This document shows positions 1-64,000 of a DNA stretch of 64,000 nt, piece by piece. The position numbers were made by a program, and so were the translations under genes. The stretch spans positions 1-64,000 of the forward strand of contig JAXLNO010002227.1 in the NCBI GenBank assembly GCA_038087875.1. Direction: 5' to 3'. This DNA is from Malacoraja senta. Taxonomy: Eukaryota. A model generated the notes under the pieces. That model was not told the DNA's origin and searched no databases. It worked only from the letters and a program-made list of their open reading frames with translations. Numbering within the stretch: position 1 is the first letter of the stretch; each line of letters opens with the position of its first letter.

Positions 1-99
1 AGATGTACAGTGGATAACGTTATCTTTTTCAATATGATGTTGATTGAATATTTGATAATGTATTATTGTATTTATTTATCACACATAATGAATGTCTAA

Positions 100-284
100 T
101 GGGCCTGTCCCCCTTGGACGATTTTTTTGGCGACTATAGGCGACTGCTGCAAAATTTTCAGCATGTTGAAATATTTTAGGCGACAGTGGCGACAAATTTT
201 GCTGTCGTAGGTTGACATAGGTGCTTCCGTAGGTGAATTCCATTAAAACTAGTCCCTGGTAGTCGCCTAAGTGGGACAGGCCCC
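100..284. mobile_element. PIF/Harbinger-like MITE
   Basis: TIRs GGGCCTGTCCC…/…GGGACAGGCCC; same family as 7126-7325. Confidence 0.7.
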
Positions 285-2236
285 TGAAGAGTAGTTTGGT
301 GTCGCTGTGAACCGCACCAACTTTCTCCCCTCTTGTGGCACAACATATAGTCAGATGTTGAGTGTTCCATCTATGTTGAGTGGACTTTGCACTTTTCCAC
401 ACAAAGAAAGCAGCTGAGATTTACACCATCTTCGATGATCTGACACTTCCTAATGAGATGTTATTGGAGAAGCCTCAAGTGCCCCAGCAGTTCAACAATA
501 TAGGGAAACAAAGGAAGAAAAAGAGAAATGCTTTGCACTTCACTCCAAAAAAAATACCCTATCCCCATTGGTGTGTTTATGTTGACCTTGTGCTGTTTGG
601 CTATTATTTACTTTATGGATCTCCAGTTTTTCATTTTTGGAGCTGACATATTAATTATTAAGGACTTTTTAGTCACTTCAGCCAAATATTTTTTGGCTGA
701 AGTGTTTTCAATGGTCTTTTCCAGTGCTGCTCAGCAGTGGCATTTTGGCAGTAATGTGCTTGCTGCATGTATTGGAGATACATTTGAACTGAATTGTCAT
801 GTGAGATATCCAAATTCATAGCTTGGTGAACTAACATACCAAATGAAATAAGAAAACATTTATTTGTATAAATTTAAAATTGGATGCATGACTGCAATGG
901 CTAAAAAATTACAATTAATAAACGGTATTATTATGTGTAAACTTACAAATTATGACATTCTTATATTTACTGTGTAATTTCTAAAGTACTAATACAAAGA
1001 AAAGAAAACAGAAAATTGCTGAAGTATATACGCGAAATAAGAGGCTTCCTTTCATGTCTCTCTCATTTGAAAAAAAATTGCCTACTGGCAGGTTGGTTCC
1101 AAGTAATTTCTACTTGTGTATTTAAAGTAATATGGGTGTACAATATTGAGGTTTGGTACTTTCCCGTTTGGTTGACATCTTTTGTCCAACCTTTAAATAT
1201 GGTCGCCCCAACAATATGTACAGTTGTGGGAAGTTATCAAGACTTTTTTTGAATTTTCAATATGGATGAGCTTGTTTTGGAGAGCTATACCTTTGTTATT
1301 CTTGCTAATTTAGTAGCCTATTCTATTCATGAATATATCATTGAATTTATTTAGTTAGTTGTGGGTTTTTAGTTCCCTTGATAGCCCCTCACCCAAATGT
1401 CTGTGTATCCTTGCATCAGTTGGCAACTGGTAGTATCGACCAGACAATGCGGATGATCAGCCATGAATTGTGGATGATCAGCCCTGATCACAATGAATCG
1501 AAGAGCCAAATGACCTCCTCCTGCACCTATTTTCTATAACCTGTAGGGCGAGAATCACAATTGAGACTCTTTCAGCATCTCTGCAAGTTTTGGTCACTGG
1601 ATGAAGATTAGAATTGTAGAGTCGCTTAATATCTCTTTCCCTAAGCTTATCCTATCATTGAGCCTCGCAAACACTGCCTGGTGTGGTGTTGGACTAAAGC
1701 ACACACCTTCCTAAAGTGGATGCTCTTCTAATATTTCTTGAATTCATAATTATAAAATAACTCTTCTGAAATAACATGGCGCCCTGTTTATGAAGATCTG
1801 TATCATGGATGTTAAACCAATTGTTGACGGCATAATTATCATTACCATTGCAATATGTTGATTCACTGGCTCTCCCTGTTCTCAAGTGGTTGGGTGGGGT
1901 GCTTTGGATTTTATAGGTCTGCATTAAAGCAGCTATTGTCTTGCTTCGCTCATTCAAAAATATAATATTTCTTCTGGTTTGGAAAATATTACTGATGTAA
2001 GATTTGATTCTTGAAATGAAGGTTATATGAGCAGTTTCTAAACCTAAAACTGATTGGAATGGTCAGGAAGCAACCGCAGGAACACCTAATCCTAGTTACA
2101 TAACATTAGCGCTCACATGTACTTTCAGTGCTCGAGGCTAATCACCAGGCTTCGTATGTGTTGCAACTATGTTATATAAGTTGTCAAGAGCAGTTTAACA
2201 GGAATTAGTGTTGCTATCAATTATATAAACAAATTA

Positions 2237-3607
2237 TGAGGAAGGACATTATTGCTATTGAGGGAGTGCAGCGTAGGTTTACAAGGTTAATTCCCGGGAT
2301 GGTGGGACTGTCATATGCTGAGTGAATGGAGCGGCTGGGCTTGTATACTCTGGAGTTTAGAAGAACGAGAGGGGATCTTATTGAAACATAAGATTATTAA
2401 GGGTTTGGACACGCTAGAGGCAGGAAACATGTTCCCCGTGTTGGGGGAGTCCAGAACCAGGGGCTACTGTTTAAGAATAAGGGGTAAGCCATTTAGAACG
2501 GAGATGAGGAAACACTTTTTCACACAGAGAGTTGTGAGTTTGTGGAATTCTCTGCCTCAGAGGGCGGTGGAGGCCAGTTCTCTGGATACTTTCAAGAGAG
2601 AGCTAGATAGTAAGTAAGTAAGTAAGTAAATTTTATTTATATAGCACGTTTAAATCAACTCGCGTTGAAACCAAAGTGCTTTACATAAAAGAAATAATAA
2701 AAGAAATACTTAAGTTTCCGTACATCCATAGAAAAATTAAAAATCAGAAAAATGACATAACATTATAGAATTCAACAAGAACATCCCGCCACAACAGAAT
2801 CAAAATTTTCCACTGTGGGGAAAGGCAACAAAAAGATAAGTCCTCATCCTCTGTGAAACACCTGAGGTCGGGGCCTATTTGTGGCCTCCACAGCCAGTCT
2901 GATGTTTTCAGGCCCTCTTTGCCGGAAAGCTGGAACTCCGCCGTTGGGGGAACACTCCTCAGCGGCTTGGAGAATGTCTGGAGCGGCCGCTCCCTCCCCG
3001 GAGACCACGGCGCCCGTAGTCCTCAGGCCGCGCTGGTTGGAGCTCTGACTCTGGCGATCTTGGACCCCTGGCTCGCAGCCACAGCTCCTCGATGTTGGAG
3101 TCGGCGGTCACCGCACTCCAGAGCTTACCGCACAGCGGCCCGGTAAGGCATCGCCTGCTCCGTGTTGGTGTCCCAGCGCTGTGCCGCCACCGAAGCTGTA
3201 GTCCCGGCCGGTCCCGACAGGAAACGCCGCTCCAGTCCAATGGTAGGCCGCGAGGAAGGGGTGAAGAAACAGCTCGGAGGGAAGCCGCCTCTCTGACCAG
3301 GTAGGGGACTAAGAAATAAAGTTTCCCCCTTCCCCTCCCCCCACCCACCACATAAAAGACCTCCAACTAACATTTGTTTTTTGACAGGACTAAAAATAAA
3401 AATAAAAAAGGGTGAAAGGACGGACTGCAGGGAGAGCAGCCACACAACGGCGCCCCACTCCTGCAGTAGGGCTCTTAAAGATAGTGGAGTCAGGGGATAT
3501 GGGGAGAAGGCAGGAACAGGGTGCTGATTGGGGATGATCAGGCATGATCACATTGAATGGCGGTGCTGGCTCGAAGGGCGGAATGGCCTACTCCTGCATC
3601 TATTGTC
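2237..3607 (+). mobile_element. CR1-clade LINE 3' fragment interrupted by an insertion at ~2611-3465
   Basis: CR1 ORF2 C-terminus (…[23 protein letters not shown]…FKRELD) resumes at 3466 with the CR1 3'UTR. Confidence 0.85.
2611..3465 (-). mobile_element. Non-autonomous GC-rich element with L2-type 3' tail and (TTAC)n end
   Basis: Reverse complement of 2611-2686 matches the 3' tail of the L2 LINE at 63330-63407; inserted inside CR1. Confidence 0.7.
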
Positions 3608-3850
3608 TGAGCAAAAAAACAAGTATTGGAGGAACTCAGCAGGTATGGCAACATCTATGGAGGGAAATTGTCAGACAACGTCCTGGGTCAGGACCCGAAA
3701 AGCCATCTACCTGTTTCCCTCCACAGATGCTGCTTGACCCTCTGAGCTCCTCCAGCTGTTTTTGTTTTGCTCAAGATTCTAGCATCTGCAATATCTTGTG
3801 TGTCTATATAAAAGTTGATGTGCTTGTTCTAAATTTTCCTATATAGGTTT

Positions 3851-4171
3851 TTTTTAGTTTAGTTCAGAGATACAGCGCGGAAACAGGCCCTTCGGCCCAC
3901 CAGGTCCGCGCCGACCAGCGATTCCCGCGCATTAACACTATCCTGCACCCACTAGGGACAATTTTTACATTTACCAAGCCAATTAACCTACAAACCTGTA
4001 CATCTTTTGAGTGTGGGAGGAAACCGAAGATCTCGAAGAAAACCCACGCAGGTCACGGGGAGATCGTACGAACTCCGTACCGACAGCGCCCGTAGTTGGG
4101 ATCGAACCCGGGTCTCCGTTGCTGCATTCGCTGTAAGGCAACAACTCTACCACTGCGCCACCGTGACTGCC
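3851..4171 (-). mobile_element. HE1-like tRNA-derived V-SINE
   Basis: A/B-box-like head, central domain, CR1-derived tail ending (CTAAA)n. Confidence 0.85.
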
Positions 4172-5374
4172 CTATTTACTGTTGTAATAATTGGGCCATC
4201 TGACAAAACAACATTTAAAATTGTACTGACTAATGTTTTACTTCAGAGTAATCTAATCTAGATCTCCACACTTGTCTTACTCCATATGTAACATGCACAC
4301 AACTCCTCAATAAATGTACTGTTGCAACACTGTACCTAACTGGATTGGTTTCCAACGCATTAAAAAATTTGTAACAAAGCTTGTCTACCATTAGCATTCT
4401 TCTCCGCATAATTTGAAGTACCTACTAATTTATGGGTTTGCTCTGTGTGATTTTTCTTTTCCCCCAATTGGATGTATGGTAGAAATGGCATGATATACAA
4501 GGAAATGGGGCGATTAAACATACAAGGAAAACCTTCGCTCAAGCTGCAAAGTCATGAATTCCTAGAATCCTTTTTCTGTTGGTGTGGAGAAGAAACCTAT
4601 TCTGAAATGGGTATTTGCTTCAATTCTAGAAGAATGTTGATGAACTTTCAGTTCAAGGGTTAGATTTGTGAAACTGTTCCACTGGCTGTTGAACTGCACA
4701 GGAGTTGTGGTATTTTTGCTGCATTTCATTGAGATTCAATTATGTTTGTTTCTCTCAGATAATTCTGGCGGTGTATTTGATTTTCACTCAGTCTTCCTGA
4801 ATAAATATGATCCCAAATAGGCAATAGCCCCTTGCTTTTATTGCCATTTTGTATTTCTCGACCTGTTTGTAGTGGAAAATTGCTTTGCCATGCCCTAATG
4901 AACTTGAGATGATGGTAAAGTGTATTTTGACCATGAATGTCTGTGGTTTTATTTGTAAGATAGAGAGAAACTTTCATCAGCAGCCTGTGCACCCCCTCCT
5001 TAAAACTTGCTTGCATAAACTTTGTGTTGGTAATATTCAGTGTGAATCAAGTGAAAGGAAGTGTTTTGGCAGTCAGGCAGCATCTGTGTGGGGGAAGGGA
5101 GAGGAATGGGCAGAAGGCATTTCAGGTCGGGAGCCTTCTGCAGTTTGATTCAATCAGCCTGAAGAAGGGTCGCGACCCAAAATGTAATTTGTTCATCCCC
5201 TCTCCACAGATGCTACTTGACCTGCTGTTTTAATCAGCACTTGTGTTTTGCTGAAGATTCCAAGTTTCTTGTGTCTCCAAAATGTTGATTTTTTTTCCCT
5301 TTCAGGCATTTATAGCATGAATGATTGTTGACCTTCAAATCAAAACTAAGACAATTTTACTTTTTGTTATACAG

Positions 5375-5464
5375 CTCCAATTTTCAGAGCCACTGCAGCT
5401 CAAATGGATTCAGCCTCATCAGTGCTAGCTCAGAACAGGACAACCCTTCAACAAGTGGCTGCAG
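5375..5464 (+). CDS. PER2: PER2 exon ([30 protein letters not shown])
   Basis: acag| ... |gtaggt; conserved [12 protein letters not shown]; phase 2/2. Confidence 0.88.
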
Positions 5465-7987
5465 GTAGGTGTCACATTCCCCAGTCCCTATCCTCACTAA
5501 CCGTCCAGTTGTAACGTTTCAAGGTAATTGTGCTCTTCAAAGTGATAAAACATTCCCTGTTTTTGATTGCGAGGTTTTGGCAAGGTTTAAACTTTTGTTG
5601 GTTAGGTGCACTAAATTTTCAAAATATAAAGTTCCTTCTAATCCACTCGCCATTTGCTTGAACCAATTTCCTGAAAAATCTTTCCTTGCTCCCCATGCTT
5701 TCTGCTTCCTACACTTTTCCTGCCAGGTAAGGTCATTCACACCACCTTTTCCACCCGCTGCCATCTTCATCCTGGGGGAATTCCAATCATCAGAAGCTGG
5801 ACTGATCCTGTAGCCGCAGGAGTTGGTTGGAGGCTGAGTGCCCGGCTCTGAGCCTCTTGCCTTCTGATACACTGAAACTTTTTCCACTATCTACACAGCA
5901 CGTCACTCCATTTGCCTAGGTAGGTGCAGCTTCCAAATGTACTGAGATAACCCGGCACCATCCAATAGAAAGCAGCCCATGATGTCTAATTCCGTGGCAC
6001 CGTGCCTGCAGAATGTGCCCTTTGGGAAAATACTCTGAGAAGTGCTTGGGTCACTCCAACAGCAACTCCCATACTCTCAACCTCTACCACTAGAATGGTT
6101 AAGGTGTTGGGATGGGATGCCATTATCTGCAGAAACTTTCAAAGTCGCCTACCATCCTGATTATAAATATGTTTGCTGTTCATACTCATTGGGCCTAGAA
6201 CTCATTACCAAGCAGAATTGTGCTAGTTCCTTGACCAGATGGACTGCTGCAAGAAAGCAGTCACCACTATCTTCACAACGGTAGTTGAGTATTGACAATA
6301 AATGGGAATCTCGGCAGGTAATAAACTACAGAAAATTAATGTTCTGCAGTGTACTGTTCCTGCGGGCTTTTGGTGACAGAAGATTATCAATTGAATCAAA
6401 TATGAGTTTAACAAGTTTGTAGACCTGGTCTCTTGTGTATTTATTTCCCTTCTCCTTTCACTATGTTGCCATACCCTGTCCTCACTCATCCTTAGATCTG
6501 GACAATGGATTAACTTTGATCAAAAGCTGGTGATACATTTGTACAGATACAAAAGTATTTTTTGTTTAAGAAATGAACTGCAGATGCTGGAAAATCGAAG
6601 GTAGACAAAAATGCTGGAGAAACTCAGTGGGTGAGGCAGCATCTATGGAGCGAAGGAAATAGGCGACGTTTCGGGTCGAGACCCTTCTTCAGACTGATGT
6701 GGGGGGGGAAGAAGAAAGAAAGAAAGGAAACCTATCTTTTGCGTGCTTTCAGCAATGCATTGAAGTTAGAACTTTATCGTCACAAAGAAAGGCCCTATAT
6801 TGATTTATTACAATTACACTAGATATTTTACATGCTTTATTCCTATGTTGGATGCTATTCTTTTTATTTGCTGGCTTGACCCAATCTATTCTACAATTAT
6901 GATACATTCTTTTTATTTCAAGCAGATTATATTTTTTATTTGTGCTGAATGCCCTAATGAGTACAAATTCCTTCCTTGGCTTGTGTGCTATTTTTTTTTC
7001 ATCGCCACAGTAAAGTGGGTTAGTTCCTTCTCTAAGCAGTGCAAGCAAGTTATTTACCAAGCTGATTGAGGCAGTTTAATAGCAAGATACTTTTTTTTCC
7101 ATTCACCTTCCTTTGAAGAGCTTTAAGGGCCTGTCCAACTTGGGGATTTTTTCGGCGACTGCCGGCATCATTGACTGACGCATCAGGTCACAGAAAAATA
7201 CGTGGCGTGATGACGTGTGACGCGGCGTGATGATGTATGACGCGATTTTGAAATGTTAAATCTTTTGGCGACACTGATATGACGCCAGCAGTTGCTGAAA
7301 AAAATCGGCAAGTGGGACAGGCCCTTTATGAGTTTTACTACCTCCAATTGACCCAGGGATACAGGAGAAGAAAATAGACTATTGCTGATATGCATGCCTA
7401 ATTTAATCTAAGTAAACATTTAGGGAGCTGTTGTTTTTTTTCCTCTGTGTAATTGAGTGCTACTAATCAATAAAAGACAGTTCCATAAACTTTTGCATTT
7501 TCTCCTCAAAGTTGAGTTTACTGAACCAAATAAGGCCAACTCAAAAGAAACCTGTGAAAAGCCAACGATATACAAGATTGTAGCTTGTGATAACGATGAA
7601 CATTTGTCTGAAACTATTTTGAAAATGAAATTAAAGCTGTACGTTTATCTTTTTATATTGCAGTAGCGACCAATCTGCTAAAGCAAAGACACAGAAAGAG
7701 TTGCTAAAAGCATTTACAGGCTTAAAAAAGCACTTGCCTTCTGAAATGATGGCCAAAGGAAAATCTAGGACACTTTCTACACTGAAATATGCATTGCAGT
7801 GCATAAAACAAGTGCAAGGTAGGCTTCTAATACTTCTAAAGAGAATCCATATTTGAAGTGGTGGGCATGAGAAAGACATTGTTATGTGTATCCAATCCAG
7901 CTAGAAAAACACATTCATAAGAATATTTGAAATAAGAAAACCTACCTGCCTCTGAAAGAAATTAGGTCCTTCGGTTAATGGGAGCAG

Positions 7988-8027
<40 letters not shown>

Positions 8028-11000
8028 TATGAAATGAGGTGAACCCAACCCTCAATTTAGTAGAGAAAATCCCTTTGTCCTATCCAACCTTCATCCTTTC
8101 TACAACTTAAAACTAGCCAGTTATATCTTTCCCATTTGTGATGAAGGATCTTTAATATGAAATACCTGAGTATTTTCTAGTTTTTATTTCTGTTTCCATC
8201 ATTTGCATTTTGTTTTTCAGTAGTCTCCATTCTCTCTCTTATTTCAATGGAAGAGTGTATTAAATATTCCAGGTTTCACTTCATTACTACAATTTGGCTG
8301 GATCCCCCTCAATGTCTGATAATGTATTCATTTTAGAGTAAAAGTCTGATAATGGCTTGAGATGGTTCTTGTTTTGTGAACATTTTGAGATTTTAACTGG
8401 GCTTTTTCTTTAAAATAATTGCATAATATTGGCCATATTTAAATATTTTGTAACAATGTCTGTCAATTCATTCTGCAGCTAATGAAGAATACTACAAGTT
8501 CCTCATGAATGATGACACTGAATCAAATAGCTTGAACATGAAATCCTTCACCATTGATGAAGTAGAAAATATTATTTCTGAATACACCTCAAAGAATGCT
8601 GTAAGTTGCTTTAAAAAATATGTTCAGTACATAAACTGTAATAGCTTTGAGCATGAAGTGTTTCATATGCAGAGTCAAATGCAAATCCTGTCAATGGTTA
8701 ACAATTAAGAAAGCCAAGCAAGTTTGAGGTTGTTCAAAATTAGTTGCCTCTTTGAAGGAGAAGAAACCAAGTTAGTTGGGTAAAGCTACAAGTCAACAAG
8801 ATTGAAAGAGAAAGATTTGCTATTATATAGCTGCTTTCATATTCCTTTCATGACCTCCGTAACAGTTATTGTTATTTTTGGAAACACACCAAAGCAAATT
8901 TCCATAAGTGGCAGTTATGAGGATATTTTAGAAATAATAACTGAGGGATAAATCCTGATCAGGATACTGAATAACTCCTTGTACTTCGCCTAAACAATGC
9001 CTTGTGATCTTTTGTGTTCAACTGAGAGAGCAAACAAGGCCTTGGTTTAATTTCCCACTTCAAAATGATACTTCCAAGAGGATGTGTGCTCCCTTGTTGC
9101 TCCGTTGAGGTATATGCTTAGAATTAAGTGCTCATAGTCCTGGAATGGGCAAAAAATCTTCTTATTTGAAGAGGGTTCTCTCAAATGATGGATTACTGAG
9201 ATTAAAGTTCATAATTTGAATTCTGTATCGGAAGCTAGCTGAAATGCCCATGAGAGATGCAAGCAGGCAGAGTGCTAAAATCCATTTAGTGTTGCAATGC
9301 AGATCAGTACAAGTTCTGAGGAAAATTTGTTCCTCTAATTGTAAAAGTATATTGGAACTACACACAAACTGCTGGAGTAACTCAGCGGGTCAGGCAGCAT
9401 CTCTGGAGAAAAGGAACAGGGAACGTTTCAGGTTGACACCTTTCTTGACCCGAAACGCCACCTGTTCCTTTTATCCAGAGATGCTGCCTAACCCGCTGAG
9501 TTACTCCAGCATTTTGTGTCTATCTTTGGTGTAAACCAGCATCTGCAGTTCCTTTCTACACCGTATATTGGAACTAACAGCATAGGATACACACTACTAT
9601 GCCAATGACTTCAGTTTGTTTATGACTCGACCTTCATTTCTATATAATCAATACAGAATTCATAAATATTTAATTTTAAAAATAATAATTTTCTGTTTTA
9701 CAGGATATCTTTGCTGTTACTGTTTCCCTAATCACGGGTGAGATTGTATACATCTCTGACCAAGCCGCCTATATTCTGAACTGTAATAATGAAGTCTTCA
9801 AAAGCAAGAAGTTCACAGAACTCCTTGCTCCACAAGATATTGGAATTTTCTACAGCTCTACAAAGCCTTCTCAACTTCCTTTGTGGAACATGTGCCAAGC
9901 TGCTGGTGAGTGCATCGTGATATCAGCAGATCCTATTACAGCCTTTGGGTGAGATACTGTTATATAATGGTCTCCATTAAAAAGTGCTCTTCTCGTAGCA
10001 GTTATTTTGCTCATAGATTGGAGAAGTATAGCTGTCTAGTTACATAACTTTTCTAATCAATTTTCCAAATGATCCTAGATGAAAACAGTAAAATATAGAT
10101 CATTTATTACTTTTTCCATGGATGAATCGTATATTATCAACTGTGTCTGTTCTTCATTCTGCCATGACCATTTGCGTATTAATTTCTCTCTGAGCTGTCT
10201 CTAATTCATAAAATTAATTGAGCAAAGCTGTGAGCTAATTATCCATTATTACAATTCTGCCCTATTAGAAACAACAGACTTTTTCTTTCTTTCTTATTGT
10301 TTCCCTGCTTCCACCGTCCCCCATAAGCAGATTTTTGTTTAAACTTGGACCACTGTGACCTATTAAAAGAAAGCATTAATACATTTTATGGTATGAGTGT
10401 GTGTGTGTGAGATCAGTAAATGATTTTCCGCATATTTAAGTTGTGCATTTTAAGAGGAGGGTTAAATAGGCCATTTCTCATTGAAAAAATGATGAGTAGG
10501 GGGGTTATATAAATTTGTTGGGGAGCTCAGATTTGTGATCAATGCTTGGAGACCTAGACATTCTTACATTGAATGATCCTTGGTGTGCTCGGCATCTTAA
10601 CAAAGAACAAGATGCTCAGCACACAGTCTTCAGGCATGGCCAATTAGAAAAGGAATGCCGTCTTCCTGGGGTGGGTATCGTAGTTGAGAAACCATGCACT
10701 GGAAGTAACTCAATTGCAGAACTGACTGTTCCATTGATTTGTTTAAAGAAATGCAAGATTAATATGAGGGAGAAGCACTTATACTGCTAGCAGGTATGTA
10801 GGCTGCTTTTGTCTACTTTAGCAATGACCATGTCTTAAATTTTCATGGTTTAGATTTCCTAATCCCAGAATAATTCCCAGGTTAAACTGCAATGGCATGG
10901 CTATTAGAGTTGCTACATCATGCTCTGGCAACCTAGGGTCAACCTTGAGCAGTTTGCGTGGCGTTTACACATTCCACCTCTGATATCAAAGATATGCTGA

Positions 11001-14000
11001 TGATAGGTTAATGGCCTGCTGTAGATTGCCCTTATTGGGAAAAAACCTGGGGGGTCAGGGAGTTGATGGTACGATGGAAGGAATAAAGTGGGATTAATGT
11101 AAATGGGTGCTTAATAGTCAAGGCAGACTCAGTGGCTGAATGACTGATCAATTTTGGCATAATGGTTGCTTGCCCAAAATTGTGTACTTTTCATAACAAA
11201 GCAGATGCCACCATGACAAATTCCAACCCTATTGATCTTGCATTATGCGATTAAATCATGCTAGCATTATTTGATGACACCAGTTTAATAATTTTCATGC
11301 TTGTAAGTCGATCTACCTGTTGATTTTATTGCTCCAGTCTCTCAATAGACAATAGGTGCAGGAGTAGGCCATTCGGCCCTTCGAGCCAGCACCACCATTC
11401 AATGTGGTCATGGCTGATCATCCACAATCAGTTCCCCGTTCCTGCCTTCTCCCCATATCCCCTGACTATCTTTAAGAGCCCTATCTAGCGCTCTCTTGAA
11501 ATTGTCCAGAGAACTGGCCTCCCCCGCCCTCTGAGGCAGAGAATTCCACACTCACAACTCTCTGTGTGAAAAAAGTGTTTCCTCGTCTCCATTCTTAATG
11601 GCTTGCCCCTTTTTCTTAAACTCCCTCAACTTCGGGAACATGTTTCCTGCCTCTAGCGTGTCCAAACTCTTAATGATCTTGTATGTTTCAATAAGATCTC
11701 TCATCCTAAACTCCAGAGTATACAAGCCCAGCCGCTCCATTCTGTCAGCATATGATAGTCCCGCCATCCCGGGAATTAACCATGTAAACATACGCTGCAC
11801 TCCCTCAATAGCAAGAATGTCCTTCCTCAAATTAGGGGACCAAAACAGCACACAATACTCCAGGTGTGGTCTCACTGGGGCCCTATACATCATCTCTGCG
11901 GGCACTGGTCTTCACTGAACAGCATGAGAAACTGGTGGATTGAGCTTGCTGACAATTTTATTTCAATGGTCAAGGTTTTCTCAAGATTGCTGCAAACACT
12001 CTTCTTAATTAGGACACATGCACTGGTTAATGTAATGTGTTGATTCTGCATTAGAGTGAGTCTGAGGGCTGTGAGCATCATTTATCCCACAGGGAGAGCC
12101 ACGCAGATCCAACATAGTTCATTCTTGGTGGAGAAACCCACCCCAGGAAGACTGCGTTCCCCTTCTTCCTTATCCTCCCAGAAGAAGATGTGCATCACAC
12201 CTTGTTTGAGCTGACCATCGCCTCCCTATTGCGTCTCACTCAGAATGGCACTGTCAACGTGAGAATGTCAAAGACTCCAGACGAGATGGCAACTGAAGAT
12301 CCTTGGACCCAAAGTTCACGTTGAGGATGAAATGGTCTGAATATGCTTTCTTTTAGCTCCATTTGCAGTGGGAATTTTGAGGTTGAGGCCTCAGCAGTCG
12401 AAGATGTGGTTTCTCGCCTCAGCAGTCGAAGATGTGGTTTCTGTTTTCCCTCTCATTTAGAGATTATTAACCATGTGTTATTTCTAAACTTGGCAGAACC
12501 TTGTTTAGTCGTGCAGAATATACCAGGAAGATTATCACACCATTTGATAAAACTGTTACCAAATATGACAACATCATATTTGATCTTTTTGCACACTTTT
12601 GTCTTCACAAAAGACTCCATTAATTAATAATGTGGTGTTTAACTGTATGAGCAGATACTTAGATTTTGTCTATCTCCATTAAGTGCAATTGCTTAACTTG
12701 TTACTGTTGCTGTCTTTCAGGTTCATCCCCTTTCGATTGTATGCAGGAGAAGTCCTTCTTCTGTCGGATTAGGTGAGTACTGGAAAGGTTGGAGAGGAAT
12801 GAACCAACGAGTGAAAGGGTTGTGTGGGGAAGATCGTGGTACTGGGTCCTGTACACAAGAGCATTGACCTGATCTGTATGATGATCATCACCCATATAAC
12901 CTGTGAGGAACTTGCTAGTACTTGGGAGCTCTGGATTGGACTTTATGAAAATGACTGGCTCTGTAGACTTCAGAGAAAATCCCAAACCATTAAGTTGTGC
13001 AAAAAAAACAGCTTTTTTAAAAAATTGATAGAAATATCGACCCAGAAGTTCAATTGCATAATTCTGTTTTTCCAGCACCATGCAATATGAAATCAATTTG
13101 TCCTGGAGTGAAATGCACAATTAACATTGAGTTTCTCCAGATGTTTGCCCAGGCAACCCTGGTAGTGATTTGCCCGTCGTGTCCTTGATGTAATTCCCAA
13201 TGCACTGATCCTTTGGAAGCAATTCAAGTGAATGTGGACCACATTGTCCTGTGTGTGGCCACTCTTGAGCAGGCCTAGGGCTTCTCAATACCTGTCTTTC
13301 ATCATTGAGTTCTGTTTGTGCCCAAACTACACCTTCTCCCATCACTACTGCCACCCTAGGCCCAAACCACAAATTTGCAAAGCTCCATTTCCTTCAATTC
13401 CTTCTAATCCTTTGGAGCCCACCACTTTCCTCTAAGATCCTTAAGAGCACTTAAGCGCTGAGTTCACATTCCTCATCTGCCATCCTTGGACCTGGTCATT
13501 CTCCCCTGTCACCGCAGTACCAATCAGGAGCCAGCTAATCCTCCTAATCTAACACCTTGAACCCAACTTTCAAATCTGCTTCCAGACTGCTTGACTGTTG
13601 CCTAAGACTCTGCGCTTTTCAGTGTACCTGAACCTTTGGATTTCTCCCATAGCCCCAAAACATGCGGGTTCATAGGTTAAATGGCCTCTGTAAATTGCCG
13701 CTAGTGTGTAGGGAGTGAATGACAAAGTAGGGTAATGGAGAACTAGTGTGAATGAATGATCAGTGGTCAGTATAGAGAGTCTAATTGGAGAAGGAGTATG
13801 GAGTAGATTCAGAGATCAGTCGTCATAGAACTAGACTCAAGAAGGAGTGTTGGAAATTGGAGGGTCAGTAGTTGGTAGAGGAAGGAAATCTGGGTGGAGA
13901 TTTGGGGATCGGACTGCCAAGTGAGCAGAGAGTTGGTGCCTGAGCCAATCTTCAATATGTGATATTGATGGGTTGGGCGCGGGAGAGGATTAGATTGTAC

Positions 14001-17000
14001 TGAGAGGTTTGTGGGTCTGAAGGCCAATGGTAACTTTTGCAATTACCTTAATGGTGTTTCAGTCGGGTAAAAACATGTTGGTCACTGTCAGGACAATGTG
14101 GGCTAATTTCCTTCACAATCCCCGAAAAGAACATTTCATGTGAATTGTCACCCCTTGGGTTCATCTGATGCAAAACTCATAACACACCAGAAAGAACCTG
14201 GTGGAATAACCAGAGTGATGTGAAACTGTTTGTTGCCATAATTTCATGCCGTGCCAGTGCCCTTTCAGTTGTGCACTGCTGGAGCAAGTCACCTGTTTTC
14301 ACTATTTTTGGTCTGACTCTGAACTTTACTGTCACCATCCATTTCACAGTGGAAACCAACAGCGAGATCGGAGCACCCATTACTATCCGTTTCATGTGAC
14401 GCCTTATCTTACAAAGGTTCGGGCATCTGATGATGACGATGACCAACTATGCTGCCTGATGCTTGCTGAAAGGGTGCATTCGGGATATGAAGGTGAGATT
14501 ATGATCAACAAAATTATCTTTCGCAAGGAAACACTCATTGTGTTTTCTCCTCACCCCAAATCTGCAAAATCATATTTGTTATTAAATGATGTAACATCCT
14601 TCAACCAAATTCAACCAATTTTTTCTGGCTAGCTGGAAAACTGGAAGAACGAGTCAGATAATGAGTGATTAGAACTTATTTTTAATTTAAAGGCAGCCTG
14701 GACAGCCCCCTAATGCCAGGCTGACTGCATGTACTCTTCAGAGTACGATATTTGTTAGAAGCTAACGTACACAAAGTACTGGAGCAACTCGGCAGGTCAG
14801 GCAGCATCTGTGGAGAACATGGAAAGGTGACGTCCTGGGTTGAGACCCTTCTCCCGAAAAGTCAACTATCCATGTTCTCCAGAGATGCTACCTGACCTGC
14901 CGAGTTGCTCCAGCACTTTGTGTACTTTTGTGTAATAACCAGCATTTGCAGTTCTTGTGCATTTATATGTAAAACCAAATTGATAGTTATTAATATATTG
15001 AAATTCTAAGAAGCTGTATGACCTGGTTCAAAGCATAGCACACCGTTTGTAGTTGACTACATTGAGTGTGAGAATTAGCAGACTGAGCATTATGCTTTGA
15101 AGTTTTTAACTTAATAGATGCCATTGGAAAGATCCAAGGCTAATTTAACCGATTAAAAGGGAAAATTTGATTAGACAGCACATTTTTAAAATTGTTTCAT
15201 TTTGTTTTATGTTTTATCAGCGCCAAAGATTCCCCATGATAAGAGGGTGTTTACCACCACTCACTCACCCAGCTGTGTGTTTCAGGACATTGAAGAGAGG
15301 TATGTGGAGAACTAAGTATTTTCGCAGCAATGGCGGAAAGAAACAATTTGTTTTTAATCTAAATTGTATTAAACCTTGTGTAAAATTAAATTCCAAATAA
15401 AATTACCATTCTCGAAACATGAACAAAATTGTTTTAAAAGCTAGGTTTCACCCCCTACAGGGCAAATGATATTTACCTAAATTCAGTTAAATGCTTCAGT
15501 TAGTACGTTTTGGGTAATAGTTCTGTTTTTTTTTGTTTAACTTTATTTTTAAAACAGCCTTGTATTTGACTCAATGCGTTTTTAATATCTTATTGTAAAT
15601 TGCATTGTGCAAATTATTGAATCATTCCATTTTCTTTCACAGGGCTGTTCCTCTATTAGGTTATTTGCCTCAGGATCTCATAGGAATGCCTGTAATGATG
15701 CATCTACACCCTGATGATCAACCTCTCATGCTAAGCATTCATAAAAAAAGTAAGTTTGTAGATGCAATATTTAATTATTATTATTATCTGATGGTCATTT
15801 TTTCCAGCATGGATAACAGTGGGTCGGGTAACATCTCTAGAGAAAAAGGATGGGTGATGTTTCAGATTGGGAACTTTCTTCAGACATAGATAACTGCTAC
15901 TTGATTATTTTTTATTCTTTCAGTACTGAAAAATGCTGGGCAACCTTTTGAACATTCACCAGTCCGTTTCTGCACACAAAGTGGTGAATACATCACAATT
16001 GACACCAGTTGGTCCAGTTTTGTCAATCCCTGGAGCAGAAAAGTATCCTTCATTATCGGAAGACACAAAGTCCGAAGGTAAGTGCTTTGGATTATTATCA
16101 TGAAGATTGATCAATTTAGACATTTTGCAACAAATTAGAATTGTATCTAGCAGTTACTGATTTGATGTTGTGGTATTATTTCAGTGTCTTTTTAATATCA
16201 TTTTTAACTGAGAGGTGAACAGGGATTGTTTAAAGAAAAAAGATGTAGCAAGGATGTGCAGAACTAAGGGTGTTAATGTAGAGGAAAAAAATGTATCCTA
16301 AAATTATGAATTATTTTAAATACTTTTAATTAATCAGGGTGATGATAGGGACTGAAATTATGAAGTGATTATTTTGTGAATCCAGTCGATCTGACTGCAG
16401 TTACTGCCCTAGTATTCAAAAAACAAAATTGGAACTATTATTATGAATATTTGCCTGTCAAATAATGGGCCATAGCAACATAATCTTTGAAATTGTACAT
16501 ATTCATAATCACATATATTAAATGATGACAGATGTAAAATGGGTACTCAGTCTTGTATCTCCCCTTCAACTTCTGATATGTAGAGGTCCTTTGAATGAAG
16601 ATGTGTTTGCTGCTCCGGGCTGTAGTGAATTGAAGGCATTTCATCCTGAAATACAGACCATCACTGAGCAGATTCAACAGCTCTTGCTGCAGGTAAAACT
16701 AATTCACATTGATGAGTGTTTTCAGATTTAAATGCAATTTGTGTCTAATTCAGTGCTTTAAATTCTATTAAGACAGTTATGCTTTCTTATTTTAGCCTGT
16801 TTACAATAATCGTTCCAGTGGGTATGGAAGTTTGGTCAGTAGTAGATCCCATGCACAGATCATCAGTGTTGCCTCTTCCATTGATACTAATGGCAACATC
16901 AATGAAGAGAGACAACTGCACAAACCTGTAAGTCATCTCTTCCACAAGCTAATTCATGCAAACAAATATGTTGATTATCATGCATAAATCAGGGGTTATG

Positions 17001-20000
17001 CTCCTAGAAATGTTTGGTATCGCAGCTTAATGCGAGGCTGCATCTACGCAGACATCAGAAATGCAAGTTGAAAAAAAATTGTGCGTTTATTTTTATTGCA
17101 TATAAATCTCGTTAGAGTAATTTTTATTCTGTATCCCAGATTTTATGGGTCTCTATTTTAGTTTAGTTAGGATATACGGTCCTTAAATTTGTAATTTCAA
17201 TTCTCCAAACTGCAGTATCGTGGGGCTTTGTATTCATTTCGTATTTGTTCAGTAGGAATTACATTTATTTCTTTATTGATCTTTAATGATTATTAATTAA
17301 TGCTTATAATCAGACAATAACATGTAGGTGATGTTGTCCATCGATAAGCCTGAAATTGTTGCTCTTAAAACAAGTAGAAAGAGCCAATTAAATGAATATA
17401 GCTTTGTAGACAAATAAATATTTGCTCTTTGTAAAACTCTTAAGAATTACAAAGATGTCTGATCGTGAGTCATAGTGACTCTCTAAAGGATTTGCATTTG
17501 TATAGCGCCTTTTGGTGATCTCCAGATATTCCGAATTACTTTGAAATCAATTAAATTATTTTTAACGTGATGTATTGCAGGAAAAGTGTATTGTAGGAGA
17601 AGATAGCAGTTAGCTTTGCACAAAAGTGGCAGTGAGAAACATATGGAAATAATCTAGTTTAGTGATGTTGACTGAGCCAAAAAATGGCTGGGCACCTGTG
17701 TTATTCTTTGAAAAATGCAAGGAATCGTTTGCCAAGAGACATAGTTTTGCCTTTCCATGGGCATTTAAATTGAGATGGGCTCAATTTAAATGCCCATGGG
17801 AAGGTGTCTTTTGACTGTGAAGCTCTCCCTTACTAATGTATGGAAATGTTGTTTTAGATTACGTTAAAGGGTGGCACTTGGTTTTGAGAACATTTGGCTT
17901 TGAGACTCTAATGATACCACCGAAACAAGTTTGTCAGCTCCCATATAGAAAATGGAGCACTGGAGTTAATAATATTTTCATTTACTCTTTGAATGCAGTT
18001 GAAAATACTGCTTTAACAATTTTCTGCCATCATTAGTTCATTCAGCAGTTGGCCTAGTACATCCTGAATTCACTATCTAGTTTTTTTGTGACTCAAAAGC
18101 AGAGTCTGCTCTTGAGCAGTCATTAATTTTGGGAGGAAATCATTAACCTTTAGTCCCTTGTCTCTTTCTTTCAGATGGTGGTTTGGAAAGCTGGTAAAGA
18201 TCCCCACACAGGAAGAATTCGAGGACAGACAGAATTCAACAAAATAAAGAGTGAATCAAAGTGCAGACACAGAACTGGTAATAGACTTAATTATTTTGCA
18301 GTCATTATCTAGGCATATACGTAAATGATTTAAACAAATTCTGAGTGAAAAGCACCATGAGTCCAAGAATGACATTTGCCATTACAGCTGTGCTTGTTTC
18401 ATTCACTCTTATTCTGTGAATATGGACCTGATGTAGTCATTTGGATTTACATAGAAAACATCAATGTAAGGAACAATGTAAACATGTTGCTATTTGCCTT
18501 TAAATACTTTGGGACTACAATTTTACTTGAATATGTATACTTTTTCAATATTCAGTTCCTACCATTTTTGAGAACCAGATAAGAATAAGACGAAGGGAGT
18601 CTGGCTATAATACATCTAGCTTCATTTTGACTGAAGTATTTGAAAAGCCAATTTAAATAAATATGACCTGTTTTTTTTTTTAAATTAAGGGAAAACTAAC
18701 AAAAGACTTGATCTCTCCTTACTTCAGAATTTTACGCATTGTTCTCATTGTAGAAGGGCATATATTTTGCAGGAACACAAAAAGAGACAAGTAAACAGAC
18801 TAAAGATGTTAAAGCCAGCCCATCCAAGGGTACTGGAACAAGTAGTGCTGGAAAGAACATGCTCGTGGATGAACCAAGATGTGAGGAACATGCTGGATAT
18901 TGCTATCAGCAAATCAATTGTCTGGATAGTGTAATAAGGTGAGTGGCATTCTGGACCTGAACAAATGTATTTACCAAAACTACAAGGCTTTATTTGTTGA
19001 CCTGGATTTTATCATCAGTTGTGAAGTGACAACTCTCATGAATGGCCTTTAAGAAAGCAGCCACAGAGATACTTGGATCTCTGTGAAGTACATTTCATCT
19101 TTCCTAACATAGGTTGCTAACTGACACCAGCCAGCCCCAGTGACCTGGATCGATCCTGACCTTGGGTACCGTCTGCATGGAGTTTGGACGTTCTGCCTGA
19201 CACGACATGGGTTCTCTCCGGGTGCTCCGGTTTCCTCCCACATTCCAAAGACGTGCGAGTTTGCAGATTAATTGGCTTCTGTAAATTCCCCCCCCTTGTG
19301 TGCAGGATAGAACGAGGGTATGAGTGATCACTGGTCAGTTTGGACTCGGTGGCCCGAAGGGCCTGTTGCCGTGCTGCATCTTAAAACTAAAACCAGCTCC
19401 AGTAGAAATCTTGGGCTCAGCAATAGTAATGGCAACCAGCAGGCTGAGTACCCAGAGCTCAAACAAGAAAGTTTAAAATAAAACACAAGTTTTAATCAGC
19501 TTAAATATTGTAGCATGCGACGTAAAAGTTGAAACATACACATATTGAGCCTCCTTTGAATCATGGTAGTTGACTTTTCGGCAAATGTATCAATCCTTTT
19601 GCTCATGTGAAGGTGGCAGGTATATAGATTTGGATATCCTCTGCTATTTCAGTGTAAAAAATGCACGGCATCTTTTACATCCAAGGTTTATTGCTTTACC
19701 TGAAACAAGTCACGTTCGACAGTGTGGCACACTTTCAATGCCACACTGAAGCATCAACTATGTTCAGAAGTTAGCCTGATGGCCTGCTGAGTCGGGCGAG
19801 ACGGCACCATTGAGCCACATTGACCCTTTTGACTTGTAAGATCAGAAAATATTTGCTTCATCACTGTTTAAAACGCACATACACACTTTTGTCTTGTGCC
19901 CTTTTTAGATACACCAGAATACTGCTTTAAAGTTGAGAGAAAAATGATTAAATAATATGTCGAATGAGTCTGTTTCTCTCTTTTCTGTTACCTCGTTGAT

Positions 20001-23000
20001 TTTTGTTACTTTGGTATTTTTGCAGATATCTGGATAGCTACAATATTCCGTGGACTACAAAACGGAAGTGTGGTTCTTCATCGCCATCGGATGACGACAA
20101 ACGAAAAGTTGATATCGTGAATGATTGTAAAGGTATTTACCAAGTCTGAAATTGAGGTGTTTAGTTTTGTTTCAAATTACCTACCAAGCTACAGAATGTA
20201 CGGAACGTCTGACTTGATTCAAAGATTTAATCTGTATGGTGCCATGAGGTTTCTGAGGCTTATTAGCCTATCTTTATTGCTTTAAAAACAAACCCAGATG
20301 CTAGAAACAAAATGTTGGAGGTCACAGAATGTCACGCAGCATCTCTGAAGAAAGAAACAATTATTATTCCAGTTCTGATCAAGATCTGAAAAATTAACTC
20401 TGTTTCTATCTCCAAGAATGCTGCCTGATTTATTAAATATTTCCATTATTTAGTTTTGTATATATATATATATTTTTTTGCTCAACATATCTTAGTCATT
20501 TAGTAACCACTGAGTGTTTATCGAAAGCCAAATTCGGTATGTTTCACAAAGTCATCCATCGGAGATAAAGTATAAATGCGAGTATTTGACCTGCGGAATT
20601 GCTTTCCTTGTAGCTCCATTAAAGTCTGCAAAGAAGATGCCTTCTGGAGCAGTTGTTGGCACACTTCTGGCACCACGCGCCTTGCGAAGGAAGGCAGCGA
20701 GCGTCACCAGTCGAGGAAGTTACAGCAGCACCATTGTTCATGTGGGAGACAAGAAACCGCAGGCAGATGCAGGTACTGAAATTCACGTTCTAAAAGATCT
20801 CTCAAGAGGAGGTGCAAGTTGGTTAATACACGCACTGCAAGCATTTCTGTGAAGCTTCAATGTCCTGACCTGAGCATGGAAGGAGAAGAATATTGATTTT
20901 TAGTGACCAATAAATGCGATATTTAATAATTTCACAGCACCCACAACTTTTTTTTTTAGCACACTTGACGTAGCAAAATCATTTTGCAGTATCTCACAGG
21001 ATTAAAATGTCATTAATTGTAGGCCACATAAAGAGATGGTAGGGCCATAGCTCAGAAGCTTTGTCTAAAAGGTAGAGTTTGTGAAGGACACAGAGTGCTG
21101 GAGTAACTCGGCAGGTCAGGCAGACATGCTGAGTTACTCCAGCACTTTGTGTCCTTTTGTGTATAAACCAGCATTTGCAGCTCCTTGTTTCTAGATGTTG
21201 TGAACATGTTAAGTTAGGAAACTGGAATGGAGGTGGAGAGTTTTAGTTCCATGGGTTAGGGCCTTGGCAGCTGAACACATGGTCTTCCAACATGGAGCAA
21301 TGAAGCACCAAAATTAGAGGAGCATGGATTACTATGGAAAATATGCCAGAGGAGACTACAGAGGTGGAAAAGACTGTGTGGAAGAACTAAAGTTTTAAAT
21401 TTGAACTATTAGCGAGCCAGGTTCCAATGTAGATTATCAGGCACCGAGATGGTGAATGAACAGAACTTACTGTGATTTTAGCCCTGTGATGGCTATTTAG
21501 TGTGATTTATGGTTAAAAAAATGTAAGTTCTTGAGGCATAAGTAATTTGTATTTCCCAATTGAGGTGCCCTTCTGAAGAAACAATATTAGCTCCACAGGC
21601 TATACCACAATGTTTCTGAATGCTACTTATGTGTGTACACGCAACACGTGTATTTGTTTCCCCACTCCTATGCCCAGATGTGTGGTTGCTAATTCCAGCA
21701 ATGCTACCACGGTCAAACTCATGCCTGACCAACTGGAGCACTTGCTCATTAGGGGAGTTATTATGCCATTATAGTTGATGCACTTGCCTTCATGCAGAAA
21801 AAACACCCTCTTACGCATACAATTTTAAACTTAAAATCTTGACAGAAATCCTATTGGAGGATGGACTTGGCATTGCAGATCCAGCAGAGAACATGACATC
21901 TGCTACGCTGGTCACCACAGCATCTTCTGTGAACCTGGAAAAGGAAGCATTCAAGAAACTCGGTCTCACCAAAGAAGTTCTAGCTGCTCATACACAGAAA
22001 GAAGAGCAGATATTTTTGAGCAAGTTCAAGGAGTTGAGTAAACTAAAACCATTTGGAGCTACTTGCAAATCCTCTTTGCAATATCGGCACAAAGAATATT
22101 CAAGGGATCGTGGTAAGATTTTACAAATAAGGGTTTTTAAATTAATTTTACTTGTAAGCATACAAAATGTGTTGCTGTATATTATCTACGAGAAGAGGCA
22201 ATTGAGGATCAATGTACCATGTTTCATTTCGGGCTAAATTTAGCATATTATCCTATGGTTTTTGTTTTTGTTTTGTTAAATTCTCATGTAGCCTTGCCTG
22301 TTATAGTCATTCCAGTTGCCTTCATGGAACTTTTATAAACTGCTTCTTGGACGATCTGCCAATGTCTTGTCTCTGATTGCTAAAATAAGTTTGAATTGTG
22401 GAGAATCTTTGTTTGAGCTTCAATTTTAAACAGTTAATTTCAGGAGTTGTGGGACCAATATCTATGTCACTCCTTTCATCAACCTTTCAATATAAAAATG
22501 TCCAGAATAAGGTTAGAAGCAAATACTTACAAGTCCCATTTGTTTCCTTTGTAGCCTCTCGAGGATTTGCGTGGAACCGTGGAGAGCCCGGGCACAAAAA
22601 AAGCGGGAAGAATAGGAAGCCTAAAACGAAGCGCATCAAGCAGCAAGGATCATCTGATGGCGCGGCAAGCGGAAGAACCAATCATAGACTCCACCCTTGG
22701 CCCGCACCAATTACTGCACTCATACCTACCTACCAGCTGCCGATGTTTCCAACCCCTGGAGGCATGCCTTTTGCAGCTGACCCATCTCTGGCCAACTTTG
22801 CTGCTCAGGCTCTTCATTACAATCCTCAGACTCCACCATTTTCCGCGCCACTCGTATCCCCGCTGGTGGCAGTTGTGTTGCCCAATTACATCATGTCTCC
22901 GGGACCCGAGACGGCGCACCAGCCAATTTTTGCAAGTAAGCCGCCATTCCCTTCGCAACCAAACTTTTTACCTGCATGGAATTTATTCAAGGCTCCGCCA

Positions 23001-26000
23001 GCCTTTGCACCGCAGTATCGTGACCAGCCTGCACCAGGGAGTCAAGGGCAACAAGGCCACACTTCCCCTCCAAATTTCCATTCTAGGTCCATTTCACCTT
23101 TGCAGCTGAACCTTCTGGATGTGGGGCCCGGATCTACGAAAGCAATTGGACTTGTAGCTGGAAATGAATTAATGGCGGACCGAAGAGTAATGACAAGCAA
23201 CATGAACGGTACAAATGTGGGCACCATTGCAAAGGACGAAGCAGATCTTGTAAGTGGCGTACAAATTATAAACAATAATTGGATTAAATTTCTGAGAAAA
23301 ATAAATCGAGAAAATTGAGGACAGTGTAAATAGAATAAAGTCTCTGAGCTTTCCTTCTGGGCCCTCCCTGCATCTGATACATTTGTGCATGAATTGTGCC
23401 TGGCTGCCACTTCTACTAGGGGGATTTTGATGTGCGCCTGCTCACCCATAGATGTGAGCGCTTGTTTAGAAGAAGATATTCATCGTACTCCTGAGGTCTT
23501 CAGCATTAGCCAAGGGGACCACTCTGAGCTGGTCCCACTCCCAATCTGTGAGGTCCTGTTCTGGAAACAGATTTGAACTTGCCCACTCCTTCATTGTAAC
23601 CCTTTCATTCCCTCCCCTACCTGTTCCCGATCCAATTCACTCCCTCAATTCTAGCACCCATCCCCCATTGCCATCTTCCAACGACTCTACATTCAACCAC
23701 TAATCTATAGACCTGACACTTCCATGCCACTCACACCAACTGATCCCCTGGCTGTCAGCAATCGACTGCAATGGCGCATGATGCCAATTGCCCAGTCTCT
23801 AAAGCTCTTTGTCCCAGAATAAAGTGGGGAGAAAACATTGTGTCTGGAAAAACTCTTAAATGGGACAAGGATTTAAAATTGACCCATTTAAAAAAAAATG
23901 TCATCCATACTTCTCCATTATAATTTCCTGCGTTATTTTTAAATTGCATATGTTGCACCCTTTTTAATTCACTTCCTCCAACCCCCCCCTTCCCCGTACT
24001 TTGTTTTTTCATGGTGAGAAGATGAATAAGCAACAATGTTTAGACATTTGCCATTAACTTGTGGTCCATCGTATTGTCTCCTAGACAGTATTGTTAGCCT
24101 ACATTATCCTGACGATACACAAGACTGATACCCCATTACTCAGTAACGCCATGTGCTGTATACCATGTCCAAAATGTCTGTAGCAATTCTTTTATTTTTT
24201 TAATTCACTATGCAGCAATTTGACATTTTAATTAATAATATATTGCCTGTCTGGTGTGAACATATTGTATGGTTTTTTTTTGCTCTCTAAAGAATGAATC
24301 CCCTACTGAAGCCCAGAACAGTGACTCTCACTCCACTTCTACTGACATGCTGAAGCTGTTATTGCAGTCAGACGTCGGCTCTGCCGGCTCGGGGAGTATG
24401 GAATCGACAAGGTCCGGCTCCTCGGGCTCTCCGTCCAATGGTTGTGGAATGTCCGGAACTGACACAGGTAACTTTGTCCTTTTGTCTTAACCTAACCCAT
24501 AATGTAACACTAACAACTGTCTGAATTATCAGTGGATCTATTCTTTTTTTTTAAACAAAAGATCCATGTCGCCCATGGTTTTCTTTGCTTAAGAGCTTGT
24601 GTAAGTTAACTGATGGGTTGCTTTTGCTTGGGGTTGGGTGACAAAAATAAATAAACAGCACATTAGATCAGACCATCTATTGCTCTGGAAGGAGTTAACC
24701 TGTTTAATAGAATACATCTCCGACCATGGCAACACTCTGGCAATGGTTGGAGATGGCAAAGCATTTTCCAAGGCTCGTATGGTCCTTGAAAGTCCTGGAA
24801 TTTGAATCTGTTTTCAAGGCCTTAAGTCCTTGGATTTATCATGGGTCCTTGAAAGTCATTGAAATAGTGGAGACTTTGAAGCAGGCAGGGACAGTACAGG
24901 TTTGCAGGGACTCGTTGAAAAACAAAGTTTTCCATTATGGTTTCAGATTGAACAACCAAGAGATGAGTAAATGGACCATCAGTGCTCTATTGAAGTACGA
25001 ATATAGATAGGTTAACCATCTTGTGTGTAATTATTATGTAGTTTAGTGTCGTTCTCTGCAACCAGGACTAATGGATTGACTGATCACCTTCTCAGATTTC
25101 CCTGAAAATCAGTGTCTGTACATCAGAGCACACAAGTAACACAACAGAAAACAAGGTCTCAACTCCAAATTCCAATAGGCATTTGGCAATAATTCGAGCT
25201 ATATTCATGACTTCGAAGGAACTTTGAATTGAAAGTTGATTTTTCTGCTGTGCTTTTTGTACCAGAGGTGTGCAAAACATGATTTTCAATCAAATTTGAG
25301 ATGGAGACCAACCAACCTTCTTTCTTACTTTTATTTGGTACAGAATCAAATCATCCAATACGAAGCAATTTATATAAAAGTCTCCAATAAACCATCAATG
25401 TTTGCTGGATTTTGGTCCTTGAAGATTGGATTTTTGGACCTTAAGTCCTTAAAGTCCTCGAATTTAAAGCTGTTCCAAGTGTACAAACCCTGATATTCAC
25501 CAAAGACATGTGGGCTTGTACGTTAACTGGCCTTTGTAAACTTGCAGCTAATATGTAGGGAGTGGATGGGGAAGTGGAATACCGTGCAACTAGTATGTAC
25601 GGGTGATCAATGCTTGGCATGGACTCGGGCCAAAGGGCCTGTGAACATGCTGTATCTCCAAAATAAACCAAACCAGAAGGACTGCAACAGTTCCAGAAGG
25701 TGGCTCAAGTGGAGAGCCAAATAAAGTGAAAGGTGGAGAGCCTAATTCTCCAGATCAATTTGGGGGAGGCAATAGATGCTTATCTTGCCTTTGTTTTTCT
25801 TTGTTTGTCATGATTAGGTAGTAGCTGCTTGAGCAGCAGCAAATATTTTGGAAGCAACGACTCTGACAATGAAAAAATAGACGCGAGAACCATGATGACC
25901 TATCAACTACCATTCAGGTAAGTGCCCAAAATCCCAATTGTGTTGACTCCAACTTCAAAGGCTCTCCATATTGTTCTGTCTTAAGGCGAAAGAGTACCTA

Positions 26001-29000
26001 GGGAGAGGTTAAAGATCAATAAGGTCATGTACGCATCGAACCAAAGAAATGGGTGAGGTGTTCAATGAATATTTGCTGTTTGGCTTCACAATGTAGAAAG
26101 ACATAGAATCAGAATCACACTTTATTCGCCAAGTATGTTTTGCAACATACGAGGAATTTCATTGGCCAGGTCAGTCATACACTTAAAAGCAACAGATCAC
26201 TCAAAAACACATTTTAACATGAACATCCACCACAGTGACTCCTACACATTCCTAATTGGCGAAATACAAGTCCCTTCCCTTAGTTCTTCCTCGGTCTTGG
26301 GCCTCGAGCCCCCGTTGACGGGACGATCTTGACTCCCGTAGCCGGCGGCGTTCGGGCCCTCTGCGTCGAGGCGATCAGCTCCTGCATTGGGGGGGGTGTC
26401 AGCTCCCCCGCGCTGGGCGATCGAACTTCGCGTCGGGGTTGGTCGAACCTTCTGTGACGTTGGAGCTCCCGACCAGCCTCTCCCGACTGCAAGCTCTTGA
26501 TGGTAAAGTCTGCGGTGGGAGCGATCCCAGGCAAGGGATCAGCTCCGATGTTAAGTCCGCGCCCTGCGGTGGGGCTCACAGTCCGAGGAGGCTTCCAGCT
26601 CCAGCGATGGAAGGCCACAGAACACGCCGGAGAATGTGATCTGAAAATTAATCACATCTCGGGCAAGGTAGGAACTTGAAAAAAAAAATCACCCGATCCC
26701 CTCCCCCCTCCCCCACATAAAACAAACCGAAGAACATTCAAACAAACTTTAAACACTAAAAAATAACAAAAAGAATGGAAAAACGAACAGACTGCCGGCA
26801 GGGCAGCCATCGCCCTGGCGCCCCTGGTGGAAAGATGCTAGAGAGGTTAGTAATGATCTCTTCGAGAGATCTGCATTACAGAAGAGAAGGTGCCTGTGGT
26901 GTTAATACATACAAAAGAAGAAAAATCCCCGGGACCAGACCAAGTGTATCCTAGGACATGGTGGGAAGCAATTGGTAGCCACTGGCAGAAATATTTATAT
27001 CATTTGTATGGAGAGAGTTTTCAGTTATCGCTTGCTTCTGGGCTAGTCCCACATGGTTAGCTCACTTTCTATTCCTGTTGACTCCACAGAAATAAAAGTA
27101 AAGCCCATACAATAATAGGCAGGCAGACAATCAATGATGCCATCTGACCCGCCAAGGCCCATGTTCAACAAAGTCGTGGCTGCAGAAAGGAAAGAAGAAC
27201 AAGAAGTTTAGTTTAATGCAGGGAAAACCTACAGGGAGAATACTCAAAAGTATTCATTTTGAGGGTATGAGAATTGGAATTGCACTGACCAGAAAGAACG
27301 TATTTATAGTATGGCCTTGGTTCATGTTTTCTGGGCAGTGCTTCGAATACAATAAAACTTTGTTAATACAGCACAGTTGGAACTTGGTGCTAGATTGAGA
27401 TTTTTCTTTTGGATATCACTCTCATTATTACCTCAAAACACTTCACTTGTTTTGGATGTCACATAGTGGCATAATTTTTCCAGTGAACCCTGTGAGTTTT
27501 AAAAGGGAATTGGGAATCTGAAAGTAAAGAGAGCATGGGAGTCTGGGCCTGGTGAGCAATGATGTTGGTGAATCCAGGAATTAGATGGCAGGTTATCAGA
27601 GTTGCACTTCAATAGAATTTTTAATTCAATCTCCACTTTTCCCCTTGTGGTGAAGGTGCTTTTCCTTTCTGTAGTACGTCTCCTCGATTGCTAGCAGTTC
27701 TCTTATTACATTAACTTATTACACACTGGCATGTGGTTTAGCTGGTAGGTGGCTGGTAGTTTGTTCAACCATGGAGGACATCCAATCTAAGTCGAGTCTA
27801 GTTTTCATCCCACATGCACACTCAAGGCCAAGTTCACCAAATGACAATTAGTGGATGTATCTCTGAGCTATTTTGAAAGTTCTACTTCATTGCCCTCGAG
27901 GACCTCTCCATGTTTGTGGTGCTTCAGCCTTTGCCCTGGGTGAGATCAACTAATTATTTTAAGGTTCAAGGTTTGCGTCAGTAACACTATTCTGTCGGGG
28001 GACCTTACGGGATTTCTAATCCTGGCAGTGATTAAATAATTTAATCTCCGAGTCCAATTTTGTCCGAAGAGTAAAAGATGCCCAATTGTATTTACAAGGT
28101 AATAATCTAATTGCAAGACCTGTAATCTGATCTTTGGGTTTCAGATAATACAAAGATCCAGCATAACATTAAATAATTCATAGCCCTCTGAAATCTAAAG
28201 ACAAGAGAATCATTCTGCACTATCTATTTCATAATAAATTATATGTACTGTAGCTGTATGTCTGATTTCTGCACTACTTTTCAGCCAACATTAACCATTA
28301 AAGTTAATAACCCAGTCTTTGGCCCATGAAATAGAAACACTGCTGCATAAAAGGTCAATTTTATCTGGAATTTGATCCTGAGACCTTGTATCTCTGTGCC
28401 ATCAGTGGGCTTCCTGTTTCCAACTCTTTACGTTACTCGAGTAGCAGTCCATCTGCTACTGAAACGCTCATACAAATTAACTTTTCCTATGTCATCAGGA
28501 CAGCATTTCCCTCGACTCTTTTTAAACTGGGCTGCTCAAAGCTCTGGTGCCCATCTTTTAGCTTGCCGCTAGTTCTAATTACCCATCACCCTCAACCTTT
28601 TGACTTAAACTGATTCCTAACCCTAAGCAACAATCCTGAATTTAAGATGTGCTTAAGTGTGATTCCAGTATTTGAACATTTAATGTGTTCGTCTGCTTCC
28701 AATTCTCTTCAGGTTTATTCTTCACTTTATCTGGAGCATTAACTGATTGTTTTAAATGGGTTACACGGTCATTAAAATGAAAAATGCATTAACCACCATG
28801 CATGGATTGTGCAGTGAAATTCTAGTTCTGAGTGACTTTGCCTTACCTTGATACCAATCATTTTGTAGAGAGATGGCTGAGATTCATATGTCAAGCACAT
28901 GTATTGCTGATGTTTTTTTTATAATATTTATTATCTCCCAGTGCAGTATAATCAGCATGCCTTTCTTTCTTACAAATCAGGGACATTGTAACAGTTTTGA

Positions 29001-32000
29001 AGGAGGACAGGGTAAAGCTGAAAGTGTTGCAGAGAAACCAACCCAAATTCACAGAGAAACAAAGAAAAGAAATTGCTGAGGTCTTTAAAACGGGTGCAGC
29101 ACAAAAAACCATTGGCATCATGGTAAGTCCATTTTTAACTTCCTGAACTTGGCAGGAGAAATGAATTATATTTTCATGATAAAATCTGCACCCATTTTTA
29201 TCACATGCATTCCATATTACCTGATAAAGCTGCTGCTTGTATGGCTCAACAATATATTGCAAATCCTATTTCTTGAACATCATTGACTGCACCATGGGAA
29301 TTTTTAATAGCTCTGCTACAAACCAGCCTTTGTCTGCCCTGTGTTGGACTGCCAACAATGGGGTTAAATTAAAGGCCATGTTTTGCAATTGAGTATTGTT
29401 GTTTCCAAACTTATTTTATGTTTAAGATAGACATAAAATGCTGGAGTAACTCCGTGGGACTGGCAGCATCTGTGGAGAGAAGGAAAGGGGGACGTTTTGG
29501 GTCGAGACCCTTCTTCAGAACCCCCTTTTTAGCTTTCTCAACTGTATGAACTCTGTTTGACAATTTGAGTTGTGATCTAATCGCTCAATTTATATTATTG
29601 TCCCAAGTTTTAATATTATCCAAGTTTTAATATAATACTTCATTTGCACTCAGACGTGGATTAAATTTCAGAAATGAAAAGCTTCTTAAGCAGGTGGTTC
29701 TACAGTTTTTATAGGAGCACATACTCTGAAACTGAGGCAATTTCCCATAATAATAATGGCAGGATTTAATGTATATCCCCTACCTCCTTCCAAATAAATT
29801 CCAAATGAAGTAAAATGCATCAATCGTAGAAACTAATTATTTGAGTGATATAAAGCATGAAAAATGTTTTATATATTTGAACATTTCCAAACTTTTGGAA
29901 AAGTGGTGCAGTGTGAATGAATGCTGGAAATCTGAGCAAAAAGAGAAATTTGTGGAAACTCAACTTAAGAGTTTAGTTTAGAGATGCACCGTGGAAACAG
30001 GCCCTTTGTCCCACCGAGTCCGTGCCGACCAATGATCACCCATACACTAGATCTATCCTACACACATAGGGACAATTTTGGAGAAGCCAATTAACCTACA
30101 AACCAGCACGTCCTTGGAATGTGCAAAAAAAAATCACACGGTCGCAGGTAGAACTTACAAACTTCTTACAGATAGCACCCGATGTCGGGATCGAACCTGA
30201 GTCCCTGGCGCTGTAAGGCAGCAGTTCTGCCGTTGCGCCATTGTGCTGCCCCTTGTGGAGAAAGAAATTAGTGCTTTATGTTTCAGGTCAATGTTGTTTT
30301 ATCAAGAATTTAGGTCTTGATGCTCCACAAACACAGATCGATTGTGCGTAGTCTCTCCTCTCTGCCTTAAGCTTCACACCTCTCCCCTTCTGCACTTTAA
30401 GGTCTAATAGCTCTCTTCTTAAAAGTTGTGATGAATGATTCATAGCCTAAAATATTAGTTCTAGATGCTGCCTAAATCGCGTTGCACCAACATTTTAATT
30501 TACTCCCACACATTTGTAAAACACACAAATTGTCTTGTTCCACACAAATTGTAGAACACTCACAAATACGAAGATAGACACAAAATGCTGGAGTAACTCA
30601 GCGGGTTAGGCAGCATCTCTGGAGAGAAGGAATGGGTGACATTACGGGTTGAGACCCTCCTTACAAACACGACATTTGTGTTTGGGTCTGCTTATGTGAC
30701 ACCCATGAAGCAGTAAAAATCGCCCACAGTATGAATATTTCAACTGAAGTGTCTGAACATAAATTTGAACCAAACCAGCGTGCAACATTTACCATTGTGA
30801 TGGGGGGGGGGGGGGGGGTTCATCCATAAAGAAAATACAACAAGCCTGCTCTGCAAGAGCAATAAAACTGACAGCACTCTGATCTGTTTTGTATTTAAAT
30901 ATCCTCAAGCTGTTATTTTAAGAATCCGAGACTTTGCAGTGCTCTTTGTGAATCACCCATTAAAAGCAAGTTGGGATCAATTCCCAACTTCTTGTTTGAA
31001 ATGCCATAAAATTTAAAGTGTGCAGAATTTATTATAGCATTCTATATTTATTATATAATTTATTATAGCATATAGGTATGCAAGTAAAACTAAACACCTT
31101 TTTATACCAAGACAAATTTGACCTGTCCCCTTGTGACACATCACTGAAGAAAACTAAATGGTAATAATAAATGTGGACTAGGAATTTTGTCATGAGTGGA
31201 CTGGGCTCTCAATTTAATGTAATTGTTTATTAACAAAATAAAAATTCGAAAAATTGGAAAACTTGTATGAAACTGGAAAATTACTTTCATTTCAACAATT
31301 ACAAATAAAATATAAACTCGGAAATAATCAATATTTTAAATATTTTCAAATATGCGACTATTTGAAAAAAATACAAAAGATAATAACCCAGTAGATGTAT
31401 TGGACGAGGCAATGCAGATAAAAGCGGAATCAGCAAACTTAATATCATATTTGTATAATATTATCTTAAATGTACAAATACCACCTACGGAGGGTATCAG
31501 AAGAGACTGGGAACAAGAGTTAGCTATTAAAATTTCAAAGGAAAGTTGGAATGAATACATATTAAACGTGCATAAATGCTCGATTAATGTAAGACACACT
31601 TTAATACAATTTAAAATTTTACATAGATTATATTATTCAAAAACTAAAATTCATAAAATTTTCCCAAATGTATCATCTATTTGTGATAAATGTCAATCCC
31701 AAGAAGCTACTATAGCACACTCATTCGTTTTCTGTACAAAAATTCAAAAATTTTGGAATGAAATTTTTGAAATCTTTACAAAGTTATTTAAAACAAGACT
31801 GATACCCAAAGCAGAATGGATTATCTTCGGTATAACGGAAGATGGTCCAGAACTAAATGTGTTTCAAAAGAAACTAATGGACTATGGGTTAATAATTGGA
31901 AAAAAGCTAATTCTAAAATTTTGGAAGAAGGCTCCAATACCAACTATAAATATGTGGATTTCAAATATGTTTGAAACATTACACCTAGAAGAGATAAGAC

Positions 32001-33467
32001 TCCTCCTAGCAGGTAAACCAGATCACTTCCACCTGACGTGGTCTGCATTTATAGAATTATCAGGTAAGGGGGGATGATAGTTGAAGAGTTGGTATGTCCC
32101 ATTTACGTAATGCTCATAAAAATATCTGTTTCTCTCTTTTTCCTCTTTCTCTCTCTCTCTTTCTTTCCTAGGGTCTATTTCTTAACTCTTTTTCTTTTGT
32201 TTTTAATTTTGCTCTTATAGGGTCTTCGTCCTTTTTTGTTGTCACATTTCCTACACTTTCACTTTTTCCTTCACTTTCTTCTTTCTTTCAATCTTTTCCT
32301 TTTCTACTGTAAAAAATAAATGGAGTACATTAATTGTAAGAAGATATAAATGATGAGTACTAATGTATGTGGTTGTAATGTAATGTACTTCTAATAAATA
32401 AAAATTAAAAAAAAATAATAATAATTGGAAAATGCATTTAGTGCACATATATATAATTGGGGAGTAGGGAGATGATCAAATAAAGCTGTGATAACTTCCA
32501 ATAAGCATTGGACTTTACAAAGCAACCATTATAATTGTCTGAAGAAGGGTCTTGACCCTTAACGTCACCCATTCCTTCTCTCCAGAGATGCTGCCTGACC
32601 TGCGGAGTTACTCCAGCATTTTGTGTCTACCTTAGATTTAAACCAGCATCTGCAGTTCTCTCCTACACATAATTGTCTGCCTGTTGAATCTTTTCATTCA
32701 CAGCTTTCCTGCAGCATTTAGTTCAGTATTGTACAATTGGTAAAATAAATAGCCGCCGGGTCTGCAACTTTTTGGCAGACAAGAAAATTAATTATTAAGG
32801 TTAGACTCCGGTCAGCATCCTGGATAAGCGATGTTTCGGGTCGGATCGGGACTCTTTTTCAGACTGAAATGTCACCTATCCACGTTCTCTAGGGGCGCTG
32901 CCTGACCCACTGAGTAACTCCAGTATGTTCTGTCATTCCTTGGTAAACCAGCAGCTGCAGTTCTTTGTTTCCACAAATCAAATGTTAACATGGACAATTG
33001 GCTTTCATGTTTTAACTGAATATAGACTTAGAATCAGCATGTTTTATTGTGATTCCTTTTGAGGCTAATGTTGGCTATAATTAAAAAAAATGACAACTAA
33101 TTTTGGGATTGTTCCTTATGACTCATAAAAATTAGAATGGTAAGAATAAAATGGAAATAATATATGACACTGCTTGTACTCTTAATGATTTTGTTTTTAT
33201 GGAAGGTGTGGAATTTGTCGTGTATATATTTGATTGTAATTCTTCTTAATTTAGGATAGAATCTTCTCTGAGAAAAATGCATCACAGAACATTTTGTCAG
33301 CATTGGATATGGAAATCCATAATCTGGAGTTTAGTGGACTGAATGAGCCAGGACACGATGTTGGCTTTCAGGCCACGAACATTGCAAATGAAGGGCAAAA
33401 CCCTTCAGAAAATGCAGACCCCAACCTGGCAGTAGAAACAAACACATTTGGAAACTCTGCAAGTTGA
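5375..33467 (+). CDS. PER2: Period circadian protein homolog 2, multi-exon gene span (21 coding exons in window, equivalent to mammalian exons 3-23; 5'-partial)
   Basis: Manually spliced exons total 3472 nt (1+3471), with all intron phases compatible, all GT-AG and no internal stop. PER motifs include [101 protein letters not shown] and MMTYQLP. PER2-type CK1BD-B/NLS and adjacency to HES6 support PER2. Confidence 0.93.
6567..6700. repeat. Penelope-related palindromic repeat arm with intact minimal hammerhead core (6665-6692, - strand)
   Basis: rc: CTGAAGA-A-GGGTCTCGACCC-GAAA-CGTC. Confidence 0.6.
7126..7325. mobile_element. PIF/Harbinger-like MITE
   Basis: TIRs AGGGCCTGTCC…GGACAGGCCCT flanked by TTA target-site duplication (7123-7125, 7326-7328). 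Confidence 0.8.
7664..7818 (+). CDS. PER2: PER2 exon ([16 protein letters not shown]...[13 protein letters not shown])
   Basis: gcag| ... |gtaggc; conserved PER N-terminal helix. Confidence 0.93.
7991..8023. repeat. (GA)n microsatellite
   Basis: Direct reading. Confidence 0.95.
8479..8600 (+). CDS. PER2: PER2 exon ([11 protein letters not shown]...SEYTSKNA)
   Basis: gcag| ... |gtaagt; ANEEYY motif. Confidence 0.93.
8810..9200 (-). mobile_element. Ancient Deu-domain SINE (SacSINE1-like) relic
   Basis: Degenerate L2-type tail and Deu-like segment; similar relics at ~17485-17960 and ~19620-19830. Confidence 0.45.
9360..9560. repeat. Palindromic (inverted-arm) Penelope-related repeat
   Basis: …GCTGGAGTAACTCAGCGGG…/…CCCGCTGAGTTACTCCAGC… arms; the family also occurs at ~21087, 29428, 30575, 32538, 40175, 43977, 45145, 45313, 47595, 48052, 48545, 49640, 59970, 60720, 61387. 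Confidence 0.8.
9704..9905 (+). CDS. PER2: PER2 exon, PAS-A ([21 protein letters not shown]...[10 protein letters not shown])
   Basis: acag| ... |gtgagt; PAS-A homology. Confidence 0.94.
11344..11890 (-). mobile_element. CR1 LINE 3' fragment
   Basis: ORF 11552..11905: [28 protein letters not shown]…[10 protein letters not shown] plus CR1 3'UTR. Confidence 0.9.
12388..12442. repeat. 28-bp tandem duplication
   Basis: GCCTCAGCAGTCGAAGATGTGGTTTCT twice. Confidence 0.9.
12721..12772 (+). CDS. PER2: PER2 exon ([18 protein letters not shown])
   Basis: ttcag| ... |gtgagt; EKSFFCRI motif. Confidence 0.93.
14350..14492 (+). CDS. PER2: PER2 exon ([20 protein letters not shown]...[15 protein letters not shown])
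   Basis: acag| ... |gtgaga; AERVHSGYE motif. Confidence 0.94.
14768..14957. repeat. Palindromic Penelope-related repeat (long hairpin)
   Basis: ~65-bp inverted arms. Confidence 0.8.
15221..15299 (+). CDS. PER2: PER2 exon, PAS-B start ([27 protein letters not shown])
   Basis: atcag| ... |gtatgt. Confidence 0.94.
15643..15749 (+). CDS. PER2: PER2 exon, PAS-B ([14 protein letters not shown]...PLMLSIHKK)
   Basis: acag| ... |gtaagt. Confidence 0.95.
15924..16077 (+). CDS. PER2: PER2 exon, PAS-B/PAC ([13 protein letters not shown]...[19 protein letters not shown])
   Basis: ttcag| ... |gtaagt; dimer-interface Trp (NPWSRK) intact. Confidence 0.95.
16584..16692 (+). CDS. PER2: PER2 exon (GPLNEDVF...[11 protein letters not shown])
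   Basis: gtag| ... |gtaaaa. Confidence 0.94.
16796..16927 (+). CDS. PER2: PER2 exon with beta-TrCP phosphodegron ([13 protein letters not shown]...HKP)
   Basis: ttag| ... |gtaagt; SSGYGS at 16814-16831. Confidence 0.93.
17750..17804. repeat. 25-bp inverted repeat with 5-nt loop
   Basis: CCTTTCCATGGGCATTTAAATTGAG-ATGGG-CTCAATTTAAATGCCCATGGGAAGG. Confidence 0.95.
18175..18277 (+). CDS. PER2: PER2 exon ([21 protein letters not shown]...RHRT), divergent
   Basis: Strong polypyrimidine tract + cag|, |gtaata; phase 0/1 bridges the neighbouring exons; weak similarity to the PER 'TFQQICKDVH..GQQ.F' exon. Confidence 0.8.
18773..18938 (+). CDS. PER2: PER2 exon, CK1-binding domain A (…[15 protein letters not shown])
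   Basis: ttgcag| ... |gtgagt; phase 1/2. Confidence 0.9.
19138..19392 (+). mobile_element. HE1-like SINE (5'-truncated)
   Basis: Family consensus body and tail. Confidence 0.8.
20026..20132 (+). CDS. PER2: PER2 exon ([27 protein letters not shown]...)
   Basis: gcag| ... |gtattt; TKRKC motif. Confidence 0.92.
20614..20772 (+). CDS. PER2: PER2 exon with FASP region (…[29 protein letters not shown])
   Basis: gtag| ... |gtactg; [15 protein letters not shown] motif. Confidence 0.93.
21846..22112 (+). CDS. PER2: PER2 exon, CK1-binding domain B ([27 protein letters not shown])
   Basis: acag| ... |gtaaga; ORF 21839..22237. Confidence 0.95.
22555..23249 (+). CDS. PER2: PER2 large exon: NLS, proline-rich region, SPLQLNLL
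   Basis: gtag| ... |gtaagt; ORF 22398..23318. Confidence 0.93.
24293..24467 (+). CDS. PER2: PER2 exon ([25 protein letters not shown]...SG-rich)
   Basis: aaag| ... |gtaact; LKLLL = LxxLL. Confidence 0.92.
25818..25917 (+). CDS. PER2: PER2 exon, shortened CRY-binding-domain exon ([34 protein letters not shown])
   Basis: ttag| ... |gtaagt; SKYFGS and MMTYQLP anchors; 100 nt, phase 1/2. Confidence 0.92.
26105..26830 (-). mobile_element. Non-autonomous GC-rich element with (GATTCT)n tail, inserted in a CR1 ORF2 relic (~26040-27000)
   Basis: Shares its 5' head motif with the 2611-3465 element; flanks encode EMGEVFNEY… and [12 protein letters not shown]. Confidence 0.65.
28981..29122 (+). CDS. 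PER2: PER2 exon ([47 protein letters not shown])
   Basis: atcag| ... |gtaagt; VLKEDR.KL and QP.FTE.Q..E motifs; phase 2/0. Confidence 0.93.
29969..30253 (-). mobile_element. HE1-like SINE
   Basis: Family consensus. Confidence 0.8.
31262..32422 (+). mobile_element. 5'-truncated L1/Tx1-clade LINE (ORF2 C-terminus with Cys-rich zf-RVT region, 3'UTR, A-rich tail)
   Basis: ORF 31352..32077 ([11 protein letters not shown]…CDKC…HSFVFC…FW); AATAAA + A-tail; candidate TSD AATTGGAAAA at 31252-31261 and 32423-32432. Confidence 0.88.
33255..33467 (+). CDS. PER2: PER2 terminal coding exon ([31 protein letters not shown]...GNSAS*)
   Basis: ttag| acceptor, phase 0, 70 open codons to TGA, followed by an AT-rich UTR-like sequence; positional similarity to the PER2 tail (ECVYCEN...). 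Confidence 0.8.
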   Translation, partial: DRIFSEKNASQNILSALDMEIHNLEFSGLNEPGHDVGFQATNIANEGQNPSENADPNLAVETNTFGNSAS

Positions 33468-34573
33468 GGTCTTTATCATGTACAAACGGACACATGCTTT
33501 CTTGGTATGAATGCACAGAGCTCTTTGGGAGTTGATGAAAATTTCATCTCACCTTAAGTCGAAGAAATTACAGTTTGAAGATTTTTTGGAAAAAAACCGT
33601 TGTTATTTAATAGCATAAATTGTGTTGCGTCAGGTTGAACTACTTATGACTATCTACAGTTCTTTTAATGTACATGTTCATGGAATCCAGTATTATTATA
33701 TCTGATATTCTTGGAATCTTTCAAAGTATCAATGTCTGTTGTAAATGAATCGGCATTTTTCAATAATCTAGCCATAAAATTAATTTTATAGTCACTTGAT
33801 GCTTGTTCATTTCAGCTTCTAGATAAATATCCATGTGGAGGTTTGTAATCCAATTTACAAAGTTTCCACTGCCAGTATAGTTTTGTTGTCACATTCATTA
33901 GGACAGACAATTTAACAGAATGTTCCACTGTGTGGAGATGTACACAAGAGATTTTTTTTTTTAATAGGTTATAATAATAATTATAAGTTCAAACAAAATG
34001 CATGCAGATTGCTGGACCTAGCATTTCAGCTATTCACTCTAACTCATTCTAAATTGTGGACACCAATTTGAATATGTACTAAGATTGGAACTTTAACATT
34101 TTTGGTGTATTCCAATCAGATCCAAAGTCCAGAAATGTAAACACTGATGAATGGAAGCTAATCTTTGTGATTTTGGATGAAAGCAATAAACAGAGAGCAT
34201 TAGAAATATAAAAATAAACCAACAAAGCTGTTTAGAGATCATTTGTCCCGATTTTAGAGTTATCATAAGGTCCAGTTCATTAAATCCTCTACATTAAAGC
34301 TATTTTTTAATGAAAGGCAGTGATGCAATTGCTGGGTGTCAAAGGCAAAGTAACAGATCTTGATTATGCACAGTGTCTCTTGACAAAACATACAATGTTC
34401 TCAACTTCTCAGTATGTCTTTTTTTAAAGTTGTTTCTCACAAACCGCCCTATTTGTCAGTTCTGTGGCTCCTCTGTTTTTGTAATTGTTAAGACTGTAGA
34501 AAATGCAATTTCGTTCAAACCAAGCTGTTTGAATGACGATAAAAGGCATTCTATTCATAAAGTGTAAATTACA

Positions 34574-34579
34574 AATAAA
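34574..34579 (+). terminator. Candidate PER2 polyadenylation signal (AATAAA; alternatives 34185, 34213, 38478)
   Basis: AATAAA preceded by several TGTA elements about 1.1 kb after the stop codon. Confidence 0.4.
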
Positions 34580-34742
34580 ACACAAAGTACTTGTGCTATA
34601 ATGCCAGGATAAGCGCTCAACTAAGAAAACCAAGCCCATAACCAAAGTATTATCTAACTAAATACACCAACTTACAGTAAATGACTCCATATGCAAAAAA
34701 ACCCAGCTACCTACATATTAATTATTTCTCTTTAAAAAAAAA

Positions 34743-37700
34743 TTTTTTTTTTTTTAAACTTCTCCTGTAGATGTAAGTAGGGTTATCAAGTGGGCACCTC
34801 CCTTCATTGGTCTTTCATTGAGTTAGGCCCACAACACCTCGGGAAGGCTCAACAGTTGGTTCCGGCGTCCAGTACCCACCTCTACCGGACATACTCAAGA
34901 GAGTCGAGAGAGAGAGAGAGAGTCAAGAGTGTTTTATTGTCATGTATCCCAGATAGAACAATTAAAATCTTACTTGCTGCAGCACAACAGAATATGTAAA
35001 CATAGTACACTGTAAACAATATGATATATCCTCGCTGCTCAACTTCTGCTGCCAACTCTACATATCTATGCCTTTTCCTTTCATAAGCCTCATCCACTAA
35101 GTTCTCCCAAGGCACTATCAGTTCTATAAAATACACTATCCACTGACTAACTGACCATAACACTATATCAGGCCTCAAACTAGTAGTGATTATTTCCTGC
35201 GGAACAACAAGCTTTCCTCCTAAATCTACCCGCATTTCCCAATCATTGTCTCCCCGTAACTGACCTGTCTGCAAACATCCCCCCTCTACCTTTCTCTCCC
35301 TCACGGACAAAATGAATTGCTACACTCCCAGTCCTGATGCCTACTGAATTCACCTGTACTCTCCTCTCAATTGTTGCAGCTACGCACTTCAATATCTAGT
35401 TATGCAGCCAAGTATACCGATCCTGAGAAAGACTAGTCCTACATCCTGACAAAATATGCCTCAACGTTGCCACCTCTGAACCCAAGGGACACGCCGGGTC
35501 CCCATCTACCCATTGTTTGAGATTCTGCGGTGATGGCAGCCCATCATAAATAGCCCTTATAAGGAAACTTACATGACCTGCCTCCATACACCACAGCTCC
35601 CTCCAGCTAAACCTCTTTTCTACACTTCCCCAGTTCATCCACTGTCCCTCTTTAACCTGAGCTACTGCCCTTACACATCTCACTGCTTCCTCCTAACGAT
35701 GTAACTGCTTGACAACAAATTTCCTCCTCTCTGTTGGACCTGCCTTACTCCACACTGGTTTCCCTGTGCTGAGCCCTAAGCCTCCTTTCCCTCGTTGCAC
35801 CCTACCAACAATGTCTGTATGCCTCAGAGCTGCTTGTGTTTCTTCGACTGAGTTCCACTTCCTCCCTTTAGTTACACTTGGTACCAGATTACTAACTTGG
35901 GTATCCTTACGCCCTGATAATTGCAACACTAACCTCACCTTATCACACTTAAACTCCTCTGTTAGGCTTGACAATGGTAAATGGTGAATACCTTTCCCAT
36001 ACTAAGACACCATGGAACTCCTAACCATTTCCTAATATATTAACTAACCAATCTCTCTAACCTTTCCACCTTAGAACTTGGCACCTCATATACTGTCAAT
36101 GGCCACACCAACCTAGGGAATAGCCCAAACTGCAAACACCACAACTTCAACTTGCCTAGAAGCCCTGACTTCTCTATCCTTTCTAAGCCATCAGGAACAT
36201 CCTTTCTAAGTTGTTGAACCAGTTCAGTGTCATCCAACTTCCTGTTAAACCACCTACCCAAACCTTTAACTGGTTTCTCCATTATAGACGGGATTTCTTC
36301 TTCATCTACACAGAACCTTTTCTCTACTACCGTTCCTCTTGTCAAAGAGCTACTCCGTGACTTACTCGGCATAATCTTCAATCTAGCCCATTTAAGATTA
36401 TCATTTAACTTCTCTAACAACCTTCTTGTACAAGCTGATGTTGTGGTTACCAAGGTCATATCATCCATATAGGTCCTGATTGGAGGGAGACGCAATCTGC
36501 CGTGACGTCTCTCCCTGCCGATGACCCACCGTGATACTCTAATTACTAGCTCCATCGCCATTGTAAACGCTAATGGGGAAATAGTACACCCTGCCATAAT
36601 GCCCATCTCTTGTCTGCCATGCTGTCGTAAAGTCTGCTGTATGAAAACACATTTGGACATCTTGGGAATATGCTTTCACTAAATTTACTATTGCTCCTGG
36701 AGCTCTAAAGAAATCAAAAGCAATCCAAATAAAACTATGTGGCACAGATCCAAAATGCATTTGCCAGGTCCATAAACACTGCATACAAATCTCTTCTCGA
36801 GCTTGGCTGTCTGAATCTGGTGCCAAATTACACTAAGCATCCAGCGAAACCTGGGATTCCCACTTTCTGCACTGTGGTATCTATTAACCTATTCCTTTCT
36901 AAATAACTTGCCAGCCTCTGTGCCGCTATGCCAAAGAAAATCTTGCCTTCTACATTTAGGAGACATATAGGCCTAAACTGACTTAACTGAAGACTCTCCT
37001 TGGGAATGAAAATCCCCCCTGCTCTACACCAAACCCTTGGTATGACCTGCTTCTCCCAAACTATACGCAAGAGCCTCCACAAGAATCTAAGCGCATCAGG
37101 TGCACTTTTATATACCCGGTAAGGGACCATTCGACCCTGGAGCCGAAGAAGCCTTTGCCCGCCTTATTACAGCTTCCACCCTTCCACTTTGGTAGCAAAA
37201 CATCTAACTTATACTCTATCTCTCATGAGGGAGGGAAACCCATTCCCCTTTTACTTTCTGGATCTGAGTATGCCCTTTTAAAATATTCCTCTAACTCTTC
37301 CTTTGAAGCTTTGAGCTTTCCACTTTTTTCCTGACTAAACATTCTTTTAACAAATTTAAATGGATCCCTATAAAATGCTGACCTGACTCGCTCCTTCTTC
37401 TTTCTCTTCTTCCTAAGGTGTTCTGCCTTCCTTAATATTGCTAACCGATTTCTTAACTCTTCTTGCAAAACATTAAGTCCCTCTCATCAACTGTAGATTT
37501 TCTCCACTGCTTTCTCAACTGTCTCCTCTCCTTCACTAATCTCTTGATTTCTCTCTCGTGTCTAGATCTAACCACCAGTAAAGCCAGCACCTTTTTCACA
37601 ATAACACTAAACCTGTCCGCACCATATTGATAAATAAACTCTCCCATCTTAGCTAACTTGTTTTCCACTGTCCCTTTCAGACTCTCTAGCGCCTTTACCA

Positions 37701-38340
37701 AATCTACATTAACATTTTCCCATTCCTTTCTTTCACTTGCCTAGGCCATTTAACTCTACGTTTCAGCCCACCATTCTTCTCCCTGACTGGCAGATTAACC
37801 TCACCACCACCTACATCCTCCTCTACAGCGCTTGTTCCCTCCTCATCAGCAACAGGGGTAATGATATCCTGCGAACTGTGGTTTTCTACCCGTCGCTGGA
37901 CTTCACAACTGACTTCTCAAGAAGTACTGCTCAATGCGATTTCCCTGCACTCCCTCTGATAAGCACTTCTTCTTTCCCTGCTGTATTCTGAGGCCCTTTG
38001 CTGTTGTTACTTTCTGCCAACCACAAGAACAGACCTGGAACTTCTTTCCCTCTACCACTAAGCCGCTGTCCTTCATTGATGCGCTAATGCTACTCATGGT
38101 CTTTTCCGTTCCATGGTCTGTAGCTGGGTAATCCATCTGTGAGTCATCTTCCGCCCCCGCTCTCGCAGATTCTAGGGGTATCTTTCTTTTATTTGTCATA
38201 TCGTTTTAGGGGTGCAGCGAGACTGTGTACAATCTTCGCCACTGCTGCAATGCGATGCTAACCCTTAACAGCTCCAGCAGAGTCTATTCCCTCCTATCAG
38301 CTGTCTTTCCAAGCTGTCACATGGACTTTCCCTATACCAG
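34743..38340 (-). mobile_element. Decayed near-full-length HERO/NeSL-type non-LTR retrotransposon (N-terminal Zn finger, RT, CCHC, restriction-like endonuclease)
   Basis: Frameshifted ORF pieces: CSCGW…GLRIQQGKKKC; FRPICLLNVEGKIFF; GIMAGCTISPLAF…YMDDMT; CPL…HILSGC…RYTWLHN; LRPDIVLWS…ELIVPWE…K…Y; polyA (T-run 34743-34755). Confidence 0.85.
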
Positions 38341-39079
38341 GTTCACAAATGCTGGGAATTTGGAAAGTTCTCACATTTTCTTTACGTGATGTGCAATGTA
38401 ATGTTACAAACATGACTTATTTTGCTATTTGACATGGATTTTGAATGTTAATTTATGCTCCCATGCATGAAGTAACCAATAAATGTATTGTTCGAGAATC
38501 ATGGAACCTTCCGCCACTGAAGGAGAAAACAAGCCCCACTGACCCTGTGTTAATGAATTCAAAGAAATATCCAAACATTTCCCTTTGAATATGTTATCCA
38601 TTTCCTTGTGAAATGAGCTTTGAATTTGTCAGTGCTTTCCTGATTGACATAGTCAGCTGTGGAAAACGAATTCTCGCATCACCACTGGACAGACTAACAC
38701 TGTAGAAGTGAGTAAATCTAAATAGTTTTCCCCCTTTTTCATAATATGCTGGTAATCAGGAGGGGAGAGGAAACTAATGTGGAGAAGGCTTGGGGATGAT
38801 CACCCATAATGGTATTGAATGACAGGGCAGGCTCGAGGGGCCGAGTGGCCCACTATAGCTATTATATAAGTGTTCTAAAATATCAGTAACAGTTGAAGAA
38901 ACACAGATATCTGATTTGATCAAGCTTCTGGAAGGCTACAAAAAAAGGTCTATACGTTTAAGACACACATGATCAATATATTTGCACCAGCTTTTAATGT
39001 TCTTATGTACTTGTACTTCATAAATGTTTACAAGCTCTGAACTACATAGATTTTGGGGCATTGGTTTTGTCTTTATCGT

Positions 39080-39370
39080 TTTTAGTTTAGTTTAGAGATA
39101 CAGCGCAGAAACGGGCTCTTCAGCCCACCAAGCCCACGCTGACCAGCGATCACTCTGTACATTAACACTATTCTACACACACTCTGGACAATCTACAGTT
39201 TTACCAAGCCAATTAGCCTACAAACCGATATATGTCTTTGGAGTGTGGGAGGAAACCGGATAACCTGAGGAAAACCTACGCAGGTCACGGGGAGAATGTA
39301 CAAACTCCATACTGACAGCACCCGCAATCAGGATTGAACCCGAGTCTCTGGCGCTGTAAGGCAGCAACTC
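39080..39370 (-). mobile_element. HE1-like SINE
   Basis: Family consensus. Confidence 0.8.
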
Positions 39371-39546
39371 ATCTCTGCTTCCTTTCCAAAGAGCAATAGT
39401 TCACTGCAACTGTGCTGCCCTTTTTCCACCATTTTTGTTTTTTATTGTGTGTGTGTATATATACTGATTTTTTTTCTCATTTATTATATTCTTTACAGAG
39501 TATGTTTGCATATTCTGTTGTACTGCTGCAAGTAAGAATTTCATTG

Positions 39547-39795
39547 TTTAGTTTAGTTTAATTTAGAGATACAGCATGGAAACAGGCCCTTCGGCCCACT
39601 GGGTCCGCGCCGACCAGCGATCCCGGCACATTAACACCATCCTACACCCACTAGGGACAATTTTTACATTTACCAAGCCAATTAGCCTACAAACCGATAT
39701 ACGTCTTTGGAGTGTGGGAGGAAACCGGAGCACCCGAGGAAAACCCACGCAGGTCACGGGAAGAACGTACAAACTCCATACAGACAGCACTCATA
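39547..39795 (-). mobile_element. HE1-like SINE (5'-truncated)
   Basis: Family consensus. Confidence 0.8.
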
Positions 39796-40954
39796 GTTCT
39801 GGGATATATGAAAATAAAACACTTGACATTACTCATATGGAGCAGTGATAAATTAACGGTGCAAGACCAGATAGAAAAATAATTACAGCCTGGGAGATCA
39901 TTTGAAACGTTACATGGCTTGCATAAAACAAAGCCTAAATTTCCAAGAACGTTTTTCCATATTTGGACAACCACTAAAAATAAGGCCAAATGTATATAAT
40001 TGAGGCCTAGCTACACTTGGTTCAGTAAATGGTGTCTGCACATTATTCATTGCTTGGATGCAGGCATCGCTGACAATGTCAACATTTCTTGCCCATGAGA
40101 AGATAATAGTGATGTGTTGACTTGAACCACTGCAATTTTTCCAGTTTGGTCCACCCAAATTGCTGAAACAAAGAACTGCAGATGTTGGTTCATACACAAA
40201 AGGACATTAAGTGCTGGAGTAACTCAGCAGATTGGGCCGCATCTCTGGAGAATATGGATAGGTGACGTTCGGGGTCCAGTCTGAAGAAGGGTCTCGACCC
40301 GAGATGTCACCTATCTATGTTCTCCAGAAATTTCGCCTGTCCTGGTATGTTCCTTCAGCACTTTGTCTTTCCCTCTCCTACTCTGTACAAGACCCATGTT
40401 CCAGCCTGATTCTTTCAGACTGACTGAGGGATCCCAGCCCGTCATCTCGACATAACCACAACTCATTGCTACTCAACCACAACTCAACCACAACTCACAA
40501 CTACAGCTAACTACAATTCTATGTCCGAAGCCTTGACCCTATTCCTGTTTACACACAGCACCACACTCTGCAGTCCAGTCTACTTCCTCTGGTCTGCTAG
40601 TGACAGCAGCTAATCTTGGAAGACCTTTGTGCACTCGGGCAATCACAGCAGCACCATAGCCTTGTGTGCACCAAGATTCTGCAGTCGGGTGTTTTTGGCA
40701 CAAAGCTAGTGCAAGCCCTCTGCCATCTCCCACTTTAACTGTCTGCTCAGGTAGTGTACCATCTCTAACCAGACTCGTTCTTTGTGCCTGTAAAGCTGTA
40801 TCCAGTAGAAATGTCATTGTTCTGTTCCAAGTGCAAATGACAATTAAGCACTCTTGATTATTGAATGTCTGGGAATGTTTCCTTGTTGCAAACTTGGCTT
40901 GTAAATGAAAGCTAAACACTTGAAAGAAGCACAAAGCATGCACTAGGAGTAAGG

Positions 40955-41230
40955 AGTAAGACCGAGATGAGGAAAAACTTTTTCACACAGAGAGTGGTGA
41001 ATCTCTGGAACTCTCTGCCACAGAGGGTAGTTGAGGCCAGTTCATTGGCTATATTTAAGAGGGAATTAGATGTGGCCCTTGTGGCTAAAGGGATCAGGGG
41101 GTATGGAGAGAAGGCAGGTACGGGATACTGAGTTGGATGATCAGCCATGATCGTATTGAATGGCGGTGCAGGCTCGAAGGGCCGAATGGCCTACTCCTGC
41201 ACCTATTTTCTATGTATCTATGTATCTATG
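40955..41230 (+). mobile_element. CR1 LINE 3' end
   Basis: RKNFFTQRVVNLWNSLPQRVVEA…; tail ending (TCTATG)n. Other CR1 3' pieces at ~45680-45935, 51590-51815, 52195-52415(-), 52575-52890. Confidence 0.85.
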
Positions 41231-41312
41231 TCCGTTGGTTGGTTAGTTGATTTATTATCATGTATACAGAGATACAGAGAAATGCTTGTTCTGCATGCTA
41301 TCCAATCAAATC

Positions 41313-41629
41313 GGGCGGCACGGCTGGCACAGCAGTAGAGTTGCTGCCTTACAGCGCTTGCAGCGCCAGAGACCCGGGTTTGATCCCGACTACGGGTGCT
41401 GTCTGTATGGAGTTTGTACGTTCTCCCCGTGACCGTGTGGGTTTTCTCCGAGATCTTCGGTTTCCTCCCACACTCCAAAGACGTACAGGTATGTAGGCTA
41501 ATTGGCTTGGTGTATGTGTAAATTGTCCCTAGTGCGTGTAGGATATGTGCGGGTATCGCTGGTCGGCGCGAACTCGGTGGGCCAATGGCCTGTTTCCGCG
41601 CTGTATCTCTAAACTAAACTAAACTAAAT
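41313..41629 (+). mobile_element. Full-length HE1-like V-SINE
   Basis: GGGCGGCACGG…A/B boxes…(CTAAA)n tail. Confidence 0.88.
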
Positions 41630-44600
41630 CATACTATATGTGAATACAATAGATCCTCTTCTGGAACAGTATGCAGAGAGTTACCACATTCTGGTGCCAT
41701 CTTTCAAATTCCAAGTCTTTGAAAAGTCTGATCATGGGCCAAGGAGATCTGGAATTTCTTATATTTATCATGTGAAGGCCCAGTGTCCTCTACTTGATGA
41801 AGTGCTGCCACAGGCTGCACTGGATTGATGAAGTAGGGGTGGACTCTGTCCACTGCCGCATGTGCAGCTTCCACAGGCTGCACCCAATTCTTTCACTCAT
41901 CCGGATGTGGTAACTACTATCTACCTCATTGGTGACCCTCGGACTATCCTTGATCGGACTCTGCTGTCTTAACCTTGCACTAAACATTATTCCATTATGT
42001 ATCTATACATTTAACGGGCCGATTGTAATCACGTATTGTCTTTCTGCTGACTGGTCAGCACGCAACAAAATCTTTTCACTGTACCTCAGAACAAGTGATG
42101 ATAAACTAAACTAAACTAAAGTCCAAATATCATTAAATTAGATATTCTACATAGGAAACAGCAAATAGGTTGCAAGCAAACTAGACGTGAAGTGTTTGCT
42201 TTCTTTAAATTAACATCATTTTCTGGATTAAAATATTGTCATGAATTTATTCAAAGAGACCTATCTCTTTGGTGCAGAACAGCTCTCGGATATTTTAATA
42301 TATCTTTAAGATCAGAACTGCACTTTTGTTGAAATAATGTAAAAAATGAGGAGCAGGTTTGTAGCATTGTAATTGAAAGCTTAATTACTTGGCATGACCT
42401 GAGTCTCAATACTCTTTTTACTTTTCGTGGTCCTTACTAGATTATTTTATCAGGTTGCTCCACCATTTCACTTCCCTAAACAATACTAAGCACAACATCC
42501 CCACAGAAAAACAAATCGCTTTGGCTTGCAGTGTCTTACAAATCGCAGTGTCTGCCTGCAGCAGAGGCAGATAATTACATTTTAATTCAATCACAGGATT
42601 AAACTTTCCATGTAAATCTGCAAATCTGAACATTAACACGTTCATTTGGTATCACTGTGAGACATCTAAATACCATAAAACAAGATATTCTATTTAGTAA
42701 ATAACAAATCGCTTGCCAGCAAATTCAATACAAATGTAACAGTCTACCATTTAAATTGCCCATATTTTTAAAGCATTTTTTTCAATGCACAATCAAGACA
42801 TAATTAGATCTTCAAGAAAACATGAATAATGCTTTGGATCTACATTTCAGCAAAGGGTCCATTATTGTGAGTATCAATTGAGCTGTCTGCCATGTATTTG
42901 ACTGGATAATAGGCTTGACTATGTGTGCGGGCTCCCATTAATGTTTATAACAGACTTCTTTAGTCTTATTTCAGTGTGAAAAGTACCTCCTTCTCAGTCC
43001 TTCTTCCCTGATTTATGTGGCAATTAGCCAAACTATCAAGTTTCCCTCGTTAGACTGATGTCAGTGTCTTTGTCACTAAGTCTTTAGAACCTTCATCGGT
43101 CAATTGAGTCAAAAGCCTCCAAATGTTCAGGAAGTCACTGACCAAAGATATACTAAAGAATGTTCTTTGTGAACTACTTTGTGCTTCTCAAAACCACTTT
43201 ATTCTTTGAAGGGAATTATTTTTCAATGGTTACACTTTTATTTAAATTTGCATTATCTCTTGTAGGATTTAGTGGACCTCACCCAATAGTACGTTGATAT
43301 CAAGTATGCACTTTATCATTCGGTAGTGTTCAACTTCAATCAAGCTAAGATAAAAATCAGAAATAAATTAGCTTTAAGAATTGTGCCATTTGATTGTAAT
43401 GAGGGTATAATTCTTATGTCGAAAGAATAGTAATTATTCTTAGTAATAGTAAGTAATAATAAGCGGCACAGTGGTGCAGCGGTAGAGTTGCTGCCTCACA
43501 TCACAGCCTGTTTTCGATCCTGACTACGGGTCTGTCATTTGTACGTTCTCCCTGTGACCTGTTTTTATTGATGTTCAAAATTGAAAAATAGGGGGGAAAC
43601 CATACAATTATTTTACATTTATATCAAATATACATATATCAAATACTGACATTTGTGATATTGGTGTGCTTTAAAAAGGGTGGCTCTGAATGATGGAAGA
43701 CAAGATCCCCTATCCTGTTGCTGTGGCACTTTATGAATCAGACCTTTGCTTTTAAATGCACAGACTGTAAGTTAATTATACAAAACAGTAAAAGAGCATT
43801 TAAAAAAAAAATCCATTTACTTATATGGTTGTACTTTTATATTTAGATCTAGTTATATATATCTCTGATAAATATGGAATAATGCACATATATGGAAAAA
43901 TAAAGAAAATCACGTCGCTGAATAGAACAAGTGACAGTCCCTACAAAATAAATACCAATGTAATAGTTGCAATGATAGACACAAGAAGCTGGAGTAACTC
44001 AGCGGAACAGGCATCATCTCTGGAGAGAAGGAATGGGTGACGTTTCAGGTCGAGACTGGTGTGAACTGAAGAAGGGTCTCGACCCGAAACGACATCCTTC
44101 TTTCATCCATTCCTTCTCTCCAGACGTTATCCATTCCTTCTCTCCAGAGATGCTGCCTGCCCCAATGAGTTATTCCAGCTTTTTGTGTCTATCCTCGGTT
44201 TAAACCAGCCTCTGCAGTTCCTTCCTACACTAGTAGCTGCAATTATCTTATTTTCCAGTAAGATCTCTGCACTTATGTGATTTAACGTTATGTGATTAAA
44301 CATTACCAAACAAAATGAGATAAGAATCAGAAAGATAAACTGCTGAAAAATCAGTCCTTTACTTTTCAGACACAAACTAAATTTATTTTAACAAAAAATG
44401 GCTAAATTCCGTAATATTGCATCAGTCAGTGTAGAGGGAACTTAAGAAAGGAAACTCTGGTCAGAAAATTATTGCCCCTTGCTTTCTACTTCAAAGAGTT
44501 GGAATGACTTTTTGAGACAGCATAGCTTCCTTCAATGGCCTCATAAATTAATGAAATCTCACTTTGAGTCATGTGAAATTTTCGCCTCTTCCCAGTCCTT

Positions 44601-44944
44601 TGAAAGAAAGTGTGAATCCTGACACAGGCGGTAAGGAAAATGATCCTTTGAGTTGACAGGAAAATGCTAAATCCTGGTTATTACCAAAACGTCAATGAGG
44701 AGGCGTAAACTGGTCTGTGAAGACAGGATCTTTTGAAACAAGTGTTCCAAATATCTGCACAGGGCAAGAGATTTTCAGGCTTTAATGTTTTAAAGTACAG
44801 TACATCATCGTGTATATTTGACAGAGACCCCAATCATGACAAAGATTCTCAAGAGTCAAGTCAAGAGTGTTTTATTGTCGTACTAGACCAAGAGGGACCC
44901 ACTGGGTCCCGTCCCCTCAACGTTGCGGGGGGCGGCCTTCGGCG

Positions 44945-44945
<1 letters not shown>

Positions 44946-44976
<31 letters not shown>
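44946..44976. repeat. (CA)n microsatellite
   Basis: Direct reading. Confidence 0.95.
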
Positions 44977-44979
<3 letters not shown>

Positions 44980-45937
44980 CCATATTATATTAATATTATT
45001 CATTCGCTCCTTTTACCCCATCCCCCGCCCTATCCTTTCACGCATAACCCCCAACTGCGCAGGCACAGCTAGAGAGGGGGGGGGGGGTGGAGCGGGAGGG
45101 GGAGGGGGTAGAGGCAGCACCTACCCAGGTCGTAGAGCAGAAATGTCACCCATTCCTCCTTTCCAGAGATGCTGCCTATTCCGCTGAGTTACTCCAGCAT
45201 TTCATGTCTACAGTGAAAACCAGCATCTGCAGTTCCTTCCCACACAATAAGATCTGTTTGCTCTGTTGTTAATACGTAGTTCTTACATTTAAATAACGTG
45301 TCTCTAAATATAAGACACAAAGTGCTGGACTAACTCAGCAGGAAGGATCCTGACCGGAAACATCACCTATCCATCTTCTCCAGAGATGCTACTTGACCCG
45401 CTGAGTTACTCCAGTACTTTTCAATCTCCTAATCTTCTTATTGTACATATTTACAATTTGTTTTAAAATATCCCTCCTCCCACCAACCCAAGATTACAAT
45501 AGTGGTTCTACTTTTTGCAACATCCTGGTCTGGTTTAGCTAGAAACTCAGTAATCAGCAGACCAAGTAAAATCCCTGTGAGAATTAACCCTCAGAAATCC
45601 CTGTGGGAGTGAAAAGTTAACCATGGTCATTATTATTTTTCAGATTGTTGCTTGACTGTCCTAATTTTTAATATCATGCATGTGTATAAGATCATGAGGG
45701 GAATAGATAGGATGCAAGCACAGTCTTTTACCCAGAGTAGGGGAATCAAGAAGCAGAGGACATAGATTTAAGGTGAGAGGGGAATTATTTTCACACAGAG
45801 GGTGGTAGGTATGTGGCATGAACTGTCGGAGAAGGTAGTTGAGACAAGTACTATGACAACATTTAAAGAACATTGGATAATAATAATAATAGGTACATGG
45901 ATAAGAAAGGTTTAGAGGATATAGGCCAAACGTCGGC

Positions 45938-46238
45938 AGGGGCGGCACGATGGCGTAGCAGTAGAGTTGCAGTCATACAGCGCCAGAGACCCAGGTTCAA
46001 TCCTGACTATGGGTGTTGTCTGTACAGAGTTTGTGCGTTCTCCCCTTCATTGAGTGGGTTTTCCCCGGGTTATCCAGTTTCCACCCACACTGCAAAGATA
46101 TACAGGTTTGTAGGTTAATTATCTTTGATAAAAATTGTAAATTGTCCCTAGTGTGTAGGATAGTGATAGTGTACGGGGATCGCTGGTCGGTGCAGACTCA
46201 GTGGGCTGTTTCCTCTCTGTATCTTTAAACTAAACTAT
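45938..46238 (+). mobile_element. HE1-like SINE nested in CR1 3' end
   Basis: Family consensus; CR1 tail resumes after 46240. Confidence 0.8.
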
Positions 46239-49200
46239 AAAAAGGTGAGACTAGCGTAGATTGGGCATGTTGGTTGGCATGTGCAATTTGTGCTGAAGGG
46301 CCCTTTTCTGCGCCGAATGACTCGATGACCCTATGACTCTATGTGCTACCATCAGTGCTTCCCCTGAAATGCTAATGATGGCACGTGTATGATATCCAAA
46401 AGGGGAATAGTTAAGCAGAATTTTTGGTAGATTGTCTGTTTTCATGTGTAGAATGGTCCCTTGAATGTACTGTATACCATGGAATTGTATTTTCATTTGG
46501 AGAAGAGGGAGGAAACTGGAACAAGAAACTCAAATGTTGTGTACAGAAGTCTTTCATCTGTATCACAGGGCAGCTAAAGTTCGTACAAAGATAGTAACTT
46601 TTTTATTGGAGTAGATATTCCAATATTCCAGATGGCATTGAACTAAGATAGGTGCACATTGGTACAGTAGTTAGTACTGTTGCCTCACAGCTCCAGATAT
46701 CCAGGTTTGATCCTAACTCAGGTGCTGCCTGTACAGTTTGCACGTTTCCTCCATGACCACAGGTGCACCAGTTTTCTCCTACATTTCAAAGACATGGTGG
46801 TAGGATAATTGGTAGATTACCACTTAGTGTACGTTAGTGGCGAAAGGAATTAAAGGGGAGTTGATCTTCTGAGGGATGACACAAACGCAATGGGCCAAAT
46901 GGCCTCCTTGTGTCTAATTTTAAATTTAAGTGTTCAATTGTCCCTTTTGCTCTGAATTTCAATATACTTGTCTTTTATACCAATTACCCCAATTATACAT
47001 TATCCAGTCAAAAAGTTACATAAATGATAATAATATTTGTTTTGAAATATTTGAATAAATAATAGCACCGTAAAAAGTTTGAACGCTGTTGATTATTGTA
47101 CTTAAATGTACTGAAAACAAGTTTCTTTCTCAAATGTTTTCTTCTTCTGTTTCTTAAAATGTTGGAAGTGTTACACCCTCGCGAGACTGGTCTGAAATTT
47201 CTCAACAACTTTTGTTAGAAGTTAGGAGAACAAAGGTGGACCTGGAGCGAAGGGAAACTGTTGTTGGAGGGGGTGGGGGGGGGGGTGTGGGAGGGAGAAC
47301 AAAGGAGGACCCGGCGTGGGATACTTTGTCACATTGTCAGCGCCCTTTATGTGGCAACTATTTGCATACCTTGGGTATGTAAGCAAAGAATTTCACTGTG
47401 ACTTGTCACATGTGACTATAAAGTATTCAATTTAAATTTGTCAAACTGTGTCCATAATCATATTATGGATTAAGTGATATTTTCTATTTCTATTGATATT
47501 TCCATTCCATTTTCAGCAACAATTGCTCAAAACTAATCAGCAACTTGGTTTTAATCCTTTTTTGTAGGCACTGACACCTATTACATATATGTTAGAAGGA
47601 ACTGCAGATGCTAGTTTAAACCGAAGATAGACACAAAAATGTGGAGTAACTCAGCGGGACAGGCAGCATCTCTGGAGAGAAAGAATGGGTGACATTTTGG
47701 GTCGAGACCCTTCTTCAGATTTCCATGTCCTTTGTCTTCACCAGAGTTGATCTTACATAAACCTAACAAAGTGCCACATCGCATAAACTTACCAAGCCAC
47801 TGTTGGACCACAGCACTTAACATTTGTATTTTGGGATCCTGCTAATTAATTCTTACAAACTGCTTTGAATGTTATTTCCATAATTCATGTTAGCAAAGCC
47901 ATGAGATTAGTACTGATGGAAGATCATTGATTTGAAACATTAACACTGCTTTTTCTCTCAAAAGTCCAACCGTCAAGCTGTAAGTTGTTATTTTAATTTT
48001 TCAGTACTTGCAGTGTAGTGAGGCTTTGTGTCTGCCTTGTGACTTTGTAGAAACGAGGAACTGCAGATGCTGGTTTACACAAAAGATCACAAAGTGCTGG
48101 AGTAACTCAGTGGGTCAGACAGTATCTCTGGAGTAGTATGGATAGGTGATATTTCAGGTCCGGACCCGTTTTCAGACTGAGGCAAGAGTCACTGCATTTC
48201 CAGCGCCATCTTGTATCCTTAAAGTTTCAAAGTTGTTAAAAATGTAATGTCTTATTTTGGGCATAATGGCCCATTGTCCTAACAATAGCACTGGGTTAGT
48301 GATGTAGGGATTGGCATGGAGATGTCAATACCCTCCACCACTGCTCTGTCGCTTCATGCCACTGCAGGCTGGTCCTGTCCACCTGCTCATCCGACCTCTG
48401 TGGGACCTCCAATGGCACCTGATCCATGCGATTCCCTGGCTGCTGCAGGGCCTCCAGCAGCCCACTCCACGGACATGTTGACCTGCGATAGTGCTGTCGT
48501 TCACATCCCACAGCAACCGCTCAGCTGATGTTGTATAATTGAAGAAACAAAGAATTGCAGATGCTGGTTAATATGCAAAAGTATACAAAGTGCTGGAGCA
48601 ACTCAGCAGGTCGGAGAGCATCTCTGGAGAACATGGACAGGAGACATTTTGAGTGTAGACCGAAGTGTGAAAGAGAGCCTCAACCCGAAGCGTCACCTAT
48701 TCATGTTTTCCAGAGATGCCGCCTGACAGGCTGAGTTACTCCAGCACTTTGTGTCCTTTTGTGCATTAACCAGCATCTGCAATTCTTTGTTTCTACAGAG
48801 TGGGCGACATTGTGAGTCAAAACCCTGCATCCTAATTCCGTCCCCCCACCTACAAATGCGGCTGGACCCACTGAGTTCCTCCAGCAGACTGTTTGTTGTG
48901 CCATATTCCAGCATATGCAGTCTCTTGTGCTTCAATGATGGAAATTGTTTTCAATTTCTACAACTGCTACAGTTAATTCTTCCACATTGCTACATGTTGG
49001 TTTTGACATTAGAAAAAAAACAACCGTGACAGGATAGTTAAACCATAGGAAATCATTTTCTATAAAATATAATGTTTTTCTTCACAGGCCCTCGAAAGCA
49101 GATAAGTTTCATTACTGTGCTATTACATACCTTTATGGCCAAGATAAGACTCTAGCAAAAAACTAGGATTTGAAGAGTAAAAGATGGTGCCTGAAACATG

Positions 49201-50924
49201 GCCACTCTTGTGTACTGACTGTGTGTGATCCGCTATCTTACACTCTTGAACTTAGTATGATTGTGCCTAATGTACTGTAGGATTGTTACTGAACTGTATG
49301 CAACAAAATAATTTCACTGTACCTAGGTACATGTGACAATAAAGTATCAGTGAAGCATTCATTCCTTACTGGATACATTCTGGTACTATAGTTGTTTTTG
49401 GTGTATGTCATTTGCCCAACAGCTACTGCGTTCCATTGTAAGCTTGTTAGTTATATTTTGTTTGCAAACACTGTGTCCGTCTGCCTTGACATCAGACTCA
49501 CATAATTTGGACATTGTGGCAATGTATGGGTGACGTACGATATCACATTTTCCTTGCTCCATGGGCAAATTTGGGAAATAACTGACAATACCAACATTGG
49601 CAGAGTCTCAGCGGTAAATCAGCTCTCCGAAATATTGTGTAGGAAGGAACTGCAGATGCTGGTTTATACCAAAGACGTTTCGGGAAGGAACCCTTCTTCA
49701 GTCTGAAGAAGGATTCCGACCCAAAATGTCATCTGCTTCTTTTCTCCAGAGATGCTGTCTGACTCGCTGAGTTGTTCCAGCATTTCTCCTGAATTTGGTA
49801 TTGTGTGCTTTTTCTTCAAATTATTTTCACGACTGGACTGCTGATATTTTCAACCATTTAACTAATTGCGGTGCATTAACTGATGGAGAAAAAATAAAGA
49901 TAATTATTATTAGGTGCTTCTAATCGATTACTGTGCTTTCAATAAAAGTTAACAGAATTATGCTGTCAGGAATTTTAAGTTGCCACCATTTGATTAACAG
50001 GTCAAGCTTTTCTGGATAAACAAGAACAATGTAGCCTAAGAATACTTTTTCATCGCAATTTTTTCTTAAAGTTAGTTTGTAAAAATCATACTGTGGTGGA
50101 ACTGCAGTAAATCAGACAGCAGGGAGACATTTAATATATAACTGTGTGAAGTGTTGCATTGGAAAGCTATAGAGCCTCTTTTTTTCATCAATTCTTAGAA
50201 ATTTATGGTGCAAGCGACACAAAAGGGACATCTGTTTACTGCAATCAGATTGAAATGACTTTGAAGGGAATGGGTGGAATAAAAATAAGGGAATTTCACT
50301 CTTCTTATAAACGGCCACAGAATTGGAGAGGGGGAGGGTATGCTGTCTATGTCTCCTCTCGTGAACCCAACAGAAAATGCTTCTCTCTAATTCAATGAGT
50401 CAAAAGTCTTCCCCAACTCCTGACTTCAGCCAAACATTGAGAAAACAGAAGCAGCAAGAAGTTTAGTGTCTCGTGAGTTGGAAGCAGTAAAGTTCTTCTT
50501 TTCTTTTAAAAACAAGTGATTCTTTCCTCCTGATCATACGGAGTACCTACACCCCTTGTCCATTTAACAGAATCCTGGCAGGATAATCTAGTTTCTCTAC
50601 TGTCTCCTAACACTTGTTTCAAAATCGGTGTCAATATTGGCACGTTTTGTCAAGGACAAGACAAGGTGATAGCTTTACAAAAGACAGGGTGAAGAGGTTC
50701 TTTAATGCAATGAATTGAAGTCGGGCCTTTGATGTAAAAACAACCATTCTTCTAATGGGGACCTGACCATTCACAGATGACACATCTTTTCCTGTATTTG
50801 CATTCAGCTTTAAATGGTTGGTTTCAAGATAGTTTCTCCGAGCATAACATTATTTTTTGCCATGTAAACTCTCCTTAGCACTGTGAGGGAATGATACAAT
50901 TGCCATAAGTATACAGTGCTTAAT

Positions 50925-51210
50925 GTTTAGTTTAGTTTAGTTAGTTTAGACTTTAGAGATACACAGCAGAAACAGGTCCTTCGGTCCACCGAGACTGTGC
51001 CAACCAGCAATTATCTCATACACTAGCACAATCCTACACACCAGGGACAATTTACTATTTTTTTTACTGAAGCCAATTAACCTACAAACCTTTGGAGTGT
51101 GGGAAGAAACCGGAGCTCCCTGAGAAAACCCAGTACCTGCCGTAGTCAGGATCGAACCCGGGCCTCTGGCGCTGTAAGGCGGCAACTATACTGCTGTGCC
51201 ACTGTGCCAC
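50925..51210 (-). mobile_element. HE1-like SINE
   Basis: Family consensus. Confidence 0.8.
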
Positions 51211-54048
51211 TCAAAGTTTAGTTTAGTTTATTTTAGTTTATTGTTGTCTCGTGTACAGTGAAAAGCTTTTTGTCTGCTATCTGGTCAAAGAAAAGGCTAT
51301 ACATGAATAAAATCAAGCCATCCACAGTGTACAGATAAAGGATGCTTTTATGATGTTCTGCTCAAATTGTGTTACAGTCAGAAAGAATGAGCAATTAAAA
51401 TCAATTAATAAAATAGGTACCTCCATGCATACATGATAATGTGCCAATCTGTATATTTGCCTTGATAAATTGTATTTCTTTATGCATTTAGGGATTCCCT
51501 TTTATGGAAGAAGTATTTAAATTGATCAATGGTTAAGTTGCAAATAATGAATTGTAAGTAATTTCTAAATATGAATTAGATATATGAATTGGGGTGGTGA
51601 ATCTGTGGAAGTCATTGCCATGGATGGCCGTGGAGGCCAAGTCATTGGCTATATTTAAAAACAGAGATTGATGGGTTCTTGACTAGTAAGGGCATCAAAG
51701 GTTAAGGTGAGAAGGCCGGAGAATGGGGTTGAGAGGGAAAAATATATGATCGAATGGCGGAGCAGACTCAATGGGCTGAATGATCCAATTCTGCTCCTAT
51801 GTCTTATGATCTTATGAATTAGAATTACTGAGTGGCACAATGGCACACCAGTTAACAGTGCTGACACTCAACTGCAAAAATCCAGTTTTGATCTTAACTT
51901 TGAGTGCTATCTGTGTGGATTTTGAAAATTTCCCCTGTGACTGCAAGGTTTTTGGTGATCGTAAAGAAAGAGATTACTATCATCAAGTCGTGGTCACCCA
52001 CCATCATGATGCTTTCAACCTTGTATTTGGTTCCCGTTTGATATCTTTATTTTTTTTTTAATATTCATTTTTAATTGCTCCATGTACACATCGTCCTCTG
52101 TATCTGTAACTTTCTCCACTCCACTGAACTCAACCAGTTTTCCCCCATGTTCATCATTGTTATTGGTGGCTGTGCTTTCAGTTCGTAAATGCAAAAGTCA
52201 TAGGAGCAGTAGTAGGTCATTCAGCCCATCGAGCCTCCACAACCATTCAATCATGGCTGATCTATTTTTCCCTCTCAACCCCATTCTCCTTCCTTGACAC
52301 CCTTACCAATCTCCGCTTTAAAAAATACCCAATCACTTGGCCTCCAGACATCTGTGGCAATGAATTCCACAGATCCACCACCCTGACTAAAGAAATTCCT
52401 CATTATCTCCTTTCTTCAGTTGTCTACATCATGAGCTCACTTGCTCCACTCTAAATTCTTCTCAATTTCTCCTATTCGTAATTATCATAACCTACCTTCC
52501 TGACCGAGCATTTAATTAAATATCAAATATTAAGTCAGAATACTAATGCAGAGTCCAATTGGACTTTTTAATGTGGGTCTTTTACCCAGAGTAGGGGAAT
52601 AGAGAAACAGGGGATATTGATCAAAGATGAGGGGGGGGGGGGGGAGATTTCATAGGAACCTGGAGGCAACTTTTTACATAAAGTGTGGTAGGTGTATGCT
52701 ACGAGCTGCCAGAGGAGATAGTTGAGGCAGGTACCATCACAATGTTTAAGAAACATTTCGACAGGTACATGGATAGGATAGGTTTAGAGGGATAAGGCCC
52801 AAATGCAGGCAGGTGGGACTAGTGTAGTTGGGACATGTTTGTTGGCATGGGCAAGTTGGGCTGAAGGGCCTGTTTCTATGCTGTATGACTATGATAAAAA
52901 CAGGTGTAAGCTTTTAATATAAGATCCTTTGTCTTTATTAAACCCAAGGATAGCCTTCTCTGTAACCTCCATACTAGGAATTCTATAAAGTCTCTCCTTA
53001 TCTCACATGTCAATTTACAAGAAGCAAAACATTAGGTTACTGCATTAATAATTTTTGTCAGCCATCATGAGAATATGTATTTCTGGCTGGTTATAATTCA
53101 GAGCTTTCAATCTCCAATTTCTCCCCTTGGTATCACTGTGTTATTCATAAATGCTTAAAATGATATTTCTATGCAACTGGCAATAAAAGCAGGTGCAAGT
53201 TTCAAATTTTAAATGCATGCAAAAATTTAAAGAAAACACCACGCGGTGTAGAACAAATGTGTATTGCACTGAAGTTTTGTGTTCTATCTACCAAATGTAC
53301 CTCCTTAAAACTGAGGTAGTACACTTTTTACCAATTATTCAAGATGTAATATGCAAATGGCAGATTATACTTGTAATACCAATGGCACATCTCACCAAGG
53401 GCACCCAAAAAAACATCCAAAAACAATTATTCTCAGATGCACACAGACATGGACAACAAAGAGATCAGGTATGACTCTTTATTTTCACTGAATATTCAAA
53501 CATACAAAACATTTATACAAATTGCATTAGTAATCCAGGCAAATCGACTTGCATTCATATAATGCCAACCACAGACTTTGGTCTCCCGAAGTGCTTTACT
53601 CTTTAAATTTAGTCAAAACAAACTTCCCAAAACCTTTGAAATACAGACTAGCTTTTAAAGTCTTACTTTCAAACTAACATCAAATAATCATTGGCTGGTT
53701 TTGCAGAATACAGTTGCTATTGTCCACTGTGAATCAGACTGACATTAGAGTTGACAAATCTTTTGTGCCAATTCACAACCAAATCTTTGAATTGAGACAA
53801 AAGTCACAATGTTATTGCACCCCAGAATAGTGTACACTCACACACTAATAATTTGCAGTGTCCTTTCTTCCAAATAACGTGACATAAATCGCAGCTGATT
53901 CAATCAACAGATTTTTGCAACTTATTGACATGAATGTTATACTTTAATTATTTCCCATTTCTGACTCAAGATTTTATTTGAATAAGCATCAACTTGTTCC
54001 TGGAGGAATTATTTGGGAAATGCTATAGCTGATCTTACAACCTAGTAG

Positions 54049-54258
54049 ATAGACACAAAATGCTGGAGTAACTCGGTGGGTCAGGCAGCATCTCTGGAGA
54101 AAAGGAATACTTAGGAATACACAGTAGTCTGATGAAGACTGTCAACCCAAAACATCAGCTATTCCTTTTCTCCAGAGATGCTGCCTGACCCACTGAGTTA
54201 CTCCAGCATTTTGTGTCTATCGTCAATGTAAACCAGCATCTGCAGTTCCTTCTTACAC
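54049..54258. repeat. Palindromic Penelope-related repeat
   Basis: ~60-bp inverted arms with a degenerate CTGATGA…AAAAC core. Confidence 0.8.
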
Positions 54259-54864
54259 ACTTGGAACTTAGTAATTTGGTTACCCACCATATTCAAATCT
54301 TGTATTACTTTTATTCATATTATTATATCCAGAAGATTTTGAAAGTTTTGTTTTCTGTTAAACCATATATGGAGGGCTAAGTCCATCATGAATACATGCA
54401 CCAATATATCATACAATAGTTGTGGTGGAGCAATTGGCATGAGAACCAAGAGGGATGCAATTCTATCCTCCTATGGCAGATTTTGTATAATATACAGTGC
54501 GAACAATATAGGTCCCAATAATGTAGTCAAGTCCAAAAGCCTCTGGAATCCCCTCCCTAATTTTGCCATATACTTTACATGTTCATTAAAATTAATGTCT
54601 CTGACCAAGAGTTTTGGTCATTTGCCTTAATATTTCCTTCAAAAGGTTGGTGTTAAATATTGTTTATTACTGCTCCAATGAAACATCTTGGGACATTAAA
54701 AAAAGGTTTTAAAAAAAGGTGCTCTTAGCAGTAATACAAATTATGAATACCATTTCATGTTTAAAAAGATGCATTGTTAACATAAATTGTAAAGTTACCA
54801 TTAACGGTGCAGGAAGGTGGCAGCATGTGTAATTTAGTAGACAGCCATTTAAAAGTGGTAAAAG

Positions 54865-54870
54865 TTTATT
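54865..54870 (-). terminator. Candidate HES6 polyA signal (distal alternative 53478-53483)
   Basis: TTTATT on + (AATAAA on -) about 750 nt after the stop codon. Confidence 0.45.
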
Positions 54871-55611
54871 TTTTTTAAATGACAAAACTCAAAAGTCAAA
54901 CTTACATCACTGACAAATATACACACAATTGAAAACAAAACACATTAATGTGCTGGCAGGACATTTCAAATGTAACTGTGAACAGAAGCATGGGGGAATC
55001 AGTACACAAGTTTTCAAAAGATATTCTCCTAGGCTCAATAAGTACATATACATCTAACCTTATTTTTTTTGCACAATTCTAATTCAGTCTTCCTTCACTG
55101 AAGGTAGATACTGTGGACCCTGTTACCAGTATAAACTAACTCCAAAACAATCCCTTTAAGGGATTATAACATTTTTAACCAGTAGAATTAGAGTGTTTAC
55201 ATGTTTAATCATGTGTGCACGATTTTATTTCCCCTCAACAAAGTTTTTAAAAAAAGGTTACATGTTGTGCTTTGTAGAAGCGCTTTGTTTCACTCTTTTT
55301 ACTGTTACTAAGAAATTCGAATACCTCTTTACCCAGGGCCTCAATTAGAAATTCGTGATAGTATCTAACACAGCTAAGCTTTAAAATAGGGTATTGCCCA
55401 ATTGTATTGTATTACTCCCAGTGCTATTTTTTTCAGTTTCTTTAAGCATATCTCTCCATTTAAAAAAAAAATCATATTACTGCATTTGCTATGGGATCGA
55501 TATTGTTCATAGAAGGCAGTGATGGCATGCAACTGGCTCCTAATGGGAAAGCCAATGCCCGCTCCCAAACAAGGCAGCTTTGTTACTTCTCTTCGGCCCT
55601 GCTCCGTTCGA

Positions 55612-56069
55612 TTACCACGGCCTCCAGACCGACTTGGAGTACATTGCAGGGGATGTGTTCTCTGTCCGACAGCTGTCTACCACTTTATCTTGCAGCAAGG
55701 GTGCCGGTGCAGCAGTGGACGGGTCCGCGTCGTCCAGATCGGAGCAGGCATCATCGCTGGAGGCAGAGGATACAGGAGACAGTGCCGGGGAGCAGAGCTG
55801 TTCTCTACCTCCGGGGGACGCCAATAACAGGCACATATCGTCAGGCCCAGACCATATACTGGAGCTACTCTCAGCCATCAACTCGCCCAGTAAATCCTGA
55901 AAGTGGTCTTCGCTCAGTGGCATGGACTCCAGGAGGTGGTTCAGTAAATCGGCGGCTACGGCAGAATCGATCCCCGGACAGTTTGAAACGAAAGTGTGGA
56001 CCTCGTGCATGCACTGGATGTAGCCGGCTGCAAACCTCTCATTCGCTTCCTCGTTAAACCTATCCTGTT
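55612..56069 (-). CDS. HES6: HES6 exon 4 (Orange domain, WRPW)
   Basis: gcag|AA CAG GAT…; ORF 55612..56079 ending WRPW*. Confidence 0.96.
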
Positions 56070-56688
56070 CTGCCAACAAGGAGAGAAGGAAGAGTTTTTT
56101 TCCCTTAAAAGAAACAGCTTCCTATCGTAACAATTGCCATTAAAATATATTGTTCGCATTCTGCAAAAAAAAAAGCTTATGCAATACATGTATATATTTT
56201 GCAATAGATTCCCAACTCCCTGCAATTTCCACTCCCCTGCCTACTCACCAACATTTCTGTTGCAAAGTATGTTTTGGACGCGTTTCACCGTCATCTCCAG
56301 CACCTCTGCATTCTCCATTTTCGACTGCAGCTGAGAATATTTAGCACATTTTAGATTTTTATTTTTTTAAATCACGTACTGAAATCTGAAGGGATTTTTT
56401 CCCCCCCATCAGTACAGCTTAAAAAAAAAACTCACTTCCGTATCCGCCAATATCAGTCTCAGCTCTTGCAAGCTTTCGTTAATGCGGGCTCGCCTCTTCT
56501 TCTCGATCAATGGCTTGCGAGTCTGCAGTTAGCAAAAGAAACGCCCCGGGTTAGAGTGAATTTTTTTTTTGTCTCGTGCATAGCCCCCCGATTAAAAGTT
56601 GCCCTTTTAAATGTACCTTGCGATCTTCTTTGACTGCATAAAAGTCTCCTTCATCCCTGACAGATCCCGGTTTGCAGGCTGGAGCCAT
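55612..56688 (-). CDS. HES6: Transcription cofactor HES-6 (bHLH-Orange-WRPW), 4 exons, 232 aa
   Basis: Spliced protein MAPACKPG…EDRK|TRKPLIEKKRRARINESLQELRLILADTE|LQSKMENAEVLEMTVKRVQ…|EQDRFNEEANERFAAGYIQCMHEVHTFVS…LLNHLLESMPL…SVWRPW; short bHLH loop typical of HES6. Confidence 0.96.
56249..56330 (-). CDS. HES6: HES6 exon 3 (helix 2)
   Basis: tcag|CTG CAG TCG…GTT G|gtgagt. Confidence 0.95.
56436..56522 (-). CDS. HES6: HES6 exon 2 (basic region/helix 1)
   Basis: gcag|ACT CGC AAG…GAA|gtgagt. Confidence 0.95.
56617..56688 (-). CDS. HES6: HES6 exon 1 coding part
   Basis: ATG GCT CCA…CGC AAG|gtacat. Confidence 0.92.
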
Positions 56689-56759
56689 ATTGTTAAGGAT
56701 TCCAGCAACCTTACCAAATATTTCTTCTTTAAAAAAAAATCAAAGAAAGAGTCCTCCCA

Positions 56760-57000
56760 CCAAAGCACGTTTTGCTGGCAGCTGGTACGCGTACAATCTC
56801 CTTTTTTATTCACTGTAACCCTGCCGTTGGCAAACTCTCTATATATACCCGCTCGTTTGCATTTGAATGGTGGGGGAGCGGCGCGTCCGAAGGACGCCTA
56901 AAGGTTATTAGCTTATCCAATGGTGGTGCAACGCTTTGTATGGGGCTCAATACTGCGCTCTGCCTGCTGTCAGGCTCCGGCGAGCCACGTGAGTCAATGG
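56760..57000 (-). promoter_or_regulatory. HES6 proximal promoter/5'UTR: TATA (56840-56847), E-box CACGTG overlapping AP-1 TGAGTCA (56986-56996), CACGTT (56766) and CAGCTG (56779)
   Basis: TATATATA on - strand ~150 nt upstream of the ATG, CpG-rich context, motifs read directly. Confidence 0.7.
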
Positions 57001-57750
57001 GACTTTTAAAGTTATTTGTTATGCAATTCGACACAACAGAACTGTACTTTTTTTTCTCTCTTGGAGGGGCGAACCAAACATTACACCACTCCGTCCTCAC
57101 ATTCCAAAACGCTAGCTATCAACTGCAGGCCAATTCCCCTACAACCCCAATCCGAGGACAATTGCGTTCACTGTTTACTGCATAAGATGGTGGAGCTGCA
57201 AACAGGAATTGTTTGTCATTGCGTTTAGACATCAATAAGGTCTCGGGGAATGAAAACACTTTAGATATTAACACACATCTACGTGTTTTTTAAATATTTC
57301 ATGGGAAGATGTGTCAATAAAATGAAACGATAACTACATTGTAAATGTTGATTGGAGAGATTTAATTGCAAAAAAAACCTTATTAAGAGAAGATAACGCC
57401 GATTGTAAGAAAAGTAAAGATTTTTTCTAATGTCCTTTCTACTACATTCAGAGGAAAATCTATTTTGGGATATGGAGGTGAAATGGAACATGATGCAGAC
57501 AGTTAGCAGCTGCAGTTCTTCGCCAGAATGAAACAATTAATAGCATTAGGCTGTCTCTAAGGAGCAAGCGACAGGTGTTAGGTCTTGTTTCATTTGTTTT
57601 CCACTTTTACTTCTAGTGCCATGTATCTGTCGTATTTATCATATCCAAACTACACCCATCCAACCCTTGATTTCGGCAAAAGTGGAGTTTGCTGGATACA
57701 TAATCAGCATGTCATTTATCCTCTAAAATATTACACTCTTGTCAGATCAA

Positions 57751-58387
57751 TTATGTAAATCGCTCCTTTTTATAACTACCAGTTTTATCCAGTTTTATTG
57801 GAACAGTAAACACACAACATTGCCCTGCATTCTCGTTCTAAAGGACACGTCTGAAAGCAAAGTAAAAGTGTTTTGCATACTTTGGAAATAACCTCAAAAT
57901 GACTACACAAGTTGTTTAGAAATGCTACTGGAATACAATAGAAATGTCTGTGTGTTCGCTCAGGTTCTGTTGCACGTTTTCCCCCCTCTACCGTGCAGCC
58001 GCTTTAACGTTAACGCCGTAAGCTGGTGGATGGAAGATTTAAAGGCTCGCTATACCAATCGTGCATAGTTTCAGCTCCATTTTAAGATATATATCGTGGA
58101 AAGACATCGCACTCCCAGTGGAACGAGGGCCTCCTGTTGTGTACGGTTTAAGTGCAGGTTCACTCCGCACGTTGAATGTCGTCGTGAAAGTCTTTGTCTG
58201 TTCCTTAACCTCACCGAAAGAAATAAAACAACATCAGAAAAGATCAGAACCCGAATATGTGTTCCACACGCATGGTTGGGTCCCCACTAAATGAACATTA
58301 ACACCCCAAACCCAAATCAGGAAGATTAACGTGACTAAAACGTGAGACGTTTCTTATGTAAATATTATTCTCACATAACAAAACGTG
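57751..58387. promoter_or_regulatory. Candidate clock-type enhancer: 5 E'-boxes (CACGTT/AACGTG) + 2 D-boxes (TTATGTAA)
   Basis: E' at 57973, 58168, 58328, 58339, 58382; D-box at 57751, 58354. Confidence 0.5.
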
Positions 58388-61300
58388 AGTTACTGTTCAC
58401 AATTAGGCATTGGGGAAATTGTAAAACGCTTGGAGGGATGAGGGGTTTTATGGACTTTCCGTTGATAATTCAAGTAGTCGGTGACGAGATAAATTCCACA
58501 GCCAACATGAAGATTACAATTCAGAGCTTTAATTTTTTCTCTTTGGAAAAATTGGCAGCTTGCCACCAACGTAATTGGGCCCACTCATTATGCAACCTGG
58601 TCAGCGGATCCTGCAGCTGTCGTTGAAATCTTTTGTTTAGGGCGAGCAGGCGTGCCCGATTCTCGTTTTCAATATATTTCATCAGTATTCAGGAATGGTT
58701 GGCTTGGAAAATAATTCTGATAATAGAGGAGACTGCGAGCCTCCCACCAAATACGTTTCGAGGGTTGGTTGCTAAACGCATCTGCAAGTTTGTGCCACAA
58801 AATTATTATTTTTGTCTTTCTGTTTTCAAACATTTGTGGAGAGATGGCCGTGAATCATAACGGAATAAGGAGGGAGGGGGGGGGGTCATAACGGAATGAT
58901 TCATTGTGTGTTAGTCAATGGATTTGTATAGTGTCAGTTGGTATGGAACTGTGTAAAAGTTTAAATTGTGTCGGTATGGTATGTGAGAGGTACGAGATTG
59001 TCGCTGAAAATTAAATCAAATGAGTAAATGAAACTCCAAACGCCTATAAACGACAGATTTTATTTTGCTGCAAAATGACAATGAAAATGTGTGGGTAAAA
59101 TCTGAAATAAATGACCAAGACATTGTGACGTGGGGCACTGCATCAAATATTTACACATATAAATTGGAGCGTTTTCTGTTGAGGTACTTTGATAGACTAT
59201 TTTCATAAGGCCAGCCTAAAAGCAGTGACAAGGGACCGCAACGTTGAGCGAGCCATTGTGATTTTCCAATGCGCTATGCACAATGTGTTAGGAGCAGCAG
59301 CCTCGTATAACGGGCAGGGCGGAGAAAGGCCAAGGTCATTGATTCTCATTCGCATATGCAACCATTCCCAGTTAAATATACCACAAAGTTGAACCCCAAC
59401 CTGTAAGGACTTTGCTTTCATTTCATTTGCAATCGTGCAAGACAAATGAGGGGATGGCAGATGCAATCTATTATTCGGTGCAGTTCTGGAATAACTAAAG
59501 TATGTCCTACAATGCAAGTATGTGAGAGTAGCCTCATTCAATGAAAAGTGTTTAAGAGGTGCTTTAAAATGAATGGAACTTAAGAAGAACTAGAGCAACT
59601 TATACTCTTGTAATTTCGACTGAGCAAAGCATCGCAGAGCTCTTCGCGTGAAGGTTTTGAAACAAGATTTTTCATCTCCAGCCACAGAAAAGGCGAGAGC
59701 ACCAGATGGCCAAAATGTTCATCAAAGATACAGGGAATCGCTTACAGGAGGAAAGAGGTAAAGGGGCGAAGGAGATCGTGGCGGAATTTCTAAAACTGGC
59801 TGTCTAGGCAACTAAAGGATCGTTTGTCAATGGAAACGTAATTATATTCAGGACTACTTAAGAAGACAGATCTTGTCGACCCCGGATATCCCAGTGCTTC
59901 AATGTGTTCAGTAGAGTTGGAGAGTTATGAAAGGTTTTGCAAAGGTGGAGTTTTTTAAATTGTTTAACCAGTCTGAATAAGGGTCCCGAACCCGAAACGC
60001 CGCCTGTCCTTCCTCTCCGCAATGCTGCCTGACCCGCTGAGTTCCTCCAGCACTTTGCGTTTTGCTCAAGATTCCGGCATCTGCGGTTCCTTGTGTCTCC
60101 TTTTAACCAGGAGTCACCCGTTCAGTGCAAAGTGATGGGTGAACAAGATTTACAATGCGATACGATACGATAGAACTTTATTTATCCCTGGAAGGAAATT
60201 GACCTGCCAACCATCATAAAAACACAAACTACATGGAACATGAAATTAAAGTGACGCGTGTAAACGATTGGGGGGGGGGGTGCAAAGATTTGGGATGGGG
60301 GGGGGGGGGGAGTCAGTCTCAGCCTCAGTCTACCCAACGACAGATGGGGGAGGAGTTGTACAGTTTGATAGCCACAGGGAAGAAGGATCTCCTGTGGCGT
60401 TCTGCACTGTATTTAGTGCAAGTCTGGACATGGGCAACGGGTTTGGGTAAGCTGACGTTTTATAACAAGGGCGCAATGCACTGGGATAGTCATATCGAGA
60501 CGGGATGAAGTTACTAACGTGGAAATGAGAGGTCTTGATAATAACACGAGAACGTCGTCTGGGAATTCAACAGGGGGGTTCATCTCCACCCACGGGAGAC
60601 ACGAGAGGAGCAGATGGCCCAAATGATCACCAAATATGCAGTTTGCAAGCAGTCGCTTGAAGGTGAAGGGGGTAAAGGCCAAGGGGCGAAGAAGAATGGG
60701 GCGAAATTTACGAAAGTTGTTTGAAGAAGGGTCTCGACCCGAAAGTTACCCATTCTTTTTCTCCCGAGATGCTGCCTGTCCCGCCGAGTTACTCCAGCAT
60801 TTTGTGTCTATCTTCCAAACGTTGTTGTCGGGGCAACTAAAGAAACGTTGCCAAGAGGAAAGTTAATCAGGATTAAATGGCGGGGTCGAGATTGGTTTGC
60901 CACCAATCTCGTTCATTTTCAGACACACGCCAAGGAGAAGCAGAAGATTTCTGGTGGACACAGAAGAAAACGGGGCAGATCTCCTGGCAAGATTTGCCAG
61001 CAATCCCACCAGGATTTGCATGGAGTCACGCCAATAACTGGGCTATTGCCGTGCGGATGCAACCTTGTGCTCGGGTGAGCGTTGGCCCCAACGCGCCAGG
61101 ACCGCATCAGTTGTGGGCTCCATGCCAAGTCCAATACAGCGACGCCAACCTCCGCAGGTCACCCTGCTCTCGGGTGGTGCCGGGGTCCCATTAAAACGAA
61201 GTGATAAATCTACTGGTGGGGTGAGGGTGGTGTTATTTGATTTGATTTAATGACATTGGTTTGAATAACTTGAATTGTTTTTGTTTTTATGCGCGCCTGT

Positions 61301-61744
61301 TTACTGTAGGATTAGACAGGGGCGCTGCTCCCCCTTCCTCGCCCCCACCCAAAATGATCTGTAAAATGTAAATATAAGCTTTACGTGTAGGAAGGAACTG
61401 CAGATGCTGGTTTACACCGAAGATAGACACGAAATGCTGGAGTAACTCAGCGGGACAGGCAGCATCATCTAGCATTTTCTTTTTATATCTTCAATAGAAA
61501 CTTTAAATACACTACACCTAAACACAATCGCTACTGGAGGGACTAGAGGATTCGGGGCATGTTTTACGAGGATGGACAAACAGGGAGTAGTAATTCACAA
61601 AGTCGGGACAAAATGCATTCTAGACTCTTAGAAACAAGGGAAAAAAGAGCCCAGACTGAGTATTATTTCCCTATTCACTTTGGTTATAGGGTTGGTTAAG
61701 GGGTTTAGTGTGGTAACTTTGCTTAAACTTTGCTTAAACTTTGC

Positions 61745-63407
61745 TTTGCCATGAAACCTACTACCTGCCCCCTCGAAATTGTCCCCTCTGCCCTTCTAAA
61801 GGATGTCATTACAATAGCCGGTCCCAGCATCCTTGCCATCTTCAACAGTTCTCTGGCCACTGGCACTGTTCCTACGTGCTTCAAGCATGCGGTGGTCCAG
61901 CCCCTCCTGAAAAAATCTAACCTCGACCCCACCTTGCCAAGCAACTACAGACCTATTTCAAAACTGCCTTTCCTTTCAAAAGCCCTAGAAAAGGTAATTT
62001 TAAGTCAACTTATGCCTTACCTTCACCAAAATACTATCTTGGAAACTCTCCAATCAAGTTTCAGGGTCCACCACAGCACAGAGTCTGCCTTGTCAAAGGT
62101 ACATAATGACCTACTTCTCACCGTTGACTCCGACGACTGTGCAATCCTGCTCCTTCTCAACCTCAGCGCAGCATTTGATACTGTTGACCACACCATCCTA
62201 ATTGACCGTCTCCGGTACGGGGTTGGTATTGATGGAACTGCCCTGAGCTGGTTCATCTCCTACCTCAAAGGTAGGAGTTTCTCTACTAACATAGGCAACT
62301 CTTTCTCCTCCCCAGCTAGCCTCTGCTGCGGGTTCCACAAGGTTCCATCCTTGGCCCCATTCTCTTCTCCCTGTATATGCTCCCCTTAGGCCAAGTCATT
62401 CAAAGGCATGGCATTACCTTCCATTGCTATGCAGACGATACACAACTCTATCTCCCCCTGAAGCCCAATAACCGATCAAATCTACTTAACCTTATCCACT
62501 GCCTCGAGGATATAAAGTGTTGGATGGCCCAGAACGTCCTCCAACTAAACGAGAGTAAGTCTGAGGTCATCCTTCTCGGCCCCTCGGATTCAATCAAAAC
62601 GATAGCAGGCAGCCTTGGAAGCCTTACCCCATTACTCAAACCTCACATCCAAAACCTTGGCGTGATATTTGACTCAGCATTGAAATTTGACAAACAAGTC
62701 AATCCGTGGTAAAAGCTAGCTTCTTCCAGCTTCGGCCGATAGCTAAAATAAAACAATTCCTCCAGTTTGATGACCTCGAAAAGATCATCCACACATTTAT
62801 CTCCTCCCGCCTCGATTACTGCAACACTGGCATCAGCCAATCTTCCCTGTCCCGCCTGCAACTGATCCAAAACGCTGCAGCGAGACTCCTGGCAAGGCTC
62901 CCGAAAAAGGGATGACATCACCCCGATTCTAGCCTCTCTCCACTGGCTCCCTGTGCGGTTCCGAATATATTTCAAGATCCTTCTTTATGTTTACAAAGCC
63001 CTTAATGGGCTTGCCCCCACCTACAGCAAAAGTCTGCTTACCCACCGCACCACCTCCAGGTCCCTCACTTCGGCCGACTTGGGGTTACTGAACATCTAGG
63101 CATAAGCTCAGGGGCGACCGCGCCTTTGTGGTTGCAGCTCCTAGACTGTGGAACAGCATCCCTCTTCCCTTCAGAACTGCCCCCTCCATCGACTCTTTTA
63201 AGTCGAGACTTAAAACTCATCTTTACTCTCAAGCTTTTCTTGACGTCCTCTGAGGGAGGACTATATGTATGTATTTATGTATGTACTTAATCTATGAACC
63301 ACTGTTGTATAACGTTAGTACCTCCACCAATGTAAAGTACTTTGGTCAACGAGAGTTGTTTATTAAATGTGCTATAGAAATAAAAGTGACTTGACTTGAC
63401 TTGACTT
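61745..63407 (+). mobile_element. 5'-truncated L2-clade LINE (RT domain, frameshifted)
   Basis: NYRPISKLPFLSK…HSTESAL…LSAAFDTVDH…HCYADDTQLY…SRLDYCN; 3' tail ending (GACTT)n. Confidence 0.92.
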
Positions 63408-63447
63408 AAAAAGGGCGATGGGGACAGATTACAGATTGACTGATTGA

Positions 63448-63745
63448 TTGGAAGATACAGTGTGGAAACAGGCCCTTTGGCCCAAAATACCACGCCGACT
63501 ATTGATCACCCGTTCTATATCCCCACACTTTACCACCCACTACCTACACACTAGGGGCAATTTACAGGGTCCATTTTAGCCTAGGAATCCACCCCCTCAC
63601 ATCTTTGGGTTGTGAGAGGAAACGGAGAATCCTTACGTGGTCACAAGGAGAACGTTCAAACTCCACACAGACGGCACCCGAGGTCAGGATTGATCCCGGG
63701 CCTCTGGCGCTGTGGGGCAGCAGCTCTACCAGCTGTGCCACTGGA
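63448..63745 (-). mobile_element. HE1-like SINE (diverged)
   Basis: Family consensus. Confidence 0.75.
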
Positions 63746-64000
63746 TTACCTCATACCGCTGACAAGAGAGATGAGTCAGTTGGCATAAAATCAGTGGAGA
63801 AGATTATCGGGAAAAGAAGGATTGTATTTAGAGAGGTGCAGATTAATCAGTAAGAGGTAGCAAGGACTTGTTATGGGAAATATGTCTCTGACTAATTGGG
63901 TTGATTACTTTTGAAAAGGCTAGAAAAAGGGTCCATATTAGGGAAACAATATTTGTAATCTACTTGGATTTCAGGAAAACGTTTTTCAAAGACCCACGTC

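Follow-up and report, generated by a model that had tools for sequence, protein, structure and literature searches.

The PER2 gene of the skate Malacoraja senta encodes a FASP cluster of four serines in SxxS register, one unit fewer than the five found in most vertebrate PER proteins, and the same shortened cluster is seen in all shark, ray and skate PER2 sequences that cover this part of the protein. With a probability of roughly three in four, we read the gene as an intact skate PER2 in which a 9-bp in-frame deletion in the ancestor of sharks, rays and skates removed the unit holding human S665, kept the priming serine in place and left a working four-step phosphoswitch. Where this reading concerns kinase behaviour and protein stability, it is extrapolated from human and mouse peptides. 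The stretch of DNA analysed, referred to below as the window, comprises 64,000 nucleotides (positions 1 to 64,000 of the forward strand of contig JAXLNO010002227.1, assembly GCA_038087875.1).

Results

The window carries a skate PER2 gene

A PER2 gene of 21 exons was recovered on the plus strand at 5370–33464 by tblastn of skate PER2 proteins combined with a search for splice sites, and the joined exons encode 1155 amino acids free of stop codons. The model starts downstream of the first ~80 codons, which were not located, and one junction, from 16930 to 18178, was kept at its tblastn coordinates with no GT-AG resolution. Over the recovered length the model is collinear with PER proteins and is 90–91% identical, end to end across ~1150 residues, to three skate PER2 proteins, among them Amblyraja radiata XP_032886980.1. 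Identity is 86% to Rhinoraja, 76–78% to rays, 66–69% to sharks and 56% to chimaera. A maximum-likelihood tree of 22 PER proteins places the model within the PER2 clade with support of 100/100; chondrichthyan PER2 and the grouping of the window with Amblyraja received the same support (100/100 each). Precomputed Pfam hits, which belong to the proteins of the skate relatives and not to the window model, are PF23170, PF21353, PF08447, PF14598 and PF12114; in testing for membership of vertebrate PER2 we counted the model, by way of these relatives, as matching the PER architecture of bHLH_PER, PAS-A, PAS-B and Period_C. The gene in the window is an intact, spliced skate orthologue of PER2.

Several further features of the gene and its surroundings were observed. 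The stem branches of batoids (0.17) and skates (0.19) in the PER2 tree are long compared with sharks (Scyliorhinus, 0.09), and these lengths, together with the changes in the FASP spacers described below, would fit faster evolution of PER2 in skates. At 23026–23027 two related species have 24 additional bases, ~8 codons (..PADDEKLS.. in a skate PER2); the insert is missing in both runs of the window's organism and represents a species-level in-frame indel in a large proline-rich exon. Two intronic segments, 19162–19469 and 21010–21317, have word depths that reach into the millions in each of the four runs, those of other species among them, and look like very abundant SINE-like interspersed repeats shared by skates. 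Downstream of PER2, long open frames on the plus strand at 61727–62709 contain a reverse-transcriptase-like motif (..YADDTQLY..) and are probably a fragment of a non-LTR retrotransposon.

A FASP exon with four register serines

The FASP exon lies at 20614–20772 on the plus strand. It is 159 nt long, with split codons at both ends and AG/CT..CAG/GT boundaries, the acceptor ending in ccttgtag and the donor beginning with gtactg. An RNA contig from a related species matches positions 20612–20769 without a gap and then continues into unlike sequence on both sides, as a spliced message would. The original prediction stated that 20682–20729 on the plus strand encodes four serines in SxxS register, and translation of the window bears this out: within the cluster (20691–20729), the register serines are encoded by AGC at 20700–20702, AGT at 20709–20711, AGT at 20718–20720 and AGC at 20727–20729. 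The canonical PER1/2 FASP has five. That five-serine reference agrees with the published peptides of human PER2 (GKAE-pS-VA-pS-LT-pS-QC-pS-YA; bioRxiv 10.1101/2022.06.24.497549) and mouse PER2 (LPGKAESVVSLTSQ; PMC12709424), as well as with reviews that describe the FASP region as a five-serine cluster.

It was suggested at the outset that the missing 9 nt might be an artefact. A collapse of 9 nt in this assembly, or an artefact of annotation, appears vanishingly improbable as an explanation. Logan contigs from two runs on two samples of the window's organism, which may derive from the same material as the assembly, cover 19337–21113 with 0 differences and 0 gaps and hence match the FASP exon exactly. 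In related species, a DNA contig from one and an RNA contig from another span the exon and show substitutions only, with no indel. Finally, the FASP region is equally long in 17 other elasmobranch proteins, which were drawn from independent assemblies or transcriptomes.

Four serines throughout elasmobranchs, five in chimaera

Register serines were counted in 332 full-length PER proteins bearing the STIVHV anchor motif. Five were present in 311 of them and four in 20, in agreement with the earlier statement that the window cluster is one SxxS unit short of its bony-vertebrate PER1/PER2 counterparts. The shortened cluster had implicitly been read as special to this genome. Instead, 17 of the 20 four-serine proteins are elasmobranch PER2, and they include every elasmobranch PER2 containing the region (13 named species in nine orders, plus further skates). 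The others are a PER2-like protein from anchovy and two amphibian PER3s (serine lost by substitution); carp PER2, which is too short for the 332-protein count, also has four. Five serines are found in the chimaera Callorhinchus (PRKAESIVSFTSQCSYRS; FASP peptide form RKAESIVSFTSQCSYRS), in lamprey, the coelacanth Latimeria, gar, the bowfin Amia, the bichir Polypterus and the lungfish Protopterus, and likewise in caecilian, Xenopus and mammals. Since all elasmobranchs have four serines and the chimaera has five, the loss is placed on the elasmobranch stem, after the holocephalan split. The splits that bound it are of the order of 400 and 250–300 million years old.

Among elasmobranchs, one cluster peptide is shared by sharks of six orders (Hemiscyllium, Stegostoma, Cetorhinus, Heterodontus, Scyliorhinus, Mustelus and Pristiophorus). 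The corresponding form is LPRKAASV(T/I)SQGSYSS in stingrays, sawfish and electric ray and LRRKAAS(V/I)(T/I)S(R/P)GS(Y/C)(S/R)S in skates, and the cluster region of Heptranchias, again with four serines, is LPRKAESVTSRCSYSS (FASP peptide form RKAESVTSRCSYSS). None of the four register serines changes in any of the 18 elasmobranch sequences compared (18/18), and each of the six spacer positions varies. Invariant serines set among variable spacers are the pattern expected of a phospho-cluster that is still under selection, here purifying selection on the four serines.

The searchable literature on elasmobranch clock genes and on FASP variants of sharks yielded no report of a FASP with four serines in elasmobranchs. 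A sequence search of the PDB with the FASP exon gave no match among chains of at least 20 residues, a scope outside which FASP peptides may fall. The annotated PER2 of the whale shark Rhincodon typus (..LSLP/KILLEDR..) is without the ~30 residues that hold the FASP cluster; this gap could stem from the way the gene was annotated, from use of an internal donor site or from a fault in the assembly.

The lost unit is that of the second serine

According to the original prediction, the deletion took out ESV and thereby the priming serine (human S662), which would cripple the stabilising arm and bias PER2 towards degradation, or else would leave priming to a basophilic kinase acting through the RRK sequence. 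Set against human KAESVASLTS, a deletion of ESV needs only one further change in the cluster, L to V. The Ala of human VAS is not general, however: mouse and most outgroups have VVS, and there an internal deletion is cheaper. With the chimaera protein as the sole reference, internal and N-terminal gaps tie at two substitutions each.

The orthologue alignment that had been proposed as a check places the gap inside the cluster and not at ESV. MAFFT alignment of 28 protein segments put it between KAASV and TS in every elasmobranch, and alignment of seven DNA segments gave a single clean 9-nt gap right after AGC-G. Protein and DNA alignments therefore agree that across elasmobranchs the gap follows Ser-Val, between KAxSV and TS. 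Codon usage points the same way. Serine codons fall into two classes, AGY and TCN, and no single step leads from one to the other without passing through another amino acid. In the four outgroups of the codon test (gar PER2, gar PER1b, Xenopus PER2 and lamprey PER, with no holocephalan DNA in the set) the five serines read AGY-TCN-AGY-AGY-AGY, whereas the three elasmobranchs (the window, Amblyraja and Heptranchias) use AGY for every register serine. Since serine 2 is the TCN codon of the outgroups and elasmobranchs have AGY only, the lost serine is identified as serine 2, human S665. Removal of TGGTCTCCA from gar PER1b (AGC GTG GTC TCC ATC ACC AGC) yields AGC GTC ACC AGC and so reproduces the elasmobranch sequence exactly.

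On the evidence of the DNA alignment and the missing TCN serine, the retained priming serine and its Val at +1 (AGC GTC) lie at 20700–20705, and the scar of the 9-nt deletion would sit inside the GTC codon, after 20703. The exact identity of the deleted triplet cannot be proven, because the units repeat. Heptranchias bears on the same question, as it has the complete KAESV priming context and yet four serines (KAESVTSRCSYSS). The gap position, the codon classes and the intact KAESV of Heptranchias thus place the loss at serine 2, and deletion of the priming serine is correspondingly very improbable. A point in its favour comes from an engineered protein: in the S662A/L666V rescue, a downstream serine primes once it has gained Val at +1 (PMC12709424).

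Priming context and the basic flank

Priming of the FASP by CK1 at a non-consensus site needs Lys at −3, Glu at −1 and Val at +1; with Ala at −3 or −1 the apparent Km is roughly ten times higher, and the greatest damage comes from losing the Val at +1 (PMC12709424). PER3, which is without Lys −3 and Glu −1, becomes a CK1 substrate only once those residues are introduced (PMC12709424). The first serine of the window has Lys at −3 and Val at +1, and Glu −1 is replaced by Ala. This replacement is found in 17 of the 18 elasmobranch sequences, Heptranchias having Glu, and it also occurs in the five-serine PER2 of coelacanth. All 18 have Lys at −3, as do nearly all of the PER1/PER2 rows in the comparison, which sets the elasmobranch cluster apart from the PER3 type. 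At +1, Val has become Ile in Amblyraja, Rhinoraja and two read-derived relatives, and lamprey PER has Ala. Given these residues in skates and lamprey, the human priming rules may be incompletely transferable.

Comparison of the 18 elasmobranch sequences also clarifies the upstream flank, R(−5) R(−4) K(−3) A(−2) A(−1), at 20685–20699 on the plus strand. The basic RRK had been described as new, and in skates there is indeed an extra Arg at −5; it is restricted to the five skate sequences and arose by CCA to CGA. The other two residues are older: Lys −3 is ancestral and is used by CK1, and Arg −4 occurs in all chondrichthyans, the five-serine chimaera included. Arg −4 thus predates the deletion and Arg −5 was gained later, so the basic residues did not arise with the deletion. 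The consensus for PKA is RRxS and that for Akt/RSK is RxRxxS. Judged against these sequences, the flank contains no strict basophilic-kinase motif, neither −3 nor −2 being Arg; RRKAAS is not a PKA site, and it fits the Akt type only loosely because of Lys −3. Priming by a basophilic kinase therefore finds no support in the sequences compared.

Degron and docking segments are retained

It had been noted that the destabilising degron and both CK1-docking motifs remain in the gene. Translation confirms the SSGYGS beta-TrCP phosphodegron downstream of PAS-B, at 16814–16831 on the plus strand, and it is kept in every orthologue checked, from lamprey to mammals. The FASP cluster sits between two conserved plus-strand segments, one upstream at 18904–18939 and one downstream at 21959–22045, which from their positions and motif sequences we take to be the putative CK1BD-A and CK1BD-B, respectively; on this assignment both docking motifs remain. 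This arrangement matches that given in a review, in which CK1BD-A and CK1BD-B flank the FASP region of PER.

Sequence differences were seen around some of these elements. The flanks of the degron (16805–16852) differ in skates: in the ray Narcine, all the sharks examined and most bony vertebrates, SSGYGS is immediately preceded by Gly and followed by LGSNGSH or LGSSGSH, and the window departs from this pattern. At 18895–18939, the Ser of SYQQINC is Cys in all elasmobranchs recovered by pattern search (two named skates, two rays, sawfish and three sharks), and Ser is kept in coelacanth, Xenopus and mammals. Among predicted proteins, many isoforms X2 of PER1, PER2 and PER3 from turtle, lizard and frog are without both FASP-flanking segments, which suggests that the CK1-binding domain may be skipped; some bird isoforms X2 are without the upstream segment only.

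Discussion

The events that we propose begin with an in-frame deletion of 9 bp in the ancestor shared by sharks, rays and skates, once the chimaeras had branched off. This deletion would have taken residues +2 to +4, counted from the priming serine, and the second serine (human S665) among them; the priming Ser-Val would then have abutted the third unit's Thr-Ser with the SxxS register unbroken. CK1 delta/epsilon, docked on the two flanking segments, would still prime the first serine, although with Ala at −1 priming would be slower if the roughly tenfold rise in apparent Km of the human peptide applies. The kinase would then phosphorylate the three downstream serines through pSxxS recognition. 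A product with four phosphoserines would offer two binding registers as against three, and both feedback and the stabilisation of PER2 would probably be somewhat weaker than with five serines unless compensated elsewhere. Because the SxxS chain is unbroken, we infer that a four-step switch works; the most likely state is a functional FASP, perhaps with weaker priming and feedback, and a switch that leans somewhat towards degradation is a reasonable quantitative prediction.

In human PER2, FASP phosphorylation is strictly sequential and inhibition grows with the number of phosphoserines, and it has been proposed that the 3p, 4p and 5p products have 1, 2 and 3 binding microstates, respectively (bioRxiv 10.1101/2022.06.24.497549). 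The shortened cluster might nevertheless be a functionally neutral length variant, if three phosphoserines suffice to fill the two anion sites and the active site of CK1 and four are then equivalent to five. The 2p, 3p and 4p FASP peptides do bind CK1 alike, in one mode, and 4pFASP inhibits priming in trans; yet inhibition climbs step by step as sites are added, and the half-life of human PER2::LUC is shortened by S671A and by S674A (bioRxiv 10.1101/2022.06.24.497549), so the loss of one unit may matter more than assumed. Anchovy and carp also have PER2 paralogues that independently became one unit shorter, but these are duplicated genes, in which such a loss would be more tolerable. The maintenance of the variant throughout the elasmobranch crown group is also consistent with neutrality. 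On balance we regard a neutral variant as unlikely, while giving it some weight, and favour the deletion of the S665 unit with a quantitative effect on the switch.

Several known systems help to place the elasmobranch cluster. It shares with the mammalian PER1/PER2 FASP (human S662–S674) its position between docking segments, Lys −3, Val +1, the unbroken SxxS chain, the SSGYGS degron and the tail of the cluster. The skate protein differs from it in being without the S665 unit and in having Ala at −1, as is the case in 17 of the 18 elasmobranch sequences; skates further add Arg −5 and change the spacer QC to RG. The FASP-like region of mammalian PER3 (mouse TLSTAALSVASGISQ), which is reported to be a non-substrate of CK1, also departs at −1. 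That region has five register positions with neither Lys −3 nor Glu −1, however, whereas the skate protein keeps Lys −3 and is a PER2 by phylogeny. The four-serine PER2 paralogues of teleosts, in Engraulis encrasicolus (PER2-like, KAESATSQCSYSS) and Cyprinus carpio (PER2, KADSVVSQCSYSS), have likewise lost an internal unit and kept the first. These teleost losses concern single species or lineages with duplicated per2, in contrast to the clade-wide loss in a single-copy PER2 of elasmobranchs. The engineered human variants, S665A and S662A/L666V among them, have fewer phosphosites and a graded loss of feedback inhibition; they break the chain downstream by point substitution, whereas the natural deletion leaves it continuous.

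The consequences would be larger if elasmobranchs had no other Period gene. Protein searches with Latimeria PER1 and caecilian PER3 returned no chondrichthyan among the best 120 of about 2200 matches each, and in a G3 paper the statement about cartilaginous fishes covers per2 copy number alone and is ambiguous on this point. We consider doubtful the combined reading in which PER2 is the sole Period gene of skates, or of all elasmobranchs, and its four-serine, −1 Ala FASP acts as a natural hypomorph of the stabilising arm. Were this so, a vertebrate subclass would have been clocked for hundreds of millions of years on such a FASP, the fifth serine and the −1 Glu would be tuning elements and not requirements, and compensation would have to be sought in CK1, in the flank of the degron or in an altered CRY-binding tail.

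In conclusion, the elasmobranch FASP differs from the known switch in quantity and does not introduce a new mechanism. In the model put forward in the literature, the number of FASP phosphosites sets the strength of CK1 feedback inhibition and hence PER stability and circadian period. A clade-wide FASP with four serines, a continuous chain and the priming serine in place is a natural test of the idea that each phosphoserine adds one binding register, and the same variant tests the weight of the −1 Glu without the use of engineered alanine blocks.

What the first reader, a model, noticed from the sequence alone, without database searches (positions are those of the whole stretch)
25818..33467. 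An intact-frame PER2 whose cryptochrome-binding domain is selectively dismantled: a possible CRY-uncoupled clock protein
Seen in sequence: all 21 exons splice in frame with canonical sites. PAS-A/B (including NPWSRK), CK1BD-A/B, the SSGYGS degron, the NLS and the LxxLL are conserved. Yet each of the three exons encoding the C-terminal CRY-binding domain carries its own lesion: a ~31-aa deletion, a 3-aa deletion and loss of both zinc cysteines. Established knowledge: this domain wraps around CRY1/2, shields CRY from FBXL3, and forms an intermolecular zinc site; it is among the most conserved parts of vertebrate PER1/PER2. Inference: frame-preserving erosion concentrated in one module points to loss of the PER2-CRY interaction with retention of another role. 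Possible roles are a PAS/CK1 scaffold, a nuclear-receptor coregulator, a light-input transducer or a dominant modulator of PER1/PER3. That would mean a rewired negative limb of the clock in this lineage.
Basis: partly seen in the sequence, partly recalled or inferred. Interest (0 to 1): 0.9.

Follow-up and report, generated by a model that had tools for sequence, protein, structure and literature searches.

The report
Skate PER2 with eroded CRY-binding tail
This is the working clock gene PER2 of a skate; its tail, which in other vertebrates grips the partner protein cryptochrome, was cut back step by step during ray and skate evolution and furthest in this species, so the two proteins may couple weakly or differently here.

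Summary
The window carries coding exons 2-22 of a skate PER2: 21 exons, all GT-AG, one open frame of 1,154 codons. The ATG exon lies just upstream of the window. HES6 lies downstream, and the protein falls in the PER2 clade.

All three lesions in the cryptochrome-binding domain (CBD) are real, and no alternative exon supplies the missing motifs. They are not all specific to this genome:
- The first zinc cysteine is absent in every cartilaginous fish examined. Most rays have neither cysteine.
- The 31-residue gap is two nested deletions: 12 residues shared by the three non-skate ray lineages examined and the skates, and 19 more in all five skates. Two of those skates are assembled transcripts.
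- Only the 9-bp deletion of the F/S-P-W motif and six substitutions in the same exon are private to this species.

Selection is relaxed most in the C-terminal module. CBD omega rises from 0.16 to 0.55 in skates (p=0.005). PAS stays at about 0.15-0.18.

The central clamp, which mouse mutagenesis shows is needed for CRY binding, keeps 18 of 20 strongly conserved positions. My reading is a pared-down, zinc-free and probably weakened PER-CRY interface. A CRY-free PER2 is not shown.

The scan found this before on another piece of the same genome (s1-195516), with a similar conclusion.

The parts
5375..33467 (+). PER2 gene body in the window: coding exons 2-22 (21 exons). The ATG exon lies upstream of position 1.
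   Evidence: Exons: 5375-5464, 7664-7818, 8479-8600, 9704-9905, 12721-12772, 14350-14492, 15221-15299, 15643-15749, 15924-16077, 16584-16692, 16796-16927, 18175-18277, 18773-18938, 20026-20132, 20614-20772, 21846-22112, 22564-23249, 24293-24467, 25818-25917, 28981-29122, 33255-33467. All are AG/GT, giving one ORF of 1,154 codons. Pfam bHLH_PER, PAS-A and PAS_3 hit window exons. The protein falls in the PER2 clade with 100/100 support.
25818..25917 (+). CBD exon 1 (coding exon 20), 100 nt. It lacks 31 codons that encode the alpha1 helix and the Trp1139 anchor.
   Evidence: PDB alignment to mouse PER2 CBD skips chain residues of about 29-57 (6of7_B) or 23-51 (4u8h_B). Exon length is 193/190/157/100 nt in Heptranchias/Rhincodon/Narcine/skates. 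Alignment.
25867..25880 (+). The two in-frame deletion junctions inside exon 20. The older 12-codon one is at about 25867/25868 and the skate-wide 19-codon one at 25879/25880. Positions depend on the alignment.
   Evidence: Protein alignment and codon coordinates.
28981..29122 (+). CBD exon 2 (coding exon 21), 142 nt instead of 151. It encodes the central clamp (alpha3, loop) and the remnant of the HPW...LP...ID segment.
   Evidence: Matches mouse PER2 CBD in 4u8h/4ct0/6of7 at E of about 1e-9 and Pfam Period_C positions 117-155 at 44 bits. It has 6 nonsynonymous and 0 synonymous changes on this species' branch.
29083..29084 (+). Junction of the species-specific 9-bp deletion that removes F/S-P-W (mouse H1193-P1194-W1195).
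   Evidence: DNA alignment of six species.
29114..29116 (+). Asp to Gly at the position of mouse Asp1206, the salt bridge to CRY2 Lys503.
   Evidence: GAC to GGC on the window branch. The role of Asp1206 is from PMC4157330. This column is N or D in bony vertebrates.
28988..29014 (+). Two Glu to Val changes (codons at 28988 and 29012) in the RD.E.VLKEDRE.LK helix, private to this species.
   Evidence: alignment.
33255..33467 (+). Last coding exon. The CxxC position reads R-I-F-S (33258-33269). The acidic tail carries the conserved D.EIH.LE motif. The stop codon is at 33465-33467.
   Evidence: No PDB or Pfam hit on its own. It is 91-92% identical to the skate transcripts.
33468..34533 (+). 3' UTR
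   Evidence: Transcript L002 aligns on to 34533 at 91.6% identity.
55615..56121 (-). Neighbouring HES6-like gene (Orange-domain exon), the PER2 synteny marker.
   Evidence: Pfam Hairy_orange at 1.1e-14. The identification as HES6, and PER2-HES6 adjacency in human, are from my own knowledge.

Best explanation
This is a functional skate PER2 ortholog under selection. Its cryptochrome-binding domain has been reduced in steps.

Step 1, in the cartilaginous-fish ancestor or earlier: the first cysteine of the CxxC zinc clasp was lost. Most rays and the galeomorph sharks then also lost the second.

Step 2, by the common ancestor of the rays examined: a 12-residue deletion ahead of the alpha1 helix, with the helix itself degraded.

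Step 3, skate stem: a further 19-residue deletion removed the whole alpha1 helix. This helix carries the Trp anchor that in mouse sits beside the CRY serine loop and secondary pocket.

Step 4, this species only: loss of the F/S-P-W motif, Asp to Gly at the Asp1206 position, two Glu to Val changes and Pro-Pro to Ala-Gln, all in one exon that now diverges at the intron rate.

What remains is the central clamp that embraces the CRY C-terminal helix.

Inferred mechanism: skate PER2 still docks on CRY through this clamp, but more weakly and without zinc. It would not reshape the CRY serine loop, so it no longer tunes CRY's affinity for CLOCK:BMAL1. Its PAS, CK1-binding, degron and nuclear-import functions would continue unchanged. 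In this species the residual interface is under little or no constraint.

Shown: the anatomy, the phylogenetic order of the lesions, expression of the shortened exon in two other skates, and the selection pattern. Inferred: everything about binding strength.
For: - Intact 21-exon frame with canonical splice sites.
- PER2 clade with 100/100 support, and a Hairy_orange gene downstream.
- Order of lesions across 20 cartilaginous-fish PER2 proteins.
- Exon 20 is 193, 157 and 100 nt; exon 21 is 151 nt everywhere but 142 nt here.
- The 100-nt exon is spliced into mRNA-length contigs from two skate sequencing runs.
- CBD profile score falls stepwise: bony vertebrates 196-229 bits, chimaera and sharks 173-198, other rays 125-150, other skates 92-104, window 79.
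- The central module keeps 18 of 20 strongly conserved columns, against 1 of 11 for alpha1, 2 of 6 for HPW-LP and 0 of 2 for CxxC.
- CBD omega is 0.20 on the skate stem and 0.15 for Rhinoraja against Narcine. The clamp therefore stayed constrained for most of the time since skates split from other rays.
- PAS omega on the window branch is 0.13, different from 1 at p=0.0027.
- In mouse, alanine blocks in the N-terminal half of the CBD did not stop CRY1 binding, whereas blocks in the C-terminal half did. Charge substitutions at residues 1171-1174 did the same for CRY2. Deleting CxxC weakened binding but did not abolish it (PMC4157330).
- The alpha1 end of the CBD contacts the serine loop, and PER2 CBD binding remodels that loop and tunes CRY affinity for CLOCK:BMAL1 (PMC4157330; PMC7064333).
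Against: - Within skates the retained CBD evolves at omega 0.55, not significantly below 1 (p=0.094). CBD plus tail is 0.80 (p=0.41). The clamp may already be dispensable.
- On this species' branch the CBD exons carry 8 of 33 nonsynonymous changes in 7% of the coding length (p=0.0016). Exon 21 diverges from Amblyraja as fast as its introns: 7.0% against 5.3-6.6%.
- Several weakening changes combined may abolish binding even if each alone does not.
- No binding data or complex model could be made here.
- The skate CRY partner residues were not examined.
Confidence: 0.5

Rival explanations
1. CRY-uncoupled PER2. In this species, and perhaps in all skates, the tail no longer binds CRY at all. PER2 is kept for its PAS, CK1 and other functions.
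For: - Trp1139 helix, zinc ligands and the P-W motif are all absent, and the Asp1206 position is Gly.
- C-terminal module omega is 0.80 in skates, not different from 1. Window-branch CBD omega is 0.92.
- Exon 21 diverges at the intron rate.
- CBD profile score is the lowest of all 30 sequences scored.
Against: - The clamp segment that is necessary for binding in mouse is retained at 18 of 20 strongly conserved columns.
- It was constrained on the skate stem, omega 0.20.
- Pfam Period_C still matches it at 44 bits.
- Mouse mutants lacking the N-terminal-half motifs or CxxC still bind CRY.
- Divergence within skates is too small (dS 0.09-0.25) to separate omega 0.5 from 1.
Confidence: 0.3
2. Adaptive re-tuning. 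The cluster of changes in exon 21 is positive selection for a new partner or a new binding mode, not decay.
For: 6 nonsynonymous and 0 synonymous changes plus an in-frame deletion in 142 nt on one short branch (binomial p=0.002). Tail omega is above 1 in crown skates.
Against: ML omega for the window-branch CBD is 0.92, not above 1. Exon divergence equals the intron divergence. The changes remove residues that are conserved elsewhere and do not create a recognisable motif.
Confidence: 0.08
3. General decay of PER2 in this species, that is, early pseudogenisation.
For: Whole-gene omega is higher in skates (about 0.44-0.59 pairwise) than in sharks (0.21). The window branch has 33 nonsynonymous and 15 synonymous changes.
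Against: No stop or frameshift in 21 exons, and all splice sites are canonical. PAS omega on this branch is 0.13, p=0.0027 against neutrality. The rest of the gene in skates is far below 1, p=6e-20.
Confidence: 0.05
4. Assembly or consensus error produced the species-specific lesions (the 9-bp deletion and neighbouring substitutions).
For: They are seen in only this one window. Reads were not available.
Against: The deletion is in frame. Flanking introns align to Amblyraja and Rhinoraja at normal divergence. There are no N runs. An earlier scan note reports an eroded CBD on another piece of the same genome (s1-195516, not verified by me). The two older lesions are seen in five independent skate sources.
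Confidence: 0.05

Closest known systems
Mammalian PER2 CRY-binding domain as solved with CRY1/CRY2 (PDB 4CT0, 4U8H, 6OF7)
   Same: The central segment (R-D-I[32 protein letters not shown]) aligns without gaps to mouse residues of about 1155-1193 at E of about 1e-9. It keeps Asp1167 and the hydrophobic 1171-1174 patch.
   Different: It lacks the alpha1 helix with Trp1139, the H-P-W motif, Asp1206 and both zinc cysteines. Nangle et al. call the zinc finger strictly conserved in vertebrates. It is not conserved in cartilaginous fishes.
PER2 of other skates (Amblyraja radiata XP_032886980.1, Rhinoraja longicauda, two transcript assemblies)
   Same: Same 22-exon layout, same 100-nt exon 20 without alpha1, no cysteine at the CxxC position, 91% protein identity to Amblyraja.
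   Different: They keep F/S-P-W, Pro-Pro, Asp at the 1206 position and both Glu residues. Their CBD profile scores are 92-104 bits against 79 here.
Shark and chimaera PER2
   Same: Orthologs. They already lack the first zinc cysteine (L or P instead), and they share the FASP segment that is one SxxS unit shorter.
   Different: They retain a full alpha1 helix with the Trp and the F-P-W or H-P-W motif. CBD omega is 0.14 in sharks.
Mammalian PER3
   Same: A PER paralogue whose alpha1 region has also diverged: ESIWRMI in place of DPIWLLMA in the PER3 sequences retrieved.
   Different: PER3 keeps the Trp, H-P/S-W and CxxC. The skate protein is in the PER2 clade, not the PER3 clade.

Membership tests
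Vertebrate PER2 (orthology group) | bHLH-like region, PAS-A, PAS-B/PAC | tested here: met
   Pfam bHLH_PER 71 bits and PAS-A 101 and 41 bits on window exons. PAS_3 (25.0 and 20.7 bits) and PAS_11 (22.4 bits) on the single PAS-B exon pieces fall just under Pfam's cut-offs of 25.6 and 25.
Vertebrate PER2 (orthology group) | Groups with PER2, not PER1 or PER3, in a family tree | tested here: met
   Cartilaginous-fish sequences, including the window, are sister to bony-vertebrate PER2 with 100/100 support. The PER1 and PER3 clades are separate.
Vertebrate PER2 (orthology group) | Conserved neighbour HES6 | tested here: met
   Hairy_orange exon on the minus strand at 55615-56121. The assignment to HES6 specifically, and its adjacency to PER2 in human, are from my own knowledge.
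Vertebrate PER2 (orthology group) | CK1-binding motifs, SSGYGS degron, FASP serine cluster | tested here: met
   Visible in the spliced translation. The FASP cluster is one SxxS unit shorter than the human one (as I recall it) in all cartilaginous fishes aligned.
Vertebrate PER2 (orthology group) | Full-length Period_C / CRY-binding domain | tested here: not met
   Only Period_C profile positions 117-155 of 171 match, at 44 bits. The shark protein matches 1-169 at 206 bits.
PER-CRY complex with intermolecular CCCH zinc finger (Nangle 2014, Schmalen 2014 type) | PER CxxC ligands (mouse C1210, C1213) | tested here: not met
   R-I-F-S at 33258-33269. The first Cys is absent in all 20 cartilaginous-fish PER2 proteins seen.
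PER-CRY complex with intermolecular CCCH zinc finger (Nangle 2014, Schmalen 2014 type) | CRY Cys/His ligands (CRY1 C414/H473) present in the partner | not testable with these tools
PER-CRY complex with intermolecular CCCH zinc finger (Nangle 2014, Schmalen 2014 type) | alpha1 helix with Trp1139 inserted beside the CRY serine loop | tested here: not met
   Deleted in all skates. No other frame of the window encodes it.
PER-CRY complex with intermolecular CCCH zinc finger (Nangle 2014, Schmalen 2014 type) | [quoted passage not shown] | tested here: met
   K-E-D, L-K-V-L and Q-R-N-Q-P-K-F-T-E are retained. 18 of 20 strongly conserved columns are kept.
PER-CRY complex with intermolecular CCCH zinc finger (Nangle 2014, Schmalen 2014 type) | Physical binding to CRY | not testable with these tools
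   No multimer modelling or experiment was available.
Pseudogene | Stops, frameshifts, broken splice sites, or omega of about 1 over the whole gene | tested here: not met
   None in 21 exons. PAS omega is 0.13 on this branch. The rest of the gene in skates has omega 0.44, p=6e-20 against 1.

The most novel reading that the evidence does not exclude
Cartilaginous fishes may run the clock with a single PER, the PER2 type. Its CRY interface never had, or lost early, the canonical zinc clasp. Skates have in addition removed the serine-loop anchor. On this reading, in skates and most of all in this species, PER and CRY are only loosely coupled or uncoupled. CRY stability and CLOCK:BMAL1 repression would then be organised differently from the textbook vertebrate negative limb.
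Probability: 0.2. Interest if true: 0.85.

Novelty: new variant of a known kind. Interest (0 to 1): 0.6.

Why it matters
The PER-CRY complex is the core repressor of the vertebrate clock. Its zinc clasp and Trp anchor are described as strictly or highly conserved in vertebrates (PMC4157330). This work gives a natural deletion series:
- sharks and chimaeras: first zinc cysteine gone;
- rays: alpha1 helix shortened and the zinc motif further degraded (no cysteine except in sawfish);
- skates: helix gone;
- this skate: P-W motif and Asp gone.

The rest of the protein stays under purifying selection throughout. That makes it possible to test which parts of the interface are really needed for CRY binding, CRY protection from FBXL3, and tuning of CRY affinity for CLOCK:BMAL1. 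The proteins to compare already exist in nature.

If cartilaginous fishes really have only this one PER, the consequences for their clock would be larger. I found no paper describing this.

Tried and rejected
1. Hidden or alternative exons for the missing motifs. A motif scan in six frames and sensitive tblastn with shark, ray, gar and chimaera tails found none. The one weak hit (59667-59720, minus strand, E=1.1) lies beyond HES6 and is noise.

2. Assembly gap. The window has no N.

3. The missing ATG exon as a lesion. Rejected: window 1-5400 is colinear with Amblyraja intron 1, so the exon lies just upstream of the window.

4. Looking for the window's own annotated protein or further skates. 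The third homology search returned only the same two skate clusters. My E-value cut-off of 1e-40 also hid any paralogues.

5. Looking for cartilaginous-fish PER1/PER3.
   - The coelacanth PER1 query was swamped by bony vertebrates: 1,019 hits, 120 shown, none cartilaginous.
   - Every PER-family representative over 800 residues was labelled. Only PER2 came from cartilaginous fishes; one representative carried no name.
   - A published table lists Callorhinchus as Per1=0, Per2=1, Per3=0.
   - This is suggestive, not proof.

6. Coding sequences for more species. Hemitrygon and Hemiscyllium returned no DNA. Pristis, Stegostoma and Cetorhinus were not on record. Rhincodon has an N run after one exon, which I left as three masked codons.

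7. Literature on elasmobranch clock proteins. Four searches found nothing specific.

8. Structure prediction was not run. The CBD has no fold of its own, and complexes cannot be modelled with the tools given.
Full report
**What is in the window.**

Six-frame reading shows a vertebrate Period gene on the plus strand. Two mRNA-length contigs assembled from skate sequencing runs align to the window as 21 blocks at about 85-99% identity. These are L001 (4,029 nt, SRR5172149) and L002 (4,955 nt, SRR13269326). Choosing the GT/AG pair that keeps the transcript coordinate continuous gives exons from 5375 to 33467. They join into a single open frame of 1,154 codons with one terminal stop.

The first coding exon (82 codons, with the ATG) is absent from the window. 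In the Amblyraja radiata locus it lies 8.8 kb upstream of exon 2. Window 1-5400 is colinear with that intron, starting about 1.4 kb after the exon. The exon is therefore outside the window, not lost.

Pfam finds bHLH_PER, PAS-A and PAS_3 on window exons; the PAS-B exon pieces score just under Pfam's cut-off when scanned singly. A Hairy_orange exon lies downstream on the other strand. From my own knowledge that gene is HES6, the neighbour of PER2 in human. In a tree of 25 PER proteins the window groups with Amblyraja. All cartilaginous-fish sequences are sister to bony-vertebrate PER2 with 100/100 support, apart from PER1 and PER3. Earlier notes of this scan say the genome is a skate. By coding-sequence identity it is about 95% identical to Amblyraja and 92% to Rhinoraja.

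**The three lesions are real.**

- The middle exon matches the mouse PER2 CRY-binding domain in 4U8H, 4CT0 and 6OF7 at E of about 1e-9. It matches Pfam Period_C positions 117-155.
- The first exon aligns to the mouse chain in two pieces and skips about 29 residues between them.
- The last exon has no PDB or Pfam match.

Using the numbering fixed by C1210/C1213, D1206 and D1167 in Nangle et al. (PMC4157330), the missing stretch includes the helix around Trp1139. A 9-bp deletion between 29083 and 29084 removes the codons equivalent to H1193-P1194-W1195. The CxxC position reads R-I-F-S. No other frame or strand of the window encodes the missing motifs. The window has no N.

**The lesions have different ages.**

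I collected PER2 from one chimaera, eleven shark entries (ten species), four non-skate rays and four other skate sources.

- *Zinc motif.*
  - Bony vertebrates and lamprey have a cysteine at the first position.
  - Every cartilaginous fish has L, A, P, N, K or R there.
  - The second cysteine survives only in Callorhinchus, Heptranchias, Pristiophorus, Heterodontus and Pristis.
- *alpha1 helix.*
  - It is full length in chimaera and sharks.
  - It is 12 residues shorter and degraded in stingrays, sawfish and Narcine.
  - It is absent in all five skates, by a further 19-residue deletion.
  - The exon is 193, 190, 157 and 100 nt in Heptranchias, Rhincodon, Narcine and skates.
  - The 100-nt exon is spliced into both skate transcripts, so the shortened mRNA is expressed in those species.
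- *Private to this species.*
  - The F/S-P-W deletion.
  - Two Glu to Val changes, Met to Leu and Pro-Pro to Ala-Gln.
  - Asp to Gly at the Asp1206 position.

A profile built from 142 bony-vertebrate PER1/PER2 domains scores as follows:

| Group | Bits |
|---|---|
| Bony controls | 196-229 |
| Chimaera and sharks | 173-198 |
| Other rays | 125-150 |
| Other skates | 92-104 |
| Window | 79 |

**What remains.**

There are 52 columns conserved at 90% or more in bony vertebrates. The window's retention by module is:

| Module | Retained |
|---|---|
| Central module | 18 of 20 |
| alpha1 | 1 of 11 |
| H-P-W...L-P segment | 2 of 6 |
| CxxC | 0 of 2 |

By my hand alignment it also keeps 8 of 13 in the S-K-Y-F-G-S flank, which hmmalign left unaligned. 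Asp1167 and the hydrophobic patch at 1171-1174 are present.

Nangle et al. report the following for mouse:
- Alanine blocks in the N-terminal half did not stop CRY1 binding.
- Blocks around the loop after alpha3 did stop it, and charge substitutions at 1171-1174 stopped CRY2 binding.
- Removing CxxC compromised binding but did not abolish it.

The alpha1 end of the CBD sits against the CRY serine loop (PMC4157330). Fribourgh et al. show that PER2 CBD binding remodels that loop and tunes CRY affinity for CLOCK:BMAL1 (PMC7064333).

**Selection.**

I recovered coding sequences for the window, the two transcripts, Amblyraja, Rhinoraja, Narcine, Heptranchias and Rhincodon. I aligned them by codon and fitted a Goldman-Yang type model with branch classes on the fixed tree.

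| Region | Omega outside skates | Omega in skates | p |
|---|---|---|---|
| N-terminus | 0.26 | 0.31 | 0.56 |
| PAS | 0.15 | 0.18 | 0.51 |
| Middle / CK1-binding | 0.36 | 0.51 | 0.08 |
| Pro-rich linker | 0.48 | 0.69 | 0.046 |
| Retained CBD columns | 0.16 | 0.55 | 0.005 |
| Tail | 0.50 | 1.53 | 0.027 |
| CBD plus tail | 0.28 | 0.80 | 0.0008 |
| Everything else | 0.31 | 0.44 | 0.003 |

In skates, CBD plus tail is not distinguishable from 1 (p=0.41). Everything else is far below 1 (p=6e-20). Relaxation is thus about three-fold in the C-terminal module and about 1.4-fold elsewhere.

Within the CBD, omega by branch class is 0.20 on the skate stem, 0.53 in crown skates and 0.92 on the window branch. 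Pairwise Nei-Gojobori values agree: CBD 0.14 between the two sharks, 0.15 for Rhinoraja against Narcine, 0.35-0.57 among other skates, and 0.82 for window against Amblyraja.

On the window's own branch, parsimony gives 33 nonsynonymous and 15 synonymous changes. Six nonsynonymous and no synonymous changes fall in exon 21 (binomial p=0.002). Eight fall in exons 20-21 (p=0.0016). Exon 21 differs from Amblyraja by 7.0%, and its alignable flanking intron by 5.3-6.6%. PAS on the same branch has omega 0.13, p=0.0027 against neutrality.

The gene is therefore alive. The clamp was constrained for most of the time since skates split from other rays, and constraint on it has weakened in living skates, most of all here.

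**Interpretation.**

The best reading is a stepwise pared-down PER-CRY interface. It is zinc-free, has no serine-loop anchor, and is left with the central clamp. I expect weaker CRY binding and loss of the tuning of CRY for CLOCK:BMAL1, while the PAS, CK1, degron and import functions go on.

It is not excluded, above all for this species, and I give it about 0.3. General pseudogenisation, an assembly artefact and adaptive re-tuning are less likely, for the reasons given under the rival explanations.

**Other PER genes.**

I could not find PER1 or PER3 from any cartilaginous fish. Every PER-family representative over 800 residues returned by the exhaustive PAS-A search was labelled. Only the elasmobranch and Callorhinchus PER2 clusters came from this class; one representative carried no name. 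A supplementary table of PMC11457068 lists Callorhinchus as Per1=0, Per2=1, Per3=0. This is weak negative evidence, because 50% clustering, capped lists and my own E-value cut-off could each hide such proteins.

**Earlier notes of this scan.**

- Finding s1-195516, on another piece of the same genome, described the same kind of PER2. Its follow-up concluded 'slimmed-down PER-CRY interface, not a CRY-free PER2'.
  - My independent analysis agrees.
  - It adds the phylogenetic order of the lesions, the species-specific second wave, and the selection tests.
- Its note on a shortened FASP serine cluster (s1-200040) describes a state shared by all cartilaginous fishes aligned.
- I found no publication describing any of this.

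Noticed in passing
window 20614-20772 (coding exon 16): The FASP serine cluster reads [10 protein letters not shown]. That is one SxxS unit shorter than the human S-V-A-S-L-T-S-Q-C-S-Y-S-S (human sequence from memory). All skates, Narcine and Heptranchias have the same short form, so it looks class-wide and not a lesion of this gene.
   Followed up: partly
window 55615-56121, minus strand: Orange-domain exon of a HES6-like gene (Pfam Hairy_orange, 1.1e-14). It is convergent with PER2, as in human.
   Followed up: partly
window 31340-32074, plus strand (last PER2 intron): 245-codon open frame with a weak zf-RVT match (22.9 bits, under Pfam's cut-off). It is probably the C-terminal end of a LINE ORF2 inserted in the intron.
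   Followed up: no
window 61727-62709, plus strand: Two overlapping open frames with RVT_1 matches: a reverse-transcriptase remnant of a LINE broken by a frameshift.
   Followed up: no
window 2610-3490: GC-rich stretch (about 48% GC against about 39% around it) inside PER2 intron 1. It has no counterpart in the colinear Amblyraja intron. It may be an insertion or a lineage-specific CpG-rich element.
   Followed up: no
window, many places (e.g. 9381-9605, 14725-15006, 29373-29557, 48529-48950): A short interspersed repeat occurs on both strands. Its translations recur as C-W-S-N-S-A-G and A-E-L-L-Q-H-F-V-S. Copies are also seen in Amblyraja intron 1.
   Followed up: no
L006 54803-55202 (Rhincodon typus PER2 locus): An N run directly follows one exon. 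The annotated whale-shark PER2 therefore lacks the FASP segment. This is an annotation gap, not biology, and I left the Ns untouched.
   Followed up: partly
window 33255-33467 and relatives: After the degenerate CxxC position, a tail motif D-x-E-I-H-x-L-E is conserved from lamprey and gar to skates. Its function is unknown to me. The rest of the tail has omega above 1 in crown skates.
   Followed up: partly
L003 (Amblyraja) against L001/L002: The annotated Amblyraja PER2 is 8 residues longer (1,247 against 1,239) than the two transcript-derived skate proteins. The difference lies in the region of coding exons 13-14 and is probably an alternative acceptor.
   Followed up: no

What the first reader, a model, noticed from the sequence alone, without database searches (positions are those of the whole stretch)
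25818..25917. In-frame deletion of the LQDPIWLLMA core of the CRY-binding domain
The exon reads [27 protein letters not shown] (34 codons, 100 nt). The mammalian PER2 equivalent (recalled) is ~65 residues, with FIKCVLQDPIWLLMA between SKYFGS and MMTYQLP. Both anchors lie in one continuous exon, so the missing ~31 codons cannot be a separate exon elsewhere.
Basis: partly seen in the sequence, partly recalled or inferred. Interest (0 to 1): 0.85.

Follow-up and report, generated by a model that had tools for sequence, protein, structure and literature searches.

The report
Skate PER2 lacks its CRY-pocket helix
The clock gene PER2 of this skate, like that of every other skate checked, has lost by a clean 19-codon deletion the short helix that in mammals tucks into cryptochrome beside its CLOCK-binding pocket, while the part that anchors PER2 to cryptochrome is kept, making skates a natural deletion mutant of one module of the PER-CRY interface.

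Summary
Exon 25818-25917 (+) is a 100-nt, AG/GT-bounded PER2 exon. It has 12 residues between SKYFGS and MMTYQLP, against 42 in mouse and human PER2.

It is not an assembly error, a private allele or a pseudogene:
- Contigs from two samples of the same species match exactly.
- Two related species carry the same-length exon in DNA.
- RNA-like contigs of two further relatives and a full-length transcript contig of a related skate splice this 100-nt exon in.
- The annotated Rhinoraja longicauda PER2 has it as well.

The roughly 30 missing residues come from two events. An 11-12 codon loss in the disordered linker is shared by all batoids. A single 57-nt (19-codon) deletion with the same breakpoint is shared by all skates. 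The second removes the equivalents of mouse PER2 1126-1144: Gln1135, Asp1136, Trp1139 and the alpha1 helix.

Calling this the "core" of the CRY-binding domain is wrong. Published mutagenesis places the binding anchor in the C-terminal half. Skates keep that half, under purifying selection (dN/dS about 0.27).

[quoted passage not shown] This is a new natural variant of a known interface. I found no paper describing it. The scan's other notes lie on this same window.

The parts
25818..25917 (+). PER2 exon S, the third-from-last coding exon, 100 nt. It encodes the start of the CRY-binding domain in the short, skate-type form.
   Evidence: AG/GT boundaries and reading frame. Aligns to transcript contig L001 positions 3455-3554. 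RNA-like contigs of two relatives join it to both neighbouring exons.
25878..25879 (+). Junction of the 57-nt (19-codon) skate-wide deletion. It is ambiguous by 2 nt because of an AG microhomology.
   Evidence: DNA alignment of window, Rhinoraja (L002), Narcine (L003) and the L001 cDNA shows one gap of 57 columns with the same ends in all three skates.
24293..24467 (+). PER2 exon R, the exon before S (serine- and glycine-rich linker).
   Evidence: blastn of L001 and splice context. Joint 24467>25818, GT..AG, in X19 and X20 contigs.
28981..29122 (+). PER2 exon T. It encodes the retained CBD helices that clamp the CRY C-terminal helix (equivalents of mouse 1158-1207).
   Evidence: Matches PDB PER2 CBD chains at E 2e-9 and Pfam Period_C at E 1.8e-10. 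Joint 25917>28981 in X19 and X20 contigs.
33255..33467 (+). Last PER2 coding exon with stop codon. The position of the mammalian CxxC zinc clasp reads DRIFSE.
   Evidence: L001 alignment and translation. Alignment of orthologues.
5375..33467 (+). PER2 gene body in the window: 21 coding exons, all with GT-AG introns, and an open frame of 1153 codons. The first coding exon of relatives (about 82 aa) was not found in the window.
   Evidence: Spliced alignment to L001 and translation. ML tree places it in the PER2 clade.
55615..56121 (-). Neighbouring HES-family (Hairy Orange) open frame, as expected for the HES6-PER2 neighbourhood.
   Evidence: Pfam Hairy_orange at E 1.1e-14. That HES6 lies next to PER2 in human is my own knowledge.

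Best explanation
This is the PER2 orthologue of a skate. On the stem of the skates (Rajiformes), one 57-nt in-frame deletion inside this exon removed the equivalents of mouse PER2 1126-1144. That is the only ordered N-terminal element of the CRY-binding domain: the alpha1 helix with Trp1139, which is buried in the cleft between the two CRY lobes, plus Gln1135 and Asp1136, which hold the CRY serine loop next to the secondary (CLOCK PAS-B) pocket.

An older 11-12 codon loss in the disordered linker, on the batoid stem, accounts for the rest of the roughly 30 missing residues.

The gene stayed functional: intact frame, canonical splicing, expression in relatives and purifying selection.

Inferred mechanism: skate PER2 still binds CRY through the retained C-terminal half. 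That half comprises the alpha3 helix with the Asp1167 equivalent, the LKLL-type patch and the following loop, and it encircles the CRY C-terminal helix and competes with FBXL3. [quoted passage not shown]

Shown: the deletion, its breakpoint, its phylogenetic distribution, its splicing and the selection on the rest of the domain. Inferred: the retained CRY binding and the lost serine-loop control.
For: Reality and distribution:
- Identical contigs from two samples of the species.
- A gap-free 100-nt exon in DNA of two relatives.
- Spliced RNA-like contigs of two more relatives, with joints 24467>25818 and 25917>28981.
- A 4029-nt transcript contig with a full 1239-aa CDS from a related skate.
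- Rhinoraja longicauda (Arhynchobatidae) has the same form in protein and locus.

Single event: the same 57-nt gap and the same splice sites against Narcine. Skates are monophyletic at 100/100 in the PER2 tree.

Polarity: sharks, chimaera and bony vertebrates keep the segment. Stingrays, sawfish and electric ray keep a shorter version that still has the DPIW motif.

Gene alive: 21 exons, all GT-AG, no stop codon. dN/dS is 0.34 overall and 0.09 in the PAS region.

Retained half constrained after the deletion: exons S+T give dN/dS 0.27 between two skates and 0.15-0.19 against Narcine. The Asp1167 equivalent and the LKxL patch are conserved.

Function of the parts: N-terminal-half alanine mutants keep CRY1 binding, while C-terminal-half mutants and charge changes at 1171-1174 abolish it. 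Trp1139 is buried by the serine loop (PMC4157330). PER2 CBD contacts at 1135/1136 remodel the serine loop and change CRY affinity for CLOCK:BMAL1 (PMC7064333).
Against: - No binding was measured, and no skate CRY sequence was available, so retained CRY binding is extrapolated from mouse mutants that substitute residues rather than delete the helix.
- The zinc-clasp cysteines, which strengthen the mammalian complex, are also absent in skates, so total affinity may be much lower.
- In this species the retained half carries extra private changes: a 3-codon loss, Asp1206-equivalent to Gly, and 8 of the lineage's 29 private substitutions (p = 7e-4). Binding may therefore be further weakened here.
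- No RNA run of this species itself was found.
- dN/dS values rest on small counts.
Confidence: 0.7

Rival explanations
1. CRY-uncoupled PER2. The deletion, together with the missing zinc clasp, abolishes PER2-CRY binding in skates or at least in this species. PER2 would then act only through its PAS, CK1-binding and other regions.
For: Three of the mapped contact elements are gone or altered in this species: alpha1/Trp1139, the CxxC motif and Asp1206. The mouse deltaCxxC CBD binds CRY2 much less well (PMC4157330). The window lineage concentrates its private substitutions in exons S+T, with roughly 8 nonsynonymous to 1 synonymous change.
Against: The clamp helices stay conserved across three skates, with dN/dS 0.27 after the deletion, which is not expected for a useless domain. 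Mouse N-terminal-half mutants and D1206A keep nanomolar CRY1 binding. Zinc-site CRY1 mutants still sustain rhythms.
Confidence: 0.17
2. The helix is supplied elsewhere, either by an alternative exon or isoform of this gene, or by another PER paralogue with an intact CRY-binding domain. In that case the deletion would be functionally buffered.
For: No RNA of this species was available. PER3-type paralogues could have escaped my searches, because only the best 120 rows are listed per search.
Against: No open frame with a DPIW-like motif lies on the + strand between the exons; the best tblastn hits have E >= 0.1 and fall on the wrong strand or outside the gene. Transcripts of three relatives carry only the short exon. 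No chondrichthyan PER1 or PER3 appeared among the 34 long cluster representatives found with the PAS-A exon, nor in two CBD searches. A published gene-count table lists Per1/Per2/Per3 as 0/1/0 for Callorhinchus (PMC11457068 supplement).
Confidence: 0.1
3. Artefact or decay: an assembly collapse, a mis-called exon, or a PER2 pseudogene.
For: None found.
Against: Independent contigs from two samples and from several species, together with spliced transcripts, agree on the exon. The 1153-codon frame is intact with canonical introns. There is strong constraint on the PAS region.
Confidence: 0.01

Closest known systems
Mouse and human PER2 CRY-binding domain in complex with CRY1 or CRY2 (PDB 4U8H, 4CT0, 6OF7)
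   Same: Orthologous gene and the same exon. The SKYFGS and MMTYQLP anchors are present. The clamp region matches, with RD..VLKED..KLK..Q..QP.FTE.Q aligning at E 2e-9.
   Different: The equivalents of residues 1126-1144 (alpha1, Gln1135, Asp1136, Trp1139) are deleted. About 11 linker residues are missing. The CxxC zinc ligands are absent. In this species the HPW-type motif is also shortened and the Asp1206 equivalent is Gly.
PER2 of non-skate batoids (Hemitrygon, Hypanus, Pristis, Narcine)
   Same: Same clade (100/100), the same linker loss, the same loss of most zinc cysteines and the same exon boundaries.
   Different: They keep a 157-nt exon with a DPIW/NPIW helix, whose hydrophobic face is already weakened (WLE.A or WLAKA instead of WLLMA). 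Skates lack it entirely.
Engineered mouse PER2 CBD mutants (mutA N-terminal alanine blocks, deltaCxxC, D1206A)
   Same: They perturb the same three elements that skates have lost or changed.
   Different: They are laboratory substitutions or truncations tested one at a time. mutA and D1206A keep CRY1 binding, and deltaCxxC weakens it (PMC4157330; PMC13649712). Skates combine the losses naturally and delete the helix rather than substitute it.
Mammalian PER3 C-terminal region
   Same: A PER paralogue whose N-terminal CBD module has drifted far from the PER1/PER2 consensus (bat PER3).
   Different: PER3 keeps the full-length segment with the tryptophan and the CxxC-type cysteines. It is a paralogue, not PER2.

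Membership tests
Vertebrate PER2 (Period family) | PAS-A/PAS-B core and Period_C C-terminal region | tested here: met
   The PAS-A exon finds PER proteins, best hit 87% identical at E 1e-30. Exon T hits Pfam Period_C at E 1.8e-10. The 91%-identical skate protein P0147 carries bHLH_PER, PAS-A, PAS_11, PAS_3 and Period_C.
Vertebrate PER2 (Period family) | Groups with PER2 rather than PER1 or PER3 in a tree | tested here: met
   In the ML tree the PER2 clade has 100/100 support, and the window sits inside the skate, batoid and chondrichthyan PER2 groups, each at 100/100.
Vertebrate PER2 (Period family) | Conserved neighbourhood with a HES-family gene | tested here: met
   A Hairy_orange open frame lies at 55615-56121 (-). 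Its assignment as HES6 rests on my recollection of the human locus.
Canonical PER1/PER2 CRY-binding domain (as defined by the mouse PER2-CRY structures) | N-terminal alpha1 helix with a buried tryptophan (Trp1139) and serine-loop contacts (1135/1136) | tested here: not met
   Deleted in the window and in all skates examined.
Canonical PER1/PER2 CRY-binding domain (as defined by the mouse PER2-CRY structures) | C-terminal-half clamp: alpha3 with the Asp1167 equivalent and the hydrophobic 1171-1174 patch | tested here: met
   The window reads [11 protein letters not shown], with the Asp and the LKVL patch present. The region is conserved in all chondrichthyans and has dN/dS 0.27 within skates.
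Canonical PER1/PER2 CRY-binding domain (as defined by the mouse PER2-CRY structures) | CxxC zinc ligands (Cys1210, Cys1213) | tested here: not met
   The window has DRIFSE at that position. The first Cys is absent in every chondrichthyan aligned, and both are absent in skates.
Canonical PER1/PER2 CRY-binding domain (as defined by the mouse PER2-CRY structures) | Physical binding to CRY1 or CRY2 | not testable with these tools
   No skate CRY sequence could be obtained, so no complex prediction or assay was possible.

The most novel reading that the evidence does not exclude
Chondrichthyans may carry PER2 as their only PER gene. If so, skates run a vertebrate clock whose sole PER cannot reach the CRY secondary pocket or serine loop and has no zinc clasp. 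In this species, with its extra private erosion of the clamp, PER may be largely or wholly uncoupled from CRY. That would be a natural test of whether PER-CRY docking, and PER control of CRY-CLOCK:BMAL1 affinity, are essential for vertebrate timekeeping.
Probability: 0.15. Interest if true: 0.8.

Novelty: new variant of a known kind. Interest (0 to 1): 0.55.

Why it matters
The PER-CRY interface is the heart of the vertebrate clock's negative limb. Its N-terminal module and its zinc clasp have been described as strictly conserved among vertebrates (PMC4157330). Elasmobranch sequences show otherwise:
- The first zinc cysteine is missing in all chondrichthyans aligned.
- The linker is shortened in batoids.

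This separates, in nature, the anchoring function of the domain from its modulatory function on the CRY serine loop and secondary pocket. It also provides ready-made proteins (shark, stingray, skate) for testing what each module contributes to CRY stability, CLOCK:BMAL1 repression and period. If PER2 is the only PER gene in these fishes, there is no paralogue to hide the effect.

Tried and rejected
- Alternative exon. tblastn of eight orthologous alpha1 segments and a motif scan of all six frames found nothing credible in the gene's introns.
- RNA of the same species. Neither search for runs found an RNA run of organism A. I used RNA-like contigs of relatives instead.
- Paralogue question. I found no chondrichthyan PER1 or PER3 in three ways: the Latimeria PER1 CBD search, naming 30 long cluster representatives, and the Hemitrygon PER2 CBD search. 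Listings are capped at 120 rows, so this is absence of evidence, especially for PER3. I left the third protein search unused because no query would have been decisive.
- Loci. Narcine and Rhinoraja were used instead.
- Complex prediction and CRY co-evolution. No CRY sequence could be obtained from the window or from searches, so neither was attempted.
- Relative-rate test with Rhinoraja as outgroup. Overall the window branch is the shorter one (29 private changes against 59), so there is no gene-wide acceleration. Only the concentration of changes in exons S+T stands.
- Literature. Four searches found no description of this deletion or of clock genes in skates.

Full report
**1. The observation**

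The stretch 25818-25917 on the + strand is preceded by AG and followed by GTAAGT. In frame 3 it reads [32 protein letters not shown], with a split codon at each end.

A search of the solved-structure sequences matched only PER2 CRY-binding-domain (CBD) chains. In those chains SKYFGS and MMTYQLP are 42 residues apart (6OF7_B, 4U8H_B). Here they are 12 apart. The next exon (28981-29122) matches the same chains at E 2e-9 and Pfam Period_C at E 1.8e-10.

**2. Gene and organism**

- The PAS-A exon (9704-9907) finds PER proteins in an exhaustive search. The best hit is 87% identical.
- A CBD-region search with that hit returned annotated PER2 proteins of 14 elasmobranch species. It also returned an unnamed 1239-aa protein, P0147, from a 4029-nt Logan contig.
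- That contig, L001, carries a full CDS and must be a spliced transcript.
- Aligned to the window, L001 defines 21 exons between 5375 and 33467. All introns are GT-AG. The concatenated frame is open for 1153 codons and is 91% identical to P0147.
- An ML tree puts the window inside PER2 (100/100), inside batoids (100/100) and inside a skate clade with Rhinoraja longicauda and the L001 species (100/100). Rhinoraja is a rajiform of the family Arhynchobatidae.
- A Hairy-Orange (HES-family) open frame lies downstream on the minus strand. This fits the HES6-PER2 neighbourhood that I recall from human.

**3. Artefact, allele or pseudogene?**

- Contigs of two samples of the same species span 25596-26132 without a single difference.
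- Contigs of two related species cover 25790-26134 with 26-27 substitutions and no gap. Those species therefore have the same 100-nt exon. Within the exon the changes are four or five synonymous and three amino-acid replacements.
- RNA-like contigs of two further relatives (X20, X19) show GT..AG joints from 24467 to 25818 and from 25917 to 28981. The exon is thus spliced in at exactly this length.
- The L001 transcript and the annotated Rhinoraja protein and locus have the same form.
- dN/dS against the L001 species is 0.34 for the whole gene and 0.09 for the PAS region.
- The gene is therefore alive, and the short exon is fixed in skates.

**4. How the difference arose**

An alignment of 22 PER2 orthologues shows three states:
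- Sharks, the chimaera Callorhinchus (named), coelacanth, gar, bichir, a caecilian, a bird and the platypus have the full segment with a QDP[IVLF]W-type helix.
- Stingrays, sawfish and an electric ray lack 11-12 residues of the preceding linker but keep the helix (QNPIWLENAN, RQDPIWLEMAN, RKDPIWLAKAN).
- The three skates additionally lack 19 residues.

At the DNA level the window, Rhinoraja (L002) and the L001 cDNA share one 57-nt gap relative to Narcine (L003). The ends of the gap are the same, there is a 2-nt AG microhomology, and the acceptor and donor sites are unchanged. On the tree this is one event on the skate stem, preceded by one on the batoid stem.

No frame in the window's introns encodes a replacement helix.

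**5. What was deleted**

The 4U8H construct starts at mouse PER2 residue 1095 (PMC4157330). This puts the tryptophan of DPIW at 1139, and the skate gap then corresponds to residues 1126-1144.

According to that paper:
- The N-terminal end of the ordered CBD is embedded in a V-shaped cleft between the two CRY2 lobes, burying Trp1139.

Fribourgh et al. add two points (PMC7064333):
[quoted passage not shown] The deletion therefore removes exactly this module.

**6. What was kept**

- In the mouse, none of ten single alanine-block mutants lost CRY1 binding.
- A double block in the N-terminal half did not abolish binding either. A double block in the C-terminal half did, and so did charge substitutions at 1171-1174 in alpha3.
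- Asp1167 and Asp1206 form salt bridges with the CRY2 C-terminal helix.
- In skates the Asp1167 equivalent and the LKxL/M patch are present, and the whole stretch from MMTYQLP to FKT is nearly invariant in chondrichthyans.
- After the deletion this region stayed constrained. Exons S+T give dN/dS 0.27 between the L001 species and Rhinoraja, and 0.15-0.19 against Narcine.

That is why I read the deletion as the loss of a modulatory module rather than the loss of CRY binding.

**7. Context that raises the stakes**

- Zinc clasp. The CxxC ligands, described as conserved throughout vertebrates, are not. The first cysteine is absent in every chondrichthyan aligned, and both are absent in skates.
- Private changes in this species. 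The window lineage has a 3-codon loss in the FPWF motif and a Gly at the Asp1206 position. Eight of its 29 private substitutions fall in the 81 codons of exons S+T (binomial p = 7e-4), against 3 of 59 for the L001 lineage. D1206A alone barely changes mouse PER2-CRY1 affinity, but it abolishes WDR5 binding (PMC13649712).
- Paralogues. I found no chondrichthyan PER1 or PER3 in any search. A published table lists 0/1/0 for Callorhinchus. Most cartilaginous fishes keep both mammalian-type CRYs (PMC9498864). Whether PER2 is truly the only PER gene of skates remains untested here.

**8. Verdict**

The finding is real and clean. It is a new natural variant of a well-studied interface, not a new kind of system.

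The most likely mechanism, at about 0.7, is clamp-only CRY binding without serine-loop control. Full uncoupling, at about 0.15-0.2 and mainly for this species, is the interesting alternative. A handful of binding assays would decide between them.

Noticed in passing
window 29072-29122: Relative to two other skates, this species alone lacks 3 codons of the FPWF/SPWF motif and has Gly at the Asp1206-equivalent position (TIGIM against TIDIM). Eight of the lineage's 29 private substitutions fall in exons S+T (p = 7e-4). This was not checked against reads of this species.
   Followed up: partly
window 33255-33272: The position of the mammalian CxxC zinc clasp reads DRIFSE. In the alignment the first cysteine is absent in all chondrichthyans. 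The second survives only in some sharks, the sawfish and the chimaera. This contradicts the published statement that the zinc ligands are conserved throughout vertebrates.
   Followed up: partly
window 25850, in run X20 (organism J): The RNA-like contig of one related species carries G>A at this position, turning KYFGS into KYFRS. So even the N-terminal anchor motif is not invariant in skates.
   Followed up: no
window 25500-25700 and 26100-26250: The exon is flanked on both sides by very high-copy repeats, with summed contig depth up to millions in every elasmobranch run laid. This explains why Logan contigs break there.
   Followed up: no
window 18773-18938 and 22564-23249: Exon M has a 12-nt insertion (TGTS) and the large exon has several small indels relative to the related skate transcript. 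The large exon is only 85% identical, with dN/dS about 0.57. It is a fast-evolving disordered middle region.
   Followed up: no
window 1-5374: The first coding exon of relatives (about 82 residues from the start codon) was not found in the window by tblastn. It is either upstream of the window or too diverged.
   Followed up: partly
window 31340-32074 (+), about 36000-38200 (-) and 61727-62709 (+): Long open frames with reverse-transcriptase or LINE-like sequence lie in the last PER2 intron, downstream of PER2 and near the window's end.
   Followed up: no
whole CDS, window against L001 and L002: Synonymous distances are 0.12 (window-L001), 0.12 (window-Rhinoraja) and 0.20 (L001-Rhinoraja). This implies a very short window branch. 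It could reflect a slow lineage, or errors in the transcript contig may inflate the L001 branch.
   Followed up: no
window 55615-56121 (-): A HES-family (Hairy Orange) open frame lies downstream of PER2 on the opposite strand.
   Followed up: partly

What the first reader, a model, noticed from the sequence alone, without database searches (positions are those of the whole stretch)
33255..33272. PER2-CRY zinc-finger cysteines replaced (CxxC to RxxS)
The last exon begins D-R-I-F-S-E-K, aligning position-for-position with mammalian E-C-V-Y-C-E-N. Those two cysteines contribute ligands to the intermolecular, redox-sensitive zinc site with CRY. No cysteine occurs anywhere in this terminal exon.
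Basis: partly seen in the sequence, partly recalled or inferred. Interest (0 to 1): 0.75.

Follow-up and report, generated by a model that had tools for sequence, protein, structure and literature searches.

The report
Skate PER2 lacks zinc-clasp cysteines
The clock gene PER2 of this skate lacks both cysteines that in mouse PER2 share a zinc ion with cryptochrome; the first is missing in every cartilaginous fish checked, so this "strictly conserved" vertebrate site is not universal.

Summary
Window 33255-33272 (+) reads GAT AGA ATC TTC TCT GAG, which is D-R-I-F-S-E. It opens the last coding exon (33255-33467) of an intact PER2 orthologue.

- **Alignment.** A gapless alignment to the crystallised mouse PER2 chain (4CT0_B), made with a skate transcript about 95% identical in nucleotides, puts Arg on Cys1210 and Ser on Cys1213. 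The exon has no cysteine.
- **Splicing.** The junction 29122->33255 is carried by two transcript contigs from related skates. No other PER-tail or CxxC exon exists in the window. The acceptor is conserved to the base in another skate, an electric ray and two sharks.
- **Distribution.** The loss is not private to this animal. Cys1 is absent in all 19 cartilaginous-fish PER2 compared. Cys2 survives in some species and was lost at least four times by different one-base changes of a TGT codon. Of 335 other vertebrate PER1/2/3 proteins, 311 keep CxxC.
- **Paralogues.** I found no cartilaginous-fish PER1 or PER3. A published table gives the elephant shark Per1/2/3 as 0/1/0.
- **Likely consequence (inferred).** Skate PER2 probably holds CRY by its conserved central clamp without the zinc/redox clasp, like a natural version of the mouse Per2 C1210A/C1213A knock-in.
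- **Not tested.** The CRY zinc ligands could not be checked.

An earlier follow-up in this scan (s1-195545) reached the same conclusion on another piece of this genome.

The parts
33255..33272 (+). Six codons GAT AGA ATC TTC TCT GAG (D R I F S E). Arg 33258-33260 stands where mouse PER2 has Cys1210. Ser 33267-33269 stands where it has Cys1213.
33255..33467 (+). Last coding exon of PER2: 70 codons without cysteine plus TGA. Conserved islands are [12 protein letters not shown] and the C-terminal TFGNSAS.
33246..33254 (+). Splice acceptor ttaatttag of the last exon, conserved to the base in Rhinoraja, Narcine, Heptranchias and Rhincodon.
29123..33254 (+). Last intron, 4132 bp, GT..AG. It holds highly repeated DNA and a retroelement ORF (31340-32074, zf-RVT).
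28981..29122 (+). Penultimate exon (exon 21): the central CRY clamp [30 protein letters not shown] is kept. In this species it has a 9-bp deletion of the PW(F) motif behind 29083 and Asp-to-Gly at 29114-29116 (the mouse Asp1206 equivalent).
5375..33467 (+). PER2 gene, coding exons 2-22. All 20 introns are GT-AG and the frame is open for 1153 codons. The first coding exon lies upstream of the window.
33468..33794 (+). 3' untranslated region, as far as the related skates' transcript contigs cover it.
55615..56121 (-). Exon of a HES6-like gene (Hairy_orange domain). As I recall it, HES6 is the neighbour of PER2 in other vertebrates; I did not check that here.

Best explanation
This is the genuine last exon of the skate's PER2 orthologue. 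The two cysteines that in mouse PER2 (Cys1210, Cys1213) join CRY Cys414/His473 around a zinc ion have been replaced by Arg and Ser.

The replacement is an old evolutionary loss, not a private mutation or an annotation problem. The first cysteine was lost before the cartilaginous-fish lineages compared here diverged, or at least in all of them. Once the pair was broken, the second cysteine decayed independently in several lineages: to Trp in galeomorph sharks, Gly in whiptail stingrays, Phe in Narcine, and Ser (then Pro) in skates.

Shown: the sequence, the splicing in relatives, the orthology, the distribution of the loss, and the intact and constrained gene.

Inferred: skate PER2 still binds cryptochrome through the conserved central clamp (the VLKED Asp1167 equivalent and the LKVL alpha-3 stretch) that wraps the CRY C-terminal helix. 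It does so without the zinc 'clasp' and hence without zinc- or redox-dependent tightening. By analogy with mouse Per2 C1210A/C1213A knock-ins, I would expect a somewhat weaker or more dynamic complex and a shorter PER half-life, not a broken clock.
For: Sequence and frame.

Splice junction 29122->33255 in two relatives' transcript contigs.

No alternative tail exon: 13 PER tails hit only 33255-33464, and other CxxC strings lie in retroelement or random frames.

Orthology: the cartilaginous-fish clade (SH-aLRT 100) is sister to bony-vertebrate PER2 (100), apart from PER1 and PER3. A HES6-like neighbour lies downstream.

Position mapping onto the crystal chain 4CT0_B.

Distribution: Cys1 is absent in all 19 cartilaginous-fish PER2. 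Cys2 is kept in Callorhinchus, Heptranchias, Pristiophorus, Heterodontus, Pristis and Mobula, and replaced elsewhere.

Codons at Cys2: TGT (Heptranchias), TGG (Rhincodon), TTT (Narcine), TCT (window, Rhinoraja), CCT (other skate). Each is one step from its neighbour state.

Gene under constraint: dN/dS is 0.34 overall and 0.09 in the PAS region.

Clamp residues kept: read against Nangle 2014 (PMC4157330).

Mild phenotype of the mouse CACA knock-in: about 25 min shorter period, shorter PER half-life, and PER-CRY association not severely impaired (PMC11645128).
Against: - No RNA of the same species was laid; X1 and X2 proved to be DNA.
- The CRY side (the Cys414/His473 equivalents in skates) could not be examined, so 'no zinc clasp' rests on the PER side alone.
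- Binding was not measured.
- In transfected cells and with recombinant protein, the mouse CxxC mutants lose much CRY binding, so retained binding in skates is an inference.
- In this species the arm leading to the clasp is further eroded: the PW(F) deletion, Asp1206-equivalent to Gly, and 6 of 29 lineage-specific changes in 47 codons. Skates also lack the N-terminal Trp helix. CRY coupling could therefore be weaker than assumed.
Confidence: 0.78

Rival explanations
1. Wrong exon: the real transcript ends in a different terminal exon that carries CxxC, and this exon is unused or a minor form.
For: No RNA of the same species could be laid. One Mobula isoform model (P0238) has another short 3' end.
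Against: Tails of 13 PER proteins match only 33255-33464 in the whole window. Two relatives' transcript contigs join 29122 to 33255. Gene models of 18 other cartilaginous fishes end in the orthologous exon. The acceptor is conserved to the base. The Mobula alternative end has no CxxC either.
Confidence: 0.03
2. Assembly or sequencing error at the two codons.
For: None found.
Against: Contigs of two DNA runs of the same organism show no difference in the exon, though they may be the assembled sample. The X9 transcript contig of a related skate has the same 18 bases. Rhinoraja has Lys/Ser and a third skate Arg/Pro at the same codons.
Confidence: 0.01
3. CRY-uncoupled or decaying PER2: the loss of the clasp is part of a dismantling of the whole CRY-binding domain in skates, so that PER2 no longer binds CRY stably and acts otherwise (for instance through CK1 or CLOCK:BMAL1 contacts).
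For: Skates lack the Trp helix of the CBD. This species also lost PW(F) and the Asp1206 equivalent, with a significant local excess of changes in exon 21 (p about 0.001). The last exon evolves fast, with dN/dS 0.4-0.9 and up to 1.9 between skates on few changes.
Against: The central clamp that Nangle 2014 found necessary for binding (the alpha-3 stretch 1171-1174 and Asp1167) is intact and highly conserved. CBD dN/dS is 0.44, below 1. The frame is intact and the PAS region strongly constrained. In mouse, single-stretch alanine mutants of the CBD did not abolish binding.
Confidence: 0.12
4. Compensated metal or contact site: other side chains take over the clasp. Candidates are the conserved Cys at motif position 3 in sharks, or Asp/Glu/His or the Arg in skates, so a zinc site or a salt bridge still closes the end of the interface.
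For: All nine sharks and Callorhinchus keep a Cys at position 3 of the motif (xxCC or xxCW), which suggests constraint there. Skates and Pristis/Narcine have a basic residue at Cys1.
Against: Skates, Narcine and the whiptail stingrays have no thiol anywhere near: the whole last exon of the window is Cys-free. Four different residues replace Cys2 (W, G, F, S/P), which looks like drift and not a designed substitute.
Confidence: 0.07

Closest known systems
Mouse PER2 CRY-binding domain with the intermolecular CCCH zinc site (PDB 4CT0 with CRY1, 4U8H with CRY2; Schmalen 2014, Nangle 2014)
   Same: Same gene by tree. Same domain (Period_C). Same central clamp sequence, aligned without gaps to the crystal chains. 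Same place of the motif at the start of the last exon.
   Different: Arg and Ser stand in place of Cys1210 and Cys1213. This species also lacks the HPW motif and the Asp1206 equivalent, and skates lack the N-terminal Trp helix.
Per2 C1210A/C1213A and Per1 C1201A/C1204A knock-in mice (PNAS Nexus 2024, PMC11645128)
   Same: Both zinc-ligand cysteines of PER are replaced while the rest of the protein is kept.
   Different: The mouse case is engineered in an animal that keeps a second PER with the clasp. The skate case is natural, ancient, and apparently in the only PER gene. The mouse phenotype is about 25 min shorter period, lower robustness and shorter PER half-life. The skate phenotype is unknown.
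Rodent PER3 (Grammomys surdaster, P0230)
   Same: A vertebrate PER paralogue whose tail lacks the CxxC.
   Different: PER3 is a paralogue beside two clasp-bearing PERs (PER1 and PER2). Other mammalian, amphibian and fish PER3 keep CxxC.
Reindeer-specific PER2 substitution at the CRY interface (as described in PMC11645128)
   Same: Natural variation in the PER2 face that contacts CRY, discussed as altering clock robustness.
   Different: It is a single substitution in the helix region of one species. It is not a loss of the metal ligands across a vertebrate class.

Membership tests
PERIOD family, PER2 orthologue | PAS-A/PAS-B region and Period_C domain | tested here: met
   The PAS-A exon 9704-9904 is 87% identical to Hemitrygon PER2, with 134 PER hits. 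Exon 21 hits Period_C at 1.8e-10. The relatives' full proteins carry PF08447, PF14598, PF21353, PF23170 and PF12114.
PERIOD family, PER2 orthologue | Groups with PER2 and not with PER1 or PER3 in a tree | tested here: met
   The cartilaginous-fish clade including the window (100) is sister to bony-vertebrate PER2 (joint branch 100). PER1 (100) and PER3 (100) are separate (quick IQ-TREE, SH-aLRT only, lamprey root).
PERIOD family, PER2 orthologue | Intact gene: open frame and canonical splice sites | tested here: met
   21 exons, all introns GT-AG, 1153 codons open to TGA. dN/dS against a related skate is 0.34. The first coding exon is outside the window.
PERIOD family, PER2 orthologue | HES6 as neighbour (the PER2-HES6 linkage is from my own memory, not checked here) | tested here: inconclusive
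   A Hairy_orange exon lies at 55615-56121 on the minus strand. The nearest named Atlas clusters are HES-6-like, at score 0.87, which the tool rates as a lead only.
PER-CRY intermolecular CCCH zinc clasp | Two cysteines (CxxC) in PER at the positions of mouse Cys1210 and Cys1213 | tested here: not met
   Arg and Ser stand at these positions, and the exon has no Cys.
PER-CRY intermolecular CCCH zinc clasp | Cys and His ligands in the partner cryptochrome (mouse CRY1 Cys414, His473) | not tested
PER-CRY intermolecular CCCH zinc clasp | Zinc present in the complex | not testable with these tools
   Needs metal analysis of a purified complex.
[quoted passage not shown] | Alpha-3 stretch 1171-1174 and Asp1167 (Nangle 2014) | tested here: met
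   The window has VLKED and LKVL where mouse has VLKED and LKLL.
[quoted passage not shown] | Asp1206 salt bridge to CRY2 Lys503 | tested here: not met
   The window has Gly (29114-29116). The two other skates and all other cartilaginous fishes except Callorhinchus, Heterodontus and Cetorhinus keep Asp.
PER2 CRY-binding domain (N-terminal module) | Trp helix (LQDPIWLLMA) that tucks beside the CRY secondary pocket | tested here: not met
   It is absent in the window and in both other skates, and present in other batoids, sharks and bony vertebrates.

The most novel reading that the evidence does not exclude
Cartilaginous fishes, which seem to have PER2 as their only Period gene, run their clock without the PER-CRY zinc clasp. 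In skates, and most of all in this species, three of the modules of the PER2-CRY interface have been shed: the Trp helix, the HPW/Asp1206 arm and the CxxC. PER-CRY coupling is thereby reduced to the bare central clamp or is largely lost. The cryptochrome zinc ligands would then be freed, relaxed or re-used. That would make skates a natural minimal PER-CRY system and would date the zinc/redox input to the clock as dispensable for 400 million years in one vertebrate class.
Probability: 0.2. Interest if true: 0.75.

Novelty: new variant of a known kind. Interest (0 to 1): 0.5.

Why it matters
[quoted passage not shown] That conservation underlies proposals that cellular zinc or redox state feeds into the clock.

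The PER side of the site is broken in every cartilaginous fish compared, and fully absent in skates, an electric ray and whiptail stingrays. These animals apparently have no second Period gene to supply it. So the clasp is not a universal requirement of the vertebrate oscillator, and nature offers graded series:

- CxxC in bony vertebrates;
- xxCC and xxCW in sharks;
- xxxC in sawfish and manta;
- none in skates.

This makes a concrete question testable. Does losing the PER ligands relax the CRY ligands, weaken PER-CRY affinity, or shorten PER half-life, as in the mouse knock-in?

I found no paper in the searched library that reports this. The scan itself reported it once before on another piece of this genome (s1-195545).

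Tried and rejected
1. The last exon alone against PDB sequences and Pfam gave no hit. The tail is too short and too variable. The mapping was made through the penultimate exon and through the full tail of the related skate protein instead.

2. My first frame for exon 21 was off by one and was corrected.

3. My first exon 10/11 boundaries gave stops in all frames. A direct alignment with the transcript fixed them to 15924-16077 and 16584-16692. There is no real frameshift.

4. Runs X1 and X2, hoped to be RNA, are genomic DNA, with contigs continuous across the exon-intron border. The same-species junction therefore stays unshown, and both the run-search and read-laying caps are spent.

5. The hunt for cartilaginous-fish PER1 and PER3 found none. 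It covered:
   - an exhaustive PAS-A search (with names);
   - C-terminal searches with PER2, PER1 and PER3 queries.

   The last two list only the best 120 of 1028 and 554 hits, so absence is supported but not proven.

6. Genomic DNA for Pristis, Heterodontus, Hemitrygon and Mobula could not be fetched: the isoform was not on record or the file was too large.

7. Cryptochrome ligands: no query sequence was available by reference, and I did not type one from memory.

8. A pseudogene reading was rejected: open frame, GT-AG introns, PAS dN/dS 0.09.
Full report
**What is at the coordinates.** After the acceptor ttaatttag, which ends at 33254, the + strand reads GAT AGA ATC TTC TCT GAG AAA, which is D R I F S E K. 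The frame runs for 70 codons to TGA at 33465-33467, and the peptide has no cysteine.

The exon before it, 28981-29122, ends ...KTIGIM and is followed by GTAAGT. It matches the Pfam Period_C model (1.8e-10). It also matches the three solved mouse PER2 CRY-binding-domain chains 4U8H_B, 4CT0_B and 6OF7_B (E about 1e-8).

**The gene.** A 4029-nt transcript contig of a related skate (L001, Logan assembly of SRR5172149, encoding P0147) aligns to the window in 21 blocks from 5371 to 33568, at 85-99% identity per block, mostly about 95%.
- With boundaries refined, exons 2-22 all have AG/GT borders and give an open frame of 1153 codons.
- The first coding exon is not in the window.
- Against L001, dN/dS is 0.34 for the whole coding sequence, 0.09 for the PAS region and 0.44 for the CRY-binding domain. 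The gene is therefore functional and not decaying.

**Orthology.** In a tree of 40 PER proteins, the window groups with the skate transcript and Rhinoraja inside a cartilaginous-fish clade (SH-aLRT 100). That clade is sister to bony-vertebrate PER2 (joint branch 100), apart from PER1 (100) and PER3 (100).

A Hairy_orange exon whose nearest named clusters are HES-6-like lies downstream on the minus strand. As I recall it, HES6 is the neighbour of PER2 in other vertebrates; this linkage was not checked here.

**Is this the exon that is used?**
- Transcripts. L001 joins 29122/29123 to 33254/33255. Run X9, from another related skate, holds one 2112-nt contig whose pieces 28979-29121 and 33254-33794 are adjacent. 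That is the same junction, given the shared G.
- No rival exon. The tails of 13 PER proteins, from lamprey to cat, hit only 33255-33464 in the 64 kb. The other C-x-x-C strings downstream of exon 21 lie in retroelement or random frames.
- Conserved acceptor. In genomic loci of Rhinoraja, Narcine, Heptranchias and Rhincodon, the last exon starts at the same base behind the same ttaatttag.
- Limit. The two runs that hold the window perfectly (X1, X2) are genomic DNA. They confirm the letters but say nothing on splicing, and they may be the assembled sample. Same-species RNA evidence is therefore missing.

**Mapping onto the zinc ligands.** The tail of the skate transcript protein aligns without gaps to chain B of 4CT0. 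The skate string ...tidimdrifpekn... lies over the mouse string ...AIDVTGCVYCESE.... The cat PER2 tail, TECVYCEN, aligns to the same chain.

By the offset of that chain, the two cysteines are Cys1210 and Cys1213. Nangle 2014 and the 2026 review name these as the PER2 ligands of the CCCH zinc site shared with CRY. In the window they are Arg (AGA) and Ser (TCT).

**How widespread is it?** I compared 18 other cartilaginous-fish PER2 with bony-vertebrate PER1 and PER2 and with lamprey.

| Group | Motif at the CxxC place | Cys1 | Position 3 | Cys2 |
|---|---|---|---|---|
| Bony-vertebrate PER2 | E-C-[VSI]-[CY]-C | Cys | Cys or Tyr | Cys |
| Bony-vertebrate PER1 | C-x-x-C | Cys | varies | Cys |
| Callorhinchus | A-P-F-C-C | Pro | Cys | Cys |
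| Heptranchias, Pristiophorus, Heterodontus | L-V-C-C | Leu | Cys | Cys |
| Six galeomorph sharks | L-[VA]-C-W | Leu | Cys | Trp |
| Pristis and two Mobula | [KN]-I-F-C | Lys/Asn | Phe | Cys |
| Hemitrygon, Hypanus | N-I-F-G | Asn | Phe | Gly |
| Narcine | K-I-F-F | Lys | Phe | Phe |
| Skates | [RK]-I-F-[SP] | Arg/Lys | Phe | Ser/Pro |

- Cys1 is absent in all 19 cartilaginous-fish PER2.
- PER1, PER2 and PER3 of bony vertebrates all carry CxxC, and cartilaginous-fish PER2 nests beside bony-vertebrate PER2. The absence is therefore a derived loss.
- Cys2 was lost at least four times. Its codons are TGT, TGG, TTT, TCT and CCT, each one step from the next. That is what drift after the loss of the partner cysteine would give.
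- The skate of run X9 has exactly the window's 18 bases: all 24 of its differences in that contig piece are listed, and none falls in 33255-33272.

The 24 exceptions are:
- nine lamprey entries, which have CxC;
- four wrongly anchored by my pattern;
- ten models: nine diverge right at this exon border and look like read-through into the intron, and one older Anolis PER1 model diverges earlier, just after the HP of the HPW motif;
- rodent PER3, which truly lacks it.

**Is PER2 the only Period gene here?** I found no PER1 or PER3 of a cartilaginous fish in any of the following:
- the exhaustive PAS-A search of 1.84 billion cluster representatives, whose long hits were named;
- the C-terminal searches with PER2, PER1 and PER3 queries.

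The supplementary table of a 2024 survey gives Callorhinchus Per1/Per2/Per3 as 0/1/0 (PMC11457068). The last two of my searches list only the best 120 hits, so this is well supported but not proven.

**How it most likely works.** The following is inferred, not shown.
- In mouse, the PER2 CBD wraps CRY in several modules. [quoted passage not shown] The zinc site is described as a stabilising 'molecular clasp' at the flexible end of the interface (PMC4157330).
- The window keeps VLKED and LKVL.
- Mice with both ligand cysteines of PER2 or PER1 changed to alanine keep PER-CRY association largely intact in vivo. They have a period about 25 min shorter, lower robustness and a shorter PER half-life (PMC11645128).
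- I therefore expect skate PER2 to bind CRY by the clamp alone, without zinc- or redox-dependent tightening.

**What argues for caution.**
- In transfected cells and with recombinant protein, the CxxC mutants lose much binding.
- This species has eroded the arm before the clasp further. It has a 9-bp deletion of the PW(F) motif, present as extra bases in X9 and absent in the same-organism DNA. It also has Gly for the Asp1206 equivalent.
- Exon 21 carries 6 of the 29 lineage-specific substitutions of the whole protein in its 47 codons (binomial p about 0.001).
- All three skates lack the N-terminal Trp helix.
- The last exon as a whole evolves fast (pairwise dN/dS 0.4-0.9).

A weaker or even lost CRY coupling is thus a live minority reading.

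**Known or new.** The gene, the domain and the zinc site are known. A natural PER2 without the ligands, across a vertebrate class, contradicts the published statement of strict conservation. I did not find it in the searched literature.

Within this scan, an earlier follow-up on another piece of the same genome reached the same conclusion (s1-195545). I reached mine from my own calls before reading it, and I tested its claims here.

**Verdict.** This is a new variant of a known kind, of moderate interest.

Noticed in passing
window 28981-29122 (exon 21), especially 29083/29084 and 29114-29116: This species alone has a 9-bp deletion that removes the PW(F) of the HPW motif, and a Gly where mouse PER2 has Asp1206 (the salt bridge to CRY2 Lys503). 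Six of its 29 lineage-specific amino-acid changes fall in these 47 codons (p about 0.001). None falls in the last exon.
   Followed up: partly
window 25818-25917 (exon 20): All three skates compared lack about 19 residues that include the LQDPIWLLMA tryptophan helix of the CRY-binding domain. Other batoids, sharks and bony vertebrates keep it.
   Followed up: partly
P0138-P0148, P0003 (shark and chimaera PER2 tails): All nine sharks and Callorhinchus keep a cysteine at the third position of the motif (xxCC or xxCW), while all batoids have Phe there. This cysteine may be under its own constraint.
   Followed up: no
P0096 and P0254-P0261 (lamprey PER): Lamprey PER has C-E-C, one residue shorter than the CxxC of jawed vertebrates.
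   Followed up: no
P0046, P0080, P0103, P0129, P0401, P0404, P0455, P0480, P0481: Several database models of bony-vertebrate PER proteins that seem to lack CxxC diverge exactly at this exon border. They look like read-through into the last intron, that is, annotation artefacts.
   Followed up: no
window 55615-56121 (- strand): An exon with a Hairy_orange domain whose nearest named clusters are HES-6-like. As I recall it, HES6 is the neighbour of PER2 in other vertebrates; not checked here.
   Followed up: partly
window 31340-32074 (+), 34885-37500 (-), 61727-62709 (+): Retroelement open frames (zf-RVT, RVT_1). The first sits inside the last PER2 intron, which also holds very highly repeated DNA (29404-32923 in the depth table).
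   Followed up: no
P0238 (Mobula hypostoma isoform X4): A predicted isoform with another short 3' end (...DITHLQNSSCSRF) in place of the usual last exon. It has no CxxC either.
   Followed up: no
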